Assembly (NCBI RefSeq): GCF_024502345.1
Contig: NZ_JALDNN010000001.1
Strand: one strand, 5' to 3'
Source of the DNA: Escherichia coli
GTDB taxonomy: Bacteria; Pseudomonadota; Gammaproteobacteria; Enterobacterales; Enterobacteriaceae
Length of the DNA stretch: 64,000 nucleotides
This document shows positions 1 through 64,000 of the stretch, one piece after another. How positions within the stretch are numbered: position 1 is the first letter of the stretch; each line of letters opens with the position of its first letter. Below the pieces are notes generated by a model that saw nothing but the letters and a program-made list of their open reading frames with translations, was not told the origin of the DNA and did not search any database. The translations under genes and the position numbers were made by a program.

Positions 1-618
1 ATTCCATACGTTGAAAGCTTCCCGACCGGCACACCGCAAAGCCCTTACGGCAAAAGCAAGCTGATGGTGGAACAGATCCTCACCGATCTGCAAAAAGCCC
101 AGCCGGACTGGAGCATTGCCCTGCTGCGCTACTTCAACCCGGTTGGCGCGCATCCGTCGGGCGATATGGGCGAAGATCCGCAAGGCATTCCGAATAACCT
201 GATGCCATACATCGCCCAGGTTGCTGTAGGCCGTCGCGACTCGCTGGCGATTTTTGGTAACGATTATCCGACCGAAGACGGTACTGGCGTACGCGATTAC
301 ATCCACGTAATGGATCTGGCGGACGGTCACGTCGTGGCGATGGAAAAACTGGCGAACAAGCCAGGCGTACACATCTACAACCTCGGTGCTGGCGTAGGCA
401 GCAGCGTGCTGGACGTGGTTAATGCCTTCAGCAAAGCCTGCGGCAAACCAGTTAACTATCATTTTGCACCGCGTCGCGAGGGCGACCTTCCGGCCTACTG
501 GGCGGACGCCAGCAAAGCCGACCGTGAACTGAACTGGCGCGTAACGCGCACACTCGATGAAATGGCGCAGGACACCTGGCACTGGCAGTCACGCCATCCA
601 CAGGGATATCCCGATTAA
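1..618 (+). CDS. galE: UDP-glucose 4-epimerase, C-terminal part (5' end lies outside window)
   Basis: Frame open from window start to stop at 616-618; translation matches GalE C-terminus; immediately followed by galT-galK-galM. Confidence 0.9.
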   Translation: MPYVESFPTGTPQSPYGKSKLMVEQILTDLQKAQPDWSIALLRYFNPVGAHPSGDMGEDPQGIPNNLMPYIAQVAVGRRDSLAIFGNDYPTEDGTGVRDYIHVMDLADGHVVAMEKLANKPGVHIYNLGAGVGSSVLDVVNAFSKACGKPVNYHFAPRREGDLPAYWADASKADRELNWRVTRTLDEMAQDTWHWQSRHPQGYPD

Positions 619-627
619 GGAACGACC

Positions 628-1674
628 ATGACGCAATTTAATCCCGTTGATCATCCACATCGCCGCTACAACCCGCTCACCGGGCAATGGATTCTGGTTT
701 CACCGCACCGCGCTAAGCGCCCCTGGCAGGGGGCGCAGGAAACGCCAGCCAAACAGGTGTTACCTGCGCACGATCCAGATTGCTTCCTCTGCGCAGGTAA
801 TGTGCGGGTGACAGGCGATAAAAACCCCGATTACACCGGGACTTACGTTTTCACTAATGACTTTGCGGCCTTAATGTCTGACACGCCAGATGCGCCAGAA
901 AGCAACGATCCGCTGATGCGTTGCCAGAGCGCGCGCGGTACCAGCCGGGTGATCTGCTTTTCACCGGATCACAGTAAAACGCTGCCAGAGCTAAGTGTTG
1001 CGGCATTGACGGAAATCGTCAAAACCTGGCAGGAGCAAACCGCAGAACTGGGGAAAACGTACCCATGGGTGCAGGTCTTTGAAAACAAAGGCGCGGCGAT
1101 GGGCTGCTCTAACCCGCATCCGCACGGACAGGTTTGGGCAAATAGCTTCCTGCCTAACGAAGCTGAGCGCGAAGACCGCCTGCAAAAAGAATATTTTGCC
1201 GAGCAGAAATCACCAATGCTGGTGGATTATGTTCAGCGCGAGCTGGCAGACGGTAGCCGTACCGTTGTCGAAACCGAACACTGGTTAGCCGTAGTGCCTT
1301 ACTGGGCTGCCTGGCCGTTCGAAACGCTACTGCTGCCCAAAGCCCACGTTTTACGGATCACCGATTTGACCGACGCCCAGCGCAGCGATCTGGCGCTGGC
1401 GTTGAAAAAGCTGACCAGTCGTTATGACAACCTCTTCCAGTGCTCCTTCCCCTACTCTATGGGCTGGCACGGCGCGCCATTTAATGGCGAAGAGAATCAA
1501 CACTGGCAGCTGCACGCGCACTTTTATCCGCCTCTGTTGCGCTCCGCCACCGTACGTAAATTTATGGTTGGTTATGAAATGCTGGCAGAAACCCAGCGAG
1601 ACCTGACCGCAGAACAGGCAGCAGAGCGTTTGCGCGCAGTCAGCGATATCCATTTTCGCGAATCCGGAGTGTAA
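628..1674 (+). CDS. galT: Galactose-1-phosphate uridylyltransferase
   Basis: 348 aa ORF, typical GalT length, position in gal operon. Confidence 0.93.
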
Positions 1675-1677
1675 GAA

Positions 1678-2826
1678 ATGAGTCTGAAAGAAAAAACGCA
1701 ATCTCTGTTTGCCAACGCATTTGGCTACCCTGCCACTCACACCATTCAGGCGCCTGGCCGCGTGAATTTGATTGGTGAACACACCGACTACAACGACGGT
1801 TTCGTTCTGCCCTGCGCCATTGATTATCAAACCGTGATCAGTTGTGCGCCACGCGATGACCGTAAAGTTCGCGTAATGGCAGCCGATTATGAAAATCAGC
1901 TCGACGAGTTTTCCCTCGATGCGCCCATTGTCGCGCATGAAAACTATCAATGGGCGAACTACGTTCGTGGCGTGGTGAAACATCTGCAACTGCGTAACAA
2001 CAGCTTCGGCGGTGTGGACATGGTGATCAGCGGCAATGTGCCGCAGGGTGCCGGGTTAAGTTCTTCCGCTTCACTGGAAGTCGCGGTCGGAACCGTATTG
2101 CAGCAGCTTTATCATCTGCCGCTGGACGGCGCACAAATCGCGCTTAACGGTCAGGAAGCAGAAAACCAGTTTGTTGGCTGTAACTGCGGGATCATGGATC
2201 AGCTAATTTCCGCACTCGGCAAGAAAGATCATGCCTTGCTGATTGACTGTCGCTCACTGGGGACCAAAGCAGTTTCCATGCCGAAAGGTGTGGCTGTCGT
2301 CATCATCAACAGTAACTTCAAACGTACCCTGGTTGGCAGCGAATACAACACCCGTCGTGAACAGTGCGAAACCGGTGCGCGTTTCTTCCAGCAGCCAGCT
2401 CTGCGCGATGTCACCATTGAAGAGTTCAACGCTGTTGCACATGAGCTGGACCCAATCGTGGCGAAACGCGTGCGTCATATCCTGACTGAAAACGCCCGCA
2501 CCGTTGAAGCTGCCAGTGCGCTGGAGCAAGGCGACCTGAAACGTATGGGCGAGTTGATGGCGGAGTCTCATGCCTCTATGCGCGATGATTTCGAAATCAC
2601 CGTGCCGCAAATTGACACTCTGGTAGAAATCGTCAAAGCTGTGATTGGCGACAAAGGTGGCGTACGCATGACCGGCGGCGGATTTGGCGGCTGTATCGTC
2701 GCGCTGATCCCGGAAGAGCTGGTGCCTGCCGTACAGCAAGCTGTCGCTGAACAATATGAAGCAAAAACAGGTATTAAAGAGACTTTTTACGTTTGTAAAC
2801 CATCACAAGGAGCAGGACAGTGCTGA
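1678..2826 (+). CDS. galK: Galactokinase
   Basis: 382 aa; GHMP kinase motifs ([11 protein letters not shown]); 4 nt after galT stop. Confidence 0.93.
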
Positions 2827-3860
2827 ACGAAACTCCCGCACTGGCACCCGATGGTCAGCCGTACCGACTGTTAACTTTGCGTAACAACGCAGGGATGGTA
2901 GTCACGCTGATGGACTGGGGTGCGACTTTACTTTCAGCCCGTATTCCGCTTTCCGATGGCAGCGTCCGCGAGGCGCTGCTCGGCTGTGCCAGCCCGGAAT
3001 GCTATCAGGATCAGGCCGCGTTTCTGGGGGCCTCTATTGGTCGTTATGCCAACCGCATCGCCAATAGCCGTTATACCTTTGACGGTGAAACCGTGACGCT
3101 TTCGCCAAGTCAGGGCGTTAACCAGCTGCACGGCGGCCCGGAAGGGTTCGACAAACGTCGCTGGCAGATTGTGAACCAGAACGATCGTCAGGTGCTGTTT
3201 GCCCTGACTTCAGATGATGGCGATCAGGGCTTCCCGGGTAATCTCGGCGCGACGGTGCAATATCGTCTGACCGACGATAACCGTATCTCCATTACTTATC
3301 GCGCCACAGTTGATAAACCTTGCCCGGTGAATATGACTAATCACGTCTATTTCAATCTTGACGGCGAGCAGTCTGACGTGCGCAATCACAAGTTGCAGAT
3401 TCTGGCGGACGAATATCTGCCGGTTGATGAAGGCGGCATTCCGCACGACGGCCTGAAATCTGTCGCCGGAACGTCTTTTGATTTCCGCAGCGCCAAAATC
3501 ATCGCCAGTGAGTTTCTTGCCGACGACGATCAGCGCAAAGTGAAAGGTTACGATCACGCGTTCTTGTTACAGGCCAAAGGCGATGGCAAGAAAGTGGCGG
3601 CGCATGTCTGGTCAGCAGATGAAAAATTGCAGCTGAAGGTCTACACCACCGCTCCGGCTCTGCAATTCTACTCCGGCAACTTCCTCGGCGGCACACCGTC
3701 GCGGGGAACCGAACCTTACGCCGACTGGCAAGGGCTGGCGTTGGAAAGCGAGTTTCTGCCGGACAGCCCGAACCACCCTGAATGGCCGCAACCGGACTGC
3801 TTCCTGCATCCTGGTGAAGAGTATTCCAGCCTGACGGAATATCAGTTTATTGCTGAGTAA
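2820..3860 (+). CDS. galM: Aldose 1-epimerase (galactose mutarotase)
   Basis: 346 aa; overlaps galK stop; last gene of gal operon. Confidence 0.92.
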
Positions 3861-3864
3861 GTTT

Positions 3865-3890
3865 AAGCCCTCGCGATGAGGGCTTTCCCC
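3865..3890 (+). terminator. Putative stem-loop terminator downstream of galM
   Basis: Inverted repeat aagccctcgcgatgagggctt directly after the galM stop; weak T-tract. Confidence 0.4.
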
Positions 3891-4062
3891 TTGTATTGTT
3901 CAAATCACCAGCAAACACCGACATATTTGCAACTCAATATTCACAACAACCTTACACTGCGACACTATTTTCGCTATGGTTATGCGTAAGCATTGCTGTT
4001 GCTTCGTCACGGCAATATAATGAGAATTATTATCATTAAAAGATGATTTGAGGAGTAAGTAT

Positions 4063-4815
4063 ATGGCTGTAACTAAGCTGGTTCTGGTTCGTCATGGCGA
4101 AAGTCAGTGGAACAAAGAAAACCGTTTCACCGGTTGGTACGACGTGGATCTGTCTGAGAAAGGCGTAAGCGAAGCAAAAGCAGCAGGTAAGCTGCTGAAA
4201 GAGGAAGGTTACAGCTTTGACTTTGCTTACACCTCTGTGCTGAAACGTGCTATCCATACCCTGTGGAATGTGCTGGACGAACTGGATCAGGCATGGCTGC
4301 CCGTTGAGAAATCCTGGAAACTGAACGAACGTCACTACGGTGCGTTGCAGGGTCTGAACAAAGCGGAAACTGCTGAAAAGTATGGCGACGAGCAGGTGAA
4401 ACAGTGGCGTCGTGGTTTTGCAGTGACTCCGCCGGAACTGACCAAAGATGATGAGCGTTATCCGGGTCACGATCCGCGTTACGCGAAACTAAGCGAGAAA
4501 GAGCTGCCGCTGACTGAAAGCCTGGCGCTGACTATTGACCGCGTGATCCCTTACTGGAATGAAACCATTCTGCCGCGTATGAAGAGCGGTGAGCGCGTAA
4601 TCATCGCTGCACACGGTAACTCGTTACGTGCGCTGGTGAAATATCTCGATAACATGAGCGAAGAAGAGATTCTTGAGCTGAATATCCCGACCGGCGTGCC
4701 GCTGGTTTATGAGTTTGACGAGAACTTCAAACCGCTGAAACGCTATTATCTGGGTAATGCTGACGAGATCGCGGCGAAAGCAGCAGCCGTTGCGAACCAG
4801 GGTAAAGCGAAGTAA
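4063..4815 (+). CDS. gpmA: 2,3-bisphosphoglycerate-dependent phosphoglycerate mutase
   Basis: 250 aa from [17 protein letters not shown] (histidine phosphatase RHGE motif); ORF-track start at 4048 is an upstream extension. Confidence 0.93.
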
Positions 4816-4838
4816 ACGTCATTCGTTTAAAAATGAGA

Positions 4839-4868
4839 AAGCCGACTGCAAGTGAGTCGGCTTTTTTG
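4839..4868 (+). terminator. Rho-independent terminator after gpmA
   Basis: GC-rich hairpin aagccgactgcaagtgagtcggctt followed by TTTTTTGTTT. Confidence 0.75.
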
Positions 4869-4894
4869 TTTGTCGTCGCTAACAATGGAGCACA

Positions 4895-4975
4895 TTGCCT
4901 GATGCGACGCTGCGCGTCTTGTCAGGGCTACGGTGATTCATCGGATACGCCACTCTGACGGCGCATCCGACAATT
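4895..4975. repeat. REP-like palindromic element between gpmA and aroG
   Basis: gcctgatgcgacgc...ggcgcatccgac motifs typical of enterobacterial REP units. Confidence 0.5.
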
Positions 4976-4980
4976 AAACT

Positions 4981-6033
4981 TTACCCGCGACGCGCTTTCA
5001 CTGCGTTCGCCAGTTGACGTAACAGAGCATCGGTATCTTCCCAGCCGATGCAGGCATCGGTGATGCTCTTACCGTAGGCCAGCGGCTCCCCGCTCTCGAG
5101 GCTCTGATTGCCTTCCACCAGATGGCTTTCCACCATCACGCCAATAATGGCCTTTTCGCCACCGGCAATCTGCTGGCAAACGTCAGCACAAACATCCATC
5201 TGCTTTTTGAATTGTTTTGACGAGTTAGCATGGCTGAAATCGATCATCACCTGTGCTGGCAGGCCTGCTTTGTTCAGCCCTTCTTTCACTTCAGCAACGT
5301 GCTTCGCGCTGTAGTTAGGCTCTTTACCGCCGCGCAGAATGATATGGCAATCACCGTTACCGCTGGTATTCACAATCGCCGAATGCCCCCATTTCGTTAC
5401 GGACAGGAAGCAGTGCGGCGCACCGGCGGCATTAATGGCATCGATAGCCACTTTAATCGTACCGTCGGTGCCATTTTTGAAGCCGACCGGACAAGAAAGC
5501 CCTGATGCCAGTTCGCGGTGCACCTGCGATTCGGTGGTACGTGCGCCAATTGCGCCCCAGCTCATCAGGTCAGCGAGATATTGTGGGGTGATCATATCGA
5601 GAAACTCACCCGCCGCTGGCAGACCGCTGTCGTTAATATCAAGCAGCAATTTACGGGCTATACGCAGACCGTCGTTGATCTGGAAGCTGTTATCCATATG
5701 CGGATCGTTAATCAGCCCTTTCCAGCCCACCGTGGTACGCGGCTTTTCAAAATAGACGCGCATTACGATTTCCAGCTCATCTTTCAGCTCTTCACGCAGC
5801 GCCAGCAAGCGAGTGGCATACTCTTTAGCCGCGACAGGATCATGAATTGAGCACGGGCCAATCACCACCAACAGGCGATCATCATTCCCTTTCAGGATTT
5901 TATGGATCGCTTTTCGGACATGGGCAACCGTATTAGCGGCATTTTCAGTAGCGGGGAATTTTTCCAGCAATGCGACAGGAGGAAGTAACTCTTTGATTTC
6001 TTTGATGCGTAAATCGTCGTTCTGATAATTCAT
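4981..6033 (-). CDS. aroG: Phe-sensitive DAHP synthase (3-deoxy-7-phosphoheptulonate synthase)
   Basis: 350 aa; class I DAHP synthase sequence. Confidence 0.93.
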   Translation of the reverse strand: MNYQNDDLRIKEIKELLPPVALLEKFPATENAANTVAHVRKAIHKILKGNDDRLLVVIGPCSIHDPVAAKEYATRLLALREELKDELEIVMRVYFEKPRTTVGWKGLINDPHMDNSFQINDGLRIARKLLLDINDSGLPAAGEFLDMITPQYLADLMSWGAIGARTTESQVHRELASGLSCPVGFKNGTDGTIKVAIDAINAAGAPHCFLSVTKWGHSAIVNTSGNGDCHIILRGGKEPNYSAKHVAEVKEGLNKAGLPAQVMIDFSHANSSKQFKKQMDVCADVCQQIAGGEKAIIGVMVESHLVEGNQSLESGEPLAYGKSITDACIGWEDTDALLRQLANAVKARRG

Positions 6034-6103
6034 GTCTGTTCCAGTGTTGCCATACTTATCTTAGTGAATGCAATACCTCCAATCTATATCTTCCGTCAGA
6101 ATG

Positions 6104-6121
6104 TGTAAACGGGGTTTTACA
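6104..6121. promoter_or_regulatory. TyrR box upstream of aroG
   Basis: Exact TGTAAA-N6-TTTACA palindrome (tgtaaacggggttttaca) about 70-90 bp upstream of the aroG start. Confidence 0.6.
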
Positions 6122-6348
6122 CTATGAACGGATTAATCCTGGAATTAGCAAGAAAAACGCCAGATTGTCGCGAAAAACGAGATCTCTCCTACAATTTCTA
6201 ACTGTAACTCCTTTGTTTGTTAATTATTTCAAGATTCTCTGCTGGATTTCTTTGCCTGGCTGAAATCTTAAACCAATGCCTTATATTCACCTGCAAATGC
6301 ACTGTTGGAAGAGGTTATCCGACATAACGACCATAACAGGAGCATCCT

Positions 6349-6729
6349 ATGAAAATGACAAAACTGGCCACACTATTTCTGACTGCCACTCTAAGCCTTG
6401 CCAGCGGTGCCGCACTGGCTGCCGATAGCGGAGCGCAAACCAATAACGGCCAGGCAAACGCCGCAGCTGATGCGGGCCAGGTAGCCCCTGACGCCCGTGA
6501 AAATGTCGCGCCAAATAACGTCGACAATAACGGGGTAAATACCGGTTCTGGCGGCACTATGCTGCATCCGGATGGTTCTTCAATGAACAATGACGGCATG
6601 ACCAAAGATGAAGAGCACAAGAACACCATGTGCAAAGATGGTCGCTGCCCGGATATCAATAAAAAGGTACAAACCGGTGATGGCATCAATAATGATGTCG
6701 ATACCAAAACCGACGGTACCACGCAGTAA
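6349..6729 (+). CDS. ybgS: Small secreted Asn/Gly/Asp-rich protein YbgS
   Basis: 126 aa with N-terminal signal peptide ([24 protein letters not shown]); RBS aggag upstream. Confidence 0.85.
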
Positions 6730-6750
6730 CCCTGCAAAATAGCCAATAAT

Positions 6751-6780
6751 GGGAGAGCGGAGTCTCTCCCTTTTAATTTT
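6751..6780 (+). terminator. Rho-independent terminator after ybgS
   Basis: Hairpin gggagagcggagtctctccc followed by TTTTAATTTT. Confidence 0.65.
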
Positions 6781-6842
6781 TCACTTCTAAAAGCAGTATG
6801 ATGTCATAAAGTTAAGTGAGAATAATTAAGGGATGACTCGTC

Positions 6843-7784
6843 ATGGCGCACTCACACTCACACACGTCCTCACACCTGCCAGAAGATAATAATGCTCGTC
6901 GCTTGTTGTATGCTTTCGGCGTGACTGCCGGGTTTATGCTGGTAGAAGTCATTGGTGGTTTTCTTTCTGGTTCTCTGGCTTTGCTGGCCGATGCGGGTCA
7001 TATGTTGACCGATACTGCCGCCCTGCTTTTCGCTCTACTCGCCGTGCAATTTTCACGTCGTCCTCCCACCATTCGCCACACTTTCGGTTGGCTAAGACTG
7101 ACCACGCTCGCGGCGTTTGTGAATGCCATCGCCCTGGTGGTGATTACCATTTTGATTGTCTGGGAGGCGATAGAACGCTTCCGCACACCGCGTCCGGTCG
7201 AGGGCGGCATGATGATGGCAATTGCCGTGGCTGGGTTGCTGGCAAATCTACTTTCTTTCTGGTTACTTCATCACGGCAGCGAAGAGAAAAACCTCAACGT
7301 ACGAGCAGCGGCACTGCATGTGCTCGGGGACCTGCTGGGTTCGGTTGGGGCTATTATTGCCGCGTTGATTATTATCTGGACCGGCTGGACACCTGCTGAC
7401 CCCATTCTCTCGATACTGGTGTCGCTTCTGGTTCTGCGTAGCGCGTGGCGACTGTTGAAAGATAGCGTGAATGAATTACTTGAGGGTGCACCGGTATCGC
7501 TGGATATCGCTGAACTGAAGCGTCGTATGTGCCGGGAAATCCCGGAAGTCCGCAATGTGCACCATGTGCATGTATGGATGGTAGGCGAGAAGCCGGTGAT
7601 GACGTTGCATGTGCAGGTGATCCCGCCACACGATCACGATGCCTTGTTGGATCAGATCCAACACTACCTGATGGATCACTATCAGATTGAGCACGCCACC
7701 ATTCAGATGGAATATCAACCTTGTCATGGGCCAGACTGCCACCTGAATGAAGGGGTGTCTGGCCATTCACATCATCACCATTAA
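6843..7784 (+). CDS. zitB: Zn(II)/cation diffusion facilitator exporter
   Basis: 313 aa CDF-family membrane protein with His-rich N and C termini. Confidence 0.9.
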
Positions 7785-8500
7785 TGGGACAGCGCGCGTG
7801 AGCCTCTTTCACGTGCGCTGTTGATCCACATCCGGCTGCCGTTGAGCGCAATAAAGGTCAGGATGATGTACTCCAGAGACATGGCGTAAACGCCCTGAAG
7901 TGCAAAAATAACGACGCTAATCACGTTAATAATCACCCACAACAGCCAGTTTTCCACATACTTACGCGTCATCAGAATCATTGCCACGATAGATAACACC
8001 ATCATGCATGAATCCCAGAACGGGAAAGCGTCCGGTTGCAGTTCAGGCATCACAACCTGTAATCCTAATGCTTGCATGATCATGACTGCCACGCGGGTCA
8101 AAAATGCAAACACCGGATTGATAAATACCGTCATCAGACCAATCGAAACAACGCAAACCGCCAACCAGCTTAGCGCCTTCGGCAATGGCAACCAGCGAAT
8201 TTTCAACTCCGCCTCGTTCTGACTGGTTTGTCGCGACCACGCATACCAACCGTAAATATTCGCGGCAAAGAAAAACACCTGTAATAGCAGGCTGGCATAC
8301 AGCTGAATCTGAAAGAAAATAATGCCAAACAAGGTGACGTTGATCAGGCCAAAGAAGTAGTTGCTGATCTTCTCCAGACTGGCAAGGCCAATACACAGCA
8401 ACCCGGCGATCGTGCCTACCGCTTCGATCCATGAGAGATCATAACCGCCTGCTCCTATTGGTATATGTACCAGGATATTCTGCACACTAAAAAAATCCAT
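7781..8500 (-). CDS. pnuC: Nicotinamide riboside transporter
   Basis: 239 aa polytopic membrane protein directly downstream of nadA on the same strand. Confidence 0.9.
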
Positions 8501-8537
8501 CTTTCCCCCAAAGCGTAACGTTACGCCTTATTATTCG

Positions 8538-9581
8538 TTATCCACGTAGTGTAGCCGCAAAATCCAGCATACGATTGAGCGGCACCAGCGCCCTCTCTCG
8601 CAGCCTTTCATCAACATGAACCTCGTGATTGCTTCCTTCCTGTTCTAATGCCTCTGCGATGGCCTGAAGGCCATTCATGGCCATCCACGGACAATGCGCG
8701 CAGCTGCGGCAGGTTGCACCCTCACCCGCGGTTGGTGCTTCCAGTAACTCTTTATCTGGCACCGCCTGCTGCATTTTGTAGAAAATACCCCGATCGGTTG
8801 CCACAATAAGCCTCTGATGTGGCAATGTTTTCGCAGCAGCGATCAGTTGACTGGTGGAACCGACCGCATCCGCCATATCGACAATAGCTTGTGGTGATTC
8901 TGGATGCACCAGTATGGCAGCATCCGGGTATTCTTCTTGCAAGCGGGTTAACGCCTGAGTCTTAAATTCATCATGCACAATGCAGGCACCCTGCCAGCAT
9001 AAAATGTCTGCGCCCGTCTGTTTTTGCACGTAACGCCCCAGATGTTTGTCGGGTGCCCAGATGATTTTTTCACCCAAACTATCCAGATGATCAATAAGTT
9101 CGACGGCAATGCTTGAAGTTACCACCCAATCTGCCCGCGCTTTTACCGCAGCAGAAGTGTTGGCGTAGACGACGACAGTATGATCGGGATGGGCATCGCA
9201 AAATGCGTTAAATTCTTCAACAGGGCAGCCGAGATCCAGTGAACATTCAGCCTGAAGTGTCGGCATCAGAATTGTTTTTTCCGGACTGAGAATTTTGGCG
9301 GTTTCTCCCATAAATCTCACCCCAGCGACTAACAACGTAGAGGCGGGATGCTTTGCACCGAAGCGCGCCATTTCCAAAGAATCAGAAATGCAGCCACCGG
9401 TTTCTTCTGCCAGTTGTTGAATTTCGGGATCGGTATAGTAGTGGGCAACCATCACCGCATTACGTTCTTTTAGCAGACGTTTTATCTTCTCGCGGTAATA
9501 CGCTTTTTCATCAATGCTTAACGGCGTCGGCTTCGGGGGGAAAGGATAAATCGCCGTGTCTGGATCAAACATCACGCTCAT
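8538..9581 (-). CDS. nadA: Quinolinate synthase
   Basis: 347 aa; NadA family sequence. Confidence 0.93.
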
Positions 9582-9824
9582 CTTACCATCTCGTTTTACA
9601 GGCTTAACGTTAAAACCGACATTAGCGTGATATTCGCTGTTATCGGTGTGATTTGTTTTATATGCTAAACAAGATAGTCGAATGGTGGGGAAAAGTCACT
9701 CGAATTACGTATGAGATGCCGAATGCCACACTTTGCGTCTTATTCCTCCGACGTAAAGTTGTTTACGCAGCAAGCGCGGAGTATGTCATCAGGGTCAAGA
9801 ATTGAAATTGAGAGATGCCTGAAT

Positions 9825-9860
9825 AGCAAAAAAGCGCCTTTAGGGCGCTTTTTTACATTG
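9825..9860 (-). terminator. Distal copy of the lysT-operon terminator
   Basis: Hairpin aaaaaagcgccctaaaggcgctttttt (minus-strand sense); second copy of a ~55 bp direct repeat. Confidence 0.6.
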
Positions 9861-9978
9861 GTGGGTCGTGCAGGATGACTCGCTTCGCTCGCCCTTCGGG
9901 CCGTCGCCGCGAGCGGCTCCGTTGTTTCGCTGCGCTCAACTCAAACCTGCTGCAGGTTCGAATCTTTGAGTATCGCAG

Positions 9979-10012
9979 ATAGCAAAAAAGCGCCTTTAGG
10001 GCGCTTTTTTAC
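9979..10012 (-). terminator. Rho-independent terminator immediately after lysQ
   Basis: Same GC hairpin plus T-tract directly 3' of the last tRNA. Confidence 0.75.
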
Positions 10013-10014
10013 AT

Positions 10015-10090
10015 TGGTGGGTCGTGCAGGATTCGAACCTGCGACCAATTGATTAAAAGTCAACTGCTCTACCAACTGAGCTAACGACCC
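10015..10090 (-). tRNA. lysQ: tRNA-Lys (anticodon UUU)
   Basis: 76 nt; reverse complement reads GGGTCGTTAGCTCAGTTGGTAGAGCAGTTGACTTTTAATCAATTGGTCGCAGGTTCGAATCCTGCACGACCCACCA. Confidence 0.95.
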
Positions 10091-10123
10091 CTTGCGGGAT
10101 TATGCTGCTTTAATCATTCAGGA

Positions 10124-10199
10124 TGGTGGGTCGTGCAGGATTCGAACCTGCGACCAATTGATTAAAAGTCAACTGCTCTACCAACTGAGCTAACGACCC
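10124..10199 (-). tRNA. lysZ: tRNA-Lys (UUU)
   Basis: Identical 76 nt tRNA-Lys copy. Confidence 0.95.
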
Positions 10200-10247
10200 A
10201 TACGGGTGTTACCTGAAAGATTTTTACTCGGGGCCAATCTTTAAGAT

Positions 10248-10323
10248 TGGTGGGTCGTGCAGGATTCGAACCTGCGACCAATTGATTAAAAGTCAACTGC
10301 TCTACCAACTGAGCTAACGACCC
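10248..10323 (-). tRNA. lysY: tRNA-Lys (UUU)
   Basis: Identical 76 nt tRNA-Lys copy. Confidence 0.95.
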
Positions 10324-10326
10324 GAG

Positions 10327-10402
10327 TGGTGGGTGATGACGGGATCGAACCGCCGACCCCCTCCTTGTAAGGGAGGTGCTCTCCCAGCTGAGCTAATCAC
10401 CC
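10327..10402 (-). tRNA. valZ: tRNA-Val (UAC)
   Basis: 76 nt; reverse complement reads GGGTGATTAGCTCAGCTGGGAGAGCACCTCCCTTACAAGGAGGGGGTCGGCGGTTCGATCCCGTCATCACCCACCA. Confidence 0.95.
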
Positions 10403-10453
10403 GATACTGCGCTAGATACTACAAACTACTTCCACCGAACCCACCGTAATTAG

Positions 10454-10529
10454 TGGTGGGTCGTGCAGGATTCGAACCTGCGACCAATTGATTAAAAGTC
10501 AACTGCTCTACCAACTGAGCTAACGACCC
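10454..10529 (-). tRNA. lysW: tRNA-Lys (UUU)
   Basis: Identical 76 nt tRNA-Lys copy. Confidence 0.95.
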
Positions 10530-10531
10530 GG

Positions 10532-10607
10532 TGGTGGGTGATGACGGGATCGAACCGCCGACCCCCTCCTTGTAAGGGAGGTGCTCTCCCAGCTGAGCTA
10601 ATCACCC
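10532..10607 (-). tRNA. valT: tRNA-Val (UAC)
   Basis: Identical 76 nt tRNA-Val copy. Confidence 0.95.
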
Positions 10608-10742
10608 GATACTACGCTGGATACTACAACTAACTATGTTAGTGGTGGGTCGTGCAGGATGACTCGACTTCGTCTCGCCCTTCGGGCCGTTGCTGATGCA
10701 ACGTTATCCTTCACGTTTTACTACCGCTTCCACCTTAGCGAT

Positions 10743-10818
10743 TGGTGGGTCGTGCAGGATTCGAACCTGCGACCAATTGATTAAAAGTCAACTGCTCTAC
10801 CAACTGAGCTAACGACCC
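10743..10818 (-). tRNA. lysT: tRNA-Lys (UUU)
   Basis: Identical 76 nt tRNA-Lys copy; first gene of the operon. Confidence 0.95.
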
Positions 10819-10982
10819 ACTTTTTCGTTGCTTTCGGTTTGTTTGATATCCCGTGGCAACGGCGGCATATATTACTGATTTCAGACTTGAGCGCAACAAA
10901 AATTTCGATGTAGATCACTCAACTGCTTATGATTCGCACGACACGACCAGAAATAATGCGACTTCTGGTCGTGTGTTATGCA

Positions 10983-11774
10983 TTACATCGCGTTCAGACG
11001 TTTTTGTGCCTGTTTAGCGCCATCAGTACCAGGGTATTTACTGATAACCTGCTGGTATACGGCTTTCGCTTTTGCGGTGTCACCTTTGTCCTGCATGATG
11101 ACGCCGACTTTAAACATCGCATCTGCAGCCTTTGGTGACTTCGGATAGTTTTTCACTACCGAAGCAAAATAGTACGCCGCATCATCTTTTTTACCCTTGT
11201 TGTAGTTTAACTGACCCAGCCAATAATTGGCGTTTGGCAGGTAAGTTGAATCAGGGTAATTTTTGATGAAATTCTGAAATGCCACCATTGCGTCATCCTG
11301 GCGGGATTTATCCTGCACCAGCGCAATAGCTGCATTGTAATCCGTGTTTGCATCACCGCTTTTCACCGGCGCGCCAGCATTCGCAGTACCAGCATCAGCT
11401 GTCGGCGTCGTTGATGCCGCCGCACCGCTTTGATCGACGCTGGTTGATTGCGCCGCTGCACCACCGCTGCTGAGGCTATCGATCTGCAACAGGATCTGCT
11501 TTTGCCGCTCCACGACCTGATTCAGTTGATACTGATTTTCCTGAATCTGACCACGCAGGGAATCAATATCGGATTGATTATCAGAGAGTTGTTGCTGGAG
11601 TTGGGTTAAAAGCTGGCTGTGAGCATTAGAAATACGCTCAAGTTGAGTGACGCGGTCTTCGACCGAGCCTGAGCCGACACTACTGATTGGTGCCTGAGCA
11701 AAAGCGGCCCAGGGGGCCGCTATACCAACCAGTAACGACAGACTCAATAGTTGATGTCTGAAGTTACTGCTCAT
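10983..11774 (-). CDS. cpoB: Cell division coordinator CpoB (TPR protein, Tol-Pal associated)
   Basis: 263 aa; signal peptide, coiled-coil region, TPR repeats; downstream of pal. Confidence 0.9.
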   Translation of the reverse strand: MSSNFRHQLLSLSLLVGIAAPWAAFAQAPISSVGSGSVEDRVTQLERISNAHSQLLTQLQQQLSDNQSDIDSLRGQIQENQYQLNQVVERQKQILLQIDSLSSGGAAAQSTSVDQSGAAASTTPTADAGTANAGAPVKSGDANTDYNAAIALVQDKSRQDDAMVAFQNFIKNYPDSTYLPNANYWLGQLNYNKGKKDDAAYYFASVVKNYPKSPKAADAMFKVGVIMQDKGDTAKAKAVYQQVISKYPGTDGAKQAQKRLNAM

Positions 11775-11783
11775 GCAATTCTC

Positions 11784-12329
<546 letters not shown>

Positions 12330-12339
12330 TTAATTATTA

Positions 12340-13632
12340 TCACAGATACGGCGACCAGGCAGGGAATTTGACCTGTCCATCAGTTGCCGGAAGACGCGCT
12401 TTGAAACGCCCATCTGTAGAAACCAAATTCAGCACGGCTCCCATCCCCTGAGAAGAGCTGTAGATTACCATAGTGCCGTTAGGTGCCAGACTTGGCGTTT
12501 CATCCAGGAACGTGGACGACAGAACTTGTACGCCTCCCGTTGCCAGATCTTGTTTGGCAATGTGCTGCTGCCCACCATTGGAGCTGACCATTACCATAAA
12601 TTTACCGTCGCTGCTGACATCCGCATCCTGGTTCTGCGAACCTTCCCAGGTAATACGTTGTGGCGCACCGCCGTTGATATTCACTTTATAAACCTGGGGA
12701 CGACCGGCCTGGTCAGAAGTAAATGCCAGGTTCTGGCTGTCCGGGAACCAGGTCGGTTCGGTATTGTTACTGCGACCATCAGTCACCTGGCGGATCTGAC
12801 CAGAAGCCAAATCCATTACGTACAGGTTCAGGCTACCGGTTTTCGACAAGGCGAATGCCAGTTTGCTGCCGTCTGGCGAGAATGCAGGTGCACCGTTGTG
12901 ACGCGGGAATGAAGCCACCTGGCGTACAGCGCCATTTGCCAGCGTTTGGATGACCAGCGCGGAACGACCGCTTTCGAAGGTCACATAAGCCAGTTTAGAA
13001 CCGTCTGGTGACCACGCCGGAGACATCAGCGGCTGTGGTGAACGGTGAACGACAAACTGGTTGTAACCGTCATAGTCAGATACGCGCAGTTCATACGGGA
13101 ACTGACCGCCGTTGGTCTGAACAACGTAGGCAATACGGGTACGGAACGCACCTTTAATGCCGGTCAGTTTTTCAAACACTTCATCACTGGCGGTATGACC
13201 AGCATAACGCAGCCACTGCTTGTTCACTTTGTACGAGTTCTGAGCAAGTACAGTACCCGGTGCGCCGCCAGTGTCAACAAGTTGATAAGCAACATTGTAA
13301 GAACCATCCGGATTCGGAGTGACCTGACCGACAACTACAGCGTCAATGCCCAGTGCGGACCATGCAGCTGGTTGTACTTCCTGCGCACTACCCGGCTGCT
13401 GTGGCAGACGAGCGCGATCTAACGGATTAAATTTACCGCTGTTACGCAAGTCAGCAGCAACGATGCCGCCAATATCTTCAGGTGCTGCACCAGGACCCGC
13501 CCACTGGAAAGGAACAACGCCAATAGGACGACCGGAATCTACACCGCTGTCGATCACAATGCGGACTTCAGCATGCAGAACTGATGCCCACAGTATGAGA
13601 AAACCAAATGCTACTCGTAATGCCTGCTTCAT
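12340..13632 (-). CDS. tolB: Tol-Pal system periplasmic beta-propeller protein TolB
   Basis: 430 aa; signal peptide plus WD40-like repeats. Confidence 0.92.
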
Positions 13633-13764
13633 CATATCTCCCTTATCTGGACCGATGGCCCACGATAATTTAGCAGAATGTTAACAAACTAAAATACACA
13701 AAACTACCAGAACCCTGTGGCAACCGGTGCCTGATGTTGACCGTCGGAACAGTCACCATCACGA

Positions 13765-15030
13765 TTACGGTTTGAAGTCCAATGGCGCGTTTTTGAACAC
13801 TTCATATACTGCCTGGCTTGGTGGTTTCGGGATCTTCGCAAGTTTAGCTGCTGCCAACGCAGCCTGACAAAGTGCGGGATCGCCACCTTCAGGTTTGATA
13901 TCCAGTAACATACCATCGGGTGCCAGTTTTATGCGCAGCGTACAGGTTTTGCCTGCATAGGACGATGCGTCATAGAACTTACTTTCGATAGCAGATTTAA
14001 TCTGTCCGGCATAGTTATTGATATCGGCCCCTGATGCGCCATTGTTTTTAGTATTACCACTCCCGGCAGGCGAAGCATTGTTCCCTTTCGCCCCTCCCCC
14101 CGTTTTCGGTGCATTCTTACCAGAGCTTAGCTCACCGAAAATATCATCTGCCTCTGCGGCCGCTTTTGCTGCAGCGGCTTTTTCAGCTGCAGCTTTTGCC
14201 GCTGCCGCTTTTTTGTCTGCGGCGGCTTTTTCTGCCGCTGCTTTCTTATCAGCTGCTGCCTTTTCAGCAGCCGCTTTTTCTGCTGCTTTTTTGTCGGCTG
14301 CAGCTTTCTCTGCTGCCGCTTTCTTATCAGCTGCAGCCTTTTCAGCAGCCGCTTTCTTCTCAGCTTCTGCTTTGGCTTTTTCAGCAGCTTCAGTTGCCGC
14401 TTTCTTTCTTGCTTCAGCTGCAGCTGCTTCTGCCGCTTCCGCTTTCTTCTTCAGTGCCGCAGCGGCTGCCTCGGCTTTTTTCTGCGCTTCGGCTGCGGCT
14501 TTGGCGGCTTCTGCTTCTGCTTTTTTCTTTGCGTCTGCAGCCGCTTTCTTCGCTGCTTCTTCCGCAGCTTTAGCATCTGCTTCGGCCTTCGCTTTAGCAT
14601 CTGCCGCCGCTTTCGCTGCCGCCTCTTCAGCTTGCTTCTGCTTTAACTCGGCCTGTTTTGCGGCTTCTTCAGCCTGCTTTTTCTGCTCCTGAGCCGCTAA
14701 CCGCTCTTTCTCAAGTTGCTTCAGGCGTTCCTGTTCAGCCGCTTGTTTCTCACGCAGTTCTTCAGCAGCCTGCTGTTCCTTCATCTTGCGCTGTTCATCA
14801 GAACGCTTCGCGCTTGATTCCTGGCTTTGCATGCGTTTGTACTGCTCAACTACCGCACCTGAATCAACCATGACAGCGTCGATGGACGAACCACCGCCGC
14901 CTCCGGCTGAAGCTTCTATATTCTCATCGAACGAACTCCAGATCAGCGCCGCAAATAAGATGACATGCAGCACTGCTGAAATAATTATCGCCCGCTTGAG
15001 CTTGTCGTTTTGTTCGGTTGCCTTTGACAC
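13765..15030 (-). CDS. tolA: Tol-Pal system protein TolA
   Basis: 421 aa; N-terminal TM anchor, long Ala/Lys/Glu-rich helical domain II, C-terminal domain. Confidence 0.92.
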   Translation of the reverse strand: MSKATEQNDKLKRAIIISAVLHVILFAALIWSSFDENIEASAGGGGGSSIDAVMVDSGAVVEQYKRMQSQESSAKRSDEQRKMKEQQAAEELREKQAAEQERLKQLEKERLAAQEQKKQAEEAAKQAELKQKQAEEAAAKAAADAKAKAEADAKAAEEAAKKAAADAKKKAEAEAAKAAAEAQKKAEAAAAALKKKAEAAEAAAAEARKKAATEAAEKAKAEAEKKAAAEKAAADKKAAAEKAAADKKAAEKAAAEKAAADKKAAAEKAAADKKAAAAKAAAEKAAAAKAAAEADDIFGELSSGKNAPKTGGGAKGNNASPAGSGNTKNNGASGADINNYAGQIKSAIESKFYDASSYAGKTCTLRIKLAPDGMLLDIKPEGGDPALCQAALAAAKLAKIPKPPSQAVYEVFKNAPLDFKP

Positions 15031-15094
15031 TCTCGGTTTCCAAAAACTGTTCGCCTGTTACCCGCTCTCTTTCAAGCAAGGGAAACGCAGATGT

Positions 15095-15523
15095 TTAGAT
15101 AGGCTGCGTCATTAAACCAACCGATTTCACACCCGCACTATGTAACAAGTTCAGTGCTTTAATTATTTCATCGTAAGGCACATCTTTTGCGCCACCGATC
15201 AGAAAGACCGTTTTCGGGTTGGCCTTGAAACGGCTGGACACTTCCGCCACCACCTGCTCTGGTGGTAAACGCTCCAGGCGATCTTTCTCAACCACCACGG
15301 TGTACTGACCAATACCAGACACTTCAACAATCACTGGCGGATTATCGTTACTGCTCACCGCCTGTGATTCAGTAGCGTCTGGCAGATCGACCTCCACGCT
15401 CTGGGTGATGATGGGCGCTGTCGCCATAAAGATCAGCAACAGCACCAGCAGTACGTCCAGCAACGGTACAATGTTGATTTCGGACTTGAGATCGCGACGA
15501 CCTCGTCCACGCGCTCTGGCCAT
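15095..15523 (-). CDS. tolR: Tol-Pal system protein TolR
   Basis: 142 aa ExbD/TolR family. Confidence 0.92.
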   Translation of the reverse strand: MARARGRGRRDLKSEINIVPLLDVLLVLLLIFMATAPIITQSVEVDLPDATESQAVSSNDNPPVIVEVSGIGQYTVVVEKDRLERLPPEQVVAEVSSRFKANPKTVFLIGGAKDVPYDEIIKALNLLHSAGVKSVGLMTQPI

Positions 15524-15526
15524 GGC

Positions 15527-16620
<1,094 letters not shown>

Positions 16621-16769
16621 TTTACATCCCGGTAATGCAACAAAAGTTAGAGCTTTTAAACGCTGCTACTATACGCGCGCGATTGAGGTTTGGGAATGAG
16701 GGCAAGTTAAGGGAGCGTAAAAATTTATGGGCCTGGAGCGGCCCATAATTTTTTAAAGAGAATTCTGAT

Positions 16770-17063
16770 TTAAAAGAAGAAGAAAATCAGCCCGACAATG
16801 AGAACAATATCGGCAAGCAATGGGCAAAAAATCCCTTGCCAAAGAACCTTCTGCGGACGAAAGCCCACGCCGTGAATCACACCAGCACAGACGGCCCACA
16901 TCAGCAATAAACCATGCCAGATTTCCAGTTCACTGGTCTTCGCGGCAAAACGAGATGGGTCCCAAAACATACATCCTGCTAACAGAAGCGCCATCACGAA
17001 GGAAAGCGCCCGCAGGGGGCGCTTGTCCATTACCGCATACAAAGTCGCGATAATCTTACTCAT
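16770..17063 (-). CDS. ybgE: Small inner-membrane protein of the cyd operon
   Basis: 97 aa hydrophobic protein immediately downstream of cydX. Confidence 0.85.
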   Translation of the reverse strand: MSKIIATLYAVMDKRPLRALSFVMALLLAGCMFWDPSRFAAKTSELEIWHGLLLMWAVCAGVIHGVGFRPQKVLWQGIFCPLLADIVLIVGLIFFFF

Positions 17064-17176
17064 CAGATGTCTTCTTGACCGGCTTTGCCTGATTCGACGT
17101 GTTCAAGCGCCAGCGCGGTGATTACCCCAAACGAACAGGCAAGAAGCGTTCCCAGAATCCATGCGAAATACCACAT
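17063..17176 (-). CDS. cydX: Cytochrome bd-I oxidase accessory subunit CydX (37 aa)
   Basis: Manual translation of minus strand gives MWYFAWILGTLLACSFGVITALALEHVESGKAGQEDI; its stop overlaps the ybgE start; too short to appear in the ORF track. Confidence 0.85.
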   Translation of the reverse strand: MWYFAWILGTLLACSFGVITALALEHVESGKAGQEDI

Positions 17177-17190
17177 TTTTAGCTCCTTAC

Positions 17191-18330
17191 TTAGTACAGA
17201 GAGTGGGTGTTACGTTCAATATCTTCTTTGGTGATACGACCGAACATTTTCCAGTAACACCAGGCGGTGTAGAGCAGAATGATCGGTACCAGAACCACCG
17301 CAACCCAGGTCATGACGTTAAGCGTCAGCTGGCTGGAAGTTGCATCCCACATTGTCAGACTTGCGTTCATCATGGTGCTGGACGGCATCACAAACGGGAA
17401 CATTGCGATACCGGCTGTCAGGATGATGCAGGCCAGCGCCAGGGAGGAGAACACAAACGCCCACGCGGCTTTATCCATACGTGCAGTCAGGATGGTCAGC
17501 AGCGGCAGAACCACACCCAGTGCCGGAATAGCCCACAGAATTGGCGTGTTGTTGAAGTTAACCAGCCATGCGCCAGCTTCACGAACCACTTCTTTATTCA
17601 GTGGGTTAGAGGCTGCGTAATGGTCCATTGTCGATTTCACGACATAACCATCGATACCGTACATCACCCATACGCCAGCCAGTGCGAAACAGACCAGTGT
17701 CACCAGCGCAGCCACCTGAGCCGTTGCACGGGTACGCAGGTGCAGTTCGCCCACGGTACGCATTTGCAGATAGGTTGCGCCCTGAGTAATGATCATCCCT
17801 ACGCTCACCACGCCTGCCAGCAGGCCGAACGGGTTAAGCAACTGGAAGAAGTTACCGGTGTAGTACAGACGCAGATATTCATCAACGTTGAACGGTACGC
17901 CCTGCAACAGGTTACCGAACGCTACACCAATTACCAGCGGCGGAACGAAGCTACCAATGAAGATGCCCCAGTCCCACATGTTACGCCAGCGGGTTTCTTC
18001 AATCTTGGAGCGGTAGTCAAAACCGACCGGACGGAAGAACAAAGACGCCAGCACGAGGATCATCGCCACATAGAAGCCGGAGAACGCAGCGGCATAGACC
18101 ATCGGCCAGGCAGCAAAGAGTGCGCCGCCCGCGGTGATCAGCCAAACCTGGTTACCGTCCCAGTGTGGTGCAATGGAGTTAATCATAATTCGACGCTCGG
18201 TGTCGTTACGACCGAGGAAACGGGTGAGCATGCCCACCCCCATGTCGAAACCGTCAGTGACTGCAAAACCAATCAGCAGAACGCCAACCAGCAGCCACCA
18301 GATAAAACGCAATACTTCATAATCGATCAT
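17191..18330 (-). CDS. cydB: Cytochrome bd-I ubiquinol oxidase subunit II
   Basis: 379 aa polytopic membrane protein. Confidence 0.93.
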   Translation of the reverse strand: MIDYEVLRFIWWLLVGVLLIGFAVTDGFDMGVGMLTRFLGRNDTERRIMINSIAPHWDGNQVWLITAGGALFAAWPMVYAAAFSGFYVAMILVLASLFFRPVGFDYRSKIEETRWRNMWDWGIFIGSFVPPLVIGVAFGNLLQGVPFNVDEYLRLYYTGNFFQLLNPFGLLAGVVSVGMIITQGATYLQMRTVGELHLRTRATAQVAALVTLVCFALAGVWVMYGIDGYVVKSTMDHYAASNPLNKEVVREAGAWLVNFNNTPILWAIPALGVVLPLLTILTARMDKAAWAFVFSSLALACIILTAGIAMFPFVMPSSTMMNASLTMWDATSSQLTLNVMTWVAVVLVPIILLYTAWCYWKMFGRITKEDIERNTHSLY

Positions 18331-18345
18331 TTGACGACTCCTGTC

Positions 18346-19914
18346 TTAGCGTGCCGGCTGAGTAGTCGTGGAAGACTGCTCAAAGTGATAGCGACCGGTT
18401 TTCAGGCTGCTTGGGCCGAGGCGTGCAAACTTGAACATTAAGAACAATTCTGCCACCAGGAACAGGGTATACAGGCCGCAAATCAGCACCATTGAGAAGA
18501 TGAGATCGCCTGCGGTCAGTGACGAGTTCGCCACAGCTGTCGGCAGCACTTCACCGATAGCCCACGGTTGGCGGCCATATTCAGCCACGAACCAGCCCGC
18601 TTCTACAGCAATCCACGGCAGCGGAATACCGTACAGCGCGGCGCGCAGCAGCCATTTTTTCTCGCCAATGCGGTTGCGGATGACACTCCAGAAAGAGAGC
18701 GCGATGATTGCCAGCAGCAGGAAGCCACACGCCACCATGATACGGAACGCGAAGTACAGCGGCGCTACACGCGGAATGGAGTCTTTGGTTGCCTGTTGAA
18801 TCTGCGCTTCAGTCGCATCAGCCACGTTTGGCGTATAGCGTTTCAGCAGCAGACCGTAACCGAGGTCTTTCTTCATGCTATTGAACTGGTCACGAACTGC
18901 CTGGTCGGTAGAACCAGAACGCAGTTGCTCGAGCAGAGAGTACGCCTTCATCCCGTTACGAATGCGTTCTTCATGCTGCACCATCAGTTCTTTCAGGCCG
19001 ATAACTGGAGTATCCACGGAACGCGTTGCAATGATGCCCAGCGCGTAAGGGATCTGGATCGCAAATTTGTTCGTCTCCTCTTCCTGATCAGGAATGCCGA
19101 ACAGAGTAAAGGCAGCAGGCGCAGGTTGCGTTTCCCACTCGGCTTCAATAGCAGCCAGTTTGGTTTTCTGCACGTCGCCCATTTCGTAACCAGATTCATC
19201 ACCCAGAACAATAACAGACAGAACGGCAGCCATACCGAAGCTGGCAGCGATAGCAAAGGAGCGTTTAGCGAAGGCGAAGTCACGACCTTTCAGCATATAC
19301 CATGCGCTGATACCGAGGATGAACATCGCGCCAGTCACATAACCAGACGCTACAGTGTGAACGAATTTCACCTGAGCAACCGGGTTAAGCACCAGCTCGG
19401 AGAAGCTCACCATCTCCATACGCATAGTTTCAAAGTTGAAATCGGACGCGATTGGGTTTTGCATCCAGCCGTTCGCAACCAGAATCCACAGTGCGGACAG
19501 GTTTGAACCGAGCGCCACCAGCCAGGTGACACACATATGCTGAACTTTACCCAGACGATCCCAACCGAAGAAGAACAGACCTACAAAGGTGGATTCGAGG
19601 AAGAAGGCCATCAGACCTTCGATTGCCAGCGGCGCACCGAAGATATCCCCTACATAGTGGGAATAGTAAGACCAGTTAGTCCCGAACTGGAACTCCATGG
19701 TCAGACCGGTAGCCACACCCAGAGCGAAGTTGATACCAAACAACTTGCCCCAGAACTTGGTCATATCTTTATAAATCTGTTTGCCGGAAAGGACGTAGAC
19801 CGTTTCCATAATGGCCAGCAGGAACGCCATACCGAGCGTCAGTGGCACAAAAAGGAAGTGGTACATCGCGGTCAAGGCAAACTGTAAGCGCGACAGTTCG
19901 ACTATATCTAACAT
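18346..19914 (-). CDS. cydA: Cytochrome bd-I ubiquinol oxidase subunit I
   Basis: 522 aa from [12 protein letters not shown]; ORF-track start is one codon upstream. Confidence 0.93.
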
Positions 19915-20251
19915 CATGACTCCTTGCTCATCGCATGAAGACTCCGAGAGTGAACCCCGTTAGAAAGGGTCACACGCATGCCCCAATACAAAATTATTTG
20001 CTCGCCTCTATCGTTGCCATTTCATCAAAAGAGGAAAAGACAATGATAAAAAAGTTACAAATATGTTAATGAATAAACCAAATTGATCCCGTAATTATAT
20101 TACGCCGCAAAATCCTTACAATAAACAGGTTTTTATTGAGCAAATTTGCATTTTTCGACAGTGATCAATTTATAGCGAAATTGTCACGATCTCACCAATT
20201 TGATCTACGACAATTTATCGTGTTTTGCAGATTTTTTTCAAGAATTAAAAA

Positions 20252-20265
20252 TTGATTTATATCAA
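20252..20265. promoter_or_regulatory. FNR-type palindrome in the long AT-rich cydA upstream region
   Basis: Perfect TTGAT-N4-ATCAA (ttgatttatatcaa) about 340 bp upstream of the cydA start codon. Confidence 0.5.
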
Positions 20266-20719
20266 AACCAACCAAATATGTTAATTATGTATAAACCATA
20301 GATCATTGGTGATTTTATTGTTAATTTATTGTGAAATATTTATGCAACACAATTATTACAATGAAAAGGTATAGATAAAAAACCAGTGTTTTATTTAACA
20401 GAACCGCCCAATCAACTTTTTATAATACCAATTGATTAGAGTAGCCAATTTGTTGCTATTTTACATAACATATTTTTATCAAAGTTAATTGATTGTTGCC
20501 TTTATGAGCACCGACCGTAAGCCCGTTATGTTATTGTTTCATTAGTAATAATCACTTAAATGTATCGATGAAACAGGTATGACTTACCGGGAGTGATTGT
20601 TTCTGAGTGAACAGAGGCCACTTTCGCCTGATAAATGAAAAATGAGCGATTTTTGCAAGTTAGTTTTTCTATAGCCGAGTACGCTCAGCGCCTCGCTTGA
20701 TTACAATGAGGTTGCTGCT

Positions 20720-21664
20720 ATGAGTCCTGATAATATCGGTTCGGCTGTCAATCGCTTCTCAGGTTGGCCATCTAATGATCCTCTAAAAACAGATGAAGAA
20801 TCAATGAAATCACCCGTGACTGTGCAAGTAATAAAGATGATTGCCGCCATCCTTGACCCACATCGGATAGTCGTTGGAATTGATACACTTTATACAACGC
20901 AGCGCGAAACATTTACCTCAGAGAGTCAACAGCTCATTGAATCAGCATTGCAAACACTTCATGTGATGAATTTAAATAATCTGGAAACAAATCGCGATGA
21001 AGAAGGTCACTATCTGGCTTTTGAATATAACGTTGACACCTCTGACAGAATAACCGTTTCTGCTTATAATGAAAAAAAGCCTGGCTGCTATGGCCAATGT
21101 CTTTTAATACAGGATGACGAAACAGACTTATTTAACCTGATAAAAATTAAAATTTTCGAAGCCAGGCATAATTATGTCGCTCAATTGATGAGCGATCCGG
21201 AATTTATGTTCAAATTCAGTTATAGCGCTCAACAAAATAGATTAGAACCTCATCTTCTGGTTCCCGCTTATTTCCCTCTAAAAACAAACGAACCGGTTAC
21301 GCAAGAGGATGTACTGTTACTTTATCGTTTCTTTAAAATGAATGATGATTTTAATAAATTAACATCAGAGGAATACATGAGTATCATGACTCCTCTGATG
21401 AAGTGTGAGCGTAGCGTCCACGACAACAACAGGTATGTGACGGGCAAAGATACCCATCTTCTGGACTATCCTCCTTCTGGTAACCAGATACATTTCCATA
21501 TTTTTCCTGACGAATCAGCAACACTAGTCCTTTATTTTTCAAACAATGACCTTGAATGTTTCGTCTTTGAAAGAGATATTCCTAGCCAGTATCGCTTTTT
21601 CAAAATGTTTACCAATCTGGCACTGGTTATAGATCAGTTAACCGAAGCCAATAAAATACTTTAA
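20720..21664 (+). CDS. Hypothetical protein, 314 aa, low-GC, no recognisable domain
   Basis: Long ORF with GAGG RBS 9 nt upstream; GC visibly lower than flanking core genes; polar Ser/Thr/Asn-rich N-terminus; absent from the K-12 arrangement. Confidence 0.6.
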   Translation: MSPDNIGSAVNRFSGWPSNDPLKTDEESMKSPVTVQVIKMIAAILDPHRIVVGIDTLYTTQRETFTSESQQLIESALQTLHVMNLNNLETNRDEEGHYLAFEYNVDTSDRITVSAYNEKKPGCYGQCLLIQDDETDLFNLIKIKIFEARHNYVAQLMSDPEFMFKFSYSAQQNRLEPHLLVPAYFPLKTNEPVTQEDVLLLYRFFKMNDDFNKLTSEEYMSIMTPLMKCERSVHDNNRYVTGKDTHLLDYPPSGNQIHFHIFPDESATLVLYFSNNDLECFVFERDIPSQYRFFKMFTNLALVIDQLTEANKIL

Positions 21665-21744
21665 TTTTCTATATATCCCTATGGCAAATATTGCTAAACA
21701 ATGCCTGGGGATTAATTTTTATTACTCACGGAAAGATTTAAATA

Positions 21745-22167
21745 ATGATACCATCTCAGATCTCTTTCAATACCCTTCCAGTCAATGCAACATACGCTTC
21801 AGAGACAACAGTTGACACACAAAAATTCTCTGACATCCTCTACTCAGCGGGGTGTTCCCTAAAGGATATGGCTTATCTGAGCAGATGTCTGGCATCAATA
21901 CACCCGACTCTCGCCAAAAACATTTATGAAACAGAAAATCTCAGCGATCAAAAATTACTGCATATTGATTGCCGTAGTACAAATGACATCAAGATAAATA
22001 TCTTTTTTGGTCAGCAACGAGAAGGATTAATTGAAATTAGTTCTGACACAGTTATTTTTTCGATACTGTCTTCATTGATTGACTCCGCCATTTCTAAATT
22101 TCAACATCAAAACCCCGTTAACGGTTCAGTTAATCCTGAACTATTGTATAAGGATTATACTGATTAA
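21745..22167 (+). CDS. Hypothetical protein, 140 aa, low-GC
   Basis: ORF 80 bp downstream of the 314 aa ORF, same strand and same composition; Ser/Thr/Ile-rich N-terminus. Confidence 0.5.
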   Translation: MIPSQISFNTLPVNATYASETTVDTQKFSDILYSAGCSLKDMAYLSRCLASIHPTLAKNIYETENLSDQKLLHIDCRSTNDIKINIFFGQQREGLIEISSDTVIFSILSSLIDSAISKFQHQNPVNGSVNPELLYKDYTD

Positions 22168-22714
22168 ACCCACCCAGTCGCGAAAAATGGCCTGCGTTAT
22201 TGCCAGACGTAATAAAACCGTTGATTAACGTTACTCATACTGGTAGCACCTTCATGTACCTCTCTTTTTTACGAAAAATCAAAAGAGCTAACTAAGGTCA
22301 TAATTCGCATGAATCATTAACCATTTGTTATTTTCAACATTATTTTTACATTAAGCAGAAATGAATTGCAGTGAAATTCGACTTAAATCTTATGAAATGC
22401 ATTTACTCATGGCTAAAACCACGTCACAAAAATGCAAATTAGAAGTAGATCACAATTATCTCAATACATTAAATCAAGTTAATTTTAAAAATTTAACATT
22501 CATGTCATTAGTTGACATAACACACTGAATTAACATGGAAATTTAAAAACACACTTTAAACAATCATTTCCCGAAAGACATTTTGAAAATAGATCAATTG
22601 CAACATTACGGTCAGATAAAGACACTCCTGTGATATTAAACCTGTGCCGTTATGAACGGCCATAAATACGACGTGTGTAACTTATTTTACTCTCTGTCTT
22701 ACAAAGGATTACCC

Positions 22715-23164
22715 ATGAAGAAAGCAACACTTGTGATTGGCGTTATTGGCGCGGACTGCCATGCAGTAGGCAATAAAGTTCTGGACCGCGTTTTTAGCAA
22801 CCACGACTTCAGAGTCATTAATCTGGGCGTAATGGTCAGCCAGGACGAATATATTGATGCTGCCATCGAAACTGGCGCTGACGCGATTATCGTCTCCTCT
22901 ATCTATGGGCATGGCGATATCGACTGTCTGGGCATGCGCGAACGCTGCATCGAGCGTGGACTGGGTGACATCCTCCTCTATGTGGGCGGTAACCTGGTGG
23001 TCGGAAAACATGACTTCGCTGACGTGGAAACCAAGTTCAAAGAGATGGGATTTGATCGCGTCTTTGCCCCAAGTCATGACTTAGAAGATGTTTGTCAGCT
23101 GATGGCCCACGATATCAATCAACGTCATGACGTTGATACTCGTATTCTTGAAGAGGCTATCTGA
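22715..23164 (+). CDS. glmS: Glutamate mutase (methylaspartate mutase) S subunit, B12-binding
   Basis: 149 aa from [22 protein letters not shown] (cobalamin-binding DxHxxG-type motif); RBS aagga upstream; ORF-track start at 22652 is an extension. Confidence 0.85.
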
Positions 23165-24552
23165 TGCAAATCGTCTCTGTCGATATTGGATCGACGTGGA
23201 CCAAAGCTGCCCTCTTCACCCGGGAGGGGGACGCGTTAACGTTGGTTAACCACGTACTGACCCCAACCACCACCCATCATCTGGCGAAGGGGTTTTTCTC
23301 CAGCCTGAACCAGGTGTTAAACGTAGATAATGCCCTCCCCCTGTTAAACAGCGGTGAGGTTGCATTGAAGTATTCCTCCTCTGCCAAAGGTGGGCTGGCG
23401 GTTGCCGCAATGGGATTGGTGCCTTCTATCACCCTGGAAACCGCGAAAGTAACCGCTCACTCTGCGGGGGCTAAAATTGCGCAATATTACGCCTACAAGC
23501 TGAACCGCCGTGATATCCAGGCACTGGAAGAAACGCAGCCCGATATTCTCTTGTTCACCGGCGGCACCGACGGCGGAGAAGAAAGCTACGGACTGAATAA
23601 CGCCCGTGTGCTGGCAGAATCCAAACTCGACTGCGCCATTATTTATGCCGGAAACCGGGATATTCAGGACGAGGTGCAGGAGATCCTCGGGCATAAAGAC
23701 CTGACCATCGTCGACAATGTTCTGCCCGATCTTGACCATCCGAACCCTTTAGCCGCACGCCAGGCTATTTGCGACATATTCCTTAAACGCATCGTTAAAG
23801 GGAAAGGGCTGGATGTCATTGTTGATAAAACAGGCGAAGAACCAATGCCGACACCATGGACGGTCTTTGAACTGGTCAAGGCAATCAGTAACGTCGATCA
23901 CAGCTGGAAAGAGTTCATGCTGATCGACATGGGCGGCGCAACCACCGATGTTTATTCCGCCGGTGCCAACACGCTCTCGCCCGACACCGTTTTACACGGC
24001 GTACCGGAACCCTTCGTAAAACGGACGGTGGAAGGCGATCTGGGAATGCGCGTCTCGGCAGTGGTGGTTGGTGAAAGTGCGAAAGAGTTAGTCAATGTGA
24101 ATTTTGCTCAGCAACCCGCACAGCTGGACGCTTTTTATCATTACCTCCGTCATCTAGTCGCTCATCCCGACTACTTACCCGCAAATGCAGAAGAGAAATA
24201 TTTCGATACCGTCCTGGCCGGACTGTGTGTGGGTTATGCCACCGAAAGACATGCGGGCACCAAAAAAGAGGTCTGCACCTGCGTCGGCAATGTCGATTTA
24301 CAGATGGGACGTGACCTGACAACCGTGCGTAAAGTCGTCGGATCCGGCGGATGGCTCTCGCGTGCCAGTCAGTTCGATATGCATCACTGGTTGAAATACC
24401 GCGAGTTAAACGACGACGGTAAACGCATTCTCTTACCGACCGAATTTGAATATTACCGCGATTCCCGGGGGCTATTACCACTGCTGGCAAACGTCGCCAG
24501 AGTCGATCCGCTGGCCGCCGCGCGCACCAGTATTCAATGCTTAACCCTATAA
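23164..24552 (+). CDS. glmL: Glutamate mutase-associated protein GlmL (MutL-like)
   Basis: 462 aa; start overlaps the glmS stop (ATGA); sits between the S and E subunits as in clostridial glutamate mutase operons. Confidence 0.8.
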   Translation: MQIVSVDIGSTWTKAALFTREGDALTLVNHVLTPTTTHHLAKGFFSSLNQVLNVDNALPLLNSGEVALKYSSSAKGGLAVAAMGLVPSITLETAKVTAHSAGAKIAQYYAYKLNRRDIQALEETQPDILLFTGGTDGGEESYGLNNARVLAESKLDCAIIYAGNRDIQDEVQEILGHKDLTIVDNVLPDLDHPNPLAARQAICDIFLKRIVKGKGLDVIVDKTGEEPMPTPWTVFELVKAISNVDHSWKEFMLIDMGGATTDVYSAGANTLSPDTVLHGVPEPFVKRTVEGDLGMRVSAVVVGESAKELVNVNFAQQPAQLDAFYHYLRHLVAHPDYLPANAEEKYFDTVLAGLCVGYATERHAGTKKEVCTCVGNVDLQMGRDLTTVRKVVGSGGWLSRASQFDMHHWLKYRELNDDGKRILLPTEFEYYRDSRGLLPLLANVARVDPLAAARTSIQCLTL

Positions 24553-24570
24553 CAATTAAGGCTGCAATCA

Positions 24571-26016
24571 ATGGAACTTCGAAATAAGAAATTAACCCAT
24601 GACGAATTCATGACCGAGCGGCAACAGGTACTGAAAACCTGGGAAACCGGCAAGGATGTTGAAAACTTTGAAGATGGCGTTAAATACCAACAAAACATTC
24701 CTGAGCATAAACGCTTCTCTCATGCCCTGCTGAAAGCAGACAAGGAAGGTAAAACCCTTAGCCAACCGCGCGCAGGTGTGGCGCTGATGGACGAACACAT
24801 CGAACTGCTGAAAACACTACAAGAAGAGTGCGATCTGCTGCCAAGCACCATCGATGCATATACCCGTCTGAATCGGTACGAAGAAGCGGCTGTAGGGATT
24901 AAAAAATCCATCGAAGCCGGAACCTCTAAACTGAACGGTTTACCGGTAGTTAACCATGGTGTCGCAGCTTGCCGTCGCCTCACCGAAACCCTGCAAAAAC
25001 CGCTACAGATCCGCCACGGCACGCCAGATGCGCGTCTGCTGGCTGAAATCTCAATGGCCAGCGGCTTTACCAGTTATGAAGGCGGTGGCATTTCCTACAA
25101 CATTCCGTATGCCAAACGTGTAACGCTGGAAAAATCGATCCGCGACTGGCAGTACTGCGACCGTTTAATGGGGATGTACGAAGAACACGGGATCCGCATC
25201 AACCGCGAACCGTTTGGCCCACTAACGGGTACGCTGATCCCGCCGTTTATCTCGCACTCTATCGCGATAATCGAAGGCTTGCTGGCGCTGGAACAGGGTG
25301 TGAAATCTATCACCGTTGGTTATGGCCAGGTCGGCAGCCTGACGCAGGATGTTGCGGCGATCCAGTCTCTGCGTGAACTTGCACACGAATACTTTCAGAG
25401 CTATGGCTATACCGACTATGAATTAAGTACCGTGTTTCACCAGTGGATGGGCGGCTTTCCGGAAGACGAATCGAAAGCGTTCGCTATTATCTCCTGGGGC
25501 GCAGCCGTCGCGGGGATGTCTGGTGCCACCAAACTCATCACCAAAAGTCCGCACGAAGCCTGGGGCATTCCGACTGCCGCTGCCAACATTCAGGGGCTGA
25601 AAGCCTCCCGCCAGATGCTCAACATGGTCAATGAGCAGAAATTCCCGCCGTGCCCTGCGGTTGAACTGGAAATTGAACTGATTAAGAGCGAGGTTCGCGC
25701 AGTACTGAATAAAGTGTTCGAACTGGGTAATGGTGATATTGCGCGCGGAACGGTGCTGGCATTTGAAGCGGGCGTACTGGATGTGCCGTTTGCGCCAGCC
25801 GCCTGCAACGCGGGCAAAATTCTTCCGGTCCGTGACAACACCGGCGCGATACGCGTACTGGAAGCCGGAGCCGTTCCATTGCCAAAAGATATTCTCGACC
25901 TCCACCACGATTACGTTGCGGAACGCGCACGCTGTGAAGGACGCCAACCGACATTCCAGATGGTTGTAGATGACATCAATGCTGTATCCCACAGTAAATT
26001 AATAGGAAGACCATAA
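24571..26016 (+). CDS. glmE: Glutamate mutase (methylaspartate mutase) E subunit
   Basis: 481 aa, typical E-subunit size and operon position. Confidence 0.85.
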   Translation: MELRNKKLTHDEFMTERQQVLKTWETGKDVENFEDGVKYQQNIPEHKRFSHALLKADKEGKTLSQPRAGVALMDEHIELLKTLQEECDLLPSTIDAYTRLNRYEEAAVGIKKSIEAGTSKLNGLPVVNHGVAACRRLTETLQKPLQIRHGTPDARLLAEISMASGFTSYEGGGISYNIPYAKRVTLEKSIRDWQYCDRLMGMYEEHGIRINREPFGPLTGTLIPPFISHSIAIIEGLLALEQGVKSITVGYGQVGSLTQDVAAIQSLRELAHEYFQSYGYTDYELSTVFHQWMGGFPEDESKAFAIISWGAAVAGMSGATKLITKSPHEAWGIPTAAANIQGLKASRQMLNMVNEQKFPPCPAVELEIELIKSEVRAVLNKVFELGNGDIARGTVLAFEAGVLDVPFAPAACNAGKILPVRDNTGAIRVLEAGAVPLPKDILDLHHDYVAERARCEGRQPTFQMVVDDINAVSHSKLIGRP

Positions 26017-27257
26017 TGAAAATAAAACAGGCCCTGTTCACCGCTGGCTATTCCTCATTCTATTTCGATGACCAGCAGGCGATAAAAAACGGAGCGGGTC
26101 ATGACGGCTTTTTTTATACCGGGGAGCCGGTAACACAGGGGTTTAACGCCGTTCGTCAGGCCGGGGAGTGCGTATCGGTACAGTTGATTCTGGAAAACGG
26201 CGCGGTCGCCGTAGGTGACTGTACTGCCGTACAGTATTCCGGGGCAGGCGGTCGCGATCCACTGTTCCTCGCAGAGCACTTTATTCCGTTCCTCAACGAC
26301 CATATCAAGCCATTACTGGTAGGCCGCGATGTGGATGCTTTCCTGCCGAATGCCCGTTTCTTCGACAAATTGCGTATTGACGGCAACTTGCTGCATACCG
26401 CCGTGCGCTACGGATTATCACAGGCGCTGCTTGATGCTACCGCGCTGGCAACCGGCCGTCTGAAAACTGAAGTGGTCTGTGATGAATGGCAGTTGCCACG
26501 CGTGGCGGAATCCATTCCATTATTTGGTCAGAGCGGCGACGATCGATATATCGCCGTCGATAAGATGATCCTTAAAGGCATCGACGTGCTGCCCCATGCG
26601 CTGATTAATAACGTCGAAGAGAAGCTGGGCTTTAAAGGTGAAAAACTGCGCGAATATGTCCACTGGCTGTCGGATCGCATTCTGAGCAAGCGCACCAGCG
26701 CACGCTACCACCCAACCCTGCACATCGATGTATACGGCACTATCGGTCTGATCTTCGATATGGATCCGCTTCGCTGTGCGCAATACATCGCCAGCCTGGA
26801 AAAAGAAGCGCAAGGCCTGCCGCTCTACATCGAAGGGCCGGTCGATGCCGGTAACAAGCCCGATCAAATTCGCCTGCTGACCGCGATTACCAAAGAGCTG
26901 ACGCGCCTCGGTTCCGGCGTGAAAATTGTGGCCGATGAATGGTGTAACACCTACCAGGATATTGTTGATTTCACTGATGCTGCCAGTTGTCACATGGTGC
27001 AAATCAAAACCCCGGATCTGGGCAGTATTCACAACATCGTCGATGCGGTTCTTTACTGCAACAGCCACAGCATGGAAGCGTACCAGGGCGGCACCTGCAA
27101 TGAAACTGATGTCAGTGCCCGCACCTGTGTCCACGTCGCCCTTGCCGCTCGCCCTATGCGTATGCTGGTAAAACCAGGGATGGGCTTTGACGAAGGCCTC
27201 GATATCGTCTTCAACGAAATGAATCGTACTATCGCGCTGTTGCAGGCTAAGGATTAA
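26016..27257 (+). CDS. mal: 3-Methylaspartate ammonia-lyase (methylaspartase)
   Basis: 413 aa; N-terminus (FYFDDQ.AIK.GAGHDGF.YTG ... AVQYSGAGGRDPLFLA) closely resembles clostridial methylaspartase (enolase superfamily). Confidence 0.9.
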   Translation: MKIKQALFTAGYSSFYFDDQQAIKNGAGHDGFFYTGEPVTQGFNAVRQAGECVSVQLILENGAVAVGDCTAVQYSGAGGRDPLFLAEHFIPFLNDHIKPLLVGRDVDAFLPNARFFDKLRIDGNLLHTAVRYGLSQALLDATALATGRLKTEVVCDEWQLPRVAESIPLFGQSGDDRYIAVDKMILKGIDVLPHALINNVEEKLGFKGEKLREYVHWLSDRILSKRTSARYHPTLHIDVYGTIGLIFDMDPLRCAQYIASLEKEAQGLPLYIEGPVDAGNKPDQIRLLTAITKELTRLGSGVKIVADEWCNTYQDIVDFTDAASCHMVQIKTPDLGSIHNIVDAVLYCNSHSMEAYQGGTCNETDVSARTCVHVALAARPMRMLVKPGMGFDEGLDIVFNEMNRTIALLQAKD

Positions 27258-27260
27258 CAA

Positions 27261-28631
27261 ATGGCTCGTTCTTTTAAAGTCTTATCGCCAACGGCAATCC
27301 TCGGGTATGGATTCCCGGAAGAGAGCTTCCGCAAAGCGATGGCAGAATCGCCCGATCTGATCGCCGTTGATGCAGGCTCTTCCGATCCAGGCCCCCACTA
27401 CCTCGGGGCAGGCAAACCGTTTACCGATCGCGCAGGGGTCAAGCGCGATCTGCGCTATATGATCACCGCAGGCGTGCAAAATAATATACCGGTGGTGATC
27501 GGAACGGCTGGCGGTTCTGGTGCCGCACCACACCTGGAGTGGTGCCGAGAAATAATTCATGAGATTGCCCGGGAAGAGCACCTCTCGTTCTCGATGGCGC
27601 TGATCCCGGCAGACGTTGACAAAGCCATCGTCCACCAGGCGCTGGATAACGGCAAAATCACGGCGCTGGAGTTTGTCCCGCCGTTAACCCACGACGCGAT
27701 TGACGAAAGTACGTATATCGTCGCGCAAATGGGCATCGAACCCTTCCAGCGTGCGCTAAAAGAAGGCGCGCAAGTGGTGCTGGGTGGGCGCGCTTACGAC
27801 CCGGCCTGCTTTGCTGCGCTACCGATCATGCAAGGCTTTGATGAAGGTCTGGCGCTGCATTGTGGGAAAATCCTTGAGTGCGCAGCAATCGCCGCAACGC
27901 CCGGCTCAGGCTCTGACTGTGCGATGGGCATCATTGATGACAACGGCTTTACGCTGAAGACATTTAATCCGAAGCGTAAATTTACCGAAACGTCAGCAGC
28001 TGCACACACACTGTATGAGAAATCCGATCCTTACTTCCTGCCAGGACCTGGCGGCGTGTTGAATCTGAAAGGCTGCACATTTAAAGCGGTCAATAACGGC
28101 GAAGTGTACGTCAGCGGTTCTAAGCATGAAGAAACGCCGTATGCCCTGAAACTGGAAGGTGCACGACGGGTGGGCTTCCGCTGTCTGACCATCGCCGGAA
28201 CGCGCGACCCGATTATGATCGCCGGGATCGATAAAATCATCGATGAAGTCAAAACCAGCGTTTCGCGTAACCTGTCGCTCGACGATGACAGCATTCGCAT
28301 CAATTTCCACCTGTACGGCAAAAACGGGGTGATGGGAGACCATGAACCGATGCAAACTGCCGGGCATGAGCTGGGGATTGTCCTTGATGTAGTTGCACCG
28401 ACCCAGGAAATTGCCAACAGCGTTTGCTCGCTGGTGCGCTCTACCATGCTGCACTACGGCTATGAAAACCGCATCGCTACCGCAGGCAATCTGGCGTTCC
28501 CGTTCTCCCCTTCTGATATCCAGGGCGGGCCGGTATACGAATTTTCCATATATCACCTGATTGAAGCCAACGACGCTCTGCGTTTTGATTTCCATATTGA
28601 ACAGGTGACGCCAGAAGGAGTTCAGGCATGA
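27261..28631 (+). CDS. Uncharacterised conserved protein (tentatively AtuA-like/DUF1446 type), translationally coupled to mal
   Basis: 456 aa ORF starting 3 nt after the mal stop; normal GC; family assignment is from memory and needs an HMM search. Confidence 0.7.
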   Translation: MARSFKVLSPTAILGYGFPEESFRKAMAESPDLIAVDAGSSDPGPHYLGAGKPFTDRAGVKRDLRYMITAGVQNNIPVVIGTAGGSGAAPHLEWCREIIHEIAREEHLSFSMALIPADVDKAIVHQALDNGKITALEFVPPLTHDAIDESTYIVAQMGIEPFQRALKEGAQVVLGGRAYDPACFAALPIMQGFDEGLALHCGKILECAAIAATPGSGSDCAMGIIDDNGFTLKTFNPKRKFTETSAAAHTLYEKSDPYFLPGPGGVLNLKGCTFKAVNNGEVYVSGSKHEETPYALKLEGARRVGFRCLTIAGTRDPIMIAGIDKIIDEVKTSVSRNLSLDDDSIRINFHLYGKNGVMGDHEPMQTAGHELGIVLDVVAPTQEIANSVCSLVRSTMLHYGYENRIATAGNLAFPFSPSDIQGGPVYEFSIYHLIEANDALRFDFHIEQVTPEGVQA

Positions 28632-28945
28632 AACAGTCAATTGTCTCACTGGCGCAAGTCATTCGTTCGAAAAATGCCGGACCTTACGAACTGGTTTTAG
28701 ATATTTTATTTAAAACGAAAGAAAACTATGAGCGAGTTAAATCATCAGGGCAATTAACCCCAGAACTGATTGCGCGCTTATATCATGTTGAACCTGACTT
28801 TATTCATCGTATTGTCTGGTTTGATCCTTCTAACGCAGTAAAAATCGTCATGCCACGAGATATTATCTCCGGGAATGTAGGTGACAATGATGTCTATGGT
28901 GCACAGCAACATGCACCTTTATTAAATATGAGTTTCGATTTGTAA
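28628..28945 (+). CDS. Small uncharacterised protein (tentatively DUF4387 type), overlaps upstream gene by 4 nt
   Basis: 105 aa ORF with ATGA overlap to the 456 aa ORF; last gene of the operon. Confidence 0.6.
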   Translation: MKQSIVSLAQVIRSKNAGPYELVLDILFKTKENYERVKSSGQLTPELIARLYHVEPDFIHRIVWFDPSNAVKIVMPRDIISGNVGDNDVYGAQQHAPLLNMSFDL

Positions 28946-29084
28946 AAATCCGAATACTTTTAGCCAACTGACATCCCGTCACTTATTACAGTTCAACACT
29001 TCAGCTATTTGTAAGGTTGTAATAGCAGGTAGATGCCTGAATCTCTATTCAGGCATCTACTTCTCCTGATTCTGATTTATCGCC

Positions 29085-29378
29085 GTGCACCTGATGGAGG
29101 AAAAAATGAAGAAAATAAGTTTAACCACGATGATTCTTTTGGCGCTGGTACTTGGAATGATTATCGGCGTAGTGCTCAATAACACTGTTTCACCGGAAAC
29201 AGCAAAACTCTATGCGCAAGAAATATCGATATTCACGACGATTTTCTTACGACTGATAAAAATGATTATCGCTCCGTTAGTGGTCTCTACCCTGGTGGTA
29301 GGTATTGCTAAAATGGGAGATGCCAAAGCCCTTGGTCGTATTTTTTCTAAAACACTCTTTTTATTTATTTGCGCCTCA
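29085..29378 (+). pseudogene. 5' fragment (about 98 codons) of a GltP/DctA-family dicarboxylate/amino-acid:cation symporter, truncated by IS1
   Basis: N-terminus [23 protein letters not shown]...[30 protein letters not shown] matches the conserved first TM segments of GltP-type symporters; frame runs into the IS1 left end and stops at 29405. Confidence 0.8.
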
Positions 29379-29433
29379 GGTGATGCTGCCAACTTACTGA
29401 TTTAGTGTATGATGGTGTTTTTGAGGTGCTCCA

Positions 29434-29709
29434 GTGGCTTCTGTTTCTATCAGCTGTCCCTCCTGTTCAGCTACTGACGGGGTGGTGCGTAACGGCAAAA
29501 GCACCGCCGGACATCAGCGCTATCTCTGCTCTCACTGCCGTAAAACATGGCAACTGCAGTTCACTTACACCGCTTCTCAACCCGGTACGCACCAGAAAAT
29601 CATTGATATGGCCATGAATGGCGTTGGATGCCGGGCAACCGCCCGCATTATGGGCGTTGGCCTCAACACGATTTTCCGCCATTTAAAAAACTCAGGCCGC
29701 AGTCGGTAA
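29434..29709 (+). CDS. insA: IS1 InsA protein
   Basis: 91 aa [43 protein letters not shown]... Confidence 0.95.
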
Positions 29710-30131
29710 CCTCGCGCATACAGCCGGGCAGTGACGTCATCGTCTGCGCGGAAATGGACGAACAGTGGGGATACGTCGGGGCTAAATCGCGCCAGCGCTG
29801 GCTGTTTTACGCGTATGACAGGCTCCGGAAGACGGTTGTTGCGCACGTATTCGGTGAACGCACTATGGCGACGCTGGGGCGTCTTATGAGCCTGCTGTCA
29901 CCCTTTGACGTGGTGATATGGATGACGGATGGCTGGCCGCTGTATGAATCCCGCCTGAAGGGAAAGCTGCACGTAATCAGCAAGCGATATACGCAGCGAA
30001 TTGAGCGGCATAACCTGAATCTGAGGCAGCACCTGGCACGGCTGGGACGGAAGTCGCTGTCGTTCTCAAAATCGGTGGAGCTGCATGACAAAGTCATCGG
30101 GCATTATCTGAACATAAAACACTATCAATAA
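29628..30131 (+). CDS. insB: IS1 InsB reading frame (expressed as InsAB' transposase by -1 frameshift)
   Basis: 167 aa ORF in the -1 frame overlapping the insA 3' end; classic IS1 organisation. Confidence 0.9.
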
Positions 30132-30146
30132 GTTGGAGTCATTACC

Positions 30147-30555
30147 AATCGCCGTTATTAGCTAAAGAATGAATATTAACAATAATATCGGGATGTAACT
30201 TTGTGAATTCATGTAAATTTGGGATTAACCAGTGGGTACTAAAAGTAGGATTAACGGCAAGTTCAATAACCTGAACCGTAGGCTGCCAGGTCATAATGGT
30301 ATTGGTATCGCGTTCCAGCTTATTTAATGTTTCTTTTACTATCCCCAGGTAATACTTCCCTGCATCATTAAGAAAAATGCGTTTTTTAGAGTGTGAAAAT
30401 AACGGAGTACGTAAAAATTCCTCCAGCGCACTTACTTGTCTGAATACTGCACTTTGGGTTAACGCTAACTCCTCTGCCGCTCTGGTATAACTTTCATGAC
30501 GTGCGACGACCTCAAAAGTCACCAGCAGTTCCGTTTTAGGTATTTTCCCTCGCAT
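30147..30555 (-). pseudogene. 5' fragment (about 136 codons) of a LysR-family transcriptional regulator, truncated by IS1
   Basis: N-terminal HTH typical of LysR (TFEVVARHESYTRAAEELALTQSAVFRQVSALEEFL); reading frame runs into the IS1 right end. Confidence 0.8.
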
Positions 30556-31107
30556 AATGCCGTCCCTTAAAAATAGTTTAAACCATCAAAAATACATTAC
30601 TTATTACGAAGTAATGGTAACAAAGCAGCAATAAATAATTTATAAGAATCATGATTGACATTTATAAACCAGTAAGGCTGGCGTGACAAATATCTTAATC
30701 AGATAATAATAATCCGAAAAGCACAGCGCCTTTCGAATTATCCGGAATCACATTAAGTGAAAATTATTAAATTGATATCATTTATCATATCTGTGGATAT
30801 TATGATAAACAATCAACAAAGATTTTATTTTTGATTTATAGCATATCCATCTAAGAATTTTTGCGATGCTGCAATATCCGGGGTAAAGACCCGATCCTGG
30901 CTGACAAATGGCACGACTTGACGAAAAGCGGTGAACATCGCTTTTGTTGATTTACTTAACGCTACGGTCAAACGCTGGGAAGCCAGTGCATCAGGTAACG
31001 ATTCGAAATTCGCCGTCGTTCTTATTCGTGGCTTGCGGTCGGTCGCGGCAATCCACAGTGGCTGTGGTCATGCAGTCAAGCCTGCAGTCAGATTTCGACC
31101 GTGGTTA

Positions 31108-31140
31108 ACCGTTTAAGGTATAAAAAAGGCCATCATACGA
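31108..31140 (-). terminator. Rho-independent terminator downstream of sucD
   Basis: Minus-strand hairpin ggccatcgtatgatggcc followed by TTTTTTAT. Confidence 0.65.
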
Positions 31141-31220
31141 TGGCCAACCATGTCGAAACCGACAGCCCTTCGCCATTCCTGTAGAGGGAAGCGGCGAGGG
31201 CTATTTCTTATTACAGATAT
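31110..31220 (-). ncRNA. sdhX: Possible SdhX (RybD) sRNA from the sucD 3' UTR
   Basis: About 100 nt between the sucD stop and the terminator, the position where the 3'-UTR-derived sRNA lies in K-12; sequence identity not verified. Confidence 0.4.
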
Positions 31221-32090
31221 TTATTTCAGAACAGTTTTCAGTGCTTCACCGATATCCGCCAGGCTGCGAACGGTTTTCACGCCTGCGGCTTCCAGAGCAG
31301 CGAATTTCTCATCCGCAGTCCCTTTCCCACCGGCAATGATGGCACCCGCGTGGCCCATACGTTTGCCTTTCGGCGCAGTCACACCAGCGATGTAACCCAC
31401 AACTGGCTTGGTAACGTGCTCTTTGATGTACGCAGCTGCTTCTTCTTCAGCGCTACCGCCGATCTCACCGATCATCACGATCGCTTCGGTCTGCGGATCT
31501 TTTTCGAACATTTCGAGAATGTCGATAAAGTTAGAGCCAGGGATCGGGTCACCGCCGATACCGACACAGGTCGACTGACCGAAACCGTAATCCGTGGTCT
31601 GTTTAACCGCTTCATAGGTCAGTGTACCGGAACGGGAAACGATACCCACTTTACCCGGTTTGTGAATGTGACCCGGCTGGATACCGATTTTGCATTCACC
31701 CGGAGTGATAACGCCCGGGCAGTTCGGGCCGATCATACGAACGCCGGCTTCGTCCAGTTTCACTTTCACAGTCAGCATATCCAGCGTCGGGATGCCTTCA
31801 GTGATGGTGATAATCAGTTTGATGCCTGCATCAATAGCTTCCAGAATGGAGTCTTTGCAGAACGGTGCTGGTACGTAGATAACAGAAGCGGTAGCGCCAG
31901 TAGCAGCAACAGCTTCACGCACGGTGTTGAACACCGGCAGGCCGAGGTGGGTAGTACCGCCTTTACCTGGGGTTACGCCGCCAACCATTTTAGTGCCGTA
32001 TGCAATGGCCTGTTCTGAGTGGAAAGTCCCCTGGCTACCAGTAAAGCCCTGGCAGATAACCTTGGTGTTTTTATCAATTAAAATGGACAT
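31221..32090 (-). CDS. sucD: Succinyl-CoA synthetase alpha subunit
   Basis: 289 aa. Confidence 0.95.
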
Positions 32091-33256
32091 TATTTCCCCT
32101 CCACTGCGGCAACAACCTGCTGAGCTGCATCCGTCAGACCTTTTGCTGCAATAATATTCAGGCCGCTGTCAGCCAGTTTCTTCGCGCCGAGTTCGGCGTT
32201 GTTACCTTCCAGACGTACCACGACCGGTACGTTAACACCCACTTCTGCTACCGCGCCGATGATACCGTCAGCGATCAGGTCGCAACGAACGATACCGCCG
32301 AAGATGTTAACCAGAACGGCTTTCACTTTGTCGTCAGAGAGGATGATTTTGAACGCTTCGGTTACACGTTCTTTGGTTGCGCCGCCGCCAACGTCAAGGA
32401 AGTTAGCCGGTTCGCCGCCGTGCAGTTTAACGATGTCCATCGTACCCATCGCCAGACCTGCGCCGTTAACCATACAACCGATGTTACCGTCCAGCGCAAC
32501 GTAGTTCAGTTCCCACTGTGCAGCCTGTGCTTCACGCGGATCTTCCTGCGACTGGTCACGCATTTCGCGCAGATCAGGCTGGCGGAACAGTGCGTTGCCA
32601 TCAGCGCCCAGTTTGCCGTCGAGGCAAATCAGATCGCCCTGTTTGGTAATGACCAGCGGGTTGATTTCGATCAGCGCCAGGTCACGCTCCAGGAAAATGG
32701 TCGCCAGGCCCATGAAGATTTTGGTGAACTGCTGAACCAGTTTACCTTCCAGACCCAGTTTGAACGCCAGCTCGCGTCCCTGATACGGCATCGGGCCAGT
32801 CAGCGGATCAAGCGCAACTTTGTGGATCAGGTGCGGAGTTTCTTCCGCCACTTTTTCGATTTCCACGCCGCCTTCGGTAGAGGCCATAAAGACCACGCGA
32901 CGTGAACTACGGTCTACAACGGCACCGAGATACAGCTCTTTAGCGATATCGGTCGCCGCTTCAACCAGAATCTGGTTAACCGGTTGGCCATTGGCATCTG
33001 TTTGATACGTTACCAGACGCTTGCCCAGCCAGTTTTCTGCAAAAGCACGGATGTCTTCTTTACTGTTTACAACTTTCACACCGCCCGCTTTACCGCGGCC
33101 ACCAGCGTGAACCTGACATTTCACTACCCACGGACCGGCACCGATTTTTGAAGCGGCTTCTTCTGCTTCGCGCGGAGTAGTACAGGCATAACCCACCGGT
33201 GCTGGTAAGCCATAGCGGGCAAAAAGTTGTTTTGCCTGATATTCATGTAAGTTCAT
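32090..33256 (-). CDS. sucC: Succinyl-CoA synthetase beta subunit
   Basis: 388 aa ([16 protein letters not shown]...); stop overlaps the sucD start. Confidence 0.95.
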
Positions 33257-33329
33257 GTGTTCTGTCCATCCTTCAGTAATCGTTATCTTTTAAACCGTAG
33301 ACCGAATATTTCGTATCGCTTCCGGGTAT

Positions 33330-33525
33330 TGTCGGTCACCCGTAGGCCTGATAAGACGTGTAAGCGTCGCATCTGGCATCGCTTGTCGGATGCGGCGCGA
33401 GCGCCTTATCCGACCTACATCGGTGCTTCCCGTAGGCCTGATAAGACGCGTTAAGCGTCGCATCAGGCTTCAATTGCCGGAGAAGGCGATAATGTCTTAT
33501 CCGGTCTACAGTGCAGGTGAAACTT
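33330..33525. repeat. BIME/REP cluster in the sucB-sucC intergenic region
   Basis: Repeated gcctgataagacg...cgcatc palindromic units. Confidence 0.6.
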
Positions 33526-33531
33526 AAACTA

Positions 33532-34749
33532 CTACACGTCCAGCAGCAGACGCGTCGGATCTTCCAGCAACTCTTTGATTGTTAACAGGAAGCCAACGGA
33601 TTCGCGACCATCGATCAGACGGTGATCGTAGGACAGCGCCAGGTACATCATCGGCAGGATCTCAACCTGACCATTCACAGCCATCGGACGATCTTTGATA
33701 GCGTGCATACCCAGAATTGCGCTCTGCGGCGGGTTGATGATAGGCGTAGACATCAGGGAACCGAACACACCACCGTTGGTGATGGTGAAGTTACCACCGG
33801 TCAGATCTTCAACCGTCAGCTTGCCGTCACGGCCTTTAACTGCCAGCTCTTTGATTTTCTTCTCGATGTCTGCCATGCCGAGGGTATCGACATCACGCAG
33901 TACCGGCGTCACCAGGCCGCGCGGCGTAGAAACCGCCATGCTGACGTCGAAATAGTTGTGGTAAACCACGTCATCGCCGTCGATAGAAGCATTCACTTCC
34001 GGGTAACGTTTCAGGGCTTCAACCACCGCTTTCACGTAGAAGGACATAAAGCCCAGACGGATGCCGTGGCGTTTTTCAAATGCTTCACCGTACTGCTTAC
34101 GCAGATCCATAATCGGCTTCATGTTGACTTCGTTGAACGTGGTCAGCATGGCGGTGGAGTTTTTCGCTTCCAGCAGACGCTCTGCCACACGCTTACGCAG
34201 GCGAGTCATCGGGACACGTTTTTCGCTACGTGCAGCCAGAGCCGGTTGCGCCGCCGGAGCAGCCGCTGCCGGAGCAGACTCTTTCGCCGGAGCTTTCGCC
34301 AGATGTTTTTCCACATCTTCACGGGTCAGACGACCACCCACACCGGTGCCTTTAATGGCGCTGGCGTCGAGGTTATGTTCAGCCAGCAGGCGACGGATCG
34401 CCGGGCTTAACGCATCGTTGTTTTGCTCTTCCAGAGACGCCTGCTGGCGTTGCGCCGGAGTGGACGCTTTCTCTTCAGATTTGGCGCTGGTTTCTTTACC
34501 GGCGCTGTTGCCTTCACGCAGGCGACCAAGGATCTGACGAGACGTTACCGTTGTACCTTCATCTTCCAGAACCGCATCCAGAATGCCATCTGCTGATGCC
34601 GGTACTTCCAGTACCACTTTGTCAGTTTCGATTTCTACCAGCACTTCATCACGTACGACTGCGTCGCCGGGTTTTTTATGCCAGGTTGCGACGGTGGCAT
34701 CGGCTACGGATTCAGGCAGGTCAGGGACCAGAATATCTACGCTACTCAT
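33532..34749 (-). CDS. sucB: 2-Oxoglutarate dehydrogenase E2 (dihydrolipoyllysine succinyltransferase)
   Basis: 405 aa; lipoyl domain, Ala/Pro linker, catalytic domain. Confidence 0.95.
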
Positions 34750-34763
34750 TGTGTATCCTTTAT

Positions 34764-37565
34764 TTATTCGACGTTCAGCGCGTCATTAACCAGATCTTGT
34801 TGCTGTTTCTGGTGAACGGACATATACCCTACCGCCGGAGAGGCGGAGGCCGGGCGGCCTGCATAACGCAGAGAAGCCCCAAACGGAATCACTTCACGGA
34901 AATGATGCTGGCTGCAGTACCATGCGCCCTGGTTGAGCGGCTCTTCCTGGCACCAGACAAAATCCTTGACGTGAGCAAACTGCTGCAACACTTCCTGCAT
35001 CGCTTTATGCGGGAACGGGTAGAGTTGCTCGATACGCACAATGGCGACATCATGTTGATTGTTCTTACGACGCTGTTCCAGCAGGTCGTAATAAACCTTA
35101 CCAGAACACATCACTACGCGCTTCACGCCCTTCGGATCAAGCTCGTCGATTTCACCGATGGCTGGCAGGAAGGTGCCGTTCGCCAGTTCTTCGAGGCTGG
35201 AAACCGCCAGCGGATGACGCAGCAGGGATTTCGGCGACATCACTACCAGCGGACGACGCATCCCGCGCAGCGCCTGACGACGCAGCATGTGGTAAACCTG
35301 TGCCGGGGTAGACGGAACGCAAACCTGCATGTTTTGCTCAGCACAAAGTTGCAGATAACGTTCCAGACGCGCGGAGGAGTGCTCCGGCCCCTGCCCTTCG
35401 TAACCGTGCGGCAGCAACATCACCAGACCACACATCCGGCCCCATTTCTGTTCGCCAGAAGAGATGAACTGGTCGATAACCACCTGCGCACCGTTGGCGA
35501 AGTCACCGAACTGCGCTTCCCAGATGGTCAGAGTGCGTGGTTCTGCGGTGGCATAACCGTATTCAAACGCCAGCACTGCTTCTTCAGACAGTACGGAGTC
35601 CCAGACGCGGAACGCGCCCTGCCCGTTATGGATGTGTTGCAACGGCGTGTAAGTGGAACCGTTAGACTGGTTGTGGATCACCGCGTGGCGGTGGAAGAAG
35701 GTACCGCGACCGGAGTCTTCACCCGACAGGCGAACCGGAATGCCTTCGTCAACCAGCGTGGCGTAAGCGAGGTTTTCCGCACCGCCCCAGTCGAACAGTT
35801 TTTCACCGGCAGCCATCGCCTGGCGATCGCCATAAATCTTGGCAACGCGAGACTGCATTTCAACTGCTTCCGGCACCGTGCTGATGCGTTTCGCCAGCTC
35901 CTGCAGGCGCTTCATCTCAACTTTGTTCGGGTACTCTTCGTCCCATTCGTGGTTGAGGTACGGCGACCAGGTGAAAGAGTGCATGTTCATCGGACGCCAC
36001 TCTGCCACTACGCAATCGCCAGCATCCAGCGCATCGCGGTACAGGTTAACCATCTCGGTGGCATCTTCCAGCGTCGCCACTTTTTCCTGCTCCAGCTTGT
36101 CAGCGTAGATTTTGCGCGGTGTCGGATGTTTTTTGATTTTCTGATACATCAGCGGCTGGGTTGCGCTCGGCTCGTCGGCTTCGTTGTGGCCGTGACGGCG
36201 GTAGCACACCAGGTCGATGAAGACATCACGTTTAAAGGTGTTACGGAAATCGAGCGCCAGACGGGTCACAAAGGCAACGGCTTCCGGATCATCCGCGTTA
36301 ACGTGGAAAATCGGTGCCTGAACCATCTTACCGATATCAGTACAGTACGGTGTAGAACGAGCATCCAGCGGATTAGAGGTGGTGAAACCAACCTGGTTGT
36401 TGATAACGATACGTACCGTACCGCCAACTTCATAACCACGCGCTTTCGACATGTTCAGAGTTTCCTGAACCACGCCCTGCCCGGTCACTGCGGCGTCACC
36501 GTGGATGGTGATTGGCAGCACTTTGTTGCTGCTCGGCTCATCAAGTCTGTCCAGACGGGCACGAACAGAACCGATAACTACCGGGCTTACAATCTCAAGG
36601 TGAGACGGGTTAAACGCCAGCGCCAGGTGCACCAGGCCGCCATCGGTCTGGAAGTCAGACGAGAAGCCCATGTGGTATTTCACGTCACCCGTGCCGAGGT
36701 GTTCTTTATGTTTACCGGCAAACTCGTCGAACAAGTCTTGCGGTTTTTTACCCAGCACGTTCACCAGCACGTTCAGACGACCACGGTGCGCCATCCCAAG
36801 AACCACTTCGCGGGTGCCGCTGTTGCCAGCGTGGCGGATCATCTCTTTAAGCATCGGGATTAACGCGTCACCGCCTTCCAGCGAGAAGCGTTTTGCGCCA
36901 GGGAATTTTGCGCCGAGGTAACGTTCAAGGCCTTCAGCGGCGGTCAGTTCGCTTAAGAAGCGTTTTTTCTCTTCGCTATTGAAAGTCGCGCGACCAGACT
37001 CGATACGCTGTTGGATCCAGCGTTTTTCTTCGGTGCTGGTAATGTGCATATACTCGGCACCAATCGGGCCACAGTAGGTTTGCTTGAGTGCTTCCAGCAG
37101 CTCGCCGAGTTTCATGGTTTCTTTGCCGCTGGCAAATGAACCGACGTTGAAGGTTTCCTGGAAGTCTGCTTCGGTCAGATCGTGGAAAGACGGATCCAGA
37201 TCGGCCACTTTATCTTGCTGCCACAGTCCCAGCGGATCGAGATTCGCATGCTGGTGACCACGGAAGCGGTATGCGTTAATGAGCTGCAGGACTTTAACCT
37301 GCTTCACATTGGTGTCAGGGTCGGAGATCGTTGAAGAGTAACGTGAAGCGTCTTTCGCCAGGCGGCGGAAATATTCACGCGTTTGAGAGTGGAATTGATC
37401 CGGTTTGACTCCCGTACCAGGTAACTGCTGGAACGTCGAACGCCAGTTAGCGTCAACCGAGTCAGGATCGGTTAAGAAGTCTTCATAGAGCTGTTCTATC
37501 CAGCTCTGGTTTGCGCCAGAGAGGTAAGAAGAGTCCAACCAGGCTTTCAAAGCGCTGTTCTGCAT
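34764..37565 (-). CDS. sucA: 2-Oxoglutarate dehydrogenase E1 component
   Basis: 933 aa. Confidence 0.95.
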
Positions 37566-37739
37566 CGTGATCCCTTAAGCATCTTTTTTATGCTTACTTC
37601 GCCGTGGATACTACCACGCACAGTGATGTGCGTGCCGGGGTTCACTTGCGAGCTCTTGTCTACGTAGTGGCTCGCGAAGGAACCTTTAAAAACTGTCTTA
37701 GTGTCAGGGGCAGTTTTTAAAGATTTCCTGCATTTCTTT

Positions 37740-37865
37740 GTTACGCCTGATGCGCTGCGCTTATCAGGCCTACGGGTAATGACTTGTAGGCCGGATAAGG
37801 CGTTCACGCCGCATCCGGCACTGGTTGCCTGATGCGACGCTTGCGCGTCTTATCAGGCCTACGGT
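37740..37865. repeat. REP elements in the sdhB-sucA intergenic region
   Basis: gcctgatgcgctgcgcttatcaggcctac and repeated copies. Confidence 0.6.
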
Positions 37866-38582
37866 TTACGCATTACGTTGCAACAACATCGACTTGATAT
37901 GGCCGATGGCGCGCGTCGGGTTCAGCCCCTTCGGACATACACTGACGCAGTTCATGATGCTGTGACAGCGGAATACGCTGAATGCATCGCTCAAACCGTC
38001 GAGGCGGCTGTCAGTCTCGGTATCACGGCTATCGATCAGGAAACGATATGCCGCTAACAAGCCTGCCGGGCCGATAAACTTATCGGGATTCCACCAGAAA
38101 GACGGACAAGAGGTTGAACAACATGCGCAGAGAATACATTCATACAGCCCGTCGAGTTTTTCGCGCTGCTCTGGCATCTGTAAATGCTCGCGAGCTGGCG
38201 GATTTTGTCCATTATTCAACAGGTAAGGCTTAATTTTCTCATATTGCGCATAGAATTGTCCCATGTCTACCACCAAATCGCGGATCACCGGTAAACCTGG
38301 CAGCGGGCGAATCACAATCTTCTTGCCCGGCTGGTTGAGTGCCGAAATCGGGGTAATACAGGCCAGACCATTCTTGCCGTTCATGTTCAGACCGTCGGAA
38401 CCGCACACACCTTCACGACAGGAGCGGCGGAACGACAGGCTGGGATCTTTCTCTTTCAGCTGGATAAGCGCATCCAGCAGCATCATGTCGCGACCTTCTT
38501 CCGCTTCCAGGGTGTAATCCTGCATACGCGGAGCATCATCAACATCCGGGTTATAGCGATAAATTGAAAACTCGAGTCTCAT
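37866..38582 (-). CDS. sdhB: Succinate dehydrogenase iron-sulfur subunit
   Basis: 238 aa; Cys clusters for 2Fe-2S/4Fe-4S/3Fe-4S centres. Confidence 0.95.
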   Translation of the reverse strand: MRLEFSIYRYNPDVDDAPRMQDYTLEAEEGRDMMLLDALIQLKEKDPSLSFRRSCREGVCGSDGLNMNGKNGLACITPISALNQPGKKIVIRPLPGLPVIRDLVVDMGQFYAQYEKIKPYLLNNGQNPPAREHLQMPEQREKLDGLYECILCACCSTSCPSFWWNPDKFIGPAGLLAAYRFLIDSRDTETDSRLDGLSDAFSVFRCHSIMNCVSVCPKGLNPTRAIGHIKSMLLQRNA

Positions 38583-38597
38583 TTTCCTGTCTCCGCA

Positions 38598-40364
38598 TTA
38601 GTAAGTACGAATCTTCGGCGGGAATGCCGGGCGCAGTTTCGGTTCCATGTTGACGCTTCGGCGCGTCATGGATTCCGACTCTGGCAGATACAGGGAGTGG
38701 CACAGCCAGTTTTCATCATCACGATCCGGGAAGTCGAAGCGGCTATGTGCGCCACGGCTTTCGGTACGGAAGTTGGCAGAAACAGCCGTTGCATACGCCG
38801 TTTCCATCAGGTTATCCAGTTCCAGGCACTCAACGCGCTGGGTGTTGAACTCGCTGGAAGTGTCATCCAGACGGGCATTTTTCAGACGCTCGCGGATAAC
38901 TTTCAACTGCTCAAGCCCTTTCGCCATCGCATCACCTTCACGGAAGACCGAGAAGTTATGCTGCATACATTCTTGCAGCGCTTTACGAATCGCCACCGGA
39001 TCTTCACCGTTACGATTATTGTTCCAGCGGTTCAGACGATCCAGAGATGCTTCAACATCAGACTCGCTGGCATCGCGCAATGCGCCCTGTTCGGCGATAG
39101 ACTCTTGCAGATGCAGACCTGCCGCACGACCAAAGACCACCAGGTCCAGCAGCGAGTTGCCGCCCAGACGGTTAGCGCCGTGTACCGATACACAAGCGAT
39201 TTCACCAACGGCAAACAGCCCCGGAACAACCACATCTTCGCCTTTCTCGTTCACCGTCAGCGCCTGACCGGTCACTTTGGTCGGAATACCGCCCATCATG
39301 TAGTGACAGGTTGGGATAACCGGAATCGGCTCTTTCACCGGATCGACGTGAGCGAAGGTACGGGAAAGCTCCAGGATACCCGGCAGACGGGATTCGAGAA
39401 CTTCTTTACCCAGGTGATCGAGTTTCAGTTTCGCGTGTGGCCCCCACGGACCATCACAGCCGCGACCTTCACGGATTTCAATCATGATGGAACGCGCCAC
39501 CACATCACGGCCCGCCAGGTCTTTGGCGTTCGGCGCATAACGCTCCATAAAGCGTTCGCCATGTTTGTTCAGCAGATAACCGCCTTCACCACGGCAACCT
39601 TCGGTGACCAGTACGCCCGCACCGGCAATGCCGGTCGGGTGGAATTGCCACATTTCCATATCCTGCACCGGTACGCCTGCGCGGATAGCCATGCCGACAC
39701 CGTCGCCAGTGTTAATGTGGGCGTTAGTGGTGGACTGATAAATACGCCCTGCCCCGCCAGTCGCCAGCACGGTAGCGCGGGCTTTGAAATAAACCACTTC
39801 ACCGGTTTCGATGCACAGTGCGGTACAACCCACCACCGCGCCATCCTGGTTTTTCACCAGATCCAGCGCATACCACTCGGAGAAAATGGTGGTGTGGTTT
39901 TTCAGGTTCTGCTGATAAAGCGTGTGCAACAGTGCGTGACCGGTACGGTCAGCCGCCGCCGCAGTGCGTGCCGCCTGCTCGCCGCCGAAGTTTTTCGACT
40001 GACCGCCAAACGGACGTTGATAGATACGACCATCATCAAGACGCGAGAACGGCAGGCCCATGTGTTCGAGTTCCAGAATCGCTTCCGGCCCGGTTTTACA
40101 CATATATTCAATCGCGTCCTGGTCACCGATATAGTCCGACCCTTTTACGGTGTCGTACATATGCCATTCCCAGTTATCTTCATGGGTATTACCCAGCGCA
40201 ACGGTAATGCCGCCTTGCGCAGAAACGGTATGGGAACGGGTCGGGAAGACTTTAGAGAGCAGCGCACAGGTCTGGCCGCTCTGGGAAATTTGCAGCGCCG
40301 CGCGCATACCTGCGCCACCGGCACCAATCACAACTGCATCAAATTCTCTGACTGGCAATTTCAT
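38598..40364 (-). CDS. sdhA: Succinate dehydrogenase flavoprotein subunit
   Basis: 588 aa from [19 protein letters not shown] (FAD-binding); ORF-track start is 4 codons upstream. Confidence 0.95.
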
Positions 40365-40711
40365 CACACACCCCACACCACAACGAATCCATAAATCACG
40401 TAAACCACCAGTGCAACGACAATCACCAGTTGCAGCATCAGGCGCAAAGCCAGCGGTTTAACGTAGTCGGTCAACACCTGCCACATGCCGATCCAGGCAT
40501 GGATCAAGATAGAAAACAGCGCCAGCAGGGTGAACACTTTGGTGAACGCAGAGGCGAAGAAACCGATCCAGACTTCATATGTCAGCTCGCCACTGGTGGC
40601 GAAAAAACCGACCATATAAATGATGTAGAGCGTCAGGACGATAGCGGTAGCGCGAACGAGGATGAAATCATGTACGCCATTGCGTCCTAATGCGGAGGCG
40701 TTGCTTACCAT
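40364..40711 (-). CDS. sdhD: Succinate dehydrogenase membrane anchor subunit
   Basis: 115 aa hydrophobic. Confidence 0.93.
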
Positions 40712-41094
40712 ACGAGGACTCCTGCGAGAAGTGAAAGCACGACAGTAATAACAAAGGAGATTTTGGCGGAGCGTTTACCCGCTTCGAATGTTTCTTCCAG
40801 ATAGCCAAAATCCATCATCATGTGGCGAATACCTACGACGACGTGATACGCCATAGCGGTAAGGATGCCCCACATGATAAATTTGACGAAAAAGCTGCCC
40901 ATAATCGCGGAAGCTTGCTCGAAACCTTCAGGGGAAGAGAGGCTGGTACCCAGAAGCCACAGCAGGATACCCACTGCAACAAAGGTGATCACACCGGAAA
41001 CGCGATGGAGAATGGACGCTATCGCCGTGATGGGGAACCGGATGGTCTGTAGGTCCAGATTAACAGGTCTTTGTTTTTTCACATTTCTTATCAT
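40705..41094 (-). CDS. sdhC: Succinate dehydrogenase cytochrome b556 subunit
   Basis: 129 aa from [15 protein letters not shown]; ORF-track start is 5 codons upstream. Confidence 0.9.
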
Positions 41095-41802
41095 GAATAA
41101 CGCCCACATGCTGTTCTTATTATTCCCTGGGGACTACGGGCACAGAGGTTAACTTTCTGTTACCTGGAGACGTCGGGATTTCCTTCCTCCGGTCTGCTTG
41201 CGGGTCAGACAGCGTCCTTTCTATAACTGCGCGTCATGCAAAACACTGCTTCCAGATGCGAAAACGACACGTTACAACGCTGGGTGGCTCGGGATTGCAG
41301 GGTGTTCCGGAGACCTGGCGGCAGTATAGGCCGTTCACAAAATCATTACAATTAACCTACATATAGTTTGTCGGGTTTTATCCTGAACAGTGATCCAGGT
41401 CACGATAACAACATTTATTTAATTTTTAATCATCTAATTTGACAATCATTCAACAAAGTTGTTACAAACATTACCAGGAAAAGCATATAATGCGTAAAAG
41501 TTATGAAGTCGGTATTTCACCTAAGATTAACTTATGTAACAGTGTGGAAGTATTGACCAATTCATTCGGGACAGTTATTAGTGGTAGACAAGTTTAATAA
41601 TTCGGATTGCTAAGTACTTGATTCGCCATTTATTCGTCATCAATGGATCCTTTACCTGCAAGCGCCCAGAGCTCTGTACCCAGGTTTTCCCCTCTTTCAC
41701 AGAGCGGCGAGCCAAATAACAAACGGGTAAAGCCAGGTTGATGTGCGAAGGCAAATTTAAGTTCCGGCAGTCTTACGCAATAAGGCGCTAAGGAGACCTT
41801 AA

Positions 41803-43086
41803 ATGGCTGATACAAAAGCAAAACTCACCCTCAACGGGGACACAGCTGTTGAACTGGATGTGCTGAAAGGCACGCTGGGTCAAGATGTTATTGATATCCG
41901 TACTCTCGGTTCAAAAGGTGTGTTCACCTTTGACCCTGGCTTCACTTCAACCGCATCCTGCGAATCTAAAATTACTTTTATTGATGGTGATGAAGGTATT
42001 TTGCTGCACCGCGGTTTCCCGATCGATCAGCTGGCGACCGATTCTAACTACCTGGAAGTTTGTTACATCCTGCTGAATGGTGAAAAACCGACTCAGGAAC
42101 AGTATGACGAATTTAAAACTACGGTGACCCGTCATACCATGATCCACGAGCAGATTACCCGTCTGTTCCACGCTTTCCGTCGCGACTCACATCCAATGGC
42201 AGTCATGTGTGGTATTACCGGCGCGCTGGCGGCGTTCTATCACGACTCGCTGGATGTTAACAATCCTCGTCATCGTGAAATTGCCGCGTTCCGCCTGCTG
42301 TCGAAAATGCCGACCATGGCAGCGATGTGTTACAAGTATTCCATTGGTCAGCCATTTGTTTATCCGCGCAACGATCTCTCCTATGCCGGTAACTTCCTGA
42401 ATATGATGTTCTCCACGCCGTGCGAACCGTATGAAGTTAATCCGATTCTGGAACGTGCTATGGACCGTATTCTGATCCTGCACGCTGACCATGAACAGAA
42501 CGCCTCTACCTCCACCGTGCGTACCGCTGGCTCTTCGGGTGCGAACCCGTTTGCCTGTATCGCAGCAGGTATTGCTTCACTGTGGGGACCTGCGCACGGG
42601 GGTGCTAACGAAGCGGCGCTGAAAATGCTGGAAGAAATTAGCTCCGTTAAACACATTCCGGAATTTGTTCGTCGTGCGAAAGATAAAAATGATTCTTTCC
42701 GCCTGATGGGCTTCGGTCACCGCGTGTACAATAATTACGACCCGCGCGCCACCGTAATGCGTGAAACTTGCCATGAAGTTCTGAAAGAGCTGGGCACCAA
42801 AGATGACCTGCTGGAAGTGGCTATGGAGCTGGAAAACATCGCGCTGAACGACCCGTACTTTATCGAGAAGAAACTGTACCCGAACGTCGATTTCTACTCT
42901 GGTATCATCCTGAAAGCGATGGGTATTCCGTCTTCCATGTTCACTGTCATTTTCGCAATGGCACGTACCGTTGGCTGGATCGCCCACTGGAGCGAAATGC
43001 ACAGTGACGGTATGAAGATTGCCCGTCCGCGTCAGCTGTATACAGGATATGAAAAACGCGACTTTAAAAGCGATATCAAGCGTTAA
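41803..43086 (+). CDS. gltA: Citrate synthase
   Basis: 427 aa ([13 protein letters not shown]...), divergent from sdhCDAB. Confidence 0.95.
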
Positions 43087-43113
43087 TGGTTGATTGCTAA
43101 GTTGTAAATATTT

Positions 43114-43146
43114 TAACCCGCCGTTCAAATGGCGGGTTAATTTTTA
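43114..43146 (+). terminator. Rho-independent terminator after gltA
   Basis: Hairpin aacccgccgttcaaatggcgggtt followed by aatttttat. Confidence 0.75.
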
Positions 43147-43476
43147 TATGCCTAAACACAAAAAATTGTAAAAATAAAATCCACTATCGGACATTCATAT
43201 ATTCTAAAAAAAAATATATCGGTATAAATTATAAACAAATCGATGATTTTTAATCATGTATCTTCCTCTCAGTTACATGAATAAACCACCAAATATAGCG
43301 CCCCCCTATAATTTCCAATACTTTATTCATCAAACATTTAATTCATACCATCAATTAATTACTTTTACATTTAATAAAATTAATAATATTTTTAAGAAAA
43401 ACTAAAAACATTCGACAATCAAATAAGATATTCTTGCACCGATATACTTTTTTCTTTTCTGTTAAAGGACTCCGTT

Positions 43477-44043
43477 ATGTTTAAAGGACAAAAAACATTG
43501 GCCGCACTGGCCGTATCTCTGTTGTTCACTGCACCTGTTTATGCGGCTGATGAAGGATGCGGTGCAATTCATTTTAAAGGTGAGGTTATTGAAGCGCCTT
43601 GTGAAATACATCAGGATGATATTGATAAAGAAGTTGAACTTGGTCAGGTGACCACCAGCCACATTAATCAGTCACATCACAGCGATGCCGTTGCTGTCGA
43701 CCTGCGCTTAGTCAACTGTGATCTGGAAAACTCCAGCAACGGTTCCGGTGGCAAGATTTCTAAAGTTGCAGTCACCTTTGATAGCTCAGCGAAAACCACC
43801 GGCGCAGATCCGATTCTCAACAACACCAGCACGGGTGAAGCCACCGGCGTCGGCGTGCGTTTATTGAATAAAGATCAAACCAATATCGTTTTAGGCACTG
43901 CTGCTCCAGACATCGACCTGGCACCGACCTCCAGCGAACAAATGCTGAATTTCTTTGCCTGGATGGAACAAATTGATCAGGCTACACCTGTAACGCCAGG
44001 CGCAGTTACAGCGAATGCTACCTACGTGCTGGATTATAAATAA
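43477..44043 (+). CDS. ybgD: Fimbrial major subunit-like protein (chaperone-usher pilus)
   Basis: 188 aa with signal peptide and fimbrial subunit features. Confidence 0.85.
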   Translation: MFKGQKTLAALAVSLLFTAPVYAADEGCGAIHFKGEVIEAPCEIHQDDIDKEVELGQVTTSHINQSHHSDAVAVDLRLVNCDLENSSNGSGGKISKVAVTFDSSAKTTGADPILNNTSTGEATGVGVRLLNKDQTNIVLGTAAPDIDLAPTSSEQMLNFFAWMEQIDQATPVTPGAVTANATYVLDYK

Positions 44044-44093
44044 GTATTACTTTGGCGGCGCTATCGCCGCCTTTCTTCAAATATTTATCAGGT

Positions 44094-46553
44094 ATGGACA
44101 CCGTGAATATTTATCGACTCTCTTTTGTATCCTGCCTGGTTATCGCGATGCCTTGCGCATTGGCGGTCGAATTCAACCTTAATGTTCTCGATAAATCAAT
44201 GCGCGACCGCATTGATATTTCATTATTAAAGGAAAAAGGAGTCATTGCTCCCGGTGAGTATTTTGTTAGCGTTGCGGTAAATAATAACCAAATCAGTAAC
44301 GGGCAAAAGATTAACTGGCACAAAAATGACGATAAAACCATTCCGTGCATCAATGATTTACTGGTCGATAAATTTGGCTTAAAACCTGAAGTCCGTCAGT
44401 CGTTACCATTGATAAATCAGTGCGTCGATTTTAGCTCCCGACCTGAAATGCTCTTCAATTTCGATCAAGCCAATCAGCAACTGAATATTAGTATTCCGCA
44501 AGCCTGGCTGGCGTGGCACTCAGAAAACTGGACCCCACCGTCCACATGGAAAGAAGGTGTCGCCGGTGTCCTGATGGATTACAACTTGTTTGCCAGCAGC
44601 TACCGCCCACAGGATGGCAGCAGCAGCACTAATCTTAACGCCTATGGAACAGCCGGAATCAACACGGGGGCATGGCGCTTACGCAGTGATTATCAGTTGA
44701 ATCAGACTGATAGCGATGATAACCATGAACAGTCAGGCGAAATATCACGTACCTATCTTTTTCGCCCGTTACCGCAATTAGGTTCAAAATTAACCCTCGG
44801 CGAAACGGATTTTAGTTCCAATATTTTCGACGGTTTTTCTTATACCGGCGCGGCACTGGCAAGTGACGATCGAATGTTGCCATGGGAACTACGCGGCTAC
44901 GCCCTACAAATTAGCGGTATTGCACAGACCAATGCCACGGTGACGATCAGTCAATCAGGCCGCGTCATTTACCAGAAAAAAGTCCCACCAGGCCCATTTA
45001 TCATTGACGACCTTAATCAGTCTGTTCAGGGCACACTGGATGTCAAAGTGACGGAAGAAGATGGTCGGGTGAACAATTTCCAGGTTTCGGCAGCATCGAC
45101 GTCCTTCCTGACTCGTCAGGGACAGGTTCGCTATAAACTGGCCGCGGGTCAGCCACGGCCCTCCATGTCACATCAAACTGAAAATGAAACCTTTTTTAGC
45201 AATGAAGTTTCCTGGGGGATGCTGTCAAACACCTCGCTGTACGGCGGCCTGCTGCTTTCTGGTGATGACTACCATTCTGCCGCAATGGGTATTGGGCAAA
45301 ATATGCTGTGGCTTGGTGCGCTGTCGTTTGATGTCGCGTGGGCCAGTAGCCATTTTGATACTCAGCAGGACGAGCGGGGCTTAAGCTACCGTTTTAATTA
45401 CAGCAAACAAGTGGATGCCACTAACAGCACGATTTCCCTCGCCGCTTATCGTTTCTCCGATCGTCATTTTCACAGCTACGCCAACTATCTGGATCACAAA
45501 TACAACGACAGCGATGCGCAGGACGAAAAACAGACGATCAGCTTATCCGTGGGCCAACCGATTACCCCACTAAACCTCAATCTTTACGCCAACCTGTTGC
45601 ATCAAACCTGGTGGAATGCAGACGCCTCCACGACCGCCAACATCACAGCAGGTTTTAATGTTGATATTGGTGACTGGAGAGATATCTCTATTTCGACGTC
45701 ATTCAATACAACCCATTACGAAGATAAAGATCGCGACAACCAGATTTACCTGTCGATTTCGCTCCCCTTCGGTAATGGTGGTCGGGTTGGTTATGACATG
45801 CAAAACAGTAGCCACAGCACCACACACCGCATGTCGTGGAACGATACACTGGATGAACGTAATAGCTGGGGCATGTCTGCCGGACTGCAATCCGACCGTC
45901 CTGACAATGGAGCCCAGGTGAGCGGTAACTATCAGCACCTGAGTTCAGCGGGTGAGTGGGATATTTCTGGTACCTATGCCGCCAATGATTACAGTTCCGT
46001 CAGCAGCAACTGGAGCGGTTCTTTCACCGCAACCCAATATGGTGCAGCGTTTCATCGCCGCAGCTCCACCAATGAACCACGCCTGATGGTCAGTACCGAT
46101 GGCGTGGCAGATATTCCGGTTCAGGGCAATCTCGACTACACCAACCATTTTGGCATTGCGGTGGTGCCGTTGATTTCCAGTTACCAGCCTTCCACCGTGG
46201 CGGTGAACATGAATGGCTTACCCGACGGCGTAACAGTTGCAGAAAACGTTATCAAAGAAACGTGGATTGAAGGCGCGATAGGTTACAAATCACTGGCTTC
46301 CCGTTCCGGTAAAGACGTTAACGTCATCATTCGCAACGCCAGCGGTCAGTTCCCTCCCCTCGGAGCGGATATCCGCCAGGATGACAGCGGCATTAGCGTG
46401 GGGATGGTTGGCGAGGAAGGACATGCCTGGTTAAGCGGAGTCGCTGAAAATCAAAAGTTTACCGTGGTCTGGGGTGATAGCCAGCATTGCTCGCTCCATC
46501 TTCCTGAACATATGGAAGACACCGAAAATCGCCTGATTTTACCTTGTCATTAA
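44094..46553 (+). CDS. ybgQ: Fimbrial outer-membrane usher
   Basis: About 819 aa usher-family protein; start codon choice uncertain (ORF track begins at 44052). Confidence 0.85.
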   Translation: MDTVNIYRLSFVSCLVIAMPCALAVEFNLNVLDKSMRDRIDISLLKEKGVIAPGEYFVSVAVNNNQISNGQKINWHKNDDKTIPCINDLLVDKFGLKPEVRQSLPLINQCVDFSSRPEMLFNFDQANQQLNISIPQAWLAWHSENWTPPSTWKEGVAGVLMDYNLFASSYRPQDGSSSTNLNAYGTAGINTGAWRLRSDYQLNQTDSDDNHEQSGEISRTYLFRPLPQLGSKLTLGETDFSSNIFDGFSYTGAALASDDRMLPWELRGYALQISGIAQTNATVTISQSGRVIYQKKVPPGPFIIDDLNQSVQGTLDVKVTEEDGRVNNFQVSAASTSFLTRQGQVRYKLAAGQPRPSMSHQTENETFFSNEVSWGMLSNTSLYGGLLLSGDDYHSAAMGIGQNMLWLGALSFDVAWASSHFDTQQDERGLSYRFNYSKQVDATNSTISLAAYRFSDRHFHSYANYLDHKYNDSDAQDEKQTISLSVGQPITPLNLNLYANLLHQTWWNADASTTANITAGFNVDIGDWRDISISTSFNTTHYEDKDRDNQIYLSISLPFGNGGRVGYDMQNSSHSTTHRMSWNDTLDERNSWGMSAGLQSDRPDNGAQVSGNYQHLSSAGEWDISGTYAANDYSSVSSNWSGSFTATQYGAAFHRRSSTNEPRLMVSTDGVADIPVQGNLDYTNHFGIAVVPLISSYQPSTVAVNMNGLPDGVTVAENVIKETWIEGAIGYKSLASRSGKDVNVIIRNASGQFPPLGADIRQDDSGISVGMVGEEGHAWLSGVAENQKFTVVWGDSQHCSLHLPEHMEDTENRLILPCH

Positions 46554-46567
46554 TTAAGGAAATGAAA

Positions 46568-47299
46568 ATGACATTTATGAAAGGACTACCCCTTTTGTTG
46601 TTGGTTGCCAGTCTGTGCAGCCACGCTGCACTACAACCCGATCGCACTCGTATTGTGTTTAACGCTAATGATAAAGCTACCAGTCTGCGCGTGGATAATC
46701 GTAGCGATAAACTCCCCTACCTCGCTTATTCCTGGCTCGAAAATGAAAAAGGGGAGAAAAGCGATGATCTTCTGGTCGCCCTGCCACCGATACAACGTCT
46801 GGAACCGAAAGCAACAACGCAGGTACGGATAGTAAAGCAAGCCTCGACCACAAAATTACCGGGCGATCGCGAAACGCTATTTTTCTACAATATGCGTGAA
46901 ATTCCTCCCGCCCCGGAAAAAAACAGCGACCATGCCGTTCTGCAAGTCGCCATTCAGAGTCGTATCAAGGTGTTCTGGCGACCGGCTGCATTACGCAAGA
47001 AAGCAGGAGAAAAGGTCGAACTGCAGTTACAGGTCAGCCAGCAGGGCAACCAACTGACACTGAAAAATCCTACCGCGTATTATCTGACCATTGCCTACCT
47101 GGGACGAAATGAAAAAGGCGTTCTCCCCGGCTTCAAAACCGTGATGGTTGCGCCTTTTAGTACGGTCAACACAAACACCGGAAATTATAGCGGCAGCCAG
47201 TTTTATCTCGGTTATATGGATGATTACGGCGCGTTACGCATGACGACACTCAACTGCAGCGGACAATGCCGTTTACAAGCCGTGGAGGCGAAGAAATGA
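46568..47299 (+). CDS. ybgP: Fimbrial periplasmic chaperone (PapD-like)
   Basis: About 243 aa; signal peptide; start uncertain within 46544-46568. Confidence 0.85.
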
Positions 47300-48357
47300 G
47301 TGCTGGCAAGGGAGTGTTGCTCGTCATCTGTCTGTTATTTCTGCCGTTGAAGTCTGCGCTTGCCCTGAACTGCTACTTTGGTTCATCCGGTGGTTCGGTA
47401 GAAAAATCAGAAGTGATTCAACCTTTTGCTGTACCAGGCAATGCCAAACCCGGCGATAAGATTTGGGAATCTGACGATATTAAAATTCCCGTCTATTGTG
47501 ACAACAATACCAACGGCAATTTTGAAAGTGAGCATGTTTACGACTGGGTAAACCCCTACCCGGGGGTGCAAGATCGCTATTATCAACTCGGCGTAACTTA
47601 CAATGGCGTTGATTATGACGCCAACCAGGGAAAAAGCCGCATCGACACTAACCAGTGTATCGACAGTAAGAACATTGACATTTATACCCCTGAGCAGATT
47701 ATCGCGATGGGATGGCAGAACAAAATTTGCTCGGGTGATCCCGCTAATATTCACATGTCGCGTACCTTTCTCGCTCGCATGCGGTTATACGTCAAAATAC
47801 GAGAAATGCCGCCGCATGATTATCAAAGTACGCTTAGCGACTATATCGTCGTGCAATTTGACGGTGCCGGTAGCGTTAACGAAGATCCTACTGCCCAAAA
47901 CCTGAAATATCATATTACCGGTCTGGAAAACATTCGCGTGCTGGATTGCAGCGTCAATTTTTCCATTTCACCGGAAACACAGGTGATTGATTTTGGTAAA
48001 TTTAATTTGCTGGATATTCGTCGCCACACAATGTCGAAAACATTCAGTATTAAGACGACAAAATCACAAAATGACCAATGCACCGACGGATTTAAAGTCA
48101 GTTCCTCCTTTTATACCGAAGAAACGTTGGTTGAAGAAGATAAAGCATTGTTGATTGGTAATGGTCTGAAGCTACGTTTGCTGGATGAAAACGCCTCGCC
48201 TTATACATTCAATAAATATACTGAATACGCCGATTTCACCAGCGATATGCTGATCTACGAAAAAACCTATACGGCTGAACTTTCGTCCATTGCAGGCACC
48301 CCCATCGAGGCTGGCCCCTTCGATACAGTGGTGCTTTTTAAGATTAACTATAACTGA
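47296..48357 (+). CDS. ybgO: Fimbrial adhesin-like protein
   Basis: About 353 aa with signal peptide; last gene of the operon; start uncertain (ORF track 47266). Confidence 0.8.
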
Positions 48358-48508
48358 CTTGCCATGATGCCCTTTGCAGCCGGAAAGGGCATCTCTTTCA
48401 GAAAATTGCTGATTTTCCCCTTTTCCTTGATTGCTGTTATTTTTTCCTGGCCCGGCTTTCTTTATGCTGTATCGATACACCAAAGAGAAAATAATGAGGG
48501 AGCAAAGG

Positions 48509-49555
48509 ATGCCAGTTTTGCAGTGGGGAATGTTATGTGTGCTATCACTTCTCCTTTCTATTGGTTTCCTCGCGGTACATCTCCCGGCGGCATTATTACT
48601 TGGGCCGATGATCGCCGGGATCATCTTTAGTATGCGCGGGGTTACCCTGCAACTCCCCCGCTCCGCTTTTCTCGCCGCGCAGGCCATTCTTGGCTGCATG
48701 ATTGCGCAAAACTTGACCGGTTCGATCCTGACCACGCTGGCGGTTAACTGGCCGATTGTGTTAGCTATTTTACTGGTGACGTTGCTTTCCAGCGCTATCG
48801 TGGGATGGCTACTGGTGCGCTATAGCTCACTGCCCGGAAATACTGGTGCCTGGGGCTCCTCGCCTGGCGGGGCGGCGGCAATGGTCGCGATGGCGCAGGA
48901 TTACGGCGCAGATATCCGCCTGGTGGCGTTTATGCAGTATCTGCGAGTGCTGTTTGTCGCGGGGGCCGCAGTTCTGGTCACGCGAATGATGCTGGGCGAT
49001 AACGCTGAAGCGGTTAACCAGCATATCGTCTGGTTCCCGCCAGTGAGCATTAATCTCCTGCTTACTATTTTGCTCGCGGTCGTTGCCGGTACAGTGGGAT
49101 GCCTGCTGCGTCTTCCTTCCGGCACGATGCTCATCCCGATGCTGGCGGGCGCAGTGCTCCAGTCTGGTCAGCTCATCACCATCGAACTACCGGAATGGCT
49201 GCTGGCGATGGCGTATATGGCAATTGGCTGGCGGATTGGTCTTGGTTTCGATAAACAAATCTTACAGCGGGCACTACGCCCGCTACCACAAATCCTGCTG
49301 TCGATTTTTGCTCTGCTGGCTATTTGTGCGGGTATGGCGTGGGGACTGACCCGGTTTATGCACATTGATTTTATGACTGCCTACCTCGCCACCAGCCCCG
49401 GCGGGCTTGATACCGTGGCGGTCATCGCCGCAGGGAGCAATGCCGATATGGCGCTCATTATGGCGATGCAAACCCTGCGCCTGTTCAGTATTTTGCTGAC
49501 AGGGCCTGCCATTGCGCGGTTTATTTCAACCTATGCGCCGAAACGTACGGCCTAG
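48509..49555 (+). CDS. abrB: AbrB-family putative membrane transporter/regulator (AidB regulator)
   Basis: 348 aa polytopic membrane protein from MPVLQWGML; ORF-track start is an extension. Confidence 0.85.
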
Positions 49556-50343
49556 TGCTGGCAGCCCGAACACCAGTAAAACGGGCGAGATGACAGCGTG
49601 GTTTTCTCAATGATGCCGCCACAGCGTTCGCACAGTTCGCCATCACGATGAAAAACCTTAAAGCGAAACAGCGCCCCATGATGCTTATTCTCATCCACCT
49701 GCCCCCGCGTAGCGTAAGAAAACCGAGGAATATCCAGTAACGCGTGTGCGAGTGCATCCAGTTGCGCCGCATTGAGGTCTTTCGCTTTATGATTTCCAGT
49801 CAACCCAACCTGCCAGAGGATCTCCACACGCAAATAATTGCCAAGCCCAGCCAGAAACGCCTGATCGAGCAGTAATCCAGCAAACTGACGGTTACGAAAG
49901 CGCGGCGACAATAACCGTTCTTTCACCACCTCCGGCGTCAGATTCGGATCCAGCACATCGGGACCAACGCGTTGTAAAAACGGATGCGTGGTCAGTTGTT
50001 CCGGGGTCAACATCTCAATATCCGAGGCGCTATAAAGCAGAATGGTTTTGTCAGCCGTTTGCAGTTTTACCCGCAATACTCGCGTGGTCTGCGGCTCTTC
50101 GCCGGTATCAACCACGCGCCAGACGCCATAAAGCTGATTATGGCTGTAGAGCGTTAAGTCGTTGGAAAAATGAGTTAACAACGCCTTACCACGCGTTTCC
50201 ACATGGGTAACGTGTTGACCGATAAGTTGTGATTGATAAGTTTTTAACTGCGGGAAGGCAAACCAGACATCAGTTAGTGGTTTGCCTTTGATCGCCGCCT
50301 CCAGGTTATCCGCTGCACGGCGGATCTCCGGGCCTTCAGGCAT
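49552..50343 (-). CDS. nei: Endonuclease VIII (DNA glycosylase/AP lyase)
   Basis: 263 aa; N-terminal MPEGPEI and C-terminal zinc finger (CxxC...CxxC). Confidence 0.93.
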
Positions 50344-50378
50344 GGTGATATCCTTTTTTCATTCTTTATTAATCGGGG

Positions 50379-51113
50379 TTATGCTGCGACAACAATCCCC
50401 TTTTCGGCAAATGCAGAGCGTAGTCGGCGGGCGAACGCCAGTGCGTGCTCGCCGTCGCCATGCAGGCAGACCGTTTGCGCCGTGACCGTTGCCCATTCGC
50501 CGGTGATACTTTTGACTCTGCCGTGTTGCACCATCTCCAGCGTTTGCGCCAACGCCTGTTCTTCGTTTTCAATCAACGCGCCTGGCTGATTTCGCGGCAC
50601 CAGCGAGCCGTCAGCCTGATAACCGCGATCGGCAAACACTTCCTCGCGCGTTGTCAGGCCATATTGCTTGCCTGCACGAATCAGCTCGCTTCCTGCCAGC
50701 CCAACTAGAACCAATGCTGGATCGCAAGCGTATACCGCTCTGGCGATGGCGTCTGCCAGTTGTGCTTCTTTCGCCGCCTGGTTGTACAACATGCCGTGCG
50801 GTTTGACATGACACATTACGCCGCCTTGCGCACGGGCAATCGTTGCCAGCGCGCCAATTTGATACAGCGTCTGGGCGTAAACGGTTTCTGGCGGCAGCTG
50901 CATAGCGCTGCGACCAAAATTTTCCCTGTCGGGAAAACTCGGATGAGCGCCAATCGCGACACCATTTTTTATTGCTTCACGCACGCAAGCCTGCATGGTT
51001 TGCGCATCGCCTGCATGAAATCCACAGGCAATATTGGCAGAGGAAACCAGCGTTAATAGCTCTGCGTCGCTGGTGCAGCCTTCGCCCAGATCGGCGTTCA
51101 GGTCAATTTTCAT
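50379..51113 (-). CDS. pxpA: 5-Oxoprolinase subunit A (LamB/YcsF family)
   Basis: 244 aa. Confidence 0.88.
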
Positions 51114-52035
51114 TGTGCAGCCGCCACGCTAATTGTTCGAAATAACGTTGCTGATCTTGCCGCGCTTTCAGTGCCTCTTCCAATGAACACTGGACAAAAT
51201 GAATCGGCTGACCGAGCGGAATTTGCGCCAGATGGTACATATCAGCCTCAATGATACAGGCAATACGCGGGTAACCACCGGTGGTCTGTGCGTCGTTCAT
51301 CAACACAATGGGCTGCCCGTTATGCGGCACCTGCACCACGCCCGGTAACAAACCGTGAGATAACAGTTCGCGATCGGTGGTGCGTTTTAAAATTTGCCCC
51401 TGTAAGCGATAGCCCATGCGGTTACTTTGCGAGCTAAGCTGCCAGGGCGAACGCCAGAATGCATCCTGCGAGGCGCGATCGAACTCATGATATTCCGGCC
51501 CCGGCAAGGCGCGAATGCGGTTGCCCCACAGCAGCTGTTTAACGCCCTGCGCTTCCATAAAATCACGCTTCGATTTGCCAATCGGGAGTCGGTCACCATC
51601 CTTCAGTAAACGGCCTTCCAGCCCGCCAATCCCCACTTTGAGATCGGTGCTGCATGACCCCATTACCGGCGGAACATCAATACCACCCGCGACCGCCAGA
51701 TAACTGCGCATCCCGTGCTGCGGGCGTTTAAGCGTTAAACGCTGGCCTGCTTTCATCGGCAATCGCCAGCCGGTCCAGACGGCATTATCATCCAGCCGCG
51801 CTTCGCAACCGGCACCCGTCAGAGCAAACCACCCATCAGTTTCGAACTCAACCGTTAACTGACCGAGCGTGATCTCCAGCGCGGGGGCATTGGCGTCATT
51901 ACCCACCAGTAGGTTAGCAATGCGTAACGCGGGCATATCCAGTGCGCCGCAGTGGCTGATACCCGACTGGCGAAAACCGTGACGACCGCCATCCTGCACA
52001 GTGGTATACATGCCCGCACGAATAATCTTCAGCAT
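51103..52035 (-). CDS. pxpC: 5-Oxoprolinase subunit C
   Basis: 310 aa; overlaps pxpA and pxpB. Confidence 0.88.
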
Positions 52036-52685
52036 ACCCCCTCCTTTTGCGGTACAAAGCGCACGCTGTCTCCCGGACGTAATAAGATGGGTTTGTCACG
52101 CGCCGGATCAAACAGGCTGAGAGAGGTATGACCAATCAACTGCCAGCCACCCGGCGTTGCCAGCGGATAAACACCAGTCTGCGGCCCGCCGATCCCGACA
52201 GAACCTGCCGGAACGAGCAAGCGCGGTTCAGCGCGCCGTGGCGTGTGTAGTTGTTCCGGCAAACTCCCGAGATACGGGAAGCCCGGTTGAAAACCTAAAA
52301 ACCAGACCACGTATTCCACGGAGGAGTGCAATTCAACAACCTGTTTTTCGCTCAACCCGCAATGCGCCGCGACCACCGCCAAATCCGGTCCGCCTGCACC
52401 ACCGTAAACCACCGGAATTTCAATAAAGCGAGACTCAGGTTCCAGGGCCTCGCTCTCCTCCCACCAGCGTTGCAAACGCTCTATGGCATCCAGCGCCAGC
52501 GACTCAGGATTACGCAAAATCACCGTGATATTGTTCATGCCGGGAATGGCTTCAACCACATTCGGCATATCCACCAGACGCTGCGCCAGTCGCCAGATCC
52601 GTTTCTGGCTAGCCAGCGTCACCGGCGGTTCCAGTTCCAGCACTACCGCCGTTTCACCTATCAGATAACAACGCGCTCGTTGCAC
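52029..52685 (-). CDS. pxpB: 5-Oxoprolinase subunit B
   Basis: 218 aa. Confidence 0.88.
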
Positions 52686-52707
52686 TTTCGATCCCTCTGA
52701 TTATTCG

Positions 52708-53451
52708 TTATGCAGGATTAGGAATATCAATAAAGGTCACATCAAGATCGGTATTTTCATTCAGCCACTCGCTCAACGCGCGAATACCACCGCGTTCAGT
52801 GGCATGGTGACCCGCAGCATAAAAATGCAATCCCTGCTCGCGGGCTGAATGAATGGTCTGTTCAGAAACTTCGCCAGTAATAAAAGCATCCACGCCAAAA
52901 CGCGCGGCGCTATCGATAAAACTTTGCCCGCCGCCCGTGCACCAGGCAACACGCTGGACCACCTCAGGTCCGGTATCGCCACACCATAACGGCTTACGTC
53001 CCAGGCGCGCTTCAATCCAGGAAGCCAGCTCCAGTCCCGGCACAGGCATGGTCAGCTCACCCCACGGCACCAACGGCTCAATTTCGCCCATGACCGTGAT
53101 CCCCAGTAACGCCGCCAGCTGTGCGTTATTGCCCAGCTCAGGATGTGCGTCAAGCGGCAAATGCCAGCCATACAGGTTGATATCATTCGCCAGCAACGTT
53201 TTTAAACGGTTACGCTTCATTCCGCGAATGACCGGAGACTCTCCTTTCCAGAAGTAGCCATGATGCACAATGACCGCATCCGCGCCCAGACGCACTGCCT
53301 CATCGAGCAAAGCCTGGCTGGCGGTGACACCGGTAACAATTTTTTGCACCGTCTCTTTGCCTTCCACCTGCAAACCATTCGGCGCGTAATCACTAATCGC
53401 CGCGCTGTTCAGTTTTTCGTTAATCAGTTGTTCCAGTTCGGTGTTTTTCAT
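52708..53451 (-). CDS. ybgI: GTP cyclohydrolase 1 type 2 homologue (NIF3/YbgI family metal-binding protein)
   Basis: 247 aa. Confidence 0.88.
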   Translation of the reverse strand: MKNTELEQLINEKLNSAAISDYAPNGLQVEGKETVQKIVTGVTASQALLDEAVRLGADAVIVHHGYFWKGESPVIRGMKRNRLKTLLANDINLYGWHLPLDAHPELGNNAQLAALLGITVMGEIEPLVPWGELTMPVPGLELASWIEARLGRKPLWCGDTGPEVVQRVAWCTGGGQSFIDSAARFGVDAFITGEVSEQTIHSAREQGLHFYAAGHHATERGGIRALSEWLNENTDLDVTFIDIPNPA

Positions 53452-53538
53452 CTTCGCGCCTTCCGTATTCTGATAGCTACACCGTTAACATAGCGTTACC
53501 TCGCCTGTTCGTCGATAGCCAATCTTTTGACATATTAA

Positions 53539-55203
<1,665 letters not shown>

Positions 55204-55209
55204 TAGGCC

Positions 55210-55345
55210 AGCACCGATGCCTGATGCGACGCTTGACGCGTCTTATCAGGCCTACGCATTTCCTGCAATTTATTGAATTTGCACAAATTTGTAGGCTGGA
55301 TAAGGCGTTCACGCCGCATCCGGCATCTGGGCTCGATTGCCTGAC
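55210..55345. repeat. REP elements between dtpD and phrB
   Basis: gcctgatgcgacgcttgacgcgtcttatcaggcctac and a second copy. Confidence 0.6.
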
Positions 55346-55352
55346 GCGTCTG

Positions 55353-56771
55353 TTATTTCCCCTTCCGCGCCGCCTCATACGCTGCCAACGTTTGTACTCT
55401 CGCCTCTTTGTGCTCGACTATCGGTTGCGGATAATCCAGCTTCACACCTGCTTTCTCAGCCCACTTCCACGGCTCATGCACCGATTTCCCCGGTACATTG
55501 CGTAGTTCCGGTAGCCACTGGCGGATAAACTCGCCTTCGCGGTCAAATTTCTCGCCCTGGGTTGTCGGGTTGAAAATACGAAAATACGGCGCTGCATCAG
55601 TACCCGTAGAAGCCGCCCACTGCCAGCCACCGTTATTGGCTGCCAAATCACCATCAATCAGCTGCGACATGAAATATCGCTCGCCTTCGCGCCAGTCGAT
55701 CAATAAATCTTTCACCAGAAAACTGGCTGTAATCATCCGTAGCCTGTTATGCATCCAGCCAGTGCTGTTAAGCTGACGCATGGCAGCATCGACAATCGGG
55801 TATCCCGTTTTGCCTTCCTGCCAGGCCTGTAAATGTGCGGGATTGCTCTGCCACTGTACACGATCCGTCCAGGCAATAAATGGACGATGTTTACACAACG
55901 AGGGGTGATACGTTATCAGGTGACGGTAAAACTCGCGCCAGATCAGCTCATTAAGCCAGACACTACCGGCCCCACCGTCCAGCGCCTGCGGCTGTTCAGC
56001 CAACAAGCGATGCAAGCACTGGCGAGGCGATAACCCGCCCGTTGCCAGGCTGGCCGACAAACGGCTGGTGCCTTCCACTGCCGGAAAATCTCGTTGTTGC
56101 TCATATTCTCCGGCACCGTTCTGGCAAAACTGGCGTAATTGCGCAATCGCCGCTTTTTCTTCCACCGGAAAATGCGCAGTATCGAAAGACTGACGAGGAT
56201 AATTCAGCGTAATGGATGGCGAGGGCTCTATCGATCCGCTACTACGAACTTTTGGCGCAGCGACGCACTCCGGCATCCCTTCCCGCAGCCGTTTCAGCCA
56301 GGCATTCTTAAAAGGCGTAAAGACTTTGTACATCTCGTGATTACCGGTCATCACCGCGCCAGGCGGCAGGATCACGCTGTCATCAAATCCTTCACACACC
56401 ACGTTACGCAGCGCTCTTTCAACTTCCACATCCCGCGCCCGCTCATTCACCTCATACTGATAGTTATAAAAAAGATGAGTAACGCTGTTTTCCGCGCACA
56501 CCTGTTTAATTATTTCGACGCTGGCGGCAAAGTCATCCACTTCACGGAACAATAAAGGAATACCTTTTTCCGCAAGCGCGATTTGTAGCCCATTCAGTTG
56601 AGCATTGATAAGTTCAGCCTGACGCGGCGACATGTTATGCGTCGCCCACTGGCGTGGTGTAGCGATATATAACGCCAGCACGCGTGCAGACGAATTGCGG
56701 CAGGCGGCAGCCAGTGCGAGATTATCGTGCAGACGTAAATCCTGGCGAAACCAGACCAGATGAGTAGTCAT
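55353..56771 (-). CDS. phrB: Deoxyribodipyrimidine photolyase
   Basis: 472 aa photolyase sequence. Confidence 0.93.
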   Translation of the reverse strand: MTTHLVWFRQDLRLHDNLALAAACRNSSARVLALYIATPRQWATHNMSPRQAELINAQLNGLQIALAEKGIPLLFREVDDFAASVEIIKQVCAENSVTHLFYNYQYEVNERARDVEVERALRNVVCEGFDDSVILPPGAVMTGNHEMYKVFTPFKNAWLKRLREGMPECVAAPKVRSSGSIEPSPSITLNYPRQSFDTAHFPVEEKAAIAQLRQFCQNGAGEYEQQRDFPAVEGTSRLSASLATGGLSPRQCLHRLLAEQPQALDGGAGSVWLNELIWREFYRHLITYHPSLCKHRPFIAWTDRVQWQSNPAHLQAWQEGKTGYPIVDAAMRQLNSTGWMHNRLRMITASFLVKDLLIDWREGERYFMSQLIDGDLAANNGGWQWAASTGTDAAPYFRIFNPTTQGEKFDREGEFIRQWLPELRNVPGKSVHEPWKWAEKAGVKLDYPQPIVEHKEARVQTLAAYEAARKGK

Positions 56772-57277
56772 AAAACTCCTGAATGGCGCAAGTTAATCAC
56801 ACGCGGCCAAAGTTCGAAATAACGCTGCCCTGAAAGCCAGGCGTCAGGATAAAGCGCCATATAGTGTTTGATACGCATCAGCGGCGCAAGAAGTGGTTGC
56901 TCGCCACGGCGATAACTGTCGATAAGCGCCGCCAACTGCTGGCGTTCTGTGGAATCAATATGCGGGCGAAAATAACCCTGAACGTGCATCAAAACGTTGG
57001 TGTGATCGCGCGGGTTGGCGGGATGAGAAAGCAAAACAATTACGCGTTGGCGGTACTGGTTGTAATAGTCATCCAGATTTTGCCACTGGTGAATATCAGC
57101 CACAAACGGGCCAAGTTTGCGGTATTCCGGCTGGGAATGAGCCAGAAAGACGAGTTTATAGCGGCTGTGATAATCGAGAAGCGCCCCGCGCGTTAAGCCA
57201 TGTTCTTTCAGTCGATGTAACTCATGAAGGGCGAAGATACGGATTAGGGTGCTGTCATCAAATCGTTGCTGATTCAT
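56768..57277 (-). CDS. ybgA: DUF1722-family protein upstream of phrB
   Basis: About 169 aa from MNQQRFDD; ORF-track start is an extension; stop overlaps the phrB start. Confidence 0.8.
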   Translation of the reverse strand: MNQQRFDDSTLIRIFALHELHRLKEHGLTRGALLDYHSRYKLVFLAHSQPEYRKLGPFVADIHQWQNLDDYYNQYRQRVIVLLSHPANPRDHTNVLMHVQGYFRPHIDSTERQQLAALIDSYRRGEQPLLAPLMRIKHYMALYPDAWLSGQRYFELWPRVINLRHSGVL

Positions 57278-57378
57278 TACTGCTCCTGAACGGTTTACAG
57301 GAGTAAGTGTAGACGGCGATAAGAAAAAAACCGCCAGCGTTTCCACTAGCGGTTTTCAATGTATTCAAAACTCAGCAA

Positions 57379-57585
57379 TCAGTAAAAATCACCGGTTGCC
57401 TTTTCGGCCTGATCCATCCACACCGGTTTGTCGCTGGTTTTCGACCAGACGCGGTGCAGGTAGCTGTAAAAGCGGGCGCGGTCTTTCCAGAAAAGCATGA
57501 AAGGCAGCGCCAGAACGCCCGCTGCAACCGCATAAGTACGGCGTAAAAAGATAAGCCATGCAGGATATTCTCTGTAGAGTTCCAT
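57379..57585 (-). CDS. ybfA: Small membrane protein YbfA
   Basis: 68 aa with one hydrophobic segment. Confidence 0.75.
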
Positions 57586-57794
57586 ACTTTTCTCCCCCTT
57601 TTGTATCTACCCGGTGAATAGCACCGGAAAAATGAATTTGTTTATCTGATGAAAATAGTACCGCCTTTTGTGTAATTTTACTACTCATCCGACCACTTAT
57701 TTTTGCTTATTGATGGTTTATTTACATTCACCCTGTAATTAAGTTACACAAAAGTTAAATTAATACTAAACATTAGTTAAATCATGGCTTTTGC

Positions 57795-57820
57795 CATTTT
57801 TATACTTTTTTTACACCCCG
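57795..57820 (+). promoter_or_regulatory. KdpE operator upstream of the kdpFABC promoter
   Basis: T-rich catttttatactttttttacacccc element about 80-100 bp upstream of kdpF, matching the remembered KdpE binding region. Confidence 0.5.
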
Positions 57821-57897
57821 TCCGCAGATTTTTGCGAAATCTTTGCAGCCAGAATTCTACCCTTCCGGTATCACTTTTAGGCCACTGGAGGTGCACT

Positions 57898-57987
57898 GTG
57901 AGTGCAGGCGTGATAACCGGCGTATTGCTGGTGTTTTTATTACTGGGTTATCTGGTTTATGCCCTGATCAATGCGGAGGCGTTCTGA
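57898..57987 (+). CDS. kdpF: Kdp ATPase small subunit KdpF (29 aa, GTG start)
   Basis: GTG-initiated [29 protein letters not shown]; stop overlaps the kdpA ATG. Confidence 0.85.
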
Positions 57988-59660
57988 TGGCTGCGCAAGG
58001 GTTCTTACTGATCGCCACGTTTTTACTGGTGTTAATGGTGCTGGCGCGTCCTTTAGGCAGCGGGCTGGCGCGGCTGATTAATGACATTCCTCTTCCAGGT
58101 ACAGCGGGCGTTGAACGTATACTCTTTCGTTTACCTGGCGTCTCTGACCGTGAGATGAACTGGAAGCAATATCTCTGTGCCATTCTCGGCCTGAACATGC
58201 TGGGGCTGGCGGTGCTGTTTTTTATGTTGCTCGGTCAGCACTATCTGCCGCTTAATCCACAGCAGTTGCCGGGGCTGTCGTGGGATCTGGCGCTGAATAC
58301 CGCCGTCAGCTTTGTCACGAATACCAACTGGCAATCTTACAGCGGTGAAACCACGTTGAGCTATTTCATCCAGATGGCTGGCTTAACGGTGCAAAACTTT
58401 CTTTCTGCCGCCAGCGGGATTGCGGTGATTTTTGCCCTCATCCGTGCGTTTACCCGCCAGAGCATGAGCACACTCGGGAATGCCTGGGTCGATCTGCTAC
58501 GCATCACGTTATGGGTGCTCGTCCCTGTGGCGTTGTTGATCGCACTGTTTTTTATTCAACAAGGTGCGCTGCAAAACTTTCTGCCCTATCAGGCAGTGAA
58601 TACCGTTGAAGGAGCGCAACAGCTGTTACCCATGGGGCCAGTAGCTTCTCAGGAAGCGATCAAGATGCTCGGTACTAACGGCGGTGGCTTCTTTAATGCC
58701 AACTCGTCGCATCCGTTTGAAAACCCAACCGCACTGACCAACTTCGTGCAGATGCTGGCGATCTTCTTGATCCCAACAGCGCTGTGCTTTGCCTTTGGTG
58801 AAGTGACGGGCGATCGCCGCCAGGGGCGCATGTTGCTGTGGGCGATGTCGGTGATTTTTGTCATCTGCGTAGGCGTGGTGATGTGGGCAGAAGTTCAGGG
58901 TAATCCTCATCTGCTGGCGCTCGGCGCAGACAGCAGCATCAATATGGAAGGTAAAGAGAGCCGTTTCGGCGTGCTGGTCAGTAGCCTGTTTGCGGTCGTG
59001 ACTACGGCGGCGTCCTGTGGCGCGGTGATTGCGATGCATGATTCGTTTACCGCTCTCGGTGGCATGGTGCCGATGTGGCTGATGCAAATTGGTGAAGTGG
59101 TATTCGGCGGTGTCGGCTCTGGTCTTTACGGCATGATGCTGTTTGTCCTGCTGGCGGTGTTTATTGCCGGGCTGATGATTGGTCGTACACCGGAATATCT
59201 GGGTAAAAAAATCGACGTACGTGAGATGAAACTGACTGCACTGGCGATTCTGGTCACCCCGACGCTGGTGCTGATGGGCGCGGCGCTGGCAATGATGACC
59301 GACGCCGGACGTAGCGCCATGCTCAACCCTGGCCCGCATGATTTTAGCGAAGTGCTGTACGCCGTGTCATCCGCCGCTAACAACAACGGCAGCGCCTTTG
59401 CCGGATTAAGCGCCAACTCTCCGTTCTGGAACTGTTTACTGGCGTTCTGCATGTTTGTCGGTCGCTTCGGGGTGATTATCCCGGTGATGGCAATTGCCGG
59501 TTCGCTGGTGAGTAAAAAGAGCCAACCCGCCAGCTCCGGCACGCTGCCAACGCACGGCCCGCTGTTTGTTGGCCTGTTAATCGGCACCGTGTTGCTGGTT
59601 GGCGCACTGACCTTTATCCCTGCCCTGGCGCTTGGTCCGGTGGCGGAATATCTCTCCTGA
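57987..59660 (+). CDS. kdpA: K+-transporting ATPase subunit A
   Basis: 557 aa from [14 protein letters not shown]. Confidence 0.95.
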
Positions 59661-59682
59661 TGATATTGAGTGAGCACTGAAT

Positions 59683-61731
59683 ATGAGTCGTAAACAACTG
59701 GCGCTATTCGAACCAACACTTGTCGTTCAGGCGCTGAAAGAAGCGGTGAAAAAATTAAACCCGCAGGCGCAATGGCGCAATCCGGTGATGTTTATCGTCT
59801 GGATCGGCAGTCTGCTGACCACCTGTATTAGCATCGCGATGGCAAGCGGCGCGATGCCTGGCAATGCGCTGTTTAGCGTGGCCATTAGCGGCTGGCTGTG
59901 GGTCACCGTACTGTTCGCTAATTTCGCCGAGGCGCTGGCAGAAGGCCGCAGTAAAGCGCAGGCCAACAGCCTGAAAGGGGTGAAAAAAACGGCCTTTGCC
60001 CGCAAGCTGCGTGAGCCGAAATATGGCGCTGCGGCGGACAAAGTTCCCGCCGATCAACTGCGTAAAGGCGATATCGTACTGGTAGAAGCAGGCGATATTA
60101 TCCCCTGCGATGGTGAAGTTATTGAAGGCGGCGCATCGGTCGATGAAAGCGCCATCACCGGGGAATCGGCACCGGTGATCCGTGAATCCGGCGGCGATTT
60201 TGCCTCCGTCACCGGCGGCACGCGTATTCTTTCTGACTGGCTGGTGATTGAGTGTAGCGTTAACCCCGGCGAGACATTTCTGGATCGGATGATCGCGATG
60301 GTGGAAGGCGCACAGCGACGCAAAACGCCGAACGAGATTGCCCTGACCATCCTGCTGATTGCCCTGACTATCGTCTTTTTACTGGCAACCGCCACGCTGT
60401 GGCCGTTTTCCGCGTGGGGCGGTAATGCAGTCAGCGTAACGGTACTGGTGGCGCTGCTGGTCTGTCTGATCCCAACCACTATTGGCGGCCTGTTGTCAGC
60501 GATCGGCGTCGCCGGGATGAGTCGGATGCTGGGCGCGAATGTGATTGCCACCAGCGGACGTGCAGTTGAAGCGGCAGGTGACGTTGACGTTCTGCTGCTG
60601 GATAAAACCGGCACCATCACACTCGGTAACCGTCAGGCATCGGAGTTTATCCCTGCGCAGGGCGTGGATGAAAAAACGCTGGCTGACGCCGCACAACTGG
60701 CTTCGCTGGCTGATGAAACGCCGGAAGGCCGCAGTATTGTGATCCTCGCCAAGCAGCGTTTTAACCTGCGCGAGCGCGATGTGCAGTCGCTCCATGCCAC
60801 CTTTGTACCGTTTACTGCGCAAAGCCGGATGAGCGGGATCAACATCGACAACCGTATGATCCGTAAAGGCTCTGTCGATGCCATTCGCCGCCATGTTGAG
60901 GCTAACGGTGGTCACTTCCCTGCCGATGTCGATCAAAAAGTCGATCAGGTTGCGCGTCAGGGAGCCACGCCGCTGGTGGTGGTGGAAGGTTCCCGTGTGC
61001 TGGGCGTTATTGCGCTGAAAGATATCGTTAAAGGCGGCATTAAAGAACGCTTCGCGCAACTGCGCCAAATGGGCATTAAAACGGTGATGATTACTGGCGA
61101 TAACCGTCTGACTGCCGCCGCGATAGCTGCGGAAGCGGGCGTCGATGATTTCCTCGCCGAAGCGACACCGGAGGCCAAGCTGGCATTGATTCGTCAGTAT
61201 CAGGCGGAAGGCCGTTTGGTAGCGATGACTGGCGACGGCACCAATGATGCTCCGGCGCTGGCGCAGGCAGATGTCGCGGTGGCGATGAACTCCGGTACTC
61301 AGGCGGCGAAAGAAGCGGGCAATATGGTGGATCTCGACTCTAACCCGACCAAGTTGATCGAGGTGGTGCATATTGGCAAACAGATGCTGATTACCCGTGG
61401 CTCGCTGACCACCTTCAGCATTGCCAACGATGTGGCGAAATATTTCGCCATTATTCCGGCGGCGTTCGCGGCAACGTATCCGCAGTTAAATGCGCTGAAC
61501 ATCATGCGCCTGCATTCGCCCGACTCCGCCATTCTCAGTGCGGTGATTTTCAACGCCTTGATTATCGTCTTTTTGATTCCCCTGGCGTTAAAAGGCGTGA
61601 GTTATAAACCGCTTACCGCTTCTGCCATGTTGCGCCGTAACTTATGGATTTACGGTCTGGGTGGGCTGCTGGTGCCGTTTATTGGTATCAAAGTCATTGA
61701 TTTACTGCTGACCGTTTGCGGTCTGGTGTGA
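59683..61731 (+). CDS. kdpB: K+-transporting P-type ATPase subunit B
   Basis: 682 aa; P-type ATPase motifs DKTGT and TGDGTND. Confidence 0.95.
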
Positions 61732-61739
61732 GGTTTACC

Positions 61740-62312
61740 ATGCGTGGATTACGTCCGGCATTATCGACATTTATCTTTCTGTTATTGATTACTGGCGGCG
61801 TTTACCCGCTGCTGACCACCGCGCTGGGGCAATGGTGGTTTCCCTGGCAGGCCAACGGTTCGTTGATCCGTGAAGGTGATACGGTGCGCGGTTCGGCATT
61901 AATCGGGCAGAATTTTACCGGCAACGGCTATTTTCATGGTCGCCCGTCGGCAACGGCAGAAATGCCTTATAATCCACAGGCTTCTGGCGGGAGCAATCTG
62001 GCGGTCAGTAACCCTGAGCTGGATAAACTAATAGCCGCACGCGTTGCTGCATTACGGGCCGCTAACCCGAATGCCAGCACGAGCGTTCCGGTTGAACTGG
62101 TGACGGCGTCGGCAAGCGGGCTGGACAATAACATCACCCCGCAAGCGGCGGCCTGGCAGATCCCACGCGTAGCGAAAGCGCGTAATCTCAGCGTTGAACA
62201 GCTCACGCAACTGATCGCAAAATACAGCCAACAACCACTGGTGAAATATATCGGCCAGCCGGTCGTCAACATTGTCGAACTCAATCTGGCGCTGGATAAA
62301 CTTGATGAATAA
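61740..62312 (+). CDS. kdpC: K+-transporting ATPase subunit C
   Basis: 190 aa from [15 protein letters not shown]; ORF-track start is an extension into kdpB. Confidence 0.92.
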
Positions 62313-64000
62313 CGAACCCTTACGTCCCGACCCCGATCGTCTGCTGGAACAAACTGCCGCGCCGCATCGGGGGAAGCTGAAAGTTTTCTTCGGTGCCTGC
62401 GCAGGCGTCGGGAAGACCTGGGCGATGCTGGCAGAAGCCCAGCGACTGCGGGCGCAAGGGCTGGATATTGTGGTTGGCGTGGTAGAAACCCACGGGCGGA
62501 AAGATACTGCAGCAATGCTCGAAGGGCTGGCTGTTCTACCGCCAAAACGCCAGGCGTACCGTGGGCGGCACATCAGCGAGTTTGATCTCGATGCCGCCCT
62601 CGCCCGCCGTCCGGCGCTGATCTTAATGGACGAACTGGCGCACAGTAATGCACCTGGTTCTCGTCATCCCAAACGCTGGCAGGATATTGAAGAGCTGCTG
62701 GAAGCAGGCATTGATGTTTTTACTACCGTCAACGTTCAACATCTGGAAAGCCTGAATGATGTGGTCAGCGGCGTCACCGGAATTCAGGTACGGGAAACCG
62801 TGCCCGATCCTTTTTTCGATGCCGCCGACGACGTGGTGCTGGTGGACTTGCCCCCGGACGATCTGCGCCAGCGGCTGAAAGAAGGCAAAGTCTATATTGC
62901 CGGGCAGGCGGAGCGCGCCATTGAACATTTTTTCCGCAAAGGCAATCTGATCGCCCTGCGCGAACTGGCACTGCGCCGTACTGCCGATCGCGTAGATGAG
63001 CAAATGCGCGCCTGGCGGGGGCATCCTGCCGAAGAGAAAGTCTGGCACACGCGCGACGCGATCCTTTTATGCATCGGCCATAACACCGGCAGTGAGAAAC
63101 TGGTCCGCGCGGCGTCGCGGCTGGCGTCGCGGCTGGGGAGCGTCTGGCACGCGGTGTATGTTGAAACCCCTGCCCTGCATCGCTTACCGGAGAAAAAACG
63201 TCGGGCAATTCTCAGCGCCTTACGTCTGGCGCAGGAGCTGGGCGCGGAGACGGCAACACTTTCTGATCCAGCGGAAGAGAAAGCGGTAGTGCGTTATGCC
63301 CGTGAACATAATCTCGGCAAGATTATTCTCGGTCGCCCAGCCTCGCGCCGCTGGTGGCGTCGGGAAACGTTTGCTGACCGACTGGCGCGCATCGCCCCCG
63401 ATCTCGATCAGGTGCTGGTCGCGCTTGATGAACCACCCGCCCGCACGATTAACAACGCGCCGGATAGCCGCTCTTTTAAAGACAAGTGGCGGGTACAGAT
63501 TCAGGGATGCGTGGTTGCCGCCGCGTTATGCGCCGTTATCACCTTAATTGCCATGCAGTGGCTGATGGCGTTTGATGCCGCCAACCTGGTGATGCTGTAT
63601 CTACTTGGCGTGGTGGTGGTGGCGCTATTTTATGGACGCTGGCCTTCGGTGGTTGCTACCGTCATTAATGTGGTGAGTTTCGATCTCTTTTTTATCGCCC
63701 CACGCGGCACGCTCGCCGTCTCTGATGTGCAATATCTGCTGACCTTCGCGGTGATGTTAACCGTCGGGCTGGTGATCGGGAATCTTACTGCGGGTGTGCG
63801 TTATCAGGCGCGGGTAGCCCGTTACCGCGAGCAACGCACACGGCACTTATATGAAATGTCGAAAGCTCTGGCGGTGGGCCGCAGTCCGCAGGACATCGCC
63901 GCCACCAGCGAACAATTTATTGCCTCCACGTTTCATGCCCGCAGTCAGGTGTTGTTGCCCGATGACAACGGTAAATTGCAGCCGTTAACACATCCGCAAG
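62305..64000 (+). CDS. kdpD: Sensor histidine kinase KdpD, N-terminal part (3' end outside window)
   Basis: ATG at 62305 overlapping the kdpC stop; [16 protein letters not shown]... with Walker-A-like GVGKT; frame open to window end. Confidence 0.9.

Follow-up and report, generated by a model that had tools for sequence, protein, structure and literature searches.

The two low-GC genes next to cydA in the window, i.e., the whole stretch of 64,000 nucleotides of Escherichia coli DNA that was analysed, are best read as a real orphan operon that is restricted to one genus and inherited vertically, and that is neither an artefact nor part of a recognisable mobile system. The probability of this reading is put at about 55%. 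The features of the locus were assigned as follows, with the ORFs taken from the ORF list and the Sakai annotation.

19918..20614, no strand, AT-rich divergent intergenic region shared with cydA
20615..20719, + strand, conserved stretch 5' of ORF1 that may be a 5' UTR or lie close to a promoter, including the GAGG motif
20720..21664, + strand, ORF1, ATG start, 314 aa, Sakai gene ECs_0767
21665..21744, + strand, ORF1-ORF2 spacer, 80 nt, holding the ribosome-binding site of ORF2
21745..22167, + strand, ORF2, ATG start, 140 aa, Sakai gene ECs_0766
22168..22714, no strand, ORF2-glmS gap, 547 nt, AT-rich, outside the coding capacity of the pair

The preliminary description of this DNA had reported two same-strand ORFs of 314 and 140 aa at a distance of 80 bp, and these coordinates and lengths were exact. 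Shine-Dalgarno-like motifs were found for both, i.e., GAGG at 20708-20711, 8 nt 5' of the ATG of ORF1, and GGAAAG at 21730-21735, 9 nt 5' of the ATG of ORF2. The description of the pair as more AT-rich than the core flanks and the glm genes also held. GC was 0.381 in ORF1 (GC3 0.352) and 0.371 in ORF2 (GC3 0.340), compared with 0.528 in cydA (GC3 0.621), 0.493 in glmS, and 0.533 in glmL. The intergenic DNA is strongly AT-rich on both sides of the pair (GC 0.27-0.29), as had been stated. ORF1 and ORF2 are named hypothetical protein in every RefSeq record and source inspected. Both proteins are soluble and acidic (pI 4.85 and 4.88), and neither has a signal peptide or a membrane segment. The polar N-termini noticed earlier were seen again, i.e., the S+T+N+P+Q fraction of residues 1-30 was 0.40 in ORF1 and 0.50 in ORF2 against a mean of 0.24 (sd 0.08) in the 62 window ORFs of at least 150 aa, in a crude test that AT-rich codon usage biases.

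Both proteins are orphans limited to Escherichia/Shigella. Sequence and profile searches of Pfam, NCBIfam, PADLOC, PHROGs, and PDB gave no family match for ORF1 or ORF2, in line with the earlier remark that neither translation could be assigned to a family. In PADLOC-DB v2, 0 families were matched by either protein at E up to 1. The ORF1 profile search against 1.84 billion representative proteins returned only its own fragments, and word-indexed searches of both ORFs in 5.8 billion clusters returned only Escherichia/Shigella. In the GTDB species representatives, ORF1 was found only at Escherichia loci and on two mis-binned MAG contigs. By tblastn, no copy of the pair was detected in phages, and the only matches among plasmids were records of 0.7-4.9 Mb, i.e., mislabelled chromosomes. 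Clear homology to characterised families, which the preliminary description had named as grounds for abandoning its proposal, was not encountered in these searches. AlphaFold2 on the shallow alignments gave models too poor to use (pLDDT 48.1 for ORF1 and 44.5 for ORF2), in which no secondary structure was predicted before residue 27 of ORF1 and residue 24 of ORF2. At E up to 0.001, Foldseek with the low-confidence ORF1 model against PDB and AFDB50 gave copies from Escherichia/Shigella and nothing else. Because the structure models were unusable, fold-level relatives could have been missed.

Of 5,426 complete E. coli genomes, 1,135 carry the pair, i.e., about one fifth, and the median number of places per genome was one. 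At every locus inspected, it was housed in the slot next to cydA. This slot is hypervariable and has at least five alternative contents. The K-12-type content, i.e., mngB-mngA-mngR, was seen in REL606, which bears out the earlier placement of the pair in the mngAB slot. The carriers include O157:H7, O145, EPEC E2348/69, and genomes named CE10 and ST648, and the genes were full-length in the CE10- and ST648-named genomes as well as in duck, dog, and human isolates. The loci of E. albertii are collinear with this locus from cydA to 21771. The dS against E. albertii was 0.53 for ORF1 and 0.24-0.27 for cydAB. The pair, at its fixed slot by cydA, predates the split of E. coli and E. albertii, and it is vertically inherited outside any recognisable mobile system.

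The two genes were not kept equally. A truncation, a frameshift, or the deletion of ORF2 was seen in E. albertii, O145 RM12275, S. dysenteriae 1617, and Escherichia sp. MOD1-EC7003, a cryptic Escherichia, and ORF1 was mostly still present where ORF2 was degraded. At one locus, L010, both ORFs were lost. ORF2 is the more dispensable partner of ORF1.

ORF1 and ORF2 are real protein-coding genes under purifying but relaxed selection. The pooled dN/dS was 0.41 for ORF1 (10 E. coli alleles) and 0.27 for ORF2 (9 E. coli alleles). The pairwise values ranged from 0.34 to 0.52 for ORF1 and from 0.20 to 0.52 for ORF2, below 1 in each comparison, and those of the neighbours were 0-0.006 for cydA and 0.05-0.15 for glmS/glmL. 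Against the E. albertii-like copy, ORF1 had a dN/dS of 0.42 and neither indels nor stops over 945 nt that are 23% diverged. The 218 substitutions fell as 65/56/97 on the three codon positions, i.e., with an excess at the third. At the observed divergence, the ORF1 frame survived in 5 of 20,000 neutral simulations. Since dN/dS stayed below 1 throughout and the simulations so rarely kept ORF1 open, the ORFs are not chance open frames. Among E. albertii, ORF1 showed 7 synonymous and 6 non-synonymous changes. The constraint on ORF1 is weak, because its identity to E. albertii (0.769) is about that of the flanking non-coding DNA (0.767-0.777).

In the divergent intergenic region, the homology stops near 20290 for K-12/B-type genomes and near 20555 for the B2 strain LF82. 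The identity of the intergenic DNA to E. albertii was 0.95 over the cydA-proximal 376 nt and 0.77-0.78 after that. Before ORF1, the identity by window was 0.64 at 20515-20614, 0.89 at 20615-20714, and 0.83 at 20715-20814, where ORF1 starts. No consensus sigma-70 match was found in 20615..20719, and promoter and terminator scans gave no signal above shuffles. The ORF1-ORF2 spacer is 0.74 identical to that of E. albertii. It has no terminator-like site, which suggests that ORF1 and ORF2 may be co-transcribed.

Published EHEC data from 11 conditions show hardly any transcription of the hypothetical genes in this interval. In the RNA-seq data of EDL933, Z0896-Z0899 showed RPKM of 0-12 over these conditions, and cydA showed 2-212 (PMC4048457 Table S4). 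The maxima were 2 for Z0897 and 5 for Z0898 (PMC4048457 Table S4). These two tags were matched to ORF2 and ORF1, respectively, by gene order, and the bound of 12 RPKM for the four hypothetical genes is independent of this mapping. A search by locus tag (ECs0764-0767 and Z0895-Z0899) found, among the papers covered, none discussing the pair, and the supplements of the Sakai ribosome-profiling paper had no entry for it.

The expression data, i.e., RPKM of at most 5 for the two genes in all 11 conditions, lend themselves to another reading, that the ORFs are functionless remnants on the way to loss, either former genes or AT-rich frames that are open by chance, and have no role today. The equal divergence of ORF1 and non-coding DNA points the same way, as do the repeated pseudogenisation by frameshifts, IS and MITE-like insertions, and deletions, and the lack of the pair in about 79% of E. 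coli genomes. However, every comparison gave a dN/dS well below 1 for ORF1 and ORF2 alike, and the ORF1 frame is open without an indel at a divergence where neutral runs almost never kept it. Every allele checked directly was open (10/10 for ORF1 and 9/9 for ORF2), and the ribosome-binding sites are in place. In a spread sample of module-positive genomes, 38 of 40 aligned in one piece at the reference length, a count that tolerates one extra spacer base in O157 records. The two exceptions were O145 RM12275, which is one base shorter, and H65, which is disrupted by an IS. The preliminary description had named absent expression and degraded pseudogenes as reasons to doubt the pair. On the first, the hypothetical genes of the interval were nearly silent in EDL933 (RPKM of 12 or less), and on the second, both frames are under purifying but relaxed selection. 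That the genes are mere remnants is judged unlikely.

In the preferred reading of the pair as an orphan operon, the AT content and the low RNA-seq counts suggest that it would be held silent by a nucleoid protein of the H-NS type. It may be switched on from the control region divergently shared with cydAB, by a cue so far unsampled. ORF1 would be the functional core and would act inside the cell. ORF2 may be an accessory to it that is not essential, and perhaps a remote paralogue of the central domain of ORF1. The role of the pair would be conditional and dispensable, so that the constraint is relaxed and the loss goes on in several lineages. AT-rich chromosomal orphan genes of Enterobacteriaceae, of the type usually silenced by H-NS, resemble the pair in many points, i.e., no homologue beyond one genus, patchy retention, GC about 15 points under the core genes, relaxed purifying selection, and transcripts that are very scarce both in the laboratory and under environmental conditions. 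Unlike such genes, the pair is old, being common to E. albertii, and was not recently acquired. It also lies in one fixed syntenic slot rather than on an island with mobility genes, and the H-NS silencing is only presumed for it.

The paralogy of the two proteins is a weak lead. In hhalign, residues 81-178 of ORF1 and 56-140 of ORF2 aligned with a score of 21.3 and a probability of 12%, which is not significant by the statistics of the program itself. The shuffles scored 11.3 (sd 2.4) and 12.6 (sd 2.8), and none of the 180 (100 column and 80 block shuffles) reached 21.3. The remaining domain pairs of ORF1 and ORF2 and the single-sequence Smith-Waterman alignment were at chance level.

The preliminary description had suggested that the polar N-termini fit type III effectors. 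One or both proteins would then be unrecognised substrates of a T3SS, either that of the LEE in EPEC/EHEC or the cryptic ETT2, and might be old chromosomal substrates of a fossil kind. The N-termini, which are polar and predicted to be unstructured, remain compatible with a secretion signal, and effectors typically have low GC, evolve fast, and are orphans. The LEE-positive O157:H7 and E2348/69 carry the intact pair. Ancient chromosomal T3SS substrates outside pathogenicity islands have a precedent (PMC9241512), and ETT2 was reported intact in some phylogroup D lineages (PMC7058095).

However, no likeness to an effector family or to a solved effector structure was found, in a fold-level test that is weak with a low-confidence model, and the pair lies on no prophage, island, or plasmid. 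Sequences resembling the MxiE box were found only with 3 mismatches. These two matches were rejected as regulatory sites; they lie inside the coding sequence of ORF1, where they encode a repeated peptide, YRFFKM, and are not promoter-positioned. The N-terminal evidence itself carries the codon-usage bias of the composition test. The state of the genes across lineages also speaks against secretion. They are full-length in CE10 and ST648 genomes, which we take to be extraintestinal lineages without LEE, and at least one of the two ORFs is degraded in E. albertii, S. dysenteriae, and O145, which presumably carry a T3SS, with LEE in the case of E. albertii. With the T3SS content of the strains assumed in this way, gene integrity does not track a functional T3SS. 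The effector suggestion was therefore left unsupported, short of being refuted, and it is regarded as quite unlikely.

The non-LEE-encoded effectors of EPEC/EHEC (Nle/Esp families) share with the pair the low GC, the lineage restriction, the polar N-terminus rich in Ser/Thr/Asn/Pro, and the presence in O157:H7 and E2348/69. In contrast, the Nle/Esp genes form clusters on lambdoid prophages or integrative elements and belong to defined families, whereas the pair has no phage copy and no family match. Unlike them, it is full-length in CE10/ST648, presumably without LEE, and one or both of its ORFs are degraded in E. albertii, presumably with LEE.

IcaR and IcaT of Shigella flexneri are ancient chromosomal type III secretion substrates (PMC9241512). 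Their secretion signal is in the N-terminal region, and the authors suggest that they are possibly fossil genes (PMC9241512). Like the pair, they are chromosomal, lie outside pathogenicity islands, are expressed at a low level, and are distributed by E. coli phylogroup (PMC9241512). However, homologues of IcaR and IcaT can be recognised (a regulator and a transposase), and K-12 has orthologues of them (PMC9241512). ORF1 and ORF2 have neither. A conserved MxiE box is also lacking upstream of ORF1 and ORF2. In its most specific form, the proposal is that an E. coli type III system secretes ORF1 and/or ORF2, e.g., as the first chromosomal substrates linked to ETT2. The polar disordered N-termini, orphan status, fast evolution, and presence in EPEC/EHEC are compatible with it, the integrity pattern across lineages is contrary, and it is held to be quite improbable. 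If it were true, the pair would be the basis of a new effector family, one without a known fold.

A toxin/immunity or defence-type pair had been suggested as well, i.e., that the genes form a new type of toxin-antitoxin, toxin-immunity, or anti-phage defence module. Like this pair, type II toxin-antitoxin and two-gene defence modules consist of neighbouring genes that differ in size and point the same way, in a chromosomal slot of variable content, here one with its several alternatives, and fast evolution also agrees with such a module. The loss of the downstream gene with retention of the upstream one would mean that the toxin was lost and the immunity kept if ORF2 were the toxin. The assignment of ORF2 as toxin and ORF1 as antitoxin is consistent with this pattern. 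The reverse assignment was rejected, since ORF1 is intact in lineages with a broken ORF2 and so is no toxin neutralised by ORF2.

Defence and toxin-antitoxin modules typically spread horizontally. In contrast, the pair descends vertically at one fixed locus, and it has no phage or true-plasmid copy and no relative in another genus among the 1.84 billion representative proteins. PADLOC, Pfam, and NCBIfam gave no match, i.e., no homology to a catalogued component. The 80-nt spacer and the upstream gene of 314 aa are atypical of type II toxin-antitoxin pairs, and the survival of the upstream gene after loss of the downstream one is a further difference from such modules. The near-zero transcription is not what toxin-antitoxin or defence genes with constitutive expression would show. 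With 0 PADLOC matches, a single vertical locus, and the repeated loss of ORF2, the suggestion is without support, though unrefuted, and very improbable. The pair had also been called the best candidate in the window for an undescribed system. What emerged is not a new system but an unknown that is now well characterised. Effector, toxin, and defence are now less likely labels for this locus unless experiments show otherwise. If the proteins did prove to be secreted or toxic, a new family would be defined.

The relation to the neighbouring glm operon was compared by distribution. The glmSLE genes were also found in 1,135 of 5,426 E. coli genomes, an agreement at the level of counts. In E. albertii-type loci, ORF1 adjoins cydA with zero glm genes, and in EPEC E2348/69 both ORFs are retained and glmS is the sole glm gene left. 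The pair is evolutionarily separable from the glm operon. The earlier statement that the two were probably acquired separately holds in part. It is favoured by ORF1 without glm in E. albertii, but the equal counts speak against independent mobility at present, and therefore a separate acquisition would be an old event. The distribution relative to glm is likewise divided, i.e., equal within E. coli as counts, yet with co-occurrence broken in E. albertii and E2348/69.

The least probable of the readings considered is that the pair is an accessory or regulatory part of neighbouring metabolism, i.e., of the methylaspartate/glutamate-mutase operon or of cydAB; it draws on the equal counts, the position upstream of glmS on the same strand, and the divergent control region common to the pair and cydA, but E. 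albertii has ORF1 without any glm gene, E2348/69 keeps the pair intact though the operon is destroyed after glmS, no homologue of the pair was found in other genera, including those reported to have the glm cluster (Klebsiella, Citrobacter, Salmonella, Yersinia, Morganella, and others; Kronen and Berg), 547 nt of AT-rich DNA and an abrupt change in GC come before glmS, neither protein has a DNA-binding or enzyme domain, and about 79% of E. coli genomes run cydAB without the pair.

The orphan operon is thus selected, old, independent of glm, and unrelated to known proteins, and therefore it is a clean and small test case for the role of genus-specific orphan genes.

Some minor observations were made at the locus. 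The predicted secondary structure prompted the idea of a duplicated unit of three strands plus a helix. ORF1 as a tandem duplicate of such an ORF2-like unit is no more than a weak lead, with a single domain pair that beat the shuffles, at the 12% of hhalign. An inverted repeat, 20579-20602 / 22558-22581, was rejected as transposon ends, since it is at chance level (one such repeat observed, and a mean of 1.0 with sd 1.0 after shuffling). The Rfam search of 19800-22800 gave no match. In the gap before glmS, an ORF of 55 aa at 22361-22528 was dropped from the Sakai RefSeq annotation, where the tag ECs_0765 is skipped. By gene order, it would correspond to Z0896, which had 0 reads in 11 of the 11 EDL933 conditions (PMC4048457 Table S4).

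In the best-supported description, the two genes between cydA and glmS form an orphan operon that is confined to one genus, passed on vertically and normally silent, with intracellular products; selection on it is purifying but relaxed, and several lineages are losing it. The coordinates and lengths bear out the two same-strand ORFs, 80 nt apart, of the preliminary description, which was made from sequence alone:

20720-21664, plus strand, ORF1 (Sakai ECs_0767), 314 aa
21745-22167, plus strand, ORF2 (ECs_0766), 140 aa, 80 nt from ORF1

Shine-Dalgarno-like sequences were found 8 nt 5' of the ORF1 ATG (GAGG) and 9 nt 5' of the ORF2 ATG (GGAAAG). As had been noticed, the pair is more AT-rich than the core genes and the glutamate-mutase (glm) operon, i.e., GC 0.381 for ORF1 and 0.371 for ORF2 (GC3 0.35 and 0.34) versus 0.528 for cydA, 0.493 for glmS and 0.533 for glmL, and the intergenic DNA on both sides drops to 0.27-0.29. 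The N-termini are polar as described; the S+T+N+P+Q share of the first 30 residues was 0.40 in ORF1 and 0.50 in ORF2, against 0.24 (sd 0.08) in 62 window ORFs. ORF1 and ORF2 encode soluble, acidic proteins (pI 4.85 and 4.88), and no signal peptide or membrane segment was found in either.

No family could be assigned, in agreement with the first reading. Searches of Pfam, NCBIfam, PADLOC and PHROGs gave no match better than E ~0.04, and sequence and profile searches of PDB gave nothing better than E ~0.3. In 5.8 billion word-indexed protein clusters, including a profile search with ORF2, both genes matched Escherichia/Shigella proteins only, and a HMMER search with the ORF1 alignment against 1.84 billion representative proteins returned only fragments of the ORF1 protein. 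Every copy seen was named "hypothetical protein" by its source. One genome per GTDB species was scanned and four loci were obtained, i.e., E. albertii, Escherichia sp. MOD1-EC7003 and two metagenome-assembled contigs labelled Collinsella and Citrobacter; the latter two, with ORF1 92-94% identical to E. coli, are probably mis-binned E. coli. By tblastn, no match was found in 50,697 phage records, and the three "plasmid" matches (0.7-4.9 Mb) are mislabelled chromosomes. AlphaFold2 models from shallow alignments were unusable (mean pLDDT 48.1 for ORF1 and 44.5 for ORF2), and Foldseek with that ORF1 model returned self matches only. A weak signal (hhalign score 21.3, reached by 0 of 180 shuffled controls; probability 12%) hints at distant paralogy between the C-terminal part of ORF2 and ORF1 residues 81-178; the remaining internal-repeat tests were all at chance. 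Orphan status within Escherichia/Shigella is the sole status established, so the pair is placed among the silent orphan genes, AT-rich and confined to one lineage, that occupy hypervariable slots of the chromosome. The "undescribed system" proposed earlier is a real and correctly located feature, but what can be demonstrated is a pair of uncharacterised orphan genes and not a system. The pair is common among important pathogens, and nothing found points to a surprising mechanism.

In strand-specific RNA-seq of EDL933 (Landstorfer et al., Table S4; PMC4048457), glmS is Z0895, cydA is Z0900, and the four "hypothetical" genes Z0896-Z0899 showed RPKM 0-12 across all 11 conditions. Judged from gene order, Z0897 corresponds to ORF2 and Z0898 to ORF1, with maxima of RPKM <= 2 and <= 5; cydA showed 2-212 (PMC4048457). 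Because all four tags are low, the glmS-cydA interval is nearly silent whichever of them is ORF1 or ORF2. No consensus sigma-70 promoter was found upstream of ORF1. Within the island-specific upstream region, conservation is highest over the last 100 nt 5' of ORF1 (0.89 identity to E. albertii). The AT-rich operon may be silenced by H-NS-type proteins and would be induced from a control region common with the divergent cydAB. A 55-aa ORF in the ORF2-glmS gap (22361-22528) is probably the dropped Sakai tag ECs_0765 and EDL933 Z0896, which had 0 reads in 11/11 conditions and appears in supplementary file 2 of that paper (PMC4048457); it is probably not a gene.

ORF1 and ORF2 are real protein-coding genes. 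Alleles of O157:H7, EPEC E2348/69, further E. coli lineages and one E. albertii-like contig gave dN/dS (NG86) of 0.34-0.52 for ORF1 and 0.20-0.52 for ORF2; the reference genes gave 0-0.006 (cydA) and 0.05-0.15 (glmS/glmL). Pooled values were 0.41 for ORF1 (10 distinct E. coli alleles) and 0.27 for ORF2 (9 distinct alleles), and none of these E. coli alleles has an internal stop. ORF1 shares 64% amino-acid and 77% nucleotide identity with the E. albertii-like copy, with 218 substitutions (codon positions 65/56/97) and 0 indels. When the window ORF1 allele was mutated neutrally to equal divergence with the observed substitution spectrum, the frame was open in just 5 of 20,000 descendants (mean 7.9 stops). 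These results speak against the ORFs being degraded pseudogenes, a possibility foreseen in the preliminary description. The constraint on ORF1 is weak, because its nucleotide identity to E. albertii (0.769) is the same as in the non-coding DNA next to it (0.767-0.777). ORF1 differs from E. albertii by a dS of 0.53, roughly double the cydAB value (0.24-0.27); this is expected for a vertically inherited AT-rich gene with little codon bias, and therefore does not point to a separate recent import. With this weak constraint, the low expression and repeated decay would suit a functionless remnant, but the selection tests contradict it and it is considered unlikely.

Type III effectors, as first suggested, would be compatible with the low GC, the orphan status and the make-up of the N-termini. 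However, no family or fold match was found (the ORF1 fold search used a low-confidence model), and the surroundings are not those of a prophage or island. Genomes named CE10 and ST648, lineages presumably without LEE, have both genes at full length. In E. albertii, S. dysenteriae and O145, which presumably carry a T3SS, one or both of the ORFs are degraded. Matches to the Shigella MxiE box (GTATCGTTTTTTTANAG) near the pair are confined to the ORF1 interior (21322-21338 and 21589-21605, three mismatches each), where they coincide with the exact repeat YRFFKM (residues 202-207 and 291-296). The second lies ~140 nt 5' of ORF2, and the whole window holds 5 such 3-mismatch matches versus 0.53 expected. 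A small probability is kept for effectors by the IcaR/IcaT precedent (PMC9241512) and by the intact ETT2 of some phylogroup D lineages (PMC7058095).

The orphan operon lies in the cydA-sucD interval (window 19918-31500), a hypervariable slot for which a comparison of the window and loci L003, L011, L012 and L013 gave five or more different contents. The REL606 content confirms that the pair occupies the slot where K-12 has mngAB.

Contents of the cydA-sucD slot
Window and O157: ORF1-ORF2, glm/fumD island, LysR gene
REL606: mngB-mngA-mngR
B2 strain LF82: one TPR-repeat protein
E. albertii-like L003: ORF1, ORF2 remnant, 258-aa ORF (L003 11786-12562) with no Pfam match, which looks like an outer-membrane protein
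EPEC E2348/69 (L013): ORF1-ORF2 (intact), glmS, ISEc13, mngA remnant, mngR, before sucD

In L013 (7001-9391; an E2348/69 derivative), ISEc13 cuts the glm operon just 3' of glmS, and the operon is joined there to a 5' mngA remnant, implying an ancestor or recombinant that once had both glm-type and mng-type contents in this one slot.

Among 5,426 complete E. coli genomes, 1,135 have the 1,448-nt module (median, one site per genome), and it adjoins cydA at every inspected locus; glmSLE is likewise in 1,135, the two sets being matched by count only. Of 40 positive genomes in a spread sample, 38 give a single alignment of reference length (tolerating one additional spacer base in O157 records). 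The other two are O145 RM12275, with an ORF2 frameshift, and a strain that has IS insertions. Collinearity with the window extends from cydA to 21771 in two E. albertii-type loci. Both carry ORF1, which is intact in L003 but has a one-base (A) frameshift in the type strain, and a decayed ORF2, with no glm genes before sucD. In Escherichia sp. MOD1-EC7003, glm is present and both ORFs are interrupted. Together with E2348/69, these loci show that the pair is separable from glm. The suggestion of separate acquisition is thus right as history, but in present-day E. coli the pair goes together with the glm island.

E. albertii, one O145 strain, S. dysenteriae 1617 and the cryptic Escherichia MOD1-EC7003 have a damaged ORF2 or have lost it, in most cases while keeping ORF1. 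ORF2 is the more dispensable gene, and ORF1 would be the core with ORF2 as optional partner. ORF1 as a toxin neutralised by ORF2 is ruled out, since ORF1 is intact in lineages with broken ORF2. The wider idea of a toxin-antitoxin or defence module, also raised at first, is unsupported, with no PADLOC catalogue match, a single locus with no horizontal spread, atypical gene sizes and spacer, and transcription nearly absent. A role accessory to glm or cyd is contradicted by the E. albertii loci, by E2348/69 and by the lack of homologues in other glm-carrying genera.

In MOD1-EC7003 (L010), one ~120-nt insertion each was seen in ORF1 and ORF2 (~10349-10469 and ~11090-11250). Read in opposite orientations, they give a near-identical peptide (HTSSCMC..C.VRSP.SL.YVSS.GF) and look like a small MITE- or REP-type repeat striking both genes. 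Further low-GC patches lie within the glm/fumD island at 28600-29400 (0.39-0.40) and 30000-31000 (0.35-0.40), near the gaps flanking a dicarboxylate symporter gene (per O157 annotation), so the island itself is compositionally mosaic. The stretch at 14000-14800, with extreme AT skew (to -0.74) and GC skew of about -0.2, appears to match the repeat-rich middle of tolA (minus strand).

Follow-up and report, generated by a model that had tools for sequence, protein, structure and literature searches.

We analysed a stretch of Escherichia coli DNA 64,000 nucleotides long, hereafter the window, and focused on the AT-rich intergenic leader at 22168–22714. This 547-bp gap begins after a 140-aa orphan ORF, whose stop codon ends at 22167, and runs to the ATG of glmS (methylaspartate mutase S) at 22715. 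glmS itself occupies 22715–23164 on the plus strand, is the first gene of a glmS-glmL-glmE-mal-atuA-like-DUF4387 operon and encodes a B12-binding protein. The gene name given in an earlier note on this DNA holds for subunit S of methylaspartate/glutamate mutase (PF02310) but not for glucosamine-6-phosphate synthase. The start at 22715, together with its AGAGGA/AAGGA ribosome-binding site, is kept in ~50 loci of other genera; an in-frame ATG upstream of it, at 22652, is not conserved in other-genus loci.

The gap has a GC content of 32.5%, compared with 51.2% for the whole 64-kb window. Of all 547-bp segments in the 64 kb, only 1.4% are equally AT-rich, the others lying in the cydA upstream region and at ~42.9 kb. 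The longest reading frame within the gap, a 55-aa ORF at 22361–22528, was rejected as a gene: it has no family match, is broken in Escherichia sp. MOD1-EC7003 and is truncated in E. whittamii. We found no conservation of the small ORFs of the gap. The region is carried by 1,135 of 5,426 complete E. coli genomes at 89–100% identity, and no annotated feature falls in the gap under the 30 representative matches listed for these 1,135 genomes. The earlier description of about 550 bp of AT-rich, non-coding leader before glmS was therefore accurate, with the figures now at 547 bp, 32.5% GC and no conserved reading frame.

The surrounding segment, 20000–24600, is 99.5% identical to E. coli strains F9792 and O169:H41. 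RefSeq gene order in F9792, O169:H41 and O157:H7 starts with cydA on the minus strand and two hypothetical genes (314 and 140 aa), continues through glmS, glmL, glmE, methylaspartate ammonia-lyase, an AtuA-like gene and a DUF4387 gene, and ends with a dicarboxylate/amino-acid symporter, a class I fumarase (FumD, mesaconase), cobO and a convergent LysR-family regulator gene. The set corresponds to Kronen & Berg's 'glutamate fermentation' island, whose pathway is anaerobic and B12-dependent and whose enzymes have been characterised (PMC4682846). About one-fifth of complete E. coli genomes carry it (the 1,135 of 5,426 above), O157:H7 and O55:H7 included, and it is also present in many Citrobacter, Klebsiella, Salmonella, Enterobacter and Yersinia.

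The island in this strain is incomplete. An IS1 element of 768 bp (29379–30146, plus strand) sits at the site of a 3,910-bp deletion. Relative to F9792, the symporter gene has lost 1,008 bp and the regulator gene ~500 bp from their 3' ends, and fumD and cobO are gone altogether. What is left of the regulator gene (30142–30555, minus strand) encodes ~136 native residues, covering the DNA-binding domain and the start of the effector-binding domain. Strains with an intact copy include EDL933/Sakai, K. oxytoca and C. amalonaticus; the full-length protein is WP_001214266/WP_024171455. Just one of the 5,426 genomes, 14EC033, shares this IS1-deletion layout.

Ancestry of the gap

The gap proved to be a composite of old and inserted DNA. 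In Klebsiella, Citrobacter, Salmonella arizonae, E. whittamii and P. vulneris, cydA and glmS are divergent over 1.2–1.4 kb. In E. coli and its closest relatives a low-GC two-gene module is inserted in this cydA-glmS gap at ~20561–22308; homology to the E. whittamii gap ends at 20560 and restarts at 22309. The first ~140 bp of the gap (22168–22308) are thus the 3' flank of the insertion and lie outside the ancestral glmS upstream region, 22309–22714. This flank is the least conserved segment, at 78–96% identity within Escherichia. A search for insertion scars flanking the low-GC module returned only short matches, as chance would give. The view that the gap divides a low-GC module from a normal-GC glm operon is supported.

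The ancestral part begins with weakly constrained AT-rich DNA (22309–22554) that is 86–99% identical within Escherichia and unalignable elsewhere except for one short half-site. In all lineages the 300 bp before glmS have a GC content of 25–42%, which makes AT-richness an old trait of the promoter region. The AT-rich upstream DNA at 22309–22554 may be a target of H-NS. Control of the gap by H-NS, raised in the earlier note, is plausible because the DNA is so AT-rich and transcriptionally silent.

A near-invariant box upstream of glmS

We compared the upstream DNA of glmS loci from 80 species. A single block of the gap survives between genera, and constraint is limited to the last ~160 bp. Within Escherichia, 22555–22714 remains 97.5–100% identical in alleles whose upstream part falls to 78–91%. 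Of 35 distinct upstream sequences from Enterobacteriaceae, 30 contain exactly the same 18-bp core, TTGAAAATAGATCAATTG (22583–22600); these 30 are drawn from Escherichia, Citrobacter, Salmonella, Enterobacter, Lelliottia, Pluralibacter, Raoultella, Pseudescherichia and K. spallanzanii. The remaining five sequences, from other Klebsiella and Buttiauxella, differ at base 1 only. Information content per column is 1.97 bits in the core compared with 0.4–1.3 bits in the flanks, which have diverged past alignment between genera. The core lies 108–136 bp upstream of the ATG throughout the Enterobacteriaceae set, except in one C. amalonaticus locus with an insertion.

The core belongs to a 29-bp candidate operator box, GAAAGACATTTTGAAAATAGATCAATTGC (22573–22601, plus strand). 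Within it, a TGA-N7-TCA dyad (T-N11-A) at 22584–22596 is centred at ~−43. A position matrix built from the conserved sites scored 42 at 22573–22601, and its next best score over the whole window on both strands (128 kb) was 3.4. T-N11-A is by itself a low-information, low-specificity motif. The spacer of the dyad is invariant in the E. coli group.

More distant relatives carry diverged forms. A CTGAnAATAnATCA(A/T)TTG form lies 200–300 bp before the ATG in Yersinia, Budvicia and two further Enterobacteriaceae. A matrix scan located box variants in Hafnia and Morganella, TCAAGAACTCCTGACGAGATATCAATTGT and GCAAGATATCCTTACTTTATATCAATTGT, respectively, each with the same layout of −35 element, 17 bp and CACATT; five Morganella loci with differing flanks share their variant exactly. 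Both genera retain the outer blocks CAAGAnnTCCT and ATATCAATTGT. The E. coli group, Yersinia, Budvicia and Hafnia have retained the TGA-N7-TCA dyad; Yokenella (TCA...TCA) and Morganella have lost it. A search allowing three mismatches had suggested that the box is absent wherever the LysR-type regulator is absent; the diverged Hafnia and Morganella variants found by the matrix scan overturned that rule.

Upstream of the box, a TTGAT half-site occurs at a fixed −58 from it in ~12 species. The corresponding (T/C)TGAT position in E. coli (22525–22538, plus strand) is degenerate (CTGAATTAACATGG). The earlier note had seen only half-site-like matches in this gap. It recognised no convincing full consensus, and indeed no FNR, CRP or ArcA consensus site is present, but it missed the near-invariant box at 22583–22600.

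A weak predicted promoter abutting the box

The box runs into a predicted sigma-70 promoter. Its −35 element, TTGCAA (22598–22603, plus strand; 4/6), overlaps the 3' end of the box, and its −10 element, GACACT (22621–22626, plus strand), follows 17 bp later with three of six consensus bases (A2, A4 and T6). The two hexamers together score 7/12, and their 17-bp spacing falls within the 16–18 bp of sigma-70 promoters. The same arrangement of TTG, 17 bp and an nA...T hexamer recurs in E. coli, Citrobacter, Enterobacter, Yersinia, Budvicia, Yokenella, Hafnia and Morganella. The −35-like element reads TTG(C/T)nn across lineages, with TTG kept in every one. The −10-like hexamer keeps A2 and T6 in all lineages and A4 in nearly all: it is GACACT in E. 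coli, GAAACT in Citrobacter, CACACT in Enterobacter, CACATT in Yersinia, Budvicia, Hafnia and Morganella, and CATATT in Yokenella, while Hs463 (CATCGT) and L092 (GATTTT) lack A4.

A consensus scan with a threshold of 9/12 missed this 7/12 promoter. The scan returned four promoter-like sites in place of the 4.6 expected by chance, none of them conserved. An alternative −10 element, TGaTATTAA at 22631–22639, is seen in E. coli only.

From these sequence comparisons we predict that GACACT is the −10 element and that transcription starts near A22633. The resulting 5' untranslated region would be ~82 nt long (22633–22714, plus strand), with the AAGGA ribosome-binding site at 22704–22708. A promoter this weak fits dependence on an activator. 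We consider it highly likely that 22573–22633 holds a conserved, factor-dependent promoter. The proposal that the gap is the seat of the operon promoter and of a regulatory site gains support from the conserved box and the predicted promoter geometry.

We also weighed the reading in which glmS has no promoter of its own and is reached by read-through from the low-GC genes, leaving the gap a mere spacer. The upstream genes are co-directional, and the consensus scan predicted no terminator-like site in the gap, between them and glmS, as read-through would allow. Against this, the low-GC module is an insertion, and other genera have glmS in divergent orientation to cydA or a LysR gene. Most genera have no co-directional gene upstream of glmS (it is divergent from cydA), so the operon needs its own promoter there, and the promoter and box are kept across genera. 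Published transcriptomes point the same way. Across 11 conditions in EDL933, glmS (Z0895) had an RPKM of 0–1 and Z0892–Z0894 of 0–3, and Z0896 was among 144 genes without any read (PMC4048457). In the old annotation Z0896 is a hypothetical gene beside glmS on its upstream side; we do not equate it with the 140-aa ORF. This silence argues against read-through from upstream, for those conditions only. Taken together, we regard the read-through reading as highly improbable and retain the promoter at 22573–22633.

The leader RNA

A B12-dependent enzyme behind a long gap raises the prospect of RNA-level control, by a cobalamin or other riboswitch, a leader peptide or an attenuator in a long transcribed leader. 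Rfam searches of 19800–23200 at E ≤ 10 yielded only chance snoRNA-like matches, and at the gathering score nothing was found upstream of glmS in seven cluster loci. The same Rfam search did detect a cobalamin riboswitch (RF00174, 104.6 bits) upstream of cbiA in the Enterobacter cluster locus, which served as a positive control. The earlier note's failure to recognise a cobalamin riboswitch is borne out.

Folding predictions were equally unremarkable. A consensus fold of the leader from 14 species reached −0.82 kcal/mol with three pairs and no covariation, and the E. coli leader folded no better than shuffled sequence (z = −0.77). A small hairpin at 22646–22660 occurs in Escherichia only; it is the one structural feature that could be counted in favour of RNA-level control. 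The lack of a terminator-like site, the unconserved small ORFs and the position of the conserved block, upstream of the −10 element, all weigh against such control, for which we see next to no likelihood. Protein binding at the box, upstream of the transcript, remains the preferred reading.

Scans for FNR, ArcA and CRP sites

FNR, ArcA and CRP are natural candidates for an anaerobic, B12-dependent pathway (PMC4682846), and the earlier note expected control by factors of this kind. We found no FNR consensus at up to two mismatches in 22168–22714 and no ArcA box (GTTAATTAAATGTTA) at up to three mismatches in the gap. The same scans recovered a perfect FNR site at 20252–20265 in the cydA region, two ArcA matches in the cydA region and others in sdh/gltA. 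For CRP, a single match with two mismatches lies in the gap, at 22439–22454, ~190 bp upstream of the predicted start; window-wide, 19 such matches were found compared with 28 expected by chance. The example offered in the earlier note, tgtgatattaaacctgtg (22629–22646), overlaps the predicted transcription start, and its TGTGA is specific to Escherichia.

Some support for FNR comes from other species. In C. youngae and Hs463, the TTGAT half-site found 58 bp upstream of the box in ~12 species matches the FNR consensus at 9/10; in E. coli no 14-mer reaches 7/10. Best FNR scores of at least 8/10 were obtained for 43% of sequences across species compared with 21.5% of shuffled ones, but this enrichment is slight and the second half-site is not conserved. 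The spacing in the box itself, TTGA-N7-TCAA, is one base beyond the N6 of the FNR/CRP family. On this evidence, control mainly by FNR, ArcA or CRP at sites in the gap is improbable, and none of the three expected controls found support in E. coli. The earlier note's overall picture is therefore sound as to an operon promoter and control region lacking a riboswitch, and not as to the specific regulators FNR, CRP and ArcA.

The neighbouring cydAB operon offers a comparison. cydAB is controlled by FNR, ArcA and H-NS. Its regulatory region is, like the gap, long and very AT-rich, and in most genera the two form one 1.2–1.4-kb intergenic region. The cydA side has a perfect FNR site and ArcA-like sites; the glmS side has none.

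We also considered ArgR, Lrp and IHF and rejected them; judged by eye against their consensus sequences, they matched poorly or the match did not hold from one lineage to the next.

The island's LysR-type regulator as probable reader of the box

The geometry of the box resembles that of LysR-type operators, in which a T-N11-A dyad adjoins or overlies the −35 element (PMC3382589). Our candidate operator would span ~−60 to −32 relative to the predicted start, inside the range of ~−80 to −20 typical of such operators, and overlap the predicted −35 element. Its 4-bp half-sites, 7-bp spacer, T-N11-A dyad and position adjoining the predicted −35 element together point to a LysR-type operator (PMC3382589). 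Its nearest counterparts are promoters activated by LysR-type regulators from T-N11-A operators with regulatory and activation sites (the 'sliding dimer' model), the lys box of PltR being an example (PMC3382589). Shared with these systems are the 4-bp half-sites, the 7-bp spacer and an operator that abuts or overlaps weak −35 and −10 elements. As in other LysR-type systems, the regulator gene is linked to its presumed target, a catabolic operon, in divergent orientation in some lineages, and nothing but the candidate operator is conserved between gaps that have otherwise diverged.

The regulator gene is linked to the cluster in nine lineages examined. It lies at the cluster end in E. coli, Citrobacter, Enterobacter and P. 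vulneris, and in the E. coli group it is convergent and 10 kb from the box. Yersinia has a 63%-identical ortholog upstream of the cluster, and Hs463 and B14 have orthologs on the glmS contig. In Aromatoleum and Rhodoferax, homologs with 42–45% identity are directly divergent from glmS. Two lineages are especially informative. In assembly GCA_902840985.1, 279 bp separate glmS from a divergent ortholog of 55% identity, and this short gap holds a box variant in the glmS orientation with a matrix score of 19.5, the next best in the locus being 3.5. In Yokenella, btuCD/btuB/btuF-like genes precede glmS, and the ortholog (56%) is transcribed divergently from them. A 29-mer there, TCAAGTTGTCTTCA..TTTT.TCAATTGC, occurs twice with 26 of 29 bases identical, once in the regulator-side gap and once before glmS, and each copy is followed by TTGCnn and then a −10-like element.

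The regulator and the box may also have changed together. Regulators with the recognition helix LALTQSAVFRQ occur in lineages with TGAnAATAnATCA, and the Yokenella-type helix, LSLTQGALFRQ, accompanies a changed left half of the box. We take this pattern as a hint of helix-box co-variation.

By family, the truncated regulator finds its best NCBIfam match in the GcvA subfamily (residues 3–132, 114.5 bits, cut-off 288). Since the score falls far under the 288-bit cut-off, the regulator is not GcvA itself. Its layout is that of GcvA/DsdC/AmpR-like proteins, with a DNA-binding domain at the N terminus and a LysR substrate-binding domain. The GcvA site contains CTAAT and is unlike the box.

Several features set the system apart from typical LysR-type ones. 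The regulator gene of the E. coli group is convergent, 10 kb off and at the far end of the island, and a search of its own promoter in that group found no second box; the Yersinia lysR-cobA gap likewise yielded none. BenM and CatM bind ATAC-N7-GTAT sites centred near −64 and −43. The best-conserved dyad here is the promoter-proximal one (~−43), not a −65 site. In two lineages, moreover, a box variant persists although no regulator is linked to it: we found no LysR gene within 10 kb of the Hafnia and Morganella clusters, and no Hafnia- or Morganella-named ortholog among regulator homologs down to 41% identity.

The persistence of the box variant in Hafnia and Morganella without a nearby LysR gene implies that its outer blocks serve something besides this regulator. 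These blocks, CAAGA..TCCT and ATCAATTG, could be contacted by RNA polymerase itself, by a paralog or by a second factor. The central TGAnAATAn appears, from the alignments, to track the regulator. With the centre tracking the regulator and the outer blocks kept in its absence, we put only a modest preference on the box being the operator of the island's LysR-type regulator, and we treat it as probable on that footing.

The chief competitor accepts the promoter assignment and gives the box to another protein, or calls for a second one, with the LysR protein acting elsewhere or as a modulator. Candidates are global or nucleoid factors found throughout the Enterobacterales (IHF-like proteins, Fis, or a regulator of anaerobic or nitrogen metabolism) and a dedicated regulator that is unlinked to the cluster. 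Hafnia and Morganella, which keep the outer blocks and the −35/−10 geometry with no LysR gene nearby, speak for this possibility, and the invariant dyad spacer of the E. coli group suggests that the constraints of two or more readers overlap there. Read by eye, ATCAA-N4-TT is partly like the IHF core, and TTGA...TCAA resembles FNR half-sites. The IHF match fails at the 'TTR' position in every lineage, however, and the N7 spacing is again one base longer than the N6 of the FNR/CRP family. Lineage differences in the left and central parts of the box go with the recognition helix of the regulator, which would not be expected of a global factor. In two lineages, box copies lie beside the regulator gene. 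We therefore judge another reader unlikely, though clearly more credible than control by FNR, ArcA or CRP at sites in the gap, and continue to favour the LysR-type regulator.

A proposed LysR-activated promoter

Our best explanation has a probability of roughly 0.6 as a whole: a weak sigma-70 promoter activated by a LysR-type regulator. The last ~160 bp of the gap would be the promoter region of the glutamate-mutase operon, with TTGCAA-17 bp-GACACT probably too weak to fire alone. A protein on the 29-bp box at 22573–22601 (~−60 to −32) would switch the promoter on, and its likeliest identity is the island's LysR-type regulator of the GcvA subfamily; we infer both the activation and the identity of the binder. 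The regulator would sit as a tetramer on the T-N11-A operator and touch RNA polymerase when a co-inducer is present. As co-inducer we would guess a pathway metabolite, for example glutamate, methylaspartate or mesaconate. The upstream ~390 bp would be weakly constrained AT-rich DNA, part of it insertion flank, that may add silencing by H-NS. That the box is read by a LysR-type protein responsive to a pathway metabolite, one that in certain lineages (Yokenella) also drives B12-uptake genes, seems to us slightly favoured.

The predicted promoter and its probable operator are an ordinary kind of element, undescribed in the literature we searched, where the regulation of the operon went no further than the label 'putative LTTR' in a figure legend. 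Clostridial mal/glm clusters share the glmS, glmL/mutL, glmE, mal and mesaconase genes and a dedicated putative regulator, which in those glutamate-fermentation clusters is of the GntR family (Kronen & Berg 2015, Fig. 4). The enterobacterial cluster, unlike the clostridial one, has a LysR-type rather than a GntR regulator, contains fumD, cobO and the symporter gene, and lacks citramalate lyase.

Consequences for the island in E. coli

In O157:H7, no condition was found under which the genes are expressed, and there was no methylaspartate ammonia-lyase activity (PMC4682846). The silence of the operon in EDL933 is compatible with tight control, and does not imply that the promoter is active. If the regulator is an activator, the promoter has probably been orphaned and left silent in the strain analysed here, where IS1 has removed the effector-binding half of the regulator. 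The intact-looking glm-mal genes would then probably be a silent remnant. Strains like this one hold a lesson for annotation, IS1 having removed part of the regulator gene, fumD, cobO and part of the transporter gene. If our reading is true, the promoter, the 29-bp operator and the candidate regulator would together provide a handle on a cryptic pathway in E. coli O157:H7.

Sequence context of the cydA-glmS gap

We used the sites upstream of cydA as internal positive controls for our FNR and ArcA scans. This region holds a perfect FNR consensus, TTGATTTATATCAA, at 20252-20265 and two ArcA-like boxes at 20320-20334 and 20484-20498, in agreement with what is known of how cydAB is controlled. Two ArcA-like matches were also found at 43332-43379, within ~42921-43700, which, after 22168-22714 and the cydA upstream region, is the third part of the window to be this AT-rich.

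Between cydA and glmS, the ancestral gap has received a two-gene orphan module of low GC content (26-42%), spanning ~20561-22308 with plus-strand ORFs at 20720-21664 and 21745-22167. Outside E. coli the module occurs only in very close relatives, and the copy in Escherichia sp. MOD1-EC7003 has partly decayed. No significant match to it was returned by Pfam, NCBIfam or PADLOC, and no insertion scars were recognisable around it. In RNA-seq of the O157 strain EDL933, old-annotation gene tags neighbouring the module are nearly or fully silent (PMC4048457). In NZ_CP024273.1 and NZ_CP008957.1 a single locus tag is absent from the series between glmS and the gene for the 140-aa product (RS03675 and RS03955 are missing), a hint that a feature was formerly called in the equivalent of 22168-22714 and later withdrawn.

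Elements flanking the candidate operator

Upstream of the box, our 29-bp candidate operator beside the predicted glmS promoter, lies a conserved (T/C)TGAT half-site (22525-22538, with its counterpart at the same alignment position in other genera) that can be read as the ATCAA of the box in inverted form. Its distance from the box is 58 bp for the E. coli group and 79 bp for the Yersinia group, an offset of 21 bp, or two helical turns. In some species the half-site looks like an FNR site; in E. coli itself it is degenerate. Downstream, the predicted leader contains a 6-bp hairpin, GCCGTT-ATG-AACGGC (22646-22660), which is kept in Escherichia only and is followed by no T-run. An in-frame ATG in its loop leads the mechanical ORF list to lengthen glmS to 170 aa.

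Searching for the pattern TGA-N7-TCAATTG yielded five further matches, all TGACTTTTAATCAATTG on the minus strand at 10046-10774, a region downstream of cpoB that holds the tRNA-Lys/Val cluster. This sequence is presumably the tRNA-Lys anticodon arm, and its likeness to the box pattern is probably due to chance.

The regulator gene and cluster organization across genera

The LysR-type regulator gene of the island, presumed to encode the reader of the box, is truncated here by an IS1-associated deletion of 3910 bp that removed the 3' part of the symporter gene, fumD, cobO and the 3' half of the regulator gene. IS1 (29379-30146) now separates a symporter 5' remnant (29085-29378) from a LysR 5' remnant (30147-30555), a layout that, among 5426 complete E. 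coli genomes, recurs in 14EC033 only. The regulator gene adjoins sucD in this strain and in O157; in strain F9792, mngRAB and rtcB intervene.

In Enterobacter, Morganella and Hafnia (L085, L086/L090), the glm cluster is directly adjoined by a cbi/cob cobalamin biosynthesis operon rather than by cydA. Morganella and Hafnia are also without fumD, cobO and the regulator gene; these three seem to move jointly as a module.

The Yokenella locus (L088) carries the box twice, at 4583-4611 and 9449-9477. One of the copies precedes glmS; the other presumably drives the btuCD/btuB/btuF-like B12-uptake genes, which are divergent from the regulator gene. The duplication suggests co-regulation of glutamate mutase and B12 uptake in the Yokenella lineage.

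Follow-up and report, generated by a model that had tools for sequence, protein, structure and literature searches.

An IS1-associated deletion in a methylaspartate-pathway island of Escherichia coli

The stretch of Escherichia coli DNA analyzed here (hereafter, the window; 64 kb) carries an accessory island whose features are listed in Table 1. Homology to the K-12 strain MG1655 stops at position 20290 and restarts at 31122, and K-12 holds mngR-mngA-mngB at the position of the island. GC content drops to 34-39% at the left end, and the two upstream ORFs of the island had no match in NCBIfam, Pfam or PADLOC. An Rfam scan over the island also gave no match and therefore no cobalamin riboswitch. 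In a scan for promoter and terminator consensus sites, counts were not in excess of those in shuffled sequence (16 versus 18.8 expected, and 12 versus 11.8), and therefore no promoter is claimed.

Table 1. Features of the island and their positions in the window
Feature	Position	Strand	Description
Accessory island	20291..31121	.	cydA - sdhX/sucD interval; 10.8 kb here, ~14 kb when intact
glmS	22715..23164	+	cobalamin-binding sigma subunit of glutamate (methylaspartate) mutase, 149 aa
glmL (mutL)	23164..24552	+	glutamate mutase accessory/reactivating protein, 462 aa, located between glmS and glmE
glmE	24571..26016	+	catalytic epsilon subunit of glutamate mutase, 481 aa
mal	26016..27257	+	3-methylaspartate ammonia-lyase (enolase superfamily), 413 aa
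cmlA	27261..28631	+	predicted citramalate lyase subunit A, AtuA/DUF1446 family, 456 aa
cmlB	28628..28945	+	predicted citramalate lyase subunit B, DUF4387, 105 aa
Hairpin	29027..29062	+	perfect 16-bp hairpin between cmlB and the symporter gene
Symporter stub	29106..29378	+	GltP-like dicarboxylate/amino acid:cation symporter gene, codons 1-91 of 426
IS1, complete	29379..30146	+	768 bp; insA 29434-29709, insB frame 29628-30131
LysR stub	30147..30555	-	LysR-type regulator gene, codons 1-136 of 301

The first four genes of the cluster are predicted to encode a glutamate mutase (GlmS and GlmE) with its accessory protein (GlmL) and a methylaspartase (Mal). An earlier note on this DNA had proposed the same functions, and the ORF positions it gave match ours exactly. 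All four products score above curated NCBIfam equivalog cut-offs: GlmS with 253 bits against NF002612 (cut-off 110) and 246 bits against TIGR01501 (cut-off 136), GlmL with 509 bits against NF040745 (cut-off 475) and also 893 bits against TIGR01319, GlmE with 864 bits against TIGR01503 (cut-off 390), and Mal with 543 bits against TIGR01502 (cut-off 286). GlmS is 61% identical to the Clostridium cochlearium protein (1I9C_A) and has the base-off/His-on cobalamin motif DxHxxG (D14-x-H16-x-x-G19), with GADCHAVG aligned to GSDCHAVG of 1I9C_A. GlmE aligns over its full length (residues 1-481) with C. cochlearium 6H9E_B/1CCW_B at 58% identity, and all five positions aligned with Arg66, Arg100, Arg149, Glu171 and Tyr181, the substrate-binding residues of the clostridial enzyme, are conserved. 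Mal is 93% identical to the Citrobacter amalonaticus protein (1KKO) and 56% identical to that of Clostridium tetanomorphum (1KCZ). In a gapless alignment to 1KCZ, Q172, H194, D238, E273, D307, Q329 and K331 (C. tetanomorphum numbering), the catalytic and metal-binding residues of methylaspartase, are identical in all seven cases.

Thus, at 56-61% identity between GlmS, GlmE and Mal and the solved clostridial structures, the comparison with Clostridium bears out the proposed functions: the enzymes of the first two steps are homologous to those of the methylaspartate pathway of C. cochlearium and C. tetanomorphum, sharing the cobalamin-binding motif and catalytic residues, and the gene order S-L-E-mal is common to both. 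The later steps differ. In Clostridia, mesaconase has two subunits (MesAB) and citramalate lyase is of the citrate-lyase type, composed of CitDEF homologues (PMC4682846), whereas the enterobacterial island has a single-chain mesaconase, FumD, and an AtuA/DUF4387 lyase, CmlAB, that is unrelated to the clostridial lyase.

The six ORFs from glmS to cmlB have the same lengths as those in O157:H7 strain EDL933 and contain no internal stops; 46 synonymous and 10 non-synonymous codon differences separate the two sets. The genes are tightly packed. The 1-nt overlap of glmE and mal (TAATG) is as described before, but the ATGA overlap previously assigned to glmS/glmL is in fact a 1-nt overlap, TGATG; a 4-nt ATGA overlap occurs at the cmlA/cmlB junction.

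The last two genes of the core had been regarded in the earlier note as uncharacterized and as possible sources of mesaconase, with a recognizable pathway that stops at mesaconate unless they or housekeeping FumA/FumB take over. Their products instead match a structurally characterized pair. CmlA is 92.1% identical, without gaps over 456 of 456 residues, to PDB 9ERQ_A/9EVF, and residues 1-104 of CmlB match 9ERQ_B (E = 5e-57); the molecules in these entries are named "Citramalate lyase, subunit A (cmlA)" and "subunit B (cmlB)". CmlAB is reported to cleave citramalate directly to pyruvate and acetate in a study that used the Raoultella planticola enzyme (bioRxiv 10.64898/2026.01.16.699985). By the PDB names and the use of the Raoultella enzyme, the pair in the window is predicted to be a citramalate lyase. 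CmlAB would act one step after mesaconase and could not replace it, and the pathway is therefore interrupted internally instead of ending at mesaconate: steps 1, 2 and 4 are encoded, and step 3 is absent. Across approximately 55 species, the six-gene core is the invariant part of the cluster, and cmlA always lies directly after mal. The locus matters chiefly for annotation and interpretation. The AtuA/DUF4387 pair, which genome records still label "acyclic terpene utilization" or "methylaspartate ammonia-lyase", corresponds to the citramalate lyase that eluded Kronen & Berg in 2015 (PMC4682846), and reading the locus as ending at mesaconate misleads, as the intact island provides a full route from glutamate to pyruvate and acetate.

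The system itself is already known (Kronen & Berg 2015, PMC4682846), and the locus is a damaged copy of this enterobacterial glutamate-to-pyruvate-and-acetate island, not a new pathway variant. The island of O157:H7 strains EDL933 and Sakai (PMC4682846) occupies the same chromosomal site, cydA-sucD, has the same gene order and two low-GC upstream ORFs, and is 99.0% identical in nucleotide sequence to the window across all sequence present. Its intact order in EDL933 is glmS-glmL-glmE-mal-AtuA-DUF4387-symporter-class I fumarase-cobO, with a LysR gene in convergent orientation after it, in agreement with the previous statement that FumD clusters with these genes in O157:H7 (PMC4682846).

Alignment of the window with EDL933 stops at position 29378 and resumes at 30147. 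In terms of the intact reference locus (L001), positions 18400-29378 of the window correspond to 1-10980 and positions 30147-32800 to 14891-17545, such that 3,910 bp (10981-14890) are missing, with IS1 in their place. The lost segment contained symporter codons 92-426, all of fumD (12096-13748 in L001), all of cobO, and LysR codons 137-301. The cluster is therefore not the complete operon it had been taken for. fumD is absent because IS1 replaces 3,910 bp that are present in O157:H7; no class I fumarase was detected in the 64 kb with EDL933 FumD as query (tblastn, E<=1e-3), as had been noted earlier from the ORFs, and neither FumD nor CobO was found in any of the six frames of the window.

Both genes adjoining IS1 are truncated. 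Residues 1-91 of the EDL933 symporter are found in the window at 98.9% identity (tblastn), only the N-terminal part of the GltP model NF008440 is matched, and the reading frame of the stub runs 8 codons into IS1. On the other side, LysR residues 1-137 are found at 98.5% identity (tblastn); the stub retains the HTH domain together with the beginning of the effector domain, and ends within IS1. The IS1 itself, the sole copy in the window, has both terminal inverted repeats intact and shares 99.87% identity with the IS1B annotated in strain 14EC033. No target-site duplication (8-9 bp) surrounds it: the 9-mers on its two sides, TGCGCCTCA and AATCGCCGT, are not the same, and in EDL933 they lie 3,910 bp apart. 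The lack of a duplication is as expected for an IS-associated deletion.

We further analyzed the distribution of the allele. Exact look-up of the junction-specific fusion ORFs in ENA, Logan and NCBI assemblies gave hits in 14 and 18 other public contigs, among them contigs from assembly GCA_050022275.1 and from human-gut metagenomes. Their alignments with the window cross the junctions and extend 27-140 nt into IS1 at 99.4-100% identity. The deletion allele is thus real, as each junction recurs in independent public assemblies, but the two junctions are joined by a single IS1 only in the window; public short-read contigs end inside IS1. An exact 40-mer spanning the left junction had no match in JGI metagenome contigs, and neither junction was present among 5,426 complete E. 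coli genomes searched with probes that each contained only 27 nt of IS1. In the same genomes, the six-gene block was detected in 1,121 and the deleted segment in 1,122; island carriers make up approximately 21%, and approximately 99% of carriers have fumD as well as the core. Flank identity peaks at 98.9% against complete E. coli genomes but is 99.93% against draft or metagenome contigs. Two such contigs (L072 and L071), which match the window at 99.93% identity on either side of the deletion, retain fumD, cobO and an intact LysR gene; the loss of the fumD segment was therefore recent in this lineage.

A similar deletion was found in the complete genome of strain 14EC033 (NZ_CP024147.1), in which one IS1 copy stands in place of fumD and cobO, between symporter and LysR stubs, and glmS-cmlB are intact. 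The stubs differ from those of the window (471 nt versus 273 nt for the symporter gene and 102 nt versus 409 nt for the LysR gene). Both breakpoints are therefore different and the event was independent. A left junction common to the two strains, arising from one insertion followed by successive deletions, was considered and rejected, as the junction probe and the annotation show different breakpoints.

Taken together, the locus probably represents the conserved six-gene core of the methylaspartate-pathway island after a 3,910-bp IS1-associated deletion, now likely a silent or poorly functioning remnant; we assign this reading a probability of roughly 0.8. The analysis shows the gene identities, the breakpoints, the missing DNA, the recent loss and the existence of the allele. 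In an intact island, glutamate would be taken up by the GltP-like symporter and converted to (2S,3S)-3-methylaspartate by adenosylcobalamin-dependent GlmSE, which GlmL would keep active and whose cofactor would be adenosylated by CobO. Mal would then release ammonia to give mesaconate, FumD would hydrate mesaconate to (S)-citramalate, and CmlAB would cleave the latter to pyruvate and acetate. The deletion arose either as an adjacent deletion by intramolecular transposition or by recombination between two IS1 copies. It removed fumD and cobO entirely, along with much of the symporter gene and the half of LysR responsible for effector binding, and left the core untouched. Steps 1, 2 and 4 would still be encoded, and step 3 would need the housekeeping fumarases FumA or FumB. 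With this step left to FumA/FumB and the dedicated regulator destroyed, the truncated locus is most likely a silent or poorly functioning remnant heading to decay. Even for the intact O157 cluster, Kronen and Berg found no expressing conditions, methylaspartase activity was undetectable, and there was no growth benefit (PMC4682846).

The main alternative is that the truncated island still works: the core would be expressed, FumA/FumB would hydrate mesaconate, BtuR would adenosylate cobalamin, and GltP, GltS or GltIJKL would import glutamate, with fumD, cobO and the symporter as dispensable accessories. We regard it as unlikely, although several observations are in its favor. All six core ORFs are intact and their divergence is mostly synonymous, which could mean ongoing selection, or that the deletion is too recent for damage to have accumulated. 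Each lost function possibly has a stand-in: E. coli encodes BtuR and more than one glutamate transporter at other genomic loci. The mesaconase activities of FumA and FumB are measurable, with reported catalytic efficiencies for mesaconate hydration of 4% and 19% of those for fumarate (PMC4682846), and engineered E. coli carrying FumA and Cml converted mesaconate to pyruvate and acetate after evolution that up-regulated FumA (bioRxiv 10.64898/2026.01.16.699985). From these two sources, the housekeeping enzymes appear to be a viable source of mesaconase, and residual pathway activity through them is possible. However, unevolved E. coli expressing Cml failed to grow on mesaconate in the latter study, and native FumA levels were therefore insufficient there. 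The only regulator of the island has lost its effector-binding domain, the intact O157 island itself lacks detectable methylaspartase activity or growth benefit (PMC4682846), and, as described above, nearly all E. coli carriers keep fumD with the core.

Clusters in other genera also favor this alternative. The core is invariant in the approximately 55 species, and no fumD lies within 10 kb of the cluster in Morganella, Hafnia, Budvicia and others. Morganella psychrotolerans, Hafnia alvei and Budvicia aquatica have glmS-glmL-glmE-mal-cmlA-cmlB and a symporter gene, but, unlike in the window, this gene is intact and there is no IS scar. These clusters are in another genomic setting, which in Morganella adjoins cobalamin biosynthesis genes. 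The strong hairpin downstream of cmlB (-26.9 kcal/mol, z = -4.4; none of 200 shuffles folded as well) is possibly a terminator or attenuator dividing the six-gene core from the symporter-fumD-cobO module, and suggests that the core is a transcription unit of its own.

A bolder and still less probable proposal is that the IS1-truncated allele is a working, natural minimal pathway, in which loss of LysR would alter the expression of glmS-cmlB, possibly by de-repression, and FumA/FumB would close the gap between mesaconate and citramalate. If this were true, the six-gene core alone would suffice for conversion of glutamate to pyruvate and acetate, and in a wild lineage present in several gut metagenomes. 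Our assessment is that the deletion allele is ordinary gene decay. In either case, it offers a ready-made natural strain bearing on the need for FumD, CobO, the symporter and the LysR regulator.

It is highly improbable that the structure is an assembly artifact, i.e., that the symporter and LysR genes each contain an IS1 copy, with an intact fumD-cobO segment between them, and that the assembler collapsed the two copies into one. A collapsed direct repeat would look like a single IS1 without target-site duplication, and public short-read contigs support each junction separately but end inside IS1. However, the window runs unbroken through IS1, which is flanked by unique sequence on either side, the complete 14EC033 genome shows the same kind of single-IS1 deletion with other breakpoints, and even a collapse would leave the symporter and regulator genes disrupted. 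Finally, the reading of the earlier note, namely that the glutamate mutase/methylaspartase operon is natural and complete, lacked fumD from the outset and encodes a pathway ending at mesaconate, agrees with the lack of a class I fumarase in the window and with the fumD-less clusters of other genera, but is refuted by breakpoint mapping, as truncated symporter and LysR genes adjoin IS1, the missing 3.9 kb is present in relatives with 99.93%-identical flanks, and cmlAB would encode the step beyond citramalate, so that the designed end products would be pyruvate and acetate, not mesaconate.

Decay at the island locus is common among E. coli. IS1 was found within fumD in strain E200086, within cmlB in ETEC4077/4079, within the LysR gene in 2018-05-2CC, a strain whose cmlA is also frameshifted, and upstream of the LysR gene in MEW. 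The closest relatives of the window have a frameshift in the symporter gene, and contig L073 has a separate one. That IS1 and frameshifts have repeatedly damaged the island in separate E. coli lineages is consistent with selection on it being weak or conditional.

The interval 22715-28945 consists of six closely packed ORFs, all on one strand, within an accessory island (see the table). The products of the first four were scored with NCBI curated equivalog models, and all exceeded the cut-offs: GlmS with 253 bits (cut-off 110), GlmL with 509 (475), GlmE with 864 (390) and Mal with 543 (286). GlmS, in which the cobalamin motif DxHxxG is preserved, shares 61% identity with C. cochlearium 1I9C_A; the alignment of GlmE with 6H9E_B/1CCW_B (58% identical) covers the full length. 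Residues of GlmE aligned to Arg66, Arg100, Arg149, Glu171 and Tyr181, the substrate-binding residues of C. cochlearium GlmE, are all conserved. Mal is 93% identical to Citrobacter amalonaticus 1KKO and 56% identical to C. tetanomorphum 1KCZ, with Q172, H194, D238, E273, D307, Q329 and K331 conserved (7/7). These scores and structure matches, which include the Clostridium enzymes, confirm the glutamate mutase/methylaspartase set proposed in the earlier note. The system itself, correctly recognised there, is already known (PMC4682846). The glmE/mal overlap of 1 nt (TAATG) had also been read correctly. The ATGA overlap that had been placed at glmS/glmL does exist, but it is the 4-nt junction of cmlA and cmlB; glmS and glmL overlap by 1 nt (TGATG). 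Gaps of 18 nt and 3 nt separate glmL/glmE and mal/cmlA, respectively.

Features of the accessory island and its flanks
Feature	Position	Strand	Remark
cydA	18346-19917	-	left neighbour of the island
accessory island	20291-31121		between cydA and sucD; site of mngR-mngA-mngB in K-12
314-aa ORF	20720-21664	+	low-GC (34-39%) left end of the island
140-aa ORF	21745-22167	+	low-GC (34-39%) left end of the island
glmS	22715-23164	+	first ORF of the six-gene core
glmL	23164-24552	+	second ORF
glmE	24571-26016	+	third ORF
mal	26016-27257	+	fourth ORF
cmlA	27261-28631	+	fifth ORF, 456 codons; matches PDB 9ERQ/9EVF chain A
cmlB	28628-28945	+	sixth ORF, 105 codons; matches chain B
IS1	29379-30146		complete, 768 bp; between the two parts matching EDL933
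sucD	31221-32090	-	right neighbour of the island

The last two ORFs of the core had been regarded as uncharacterised and as possible replacements for the mesaconase. CmlA aligns without gaps to chain A over 456 aa at 92.1% identity, and CmlB (105 aa) matches chain B, described as "DUF4387 ... Citramalate lyase, subunit B (cmlB)", with E = 5e-57; these matches identify the two genes. As judged from these sequence matches, CmlAB would act after the mesaconase and would not substitute for it. Kronen and Berg (2015) noticed the DUF1446 gene downstream of mal and called the fate of citramalate unclear (PMC4682846); the citramalate lyase has since been solved as PDB 9ERQ. Additional, independent context evidence for cmlAB as pathway members comes from a survey of one genome per species, with loci scored by tblastn, in which the order glmS-glmL-glmE-mal-cmlA-cmlB is the same in about 55 species of Enterobacterales, Aromatoleum/Azoarcus, Telmatospirillum, Bacillota and Dictyoglomaceae. 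In the Sakai record NC_002695.2, '3-methylaspartate ammonia-lyase' is listed twice, the second being misannotated cmlA, as previously pointed out (PMC4682846). The current RefSeq name for cmlA, 'acyclic terpene utilization AtuA family protein', is also misleading in view of PDB 9ERQ.

Downstream of the six genes, the intact island of E. coli O157:H7 EDL933 has genes for a GltP-like symporter and the class I fumarate hydratase FumD, then cobO, and then a convergent gene for a LysR-type regulator. The window matches this locus at 99.0% identity up to 29378 (EDL933 locus 10980) and again from 30147 (14891), with IS1 in between. The sequences flanking IS1, TGCGCCTCA and AATCGCCGT, are not copies of each other, and in EDL933 they are separated by 3,910 bp. 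The lost DNA comprises symporter codons 92-426, the whole of fumD and cobO, and LysR codons 137-301. A tblastn search across the 64-kb window gave no match to FumD or CobO, and the symporter and LysR genes were found only as two stubs. The earlier note was thus right that the window has no class I fumarase, but overlooked the scar of the IS1-associated loss that accounts for it. Such a structure would be the expected outcome of an IS1 adjacent deletion or of recombination between two direct IS1 copies, and the sequence is compatible with either.

In the proposed pathway of the intact island, the symporter would bring in glutamate, which GlmSE would convert to 3-methylaspartate, with GlmL as an accessory protein and CobO supplying adenosylcobalamin. 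Mal would then form mesaconate, FumD would convert it to (S)-citramalate, and CmlAB would cleave the latter to pyruvate and acetate. The window keeps the enzymes for both conversions up to mesaconate and for citramalate cleavage, and has lost the components for uptake, adenosylation of the cofactor, the mesaconase step and regulation. We consider it probable (roughly 0.8) that the whole is explained as an IS1-deleted island remnant, silent or weakly functional. It is rather unlikely that the truncated island still runs with the help of housekeeping enzymes, even though the six core genes are undamaged, differing from EDL933 by 46 synonymous and 10 non-synonymous codons, and stand-ins exist for the lost enzymes. 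According to PMC4682846, FumA and FumB hydrate mesaconate with catalytic efficiencies that are 4% and 19%, respectively, of those for fumarate. FumA together with Cml converted mesaconate to pyruvate and acetate in E. coli only after evolution that raised FumA (bioRxiv 10.64898/2026.01.16.699985). Also in favor of a working pathway, the six-gene core and symporter gene occur in Morganella psychrotolerans (L045/L046), Hafnia alvei (L055), Budvicia aquatica (L042) and one further locus (L043), in all of which a class I fumarase is lacking within 10 kb of the cluster. However, the sole dedicated regulator is truncated in the window, and Kronen and Berg detected neither methylaspartase activity nor a growth phenotype even with the intact O157 island (PMC4682846).

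The remnant might instead be an assembly product, in which two IS1 copies around an intact fumD segment were merged as a collapsed repeat; public short-read contigs do end within IS1, but this is unlikely, and the symporter and regulator genes would be disrupted even then.

Neither junction was found in 5,426 complete E. coli genomes with probes limited to 27 nt of IS1 each to keep out background from other IS1 copies. By exact-sequence look-up, however, the 99-aa symporter::IS1 and 137-aa LysR::IS1 fusion products were located in 14 and 18 contigs, respectively, and 2 samples contain both junctions. Sources of these contigs include NCBI GCA_050022275.1, several ENA metagenome assemblies (one tagged human gut) and Logan assemblies. 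All align with the window across the junctions, extending 27-140 nt into the element, and are 99.4-100% identical to it. The closest relatives of the window, L071 (GCA_028757225.1) and L072 (ENA ERZ27310493), have its exact CmlA and are 99.93% identical on both sides, yet still contain fumD, cobO and a full-length LysR gene, which indicates that the deletion is recent and confined to the lineage of the window. This lineage, E. coli or possibly Shigella, is poorly represented among complete genomes: the gal-tol-cyd core flank (1-18300) reaches at best 98.3-98.9% full-length identity among the 5,426, and the locus 99.93% in draft and metagenome contigs. A further contig (L078, ENA ERZ27268317), compared over 22177-29517, shares the left IS1 junction but differs from the window by 45 mismatches, 21 of which cluster at 22218-22545, ahead of glmS. 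Its background is either recombinant or the consensus of a mixed-strain metagenome.

With presence defined as at least 80% of the sequence, the six-gene block occurs in 1,121 and the deleted segment in 1,122 of the 5,426 complete genomes, nearly always together. Carriage is therefore about 21%, near the 26.5% given by the 2015 study (PMC4682846). The island appears to be hit by IS1 repeatedly, with no fewer than five additional independent events in other E. coli strains: IS1 lies in fumD in E200086, in cmlB in ETEC4077/4079, in the LysR gene of 2018-05-2CC (which also has a cmlA frameshift) and upstream of that gene in MEW, and in 14EC033 fumD and cobO were lost through another IS1 deletion with different breakpoints. 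The uptake gene is also decaying independently of IS1, since separate 1-bp deletions occur at nt 1104 in L071/L072 (gene at 11846-13126; stop at codon 370) and at nt 252 in another lineage (L073).

Between cmlB and the symporter gene, a hairpin (29027-29062) has a perfect 16-bp stem and 4-nt loop (-26.9 kcal/mol, z = -4.4), with only a weak U tract downstream. It may separate two transcription units; a terminator, attenuator or palindrome bound by a protein are the candidate roles. Scans with promoter and terminator consensus sequences gave sites not in excess of shuffled sequence, and an Rfam scan of the island matched no family and thus found no cobalamin riboswitch. The two ORFs at the AT-rich left end, labelled hypothetical proteins, had no match in NCBIfam, Pfam or PADLOC and are found in every island carrier examined.

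In a variant of the island, present in Escherichia whittamii (L038) and Escherichia sp. E1V33 (L052), fumD directly follows cmlB, the symporter gene is absent and cobO is only a fragment (matching residues 114-200 or 123-167). The Morganella cluster adjoins cobalamin/siroheme genes (cobA/cysG-like, cobD), with a downstream 401-aa ORF of no family match and then nirB. A 'Collinsella sp.' MAG contig (JAIJJM010000101.1) encodes island proteins that match their E. coli counterparts at 99-100% identity, and the 'Citrobacter sp.' MAG HRGM_Genome_0066 has two cluster copies (CmlA 99% and 91% identical to that of the window); both cases, the former actinobacterial, look like binning contamination. In L069, L073 and L076 (15532-21371), the LysR gene is followed by an RtcB-family gene, mngB and mngA, and in L006 (E200086) by an RtcB-family gene (12115-13512) and then sucD instead of mngB-mngA. 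The island thus adjoins the mannosylglycerate genes in the former three and replaces them in the window and O157.

Follow-up and report, generated by a model that had tools for sequence, protein, structure and literature searches.

The two open reading frames that follow the methylaspartase gene mal in the window (the whole stretch of Escherichia coli DNA analysed, 64,000 nucleotides) are, with high confidence, cmlA and cmlB, whose products make up a heteromeric (S)-citramalate lyase, with CmlA as the large and CmlB as the small subunit. This assignment rests on the 92% and 84% identity of the two ORFs to the crystallised chains CmlA and CmlB of PDB entries 9ERQ and 9EVF, on the almost constant linkage of their orthologues to mal, glm and mesaconase genes, and on the absence of CitDEF genes from these loci. 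The finding is real but already known, in that the pair is CmlAB, the enzyme that would complete glutamate fermentation in E. coli as its final step. The original prediction had regarded both products as proteins of unknown function, which does not hold, since a pair at these levels of identity has been deposited as citramalate lyase CmlAB and used as such in a preprint. Its proposal that the pair is a candidate for an uncharacterised step proved correct, as CmlAB provides the missing pathway step. How enterobacteria with the glm-mal island dispose of citramalate has been an open point since 2015 (Kronen and Berg 2015), and CmlAB, which is unrelated to any earlier lyase, fills this gap.

Organisation of the glm-mal-cmlAB operon

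The genes glmS, glmL, glmE and mal lie directly upstream of cmlAB and provide the context of a methylaspartate-pathway cluster. The features of this part of the window are as follows:

22715..23164, + strand: glmS, glutamate (methylaspartate) mutase subunit S (NCBIfam NF002612/TIGR01501, E = 8e-76; RefSeq island annotation)
23164..24552, + strand: glmL, glutamate mutase accessory (reactivating) protein, intact, 462 aa (NCBIfam TIGR01319 and NF040745, full length)
24571..26016, + strand: glmE, glutamate mutase subunit E, intact, 481 aa (TIGR01503, E = 2.4e-260, full length)
26016..27257, + strand: mal, 3-methylaspartate ammonia-lyase, intact, 413 aa (TIGR01502, E = 5.4e-163, full length)
27249..27253, + strand: Shine-Dalgarno-like AAGGA inside the 3' end of mal, 7 nt ahead of the cmlA start codon, read from the sequence
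27261..28631, + strand: cmlA, citramalate lyase CmlAB large subunit, 456 aa, ATG start, Pfam AtuA/DUF1446
28615..28620, + strand: Shine-Dalgarno AAGGAG inside the 3' end of cmlA, 7 nt ahead of the cmlB start codon, read from the sequence
28628..28945, + strand: cmlB, citramalate lyase CmlAB small subunit, 105 aa, ATG start, Pfam DUF4387

The mechanical ORF of glmS begins at 22652, and the start given above is the one annotated in RefSeq relatives. In the methylaspartate pathway GlmSE, aided by GlmL, converts glutamate to 3-methylaspartate, from which Mal forms mesaconate. Hydration of mesaconate to (S)-citramalate is the work of a class I fumarase (FumD, or the promiscuous FumA or FumB), and CmlAB would cleave the (S)-citramalate to pyruvate and acetate in the final step. 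Known E. coli lyases gave no citramalate lyase activity, and a DUF1446 gene downstream of mal was remarked upon in the same study, which reported the island in 90.6% of O157:H7 strains (Kronen and Berg 2015, PMC4682846). Approximately 21% of complete E. coli genomes carry the glutamate-mutase/methylaspartase island.

The coordinates confirm both junctions that had been described. The mal stop codon TAA at 27255-27257 is followed by the three nucleotides CAA and then by the ATG of the 456-aa ORF, and the start of the 105-aa ORF overlaps the cmlA TGA in the sequence ATGA at 28628-28631. Both ORFs are tightly coupled members of the glm-mal operon, as had been predicted, and the 3-nt gap together with the ATGA overlap would make for tight translational coupling, which should equalise the amounts of the subunits. 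The further claim that their GC content matches that of the glm genes stands for cmlA (0.549 versus 0.49-0.535 for glmS, glmL, glmE and mal) but fails for cmlB (GC 0.384, GC3 0.32). A recombination junction was suspected from the low GC of cmlB and was ruled out, as cmlB is more AT-rich than cmlA in nearly all taxa compared. The low GC is therefore a trait of the gene family and does not reflect a separate origin.

Sequence relatives, structures and reaction

A Pfam search bears out the tentative placement of the pair in the AtuA-like/DUF1446 and DUF4387 families. The cmlA product matches AtuA (PF07287) at E = 5.7e-19 with a score of 68.6 over residues 63-393, a partial and modest match, and the cmlB product matches DUF4387 (PF14330) at E = 2.9e-39 over residues 6-101 of 105. 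An NCBIfam search returned no family for either product, so neither has a curated name yet. The matches to chains A and B of 9ERQ/9EVF are full length (E = 8e-292 and 5e-57), and the alignment of the window CmlA with 9erq_A has no gaps, with most of the differing residues scoring as similar. When all PDB sequences were searched with a profile built from 17 CmlA orthologues, 9ERQ and 9EVF were the only significant matches. Full-length homology to CmlA, homology to CmlB and adjacent subunit genes are all found in the window, and the pair differs from the crystallised CmlAB by approximately 8% and 16% substitutions.

Entries 9ERQ and 9EVF were released in October 2025 under the titles "Citramalate lyase - AMPPNP - citramalate complex" and "Citramalate lyase - ADP - pyruvate complex", and their chains A and B are named "Citramalate lyase, subunit A (cmlA)/subunit B (cmlB)". 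CmlA and CmlB form a complex, since these entries hold both chains and AtuA-DUF4387 fusion proteins exist. Across phyla 23 residues of CmlB are invariant, which suggests a role of this subunit in binding or in the active site.

The assignment of the reaction rests on the names and ligands of the PDB entries and on the in vivo data of one preprint for the R. planticola enzyme. The Raoultella planticola cmlAB, a gift from I. [quoted passage not shown] Acs was up-regulated in the evolved strains of that study, which fits free acetate as the product of Cml. A literature search found this preprint, which uses the enzyme as a tool, and did not find a primary description of CmlAB. E. coli CmlAB is predicted to act on (S)-citramalate, which the mesaconase step yields. 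Citramalate was among the assay substrates listed with the original prediction.

The pair had also been proposed to act on mesaconate or methylaspartate, or to be an accessory or activating factor, which would serve the methylaspartase or the glutamate mutase. The tight coupling to mal would suit such a function and the large ORF was once named "3-methylaspartate ammonia-lyase" in public annotations, but the near-identical crystallised proteins have citramalate and pyruvate as bound ligands. Moreover, methylaspartase and glutamate mutase from organisms that lack the pair work alone (PMC4682846; established enzymology), and one locus (L071) carries cmlAB with a two-subunit fumarase but without mal. 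These roles are very improbable, and CmlAB is instead the pathway enzyme that cleaves (S)-citramalate.

Conservation of the locus

The gene arrangement was compared among 80 cmlA-related loci from many phyla, with 55-92% identity. cmlB follows cmlA in 79 of the 80, and mal is present upstream of cmlA in 70 of the 77 informative loci, the other seven having no mal nearby. The gap between mal and cmlA has a median of 3 nt and falls within -10 to +30 nt in 59 of 69 cases, and that between cmlA and cmlB has a median of 0 nt, with overlap in 39 of 79 cases and a distance of 0-30 nt in 29 more. Because it is kept in 80 related loci from many phyla, the arrangement goes beyond chance. A class I fumarase (mesaconase) gene is found in 48 of the 80 loci, often as the next gene. 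Searches by tblastn with E. coli CitC, CitD, CitE, CitF, CitX and CitG against the 80 loci gave no match to CitD, CitF, CitC, CitX or CitG, and the sole CitE-like ORF lies in a locus without mal (L076). For mal clusters without cmlAB, the comparison with citDEF relies on the clusters drawn in Fig. 4 of PMC4682846. In most non-enterobacterial clusters cmlB is followed by an unannotated gene for a P-loop protein, as at 11691-12638 in locus L047. This ORF was considered as a replacement for CobO and rejected, as three loci carry both.

The association with glm and mal on which the original prediction was built holds for orthologues of at least approximately 57% identity, which almost always lie beside these genes, but not for the wider AtuA+DUF4387 family, which mostly lies elsewhere. 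The distant pairs, at 37-55% identity, sit in different contexts (M20 peptidase/amidohydrolase/DcuC, TctC+LysR, and MFS+flavoprotein), and it could be argued from this that the pair in the window acts on another hydroxy- or branched carboxylic acid, in line with the Pfam name "acyclic terpene utilisation", and that its link to glutamate fermentation is incidental. This is scarcely credible in view of the identity of the cmlA product to a crystallised citramalate lyase subunit (92%) and of the linkage of its orthologues to mal in all but seven informative loci.

At 50% identity the wider family falls into 2,376 clusters, and it almost always takes the form of an AtuA+DUF4387 pair or fusion, the adjacency being retained in all six distant members sampled. 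As the distant pairs occur in other contexts, the wider family must have other substrates, and some of its members are probably related lyases that act on other carboxylic acids. AtuA of the Pseudomonas acyclic terpene utilisation cluster, the founding member of PF07287, and the distant pairs belong to the same Pfam families as CmlAB; unlike CmlAB, the distant members have no mal or glm neighbours and probably have other substrates. A literature search did not find a biochemical function for AtuA.

Comparison with known lyases

The classical CitDEF complex of Clostridium tetanomorphum and its relatives (EC 4.1.3.22 / 4.1.3.6) catalyses the same net reaction, from (S)-citramalate to pyruvate and acetate. 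Like CmlAB, it closes the methylaspartate pathway and has a similar position in the gene cluster (PMC4682846). The two enzymes are, however, unrelated in sequence and fold. CmlAB lacks an acyl-carrier subunit, a phosphoribosyl-dephospho-CoA prosthetic group and the CitC, CitX and CitG helpers and, unlike CitDEF, it binds an adenine nucleotide (9ERQ/9EVF). (S)-citramalyl-CoA lyase and other CoA-ester lyases of the CitE-HpcH type likewise split the citramalate skeleton into pyruvate and a C2 unit but, unlike CmlAB, require a CoA-transferase step and a CoA thioester. In the NCBIfam search (no families) and the Pfam search (AtuA and DUF4387 only) the window ORFs showed no homology to CitF, CitE or CitD, nor to lyases of the CitE-HpcH type.

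As CmlAB needs neither CoA nor a carrier protein, it is already used by metabolic engineers. Public annotation is behind in this respect, the names in RefSeq, Pfam and NCBIfam still being "AtuA family protein" and "DUF4387", with the result that genome-based reconstructions still score the pathway as incomplete.

Proposed mechanism and possible role of the nucleotide

We think that the adenine nucleotide takes part in CmlAB catalysis, since the enzyme was co-crystallised with AMPPNP and citramalate and with ADP and pyruvate, as judged solely by the titles of the entries. The most likely mechanism is a phosphoryl shuttle, to which we give somewhat less than an even chance. ATP would transiently phosphorylate the C4 carboxylate of citramalate, and the resulting acyl phosphate would replace the thioester of CitDEF and make the cleavage between C2 and C3 feasible. 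Return of the phosphate to ADP would leave pyruvate and free acetate as the net products. It is more tentatively suggested that ATP is a recycled catalytic cofactor of the lyase and that, in addition, the P-loop protein encoded after cmlB is a further component of the system.

CmlAB might instead be a plain metal-dependent lyase of the retro-aldol type, like isocitrate lyase, with the nucleotide as an allosteric effector or structural ligand. The preprint handles CmlAB as a plain CoA-independent lyase and makes no mention of ATP (bioRxiv 10.64898/2026.01.16.699985), and cleavage via a carboxylate-stabilised carbanion has a precedent in isocitrate lyase (established knowledge). On the other hand, AMPPNP with the substrate and ADP with the product look like trapped pre- and post-reaction states, and no relation of CmlA to other aldolases or to the isocitrate lyase/PEP mutase fold could be detected, which leaves this option rather doubtful.

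A lyase that consumes ATP, converting (S)-citramalate and ATP to pyruvate, acetyl phosphate and ADP, is unlikely, although the substrate complex was trapped with a non-hydrolysable ATP analogue and the product complex, which contains ADP, names only pyruvate. An acyl phosphate would also be expected to ease a chemically hard cleavage (established chemistry), and the ATP could be regained via acetate kinase, or acetyl-CoA obtained via Pta, with the identity of the genes unchanged. The preprint, however, gives the products as pyruvate and acetate and argues that high acetate disfavours cleavage (bioRxiv 10.64898/2026.01.16.699985). Up-regulation of Acs, which activates free acetate, was needed for growth, whereas Pta should suffice if acetyl phosphate were formed, and the ackA and pta families are not among the conserved neighbour clusters of the 80 loci. 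The depositors of 9ERQ and 9EVF may already know the mechanism of CmlAB, a description of which was not found in the literature search.

The downstream region and the IS1 deletion

The features downstream of cmlB are as follows:

29029..29060, + strand: 14-bp hairpin and, after it, a U-rich stretch, located between cmlB and the symporter gene, with an inverted repeat that is 100% complementary
29106..29378, + strand: 5' remnant of a gltP-like dicarboxylate/amino acid:cation symporter gene, cut by IS1; the alignment with the intact O145:H28 island ends at 29378
29379..30146, + strand: IS1 element, 768 bp, with the end sequence GGTGATGCTGCC... read at 29379
30147..30555, - strand: truncated gene for a LysR-type regulator, of which the N-terminal ~136 codons (HTH domain) are left

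The hairpin folds with -27.2 kcal/mol (z = -5.4), and none of 200 shuffled sequences was as stable. It is the probable 3' end or an attenuator of the glmSLE-mal-cmlAB transcript. An Rfam search of 19500-31500 found nothing, and scans for promoter and terminator consensus sequences did not exceed the shuffled expectation.

By blastn, positions 20000-29378 of the window correspond to 4001-13377 of locus L001, and positions 30147-33000 to its 17288-20142. The IS1 element replaces 3,910 bp of the island, which comprise the greater part of the symporter gene, fumD (mesaconase/fumarase), cobO and the 3' portion of the LysR gene. Intact islands have fumD, which is thus deleted in the window. The remaining regulator ORF, at 30142..30555 on the - strand, encodes 137 aa and reads MRGKIPKTELLVTFEVVARHESYTRAAEELALTQSAVFRQV..., and the intact LysR gene in L001 encodes 301 aa. 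Since the regulator is cut and the genes for the mesaconase, CobO and the transporter are lost, the operon may be silent or incomplete in the strain of the window. In strain 14EC033 the annotation shows an IS1B transposase where the IS1 element of the window lies.

Identity of the gene pair

The two open reading frames that follow the methylaspartase gene mal are assigned, on sequence grounds, to the CmlAB citramalate lyase family, whose subunits belong to the Pfam families AtuA and DUF4387. The genes lie as follows:

26016..27257, mal ORF, stop codon TAA at 27255-27257
27261..28631, + strand, cmlA ORF, 456 aa
28628..28945, + strand, cmlB ORF, 105 aa

In a PDB sequence search both ORF products align end to end with the two chains of each of the entries 9ERQ and 9EVF. 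The large ORF matches the chain described as 'Acyclic terpene utilization AtuA family protein' and 'Citramalate lyase, subunit A (cmlA)' with an E value of 8e-292, and the small ORF the chain described as 'DUF4387 domain-containing protein' and 'Citramalate lyase, subunit B (cmlB)' with an E value of 5e-57. The entries are titled 'Citramalate lyase - ADP - pyruvate complex' (released 2025-10-08) and 'Citramalate lyase - AMPPNP - citramalate complex' (released 2025-10-22). AlphaFold models of both proteins, made with no templates (pLDDT 85.9 and 91.3), superpose on the crystal chains. The tentative family assignments of the original prediction are both confirmed by Pfam, the cmlA product matching AtuA (PF07287, formerly DUF1446; E 5.7e-19) and the cmlB product DUF4387 (PF14330; E 2.9e-39). 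Its proposal that the pair provides a missing step is likewise sound. The function it took to be uncharacterised is already known; the reaction step, the enzyme's name and two crystal structures became public in October 2025.

Growth of an acetyl-CoA auxotroph on mesaconate requires a cmlAB plasmid, 13C-labelling confirms the route from mesaconate via FumA to (S)-citramalate and on to acetate and acetyl-CoA, and FumA and Acs are up-regulated in evolved strains (bioRxiv 10.64898/2026.01.16.699985). CmlAB thereby closes the gap described by Kronen and Berg (2015; PMC4682846). A literature search found no primary paper describing CmlAB, and public annotation trails behind its published identity: in the E. 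coli records listed, the pair is still called 'acyclic terpene utilization AtuA family protein' and 'DUF4387 domain-containing protein'.

Gene layout and composition

The mal stop codon and the cmlA ATG are separated by a 3-nt spacer, CAA, read from the sequence, and the cmlB ATG and the cmlA TGA have TG in common within ATGA at 28628-28631. Shine-Dalgarno-like motifs, AAGGA (27249-27253) and AAGGAG (28615-28620), each lie 7 nt 5' of the respective start. Across 80 related loci the median mal-to-cmlA gap is 3 nt (-10 to +30 nt in 59 of 69 gaps) and the median cmlA-to-cmlB gap 0 nt, with overlap in 39 of 79 cases and 0-30 nt in a further 29. The close coupling predicted from mal through the large to the small ORF is thus borne out and kept in relatives, and the layout is no local accident.

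The pair had also been said to match the glm genes in GC content, which holds for cmlA (0.549, against 0.49-0.535 for glmS, glmL, glmE and mal) and fails for cmlB (0.384, GC3 0.32). Since cmlB is lower in GC than cmlA by 0.03-0.16 in almost all 79 loci, at any genomic GC, its low GC is read as a trait of the gene and its family. A mosaic or recombination junction at cmlB was considered and rejected, as cmlB is AT-richer than cmlA in almost every lineage.

Genomic linkage and the wider family

A profile of 17 orthologues was scanned over one genome per species (GTDB), and island proteins were run by tblastn against the best 80 loci. These are 55-92% identical to CmlA and come from Enterobacterales, Rhodocyclales, Riflebacteria, Aminicenantes/Acidobacteriota, Lentisphaerae, Chloroflexi, Firmicutes, Spirochaetes, Fibrobacteres and Deltaproteobacteria. 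cmlB lies directly 3' of cmlA in 79 of the 80, the sole exception being a contig end. GlmE is found in 65 loci and a one- or two-subunit class I fumarase in 48; in one of these 48, locus L071, it directly follows cmlB in a cluster that lacks mal. E. coli CitC, D, E, F, X and G have no match in the 80 loci, bar a CitE-like ORF in the mal-less locus L076, and clusters bearing cmlAB are therefore without the classical lyase. In the clostridial clusters of PMC4682846, citDEF occupies the position taken elsewhere by cmlAB.

The original prediction would have been refuted if the pair usually occurred without glm and mal. This is not the case for the orthologous clade, which is tied to mal (70 loci; three of the ten mal-less loci have too little upstream sequence, leaving 70 of 77 informative). 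It does apply to the Pfam-level pair, which lies mostly elsewhere. The wider family comprises 2,376 clusters at 50% identity (E <= 1e-3), and in six sampled members of 37-55% identity the AtuA-DUF4387 adjacency is kept in all six while mal and glm are absent. Neighbours of such distant pairs include an M20 peptidase, amidohydrolase, DcuC and two-subunit fumarase; an M20 peptidase alone; TctC and LysR; or an MFS transporter and a flavoprotein. The Pfam-level pairs presumably act on other acids. In family members of about 610 aa the AtuA and DUF4387 parts are fused, which gives independent support to a physical CmlA-CmlB complex.

Two metagenome/MAG contigs (L086 7001-14596 and L087 6201-13796) carry a 55% identical pair without mal or glm, in the order AraC regulator / AtuA - DUF4387 - M20 peptidase - amidohydrolase_3 - DcuC - two-subunit class I fumarase. 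This order points to another upstream route, which might start from an N-acylated or cyclic amide precursor and would feed a hydratase and a CmlAB-like lyase.

Probable mechanism and the role of the nucleotide

Cleavage of (S)-citramalate is chemically hard because the leaving group is a carboxylate alpha-carbanion, a problem that the classical citramalate lyase bypasses via an acetyl-thioester cycle on a carrier protein. CmlAB has its net reaction and pathway position in common with the CitDEF lyase and works like it, but is not a member of the CitDEF family. From the preprint data and the absence of citD, citC, citX and citG, the net reaction is the conversion of (S)-citramalate to pyruvate and acetate and needs neither CoA nor an acyl-carrier prosthetic group.

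The crystals hold non-hydrolysable AMPPNP in the substrate complex and ADP in the product complex, which suggests that the gamma-phosphate participates in the chemistry; a purely allosteric or structural nucleotide is rather unlikely. Free acetate is the reported product, cleavage is sensitive to high acetate and Acs is needed (bioRxiv 10.64898/2026.01.16.699985). Together with the ligands, these data lead us tentatively to favour a phosphoryl shuttle via ATP, in which the C4 carboxylate of citramalate would be phosphorylated by ATP, the acyl phosphate would be split into pyruvate and acetyl phosphate, and the phosphate would be handed back to ADP. Release of the acetyl phosphate itself from CmlAB seems quite improbable beside the free acetate reported.

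CmlB is a small alpha/beta domain in which 23 residues are invariant across phyla, including RSKN 13-16 and YGAQQH 90-95; as these exceed the needs of a scaffold, CmlB probably lines a binding site. The CmlA loops 41-54 and 212-216, which are mobile, invariant and modelled by AlphaFold with pLDDT below 50, are candidate lids.

The island and its decay

The genes lie in an accessory island of E. coli, inserted between cydAB-ybgE and sucABCD. Among 5,426 complete E. coli genomes, 1,125 carry the 1,685-bp cmlAB pair. The intact island of O145:H28 strain RM12761 contains, in order, two hypothetical genes, glmS, glmL, glmE, mal, the genes for an 'AtuA family protein', a 'DUF4387 protein' and a dicarboxylate/amino acid:cation symporter, a class I fumarate hydratase gene, cobO and a divergent LysR regulator gene. 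Further features of the window are:

20720-21664, + strand, low-GC ORF, 314 aa, 'hypothetical protein' in RefSeq, cydA-proximal island edge
21745-22167, + strand, low-GC ORF, 140 aa, 'hypothetical protein' in RefSeq, cydA-proximal island edge
29106-29378, symporter gene remnant, gltP-like, first 273 nt
29379-30146, IS1 element, 768 bp, between two aligned island blocks
30147..30555, - strand, LysR gene remnant, HTH-encoding 5' part alone left

The two edge ORFs (GC 0.37-0.38) have no family match in NCBIfam, and the 547-nt AT-rich gap between the 140-aa ORF and glmS has no match in Rfam. By NCBIfam, glmS, glmL, glmE and mal are full length. Between cmlB and the symporter gene lies a perfect 14-bp inverted repeat, GTAGATGCCTGAAT/ATTCAGGCATCTAC, with a 4-nt loop (29029-29060; RNA fold -27.2 kcal/mol, z -5.4), followed by a broken U-tract; the hairpin is possibly a terminator or attenuator parting glmSLE-mal-cmlAB from the downstream genes.

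In alignment with the intact island (locus L001), window positions 20000-29378 correspond to 4001-13377 and positions 30147-33000 to 17288-20142. At the IS1 site 3,910 bp are missing, comprising fumD (mesaconase), cobO, all but the start of the symporter gene and the 3' end of the LysR gene. All six genes, glmS through cmlB, are intact and are left without their regulator. The annotation of strain 14EC033 is similar, with the same IS1 insertion point in the symporter gene and no fumD or cobO. Promiscuous FumA and FumB could replace the lost mesaconase step in the window strain (PMC4682846). In the pathogenic reference strain RM12761, glmL (L001 7165-8552) and mal (L001 10016-11256) are annotated as frameshifted pseudogenes and cmlAB is intact, so that island decay differs between E. 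coli lineages.

In many non-E. coli enterobacterial islands (loci L003-L013, L021, L024, L027 and L053, e.g. L053 13432-14433) a gene for glutaminase A separates the symporter gene from fumD; Fig. 5 of PMC4682846 shows it too, and the E. coli island lacks it. The gene product (NCBIfam NF009020, E 4e-125) has a signal-peptide-like N-terminus and would make glutamine, besides glutamate, an input of the island.

A P-loop protein in related clusters

Directly 3' of cmlB, 36 of 57 non-enterobacterial cmlAB loci encode a protein of ~300-325 aa with a Walker-A motif (GAEGSGKST), usually 5' of the mesaconase gene and absent from the window. Examples are:

L047 11691-12638, + strand, Walker-A protein ORF
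L029 11694-12647, + strand, Walker-A protein ORF
L092 9001-9972, Walker-A protein ORF
L093 9001-9900, Walker-A protein ORF

Its roughly 2,000 homologues bear junk names ('GTPase SAR1', 'lantibiotic ABC transporter', 'alanine-tRNA synthetase second additional domain'), and searches of Pfam, NCBIfam and the PDB gave no family and no structural relative. Two look-ups starting from this protein (X) led back to GntR-glmS-(glmL)-glmE-mal-AtuA-DUF4387-X-(fumarase) clusters, and it is a predicted NTPase component of the methylaspartate cluster.

Follow-up and report, generated by a model that had tools for sequence, protein, structure and literature searches.

A deletion mediated by IS1 in the glutamate-fermentation island of Escherichia coli removed 3,910 bp of chromosomal DNA and left one IS1 exactly at the junction, a conclusion that we hold with very high confidence. 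The element was found between the 5' remnants of two convergent genes, a DAACS-type ("GltP-like") symporter gene and a LysR-type regulator gene, in the window, that is, the whole stretch of 64,000 nucleotides that was analyzed (GCF_024502345.1, NZ_JALDNN010000001.1). The features of the locus, together with those of the intact genes in the reference loci, are listed in Table 1.

Table 1. Features of the interrupted locus in the window and of the corresponding intact genes in the reference loci.
Feature	Position in window	Strand	Size	Remark
Surviving upstream island genes glmS, glmL, glmE, mal, AtuA-family, DUF4387	22715..28945	+		
DAACS-family (GltP/DctA-like) symporter, 5' remnant	29106..29378	+		aligns to reference locus L001, 10807-11079
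Left 9 bp flank of IS1, TGCGCCTCA	29370..29378		9 bp	no copy on right
IS1, complete	29379..30146	+	768 bp	
IS1 IRL	29379-29401			
insA frame in IS1	29434-29709		91 aa	
A6C frameshift motif of IS1	29685-29691			
insB' frame in IS1	ends 30131		167 aa	
IS1 IRR	30124-30146			
Right 9 bp flank of IS1, AATCGCCGT	30147..30155		9 bp	no copy on left
LysR-type regulator, 5' remnant	30147..30555	-		aligns to reference locus L001, 14990-15398
Reference symporter gene			1,281 bp; 426 aa	
Reference class I fumarate hydratase gene			1,653 bp	
Reference cobO			603 bp	
Reference LysR-family gene			906 bp; 301 aa	convergent

The element displayed the characteristic organization of the IS1 family, namely a length of 768 bp, imperfect inverted repeats of approximately 23 bp, and insA and insB' frames with a -1 frameshift at the A6C motif. 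Comparison of the left end, GGTGATGCTGCCAACTTACTGAT, with the reverse complement of the right end, ATCAATAAGTTGGAGTCATTACC, revealed that the terminal inverted repeats agreed at 18 of 23 positions. InsA (positions 1-81) and InsB' (76-199) together tiled the 199-position NCBIfam model of the IS1 transposase, NF033558, and InsB' alone scored 143.8 against a cutoff of 100. We also found that the element was nearly identical to the IS1 of E. coli 14EC033 discussed below, which PGAP annotates as IS1B (767/768 positions; one base apart), and that it was the sole IS1 copy in the whole 64 kb. The boundaries, inverted repeats and transposase frames therefore bore out the preliminary description, which had reported an intact 768 bp IS1 between two 5' gene fragments. 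The same description had noted unmatched 9 bp flanks and had argued that this was not a simple insertion. The flanks TGCGCCTCA and AATCGCCGT were indeed different, and no target-site duplication was detected around the window IS1 among repeats of 7-14 bp with at most one mismatch and with either boundary shifted by up to 6 bp. No matching 8-9 bp repeats were found with corrected IS1 boundaries, and the earlier claim stands. The missing duplication is a sign of secondary rearrangement and does not count against the identity of the IS1.

To the left of the element, the symporter remnant comprised 91 of the 426 native codons (273 nt), counted from the ATG at 29106, which is the start in the reference annotation. 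The truncation had been described correctly, although the earlier count of about 98 codons was too high, since it started at an upstream GTG (29085). The reading frame enters IS1 for eight codons (GDAANLLI) and reaches a stop at 29403-29405; the resulting fusion ORF of 99 aa matched the Pfam SDF family. In the NCBIfam GltP/DctA models, the remnant covered GltP model positions 4-88 of 437. The intact reference symporter belongs to the DAACS/SDF family (Pfam PF00375), and its scores were below the cutoffs of both the GltP equivalog NF008440 (299; cutoff, 638) and the DctA model (313; cutoff, 513). "GltP-type" is thus only a loose label for this protein, although it is named GltP in PMC4682846 as well.

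To the right, 136 of the 301 native codons of the LysR gene (409 nt) remained on the minus strand, running from 30555 down to 30147, a count that agreed with the one given earlier. The frame continues through one hybrid codon to a stop inside IS1 (30142-30144). The remnant kept the helix-turn-helix and the linker, while most of the effector-binding domain was gone. In particular, it matched only HTH_1 in Pfam, whereas the intact homologues matched HTH_1 and LysR_substrate, which is consistent with a truncation at codon 136. The LysR remnant matched NCBIfam models over positions ~3-132, and overall the two fragments reached only the N-terminal 85-130 positions of their respective models.

The ancestral arrangement was taken from the loci of E. 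coli PapRG-04-4 (L001) and O157:H7 DEC4E (L002). In both, an accessory "glutamate fermentation" island, which is present in about a fifth of E. coli genomes, is located between cydA and sucD. The order from cydA is two hypothetical genes, glmS, glmL, glmE, the methylaspartate ammonia-lyase gene (mal), an AtuA-family gene and a DUF4387 gene, followed by the symporter gene, a class I fumarate hydratase gene (fumD), cobO, the convergent LysR-family gene and sucD. The products of glmS, glmL and glmE are glutamate mutase and its accessory protein. A search of 5,426 complete E. coli genomes recovered the left flank in 1,125. In the window, the eight island genes upstream of the symporter gene, beginning with the two hypothetical genes and ending with DUF4387, and sucD were full length and had no internal stops; a tblastn comparison with the PapRG-04-4 proteins gave full-length matches with 98.7-100% identity and 0 stops. 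The O157:H7 glutamate-fermentation cluster with FumD was described by Kronen and Berg in 2015 (PMC4682846), who labeled the genes in their Fig 5 as GltP, FumD, CobA and a LysR-type regulator and described FumD as a promiscuous mesaconase/fumarase. The reference fumarase passed the cutoff of the class I equivalog NF011921 (1274; cutoff, 1060) and remained below that of the FumA model (928; cutoff, 1105). Its membership in NF011921, distinct from FumA, and its synteny, which is the same as in that Fig 5, show that the lost gene fits a FumD-type mesaconase.

Some variation was observed around the island. In three loci (L021, L025 and L028; ~17029-21371), the LysR end adjoined RtcB-family, family-38 glycoside hydrolase (alpha-mannosidase-type) and PTS genes, as called by Pfam domains, and not sucD, which indicates that the right-hand boundary of the island varies between lineages. 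One of the ~1,126 island occurrences was located in a record labeled as a plasmid and not as a chromosome. Additionally, an Rfam scan of the window from 19 to 34 kb revealed nothing relevant to the junction. The sole Rfam match was naRNA4, a REP-derived nucleoid-associated RNA, in the sucB-sucC intergenic region (33345-33415, minus strand; 64.9 bits against a gathering score of 59.5).

Upon alignment with the PapRG-04-4 locus, the window flanks were collinear with the reference up to 11079 on the left and from 14990 on the right, and the 3,910 bp in between were absent. The edges of this gap (reference 11080-14989) coincided exactly with the IS1 termini. The deleted DNA contained the last 335 codons of the symporter gene (1,008 nt), fumD and cobO in their entirety, and the last 165 codons of the LysR gene (497 nt), together with three short intergenic gaps (107, 9 and 33 bp). 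The alignment revealed no microhomology or overlap between the two breakpoints. Both endpoints were locally AT-rich, with a fraction of 0.60-0.62 compared with 0.50 in the deleted segment. IS1 prefers AT-rich targets, and both endpoints are therefore plausible IS1 target sites.

Among the 1,127 complete E. coli genomes with any part of the 3.9 kb segment, 1,122 contained at least 80% of it, and in those 1,122 genomes the symporter and LysR genes were full length with fumD and cobO between them. The state of the window is therefore rare and derived. The preliminary description had proposed an adjacent deletion or a recombination that removed both 3' ends and the DNA between them, and the 3,910 bp gap at the IS1 ends supported this proposal; the comparison with related genomes, which could have revealed the two fragments as natural neighbors, instead revealed full-length genes that lie apart. 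As to the lost content, the rest of the transporter and the fumD-type mesaconase had been predicted correctly and cobO had been missed. The predicted "cognate regulator target" was not borne out, since the only intergenic DNA lost was the three short gaps given above.

We searched for independent records of the event by looking up the exact sequences of the two junction-specific fusion ORFs across assemblies. The 137 aa LysR' fusion ORF of the right junction was found in 18 contigs, which came from the NCBI assembly GCA_050022275.1 and a number of metagenome assemblies, among others, with human gut as the label of at least one, and the 99 aa symporter' fusion ORF of the left junction was found in 14 contigs. 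Both junctions occurred in the samples ERZ27268145 and ERZ27268317. One contig of an NCBI assembly matched the window with 100% identity across 10,484 bp before ending 75 bp inside IS1; all the junction contigs stopped 27-140 bp inside IS1, as short-read assemblies should, and all but one were identical or nearly identical to the window. Both junctions recur in independent assemblies and are thus not confined to a single one, which speaks against an artefact. Only the assembly of the window itself connects the two junctions physically through a single IS1, as the other contigs stop inside the element.

The exception was a contig from sample ERZ27268317 (k141_21029, 1-7343; L015). Its left junction was identical to that of the window, whereas its flank differed at 45 of 7,202 positions, one of them just 72 bp away from that junction. 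In the same sample, the contig with the right junction was nearly identical to the window. Many of the L015 alleles were private when compared with 13 other haplotypes and with 1,124 genomes, and an origin of this contig as a mixture of known haplotypes was rejected for that reason. L015 may be a metagenome consensus affected by noise or chimerism, or it may represent a sub-lineage that has diverged, a recombinant or another hit at this nucleotide.

Neither window junction was found in the 5,426 complete E. coli genomes, in which the only near match was a different IS1 event in 14EC033. We also compared the adjoining sucDCBA-sdh backbone (window 30147-42000; 11.8 kb) and found that the best complete RefSeq E. 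coli genome was at most 99.1% identical, while draft assemblies were 99.9-100% identical. As no complete genome exceeded 99.1%, the lineage of the window is absent from the complete-genome collection. Close relatives were instead found in draft assemblies, with the exact AtuA-family protein of the window as a marker. Two loci, L023 (GCA_028757225.1) and L024 (ERZ27310493), had flanks that were 99.94% identical to those of the window; 6 mismatches were counted over 9,379 bp of left flank, and 1-2 over 3,855 bp of right flank. In both, the 3.9 kb segment was present and the locus contained no IS1. The undeleted state at this level of identity indicates that the arrival of IS1 and the deletion postdate a very recent split.

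IS1-promoted adjacent deletions are classically described for the gal region of E. coli. We consider an adjacent deletion to be the most likely route to the present structure, a preference that we hold with moderate confidence. An IS1 would first have entered the locus at one endpoint or the other, generating the usual 9 bp duplication, and intramolecular replicative transposition from that IS1 into the nearby second site would then have deleted the intervening DNA. What remains would be one IS1 that keeps its original orientation and whose flanks do not match. This route is favored by parsimony, as it involves one insertion and one intramolecular event and not two insertions followed by recombination. 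ISs without duplications have been attributed to adjacent deletion or to recombination between ISs, and in the long-term evolution experiment (LTEE) all 14 deletion-associated IS movements were traced to adjacent deletions beside a pre-existing IS (PMC11708052).

A second route, which we regard as possible though somewhat doubtful, consists of two same-orientation IS1 insertions, one duplicating TGCGCCTCA in the symporter gene and the other duplicating AATCGCCGT in the LysR gene, followed by RecA-dependent recombination that excised the 3.9 kb and one IS1. Its product would be one IS1 with unmatched flanks and collinear flanking DNA, as seen here; both endpoints look like acceptable IS1 targets, and such recombination is a recognized cause of missing duplications (PMC11708052). 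IS1 can also be abundant in E. coli, as in 14EC033, where it occupies at least 39 places. However, this route requires two insertions 3.9 kb apart as well as a recombination, and the window has one IS1 in 64 kb. The closest undeleted relatives also argue against it, as they have no IS1 in the locus. Since the products of adjacent deletion and of IS-IS recombination are identical in sequence, only a precursor separates the two routes. A precursor with an insertion on the left would have an internal junction of the IS1 IRR joined to TGCGCCTCA and TTGCTGTCAATTG, and one with an insertion on the right would have CCCGATTAAGAA and AATCGCCGT joined to the IS1 IRL. No precursor with IS1 and its duplication at an endpoint and with the 3.9 kb retained was found in the 5,426 complete E. 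coli genomes. Searches for the internal junctions with duplications of 7-14 bp gave 0 matches in two metagenome contig scans, a weak result in that the scans had no positive control. That no precursor was found counts against an adjacent deletion too. The two-insertion route predicts both internal junctions, and neither was found in the complete genomes or the metagenome contigs, which weighs against it.

It is very unlikely that the IS1 was captured into a double-strand break during the deletion, as a single event without staggered cuts made by transposase, a model that Ngan et al. (2024) proposed for some IS5 and IS481 events (PMC11708052). Such a capture would account for a single IS amid a deletion, for the lack of a duplication and for the lack of a detected precursor. 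On the other hand, the IS1 ends are complete to the last base, and both junctions are located in locally AT-rich DNA, as is typical of IS1 targets. The model has also not been shown for IS1, and all 14 deletion-associated IS movements in the LTEE were resolved as ordinary adjacent deletions (PMC11708052).

We consider it extremely unlikely that an assembler collapsed two IS1 copies flanking the 3.9 kb into one. The independent contigs would allow this reading, because all of them stop inside IS1 and none physically links both junctions. However, the window is contiguous through the 768 bp repeat, which a short-read collapse would not normally produce; the internal junctions expected of two copies were found nowhere in the complete genomes or the metagenome contigs, and the complete genome of 14EC033 has the same single-IS1 architecture. 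Finally, a simple IS1 insertion between naturally short, adjacent genes without any deletion, which has only the bare look of the locus in its favor, is refuted by the reference loci, the alignment gap and the genome counts, as there is no duplication, 1,122 genomes have full-length genes with fumD and cobO between them, and each fragment covers no more than the N-terminal part of its family model.

The IS1-bounded deletion in the window has a close parallel. E. coli 14EC033 (NZ_CP024147.1; L013 7349-8116) contains a truncated symporter gene, an IS1 in the same orientation and a truncated LysR gene, and it has lost fumD and cobO. Its IS1 also has no target-site duplication (ATCGTGGTG on one side and GGGTTAACG on the other). 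The two loci are thus alike in the order of symporter remnant, IS1 and LysR remnant, in the orientation of the IS1 and in the missing duplication. They differ in their endpoints: the 14EC033 deletion spans reference positions 11278-15298 (4,021 bp) and that of the window 11080-14989, and neither is nested in the other. The flanks of 14EC033 were 98.9% identical to those of the window, with SNPs at 61, 178 and 191 bp from the left junction. A common origin of the two events from one ancestral IS1 with later deletions on either side of it was considered and rejected, given the lack of nesting, the divergence of ~1.1% and the nearby SNPs. The non-nested endpoints and the flank divergence indicate that the 14EC033 deletion was an independent event.

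Other forms of damage to the island were also observed. In E. coli 23CRST031 (NZ_AP045800.1; L020 7976-10800), the island is almost entirely missing, from the cydA side as far as the LysR gene, beside an IS903B, and a frameshifted IS1A lies between the LysR remnant and sucD. In E. coli ST2747 (NZ_CP007392.1; L029 6471-7127), an IS-free deletion fuses the start of glmE to DUF4387, with loss of mal and the AtuA-family gene, and the LysR gene (L029 10974-11880) is annotated as frameshifted. The two close relatives L023 and L024 share a 1-bp deletion at nt 1103 of the symporter gene, within a G-run and inside the segment lost from the window, and L025 has a separate 1-bp deletion in a T-run of the same gene at nt 251; the loci that carry these frameshifts are otherwise intact. 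These cases show that the island decays occasionally and by several mechanisms, whereas ~99.5% of the complete genomes that have the segment keep it essentially complete.

The endpoints of the two independent IS1 deletions are 198 bp and 309 bp apart. It seems unlikely to us that the right-hand module (symporter, fumD, cobO and LysR) has been lost repeatedly in a non-random manner and not in neutral one-off events. The signs of such a loss would be these two deletions, the separate frameshifts in the symporter gene (L023/L024 and L025) and in the regulator gene (ST2747), and the deletion bounded by IS903B. Such a pattern of repeated loss could reflect selection for inactivation of the module in some gut lineages or hot spots for IS1 targeting. 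If loss were non-random, L015 would be a second hit at the same nucleotide.

With regard to function, the gene content suggests that this lineage has lost its dedicated mesaconase, B12 adenosyltransferase, transporter and regulator, while the mutase and lyase genes remain. The methylaspartate pathway in the lineage is probably unregulated or silent. BtuR, the housekeeping adenosyltransferase of E. coli, could cover cobO. For FumA and FumB, the catalytic efficiency of the mesaconase activity is ~10% of that with fumarate (PMC4682846), and the mesaconase step may therefore be partly covered. Among the genes lost, the regulator and transporter genes are probably the most consequential.

The window thus represents a circulating, mainly human-gut-associated E. 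coli lineage in which the island has been partly lost and the mutase and lyase have been kept. This is useful when the presence or absence of the island is scored or when the island is linked to pathogenicity, as Kronen and Berg suggested. The locus adds one more case in which ISs erode an accessory metabolic island. The gene cluster, its IS1 and the mechanism behind the loss have all been described before; this is ordinary textbook IS-mediated gene loss, and it reveals no new mechanism, element or function.

Compared with the O157:H7 FumD cluster (PMC4682846), the window has the same island in the same chromosomal place, with the genes from glmS to DUF4387 intact, and differs in that the GltP-FumD-CobA part and the 3' half of the regulator gene are gone. 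Recombination between two direct IS copies yields an end product that is identical in sequence to the one seen here; it differs in requiring a two-copy precursor, and none was found. From IS adjacent deletions in general (PMC11708052), no mechanistic difference was visible; the precursor insertion was not observed here, and the deletion may have run in either direction. The likeness to these deletions extends to the single IS at the junction, the new flank or flanks, the missing duplication and the collinear flanking DNA.

Follow-up and report, generated by a model that had tools for sequence, protein, structure and literature searches.

A carrier pseudogene remnant and an IS1-bounded deletion in the glutamate-fermentation gene cluster of Escherichia coli

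The stretch of Escherichia coli DNA analysed here (64,000 nucleotides of contig NZ_JALDNN010000001.1, assembly GCF_024502345.1; hereafter, the window) holds at positions 29106–29378, on the plus strand, codons 1–91 of a 426-codon DAACS/SDF carrier gene, and this stretch is a true gene remnant, not a chance open reading frame (ORF). Very probably it is a pseudogene remnant of the carrier gene, with IS1 having mediated the loss of 3,910 bp in this lineage. The event is of a known kind, gene decay through a mobile element, and it befell a cluster that has already been described.

The carrier remnant within the methylaspartate cluster

The cluster is the methylaspartate-pathway (glutamate fermentation) cluster, with the ancestral order glmS-glmL-glmE-mal-atuA-DUF4387-carrier-fumD-cobO plus a divergent LysR gene, located between cydA and sucD. 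Intact references are found in strains ETEC4077 (locus L003), MEW (L004), and GDSC2227PM (L017), with two hypothetical genes before glmS; the intact carrier gene measures 1,281 nt (9283–10563 in L003), and the intact fumarase, CobO, and LysR proteins have 550, 200, and 301 aa, respectively. The cluster was described by Kronen & Berg 2015 (PMC4682846, Fig 5) for E. coli O157:H7 and relatives, with the same carrier gene, drawn as ‘GltP’, a glutamate transporter, in the same position and among the same neighbours (glmS, glmL, glmE, mal, DUF1446/AtuA, FumD, CobA, and the LysR-type regulator, LTTR). By comparison, the window retains only codons 1–91 of the carrier gene, lacks fumD and cobA, and has a cut LTTR gene, with IS1 standing in their place. 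The sequence-only reading had put the carrier gene adjacent to a glutamate fermentation operon; the glutamate mutase and methylaspartase genes are indeed there, but the carrier gene is part of this cluster rather than merely adjacent to it. The cluster, as it now stands in the window, reads as follows.

22715–23164, plus strand: glmS, full length
23164–24552, plus strand: glmL, full length
24571–26016, plus strand: glmE, full length
26016–27257, plus strand: methylaspartate ammonia-lyase gene (mal), full length
27261–28631, plus strand: AtuA-family gene (456 aa), full length
28628–28945, plus strand: DUF4387 gene (105 aa), full length, overlapping the AtuA-family gene
29027–29062, plus strand: perfect 16-bp hairpin, AGGTAGATGCCTGAAT-CTCT-ATTCAGGCATCTACTT, in the 160-nt spacer between the DUF4387 and carrier genes
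29106–29378, plus strand: carrier 5′ remnant, limited to TM1, TM2, and the beginning of TM3
29379–29405, plus strand: IS1-derived tail of the fused ORF (GDAANLLI and a TAG stop), giving a predicted product of 99 aa
29379–30146, plus strand: complete IS1 of 768 bp, with Pfam InsA N- and C-terminal domains and DDE_Tnp_IS1
30147–30555, minus strand: 5′ remnant (409 nt; 136 codons and 1 nt of 301 codons) of the LysR-type regulator gene

Upstream of the carrier gene, the cluster is whole. When reference proteins were searched against the window with tblastn, GlmS, GlmL, GlmE, Mal, AtuA, and DUF4387 were recovered end to end, gapless, and at 97–100% identity, and the two hypothetical proteins were likewise intact from end to end, the entire upstream set including these two falling at 94–100% identity. 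Among the features that mark a methylaspartate cluster, glmS, glmL (mutL), glmE, and mal are thus present; the co-localised fumD, cobA/cobO, and an intact LTTR gene are absent.

The identity of the carrier remnant is established by both family profile and alignment. Residues 1–91 match Pfam PF00375 (SDF) with an E value of 5.8e-17 and 62.2 bits, the gathering score being 27.9, and share 98.9% identity with residues 1–91 of the intact 426-aa E. coli carrier, so that the sequence-only reading, an inactivated GltP/DctA-like DAACS carrier keeping its N-terminal helices only, is borne out. The intact orthologues that it had proposed to look for in related strains do exist at the same position (ETEC4077, MEW, and GDSC2227PM), and those at this locus are annotated as ‘dicarboxylate/amino acid:cation symporter’ (426 residues); WP_000724204.1 is an example of an intact orthologue. 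The program-made list gives a 106-codon ORF with a GTG start (29085–29405); alignment with the annotated orthologues places the true start at the ATG at 29106, with a GGAGGA ribosome-binding site just 5′ of it, and the start at 29085 adopted in the sequence-only reading hence lies 21 nt upstream of the true ATG. Its end point of 29378 is exact: carrier sequence runs up to this base in the DNA alignment, and the left inverted repeat of IS1, GGTGATGCTGCC..., starts at 29379.

The complete DAACS architecture, with eight TM helices and the hairpins HP1 and HP2, is lacking in the window copy, which is a remnant of a family member: its Pfam SDF match spans profile positions 1–76 of 387 only, and tblastn across all 64 kb of the window recovered no carrier sequence past residue 91. 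The remnant would yield at most a 99-residue peptide made up of TM1, TM2, part of TM3, and eight IS1-encoded residues. The substrate and ion site of DAACS carriers is formed by HP1, TM7, HP2, and TM8, and the predicted peptide cannot transport because all four, that is, the whole transport domain, are missing. A 426-aa ORF at 17161–18441 was considered as a candidate carrier and proved to be merely an antisense frame of cydB.

The spacer in front of the carrier gene has a feature of its own. Its RNA fold gives a z-score of −2.9, and the hairpin at 29027–29062 is a weak terminator-like match with no clear T tract after it; the hairpin could act in transcript processing or attenuation, or be a REP-like element, setting the half of the cluster before it apart from the half after it. 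A scan for promoters and terminators around the locus returned counts close to those expected from shuffled sequence.

Beyond this locus, seven tRNA genes (five tRNA-Lys UUU and two tRNA-Val UAC) lie at 9859–10818 on the minus strand together with two RtT-type repeats (Rfam RF00391), and this tRNA cluster accounts for all internal repeats of the window except IS1, there being no other large repeats. Further gathering-level Rfam matches at 11745–11883, 33345–33415, 37789–37859, and 55248–55290 are ordinary for this region of E. coli. They are the CpoB/ybgF thermometer, which precedes cpoB; two REP-derived naRNA4 elements, located in the sucB-sucC spacer and the sdhB-sucA spacer; and the ES036 sRNA.

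The IS1 element, the missing segment, and the origin of the deletion

The element that ends the carrier gene has every feature of IS1. It is 768 bp long, it is bounded by the terminal inverted repeats GGTGATGCTGCCAACTTACTGAT and GGTAATGACTCCAACTTATTGAT, and it contains insA (29434–29709; Pfam Zn_ribbon_InsA and HTH_Tnp_IS1), the insB′ frame (29628–30131; Pfam DDE_Tnp_IS1, E 2.3e-78), and the A6C frameshift run (29685–29691). Across all 768 bp, it shares 99.0–99.9% identity with annotated copies, the closest being IS1B of strain 14EC033 (99.87%). The window contains one copy of IS1, which meets the carrier gene at 29378/29379 and the LysR gene at 30146/30147. A Shigella origin, to which the presence of IS1 might have pointed, was considered and set aside.

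Past the right end of the element, the sequence continues not in the carrier gene but in the LysR gene, which is divergent relative to the carrier cluster. The LysR remnant keeps its HTH_1 domain (Pfam E 1.6e-17); its LysR_substrate match covers only positions 7–41 of 209, and almost the entire effector-binding domain is therefore missing. In comparison with the intact references, exactly 3,910 bp are missing, corresponding to 9556–13465 of L003 and to 2091–6000 of L004, with window position 29378 equal to L003 9555 and window position 30147 equal to L003 13466. The missing segment consists of the following parts, in order.

Carrier gene, 3′ part: 1,008 nt
Spacer between the carrier gene and fumD: 107 nt
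fumD, whole (mesaconase / class I fumarase): 1,653 nt
Spacer between fumD and cobO: 9 nt
cobO, whole (cobalamin adenosyltransferase): 603 nt
Spacer between cobO and the LysR gene: 33 nt
LysR gene, 3′ part: 497 nt

The two whole genes are securely named, as the deleted fumarase scores 1,282 bits against the NCBIfam ‘class I fumarate hydratase’ equivalog NF011921 and the deleted CobO scores 295.6 bits against NF004637. No trace of either reference protein was detected by tblastn anywhere in the 64-kb window, and no compensating DAACS paralogue, FumA/B, or CobA homologue was found there at E ≤ 1e-3. The sequence-only reading had recognised the gene correctly; it had missed the IS1, the 3,910-bp deletion, the loss of fumD and cobO, and the cut in the LysR gene.

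In the window, a single IS1 now links carrier codon 91 to LysR codon 137, and two routes to this arrangement may be envisaged. In the first, a single IS1 insertion would have been followed by an IS1-promoted adjacent deletion; in the second, homologous recombination would have taken place between an IS1 copy in the carrier gene and another copy, in direct orientation, in the LysR gene. IS1-promoted adjacent deletion is a classical property of the element, known, for example, from the gal region, and such deletions have a single complete IS1 at the joint, no duplication, and a cut gene on one or both flanks, as in the window. Both routes fit, and the sequence does not separate them. The 9-bp target duplication is absent around the IS1: the two flanks differ (TGCGCCTCA versus AATCGCCGT), which means that the element is not a simple insertion. 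The missing duplication should be what a deletion or an IS × IS recombination product would leave, and it should not be held against the identity of the element as IS1.

Among the competing explanations, an assembly artefact deserves the first consideration, in which two IS1 copies around an intact 3.9-kb segment were collapsed into one. IS1 is a multi-copy repeat, and the independent public contigs that carry a junction all end inside IS1, none of them spanning the element, which lends this explanation some substance. However, the window runs continuously for 64 kb through the IS1, and the closed genome of 14EC033 has a true deletion of the same kind; a collapse is accordingly quite improbable. 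Had there been two IS1 copies, each would be predicted to retain a 9-bp duplication at its inner junction; even then, moreover, the carrier gene would still be broken at codon 91, and the observation of an inactivated carrier would stand.

It has also to be considered whether the cut ORF has some residual or new function, either as a small membrane peptide or through outward transcription of the LysR remnant driven by IS1. The ORF, fused to IS1 sequence, still has an intact start codon and Shine-Dalgarno sequence and a stop codon supplied by IS1, and the allele persists in several samples. Against this, only 76 of the 387 profile positions are left in the cut ORF, the substrate and ion sites of DAACS carriers belong to the C-terminal half that is gone, a neutral clonal marker would be expected to persist across samples too, and there is no sign of selection for the cut ORF, all of which makes such a function barely credible. 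The weakest proposal, that a simple IS1 insertion split the carrier gene and left its remainder and the neighbouring genes in place downstream, draws on the insertions without deletion that exist elsewhere in the cluster (E200086 fumD, ETEC4077 DUF4387, and MEW LysR-sucD) but is refuted for the window, since base 30147 right after the IS1 continues in the LysR gene and not in the carrier gene, no 9-bp duplication surrounds the element, and tblastn found no further carrier, FumD, or CobO sequence in the window. The IS1-mediated loss of 3,910 bp is therefore retained as the preferred explanation, and annotation as a pseudogene fragment is due for 29106–29378 and likewise for the LysR remnant.

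Spread of the allele and erosion of the island

Roughly one complete E. coli genome in five has the ancestral arrangement intact. The left part of the cluster is present in 1,135 of 5,426 complete E. coli genomes, and the carrier gene in 1,123 of them (about 21%), with full DNA coverage in 1,122; the 3.9-kb segment is covered to at least 80% in 1,122 complete genomes, and, as DNA coverage is blind to point mutations, these counts of intactness are upper bounds. In the closest complete genome, that of GDSC2227PM, the same locus is intact at 99.2% identity. Neither junction of the window was found by megablast in the 5,426 complete RefSeq E. coli genomes. With the IS1 included in the query, megablast returned 9,727 records, dominated by IS1 matches, of which only five reached 74% coverage, all of them in at least two pieces, and on the right side only one reached 63%.

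The junctions do recur in other public assemblies. The exact 99-aa product of the left junction was found in 14 public contigs and the exact 137-aa product of the right junction in 18. The sources of these contigs include human gut metagenomes and a draft NCBI assembly (GCA_050022275.1), and in the single sample ERZ27268145 both junctions are present. The flanks of these contigs are 99.9–100% identical to the window. As the public short-read contigs all end inside IS1, they confirm each junction separately and not the linkage of the two by one IS1. Because both junctions recur in independent assemblies with flanks of such identity, the allele is real and circulating, and the two IS1 junctions could be used as a clonal marker.

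A comparable allele occurs in the closed genome of 14EC033 (NZ_CP024147.1), where a deletion bounded by IS1 affects the same genes but has other end points. As in the window, an IS1 in the same orientation replaces the 3′ end of the carrier gene, fumD, cobO, and the 3′ end of the LysR gene; the carrier gene is cut at nt 471 in 14EC033 and at nt 273 in the window, and 102 nt of the LysR gene are kept in the former versus 409 nt in the latter. Given these differing end points, neither allele can derive from the other, and the two may represent either independent events or divergence from a common IS1 insertion.

The island that harbours the cluster (window 20720–30555; loci L001–L004 and L018) has been struck repeatedly, by IS1 at four sites, by IS903B, and by IS200. 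In 23CRST031, nearly the whole island is lost beside IS903B; IS1 lies in fumD in E200086, in the DUF4387 gene in ETEC4077, and in the LysR-sucD interval in MEW; and two strains carry IS200 insertions in the island. In E200086, moreover, an additional RtcB-family gene, absent from the window, separates the LysR gene from sucD. In K-12, the place of the island between cydA and sucD is taken by mngR-mngA-mngB. What emerges is an accessory island under erosion by insertion sequences in several lineages.

The intact carrier and the consequences for the pathway

The intact orthologue allows the family and the putative substrate of the lost carrier to be considered. Both gltP and dctA are core E. coli genes, and their K-12 products belong to the same Pfam family as the carrier, which is accessory. 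Alignment with them, the check proposed along with the sequence-only reading, gives clear DAACS similarity: the intact orthologue shares 39% identity over 422 aa with K-12 GltP (E 4e-87) and 37% over 372 aa with K-12 DctA (E 8e-76), and the fragment in the window shares 49% and 37% identity, respectively, with their TM1–TM3 regions. Against the NCBIfam GltP equivalog NF008440, with a cut-off of 638 bits, the intact orthologue scores 302 and the fragment 71.6, and against the DctA model NF002461, with a cut-off of 513 bits, the intact orthologue scores 312. Because these scores fall well under both cut-offs, the intact carrier, as judged from its sequence, is not orthologous to GltP or to DctA and belongs to a separate subfamily within DAACS; the original GltP/DctA label thus holds at the level of the family and not at that of the orthologue.

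Among solved structures, the best relatives of the intact orthologue are prokaryotic aspartate transporters (9bgz, E 1.3e-68) and GltPh, and it also matches solved GltTk and EAAT chains (E down to 1e-68). In GltPh, the Asp and Arg of TM8 (D394 and R397) bind the amino group and the distal carboxylate of the substrate, respectively. The corresponding TM8 motif is LDMGRS in the intact orthologue, LDMART in both GltP and 9bgz, and MSEARA in DctA; it is invariant in 119 of 120 homologues and has been lost from the window copy by the deletion. As the TM8 Asp and Arg are kept as in GltP, the pattern suggests an acidic amino acid, such as glutamate, as the substrate in preference to a plain dicarboxylate. 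From these residues together with the gene context, the intact carrier is most likely a secondary carrier of an acidic amino acid, the likeliest being L-glutamate, which would feed glutamate mutase. The TM7 motif differs from that of the models compared, reading NLVGS in 119 of 120 homologues at at least 82% identity (NLMGS in the one other) versus NLDGS in K-12 GltP, NLDGT in DctA, and NMDGT in the solved aspartate transporters, and the carrier clade has Asn in TM8 where GltPh has D405. The TM7 Asp, normally conserved, is a ligand of Na3 in GltPh and GltTk, and because it is replaced by Val, the coupling mechanism of the carrier may differ from that of the compared models.

For the pathway itself, the biochemical background was provided by Kronen & Berg 2015 (PMC4682846), who showed FumD to be a mesaconase/fumarase, reported mesaconase activity for FumA and FumB as well, and found glm and mal co-localised with fumD in all cases that they examined; the window allele is an exception to this co-localisation, made by deletion. 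In the same study, no condition was found that gave expression of the intact cluster in E. coli O157:H7, no citramalate lyase was found, and the fate of citramalate was left open. No newer literature on the glutamate mutase cluster of E. coli was found beyond that paper.

The AtuA-family and DUF4387 genes (27261–28945), conserved between mal and the carrier gene, have no NCBIfam match; the former was listed by Kronen & Berg (PMC4682846) as DUF1446, of unknown function, and a search of the literature on DUF4387 and AtuA returned nothing relevant. The pair is a candidate for the missing chemistry beyond mesaconate/citramalate in E. coli.

With the effector domain of the regulator, the dedicated mesaconase FumD, and the dedicated adenosyltransferase all lost, the cluster in the window is probably non-functional, or at least deregulated. 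CobO would be the dedicated cob(I)alamin adenosyltransferase that supplies adenosylcobalamin to glutamate mutase. Since E. coli normally has other glutamate carriers, the co-deleted fumD and cobO and the cut LysR gene would weigh more on the pathway than the loss of the carrier. BtuR, GltP, GltS, and GltIJKL are core E. coli functions, and it is plausible that core btuR, gltP, gltS, and gltIJKL, with FumA/FumB, could substitute, at least in part, for what has been lost.

A selective reading of the loss may also be entertained. Because IS-bounded deletions occur in both the window and 14EC033, together with a near-total loss in 23CRST031, repeated loss of the downstream half (carrier, fumD, cobO, and LysR) may be selected and not simply tolerated, with the retained glmSLE-mal-atuA-DUF4387 serving a separate function such as mesaconate production; as a separate proposal, the NLVGS clade may represent a DAACS variant with another mode of ion coupling or exchange. 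Such proposals are unlikely. The phenotypic or fitness cost of the deletion may be nil or negligible, given that even the intact cluster was silent in the published tests in O157:H7 and that no citramalate lyase was found (PMC4682846), and a cost of this order fits the repeated erosion of the island by insertion sequences. In metabolic reconstruction of the strain, the methylaspartate pathway should be treated as truncated, with no dedicated carrier, mesaconase, adenosyltransferase, or functional regulator.
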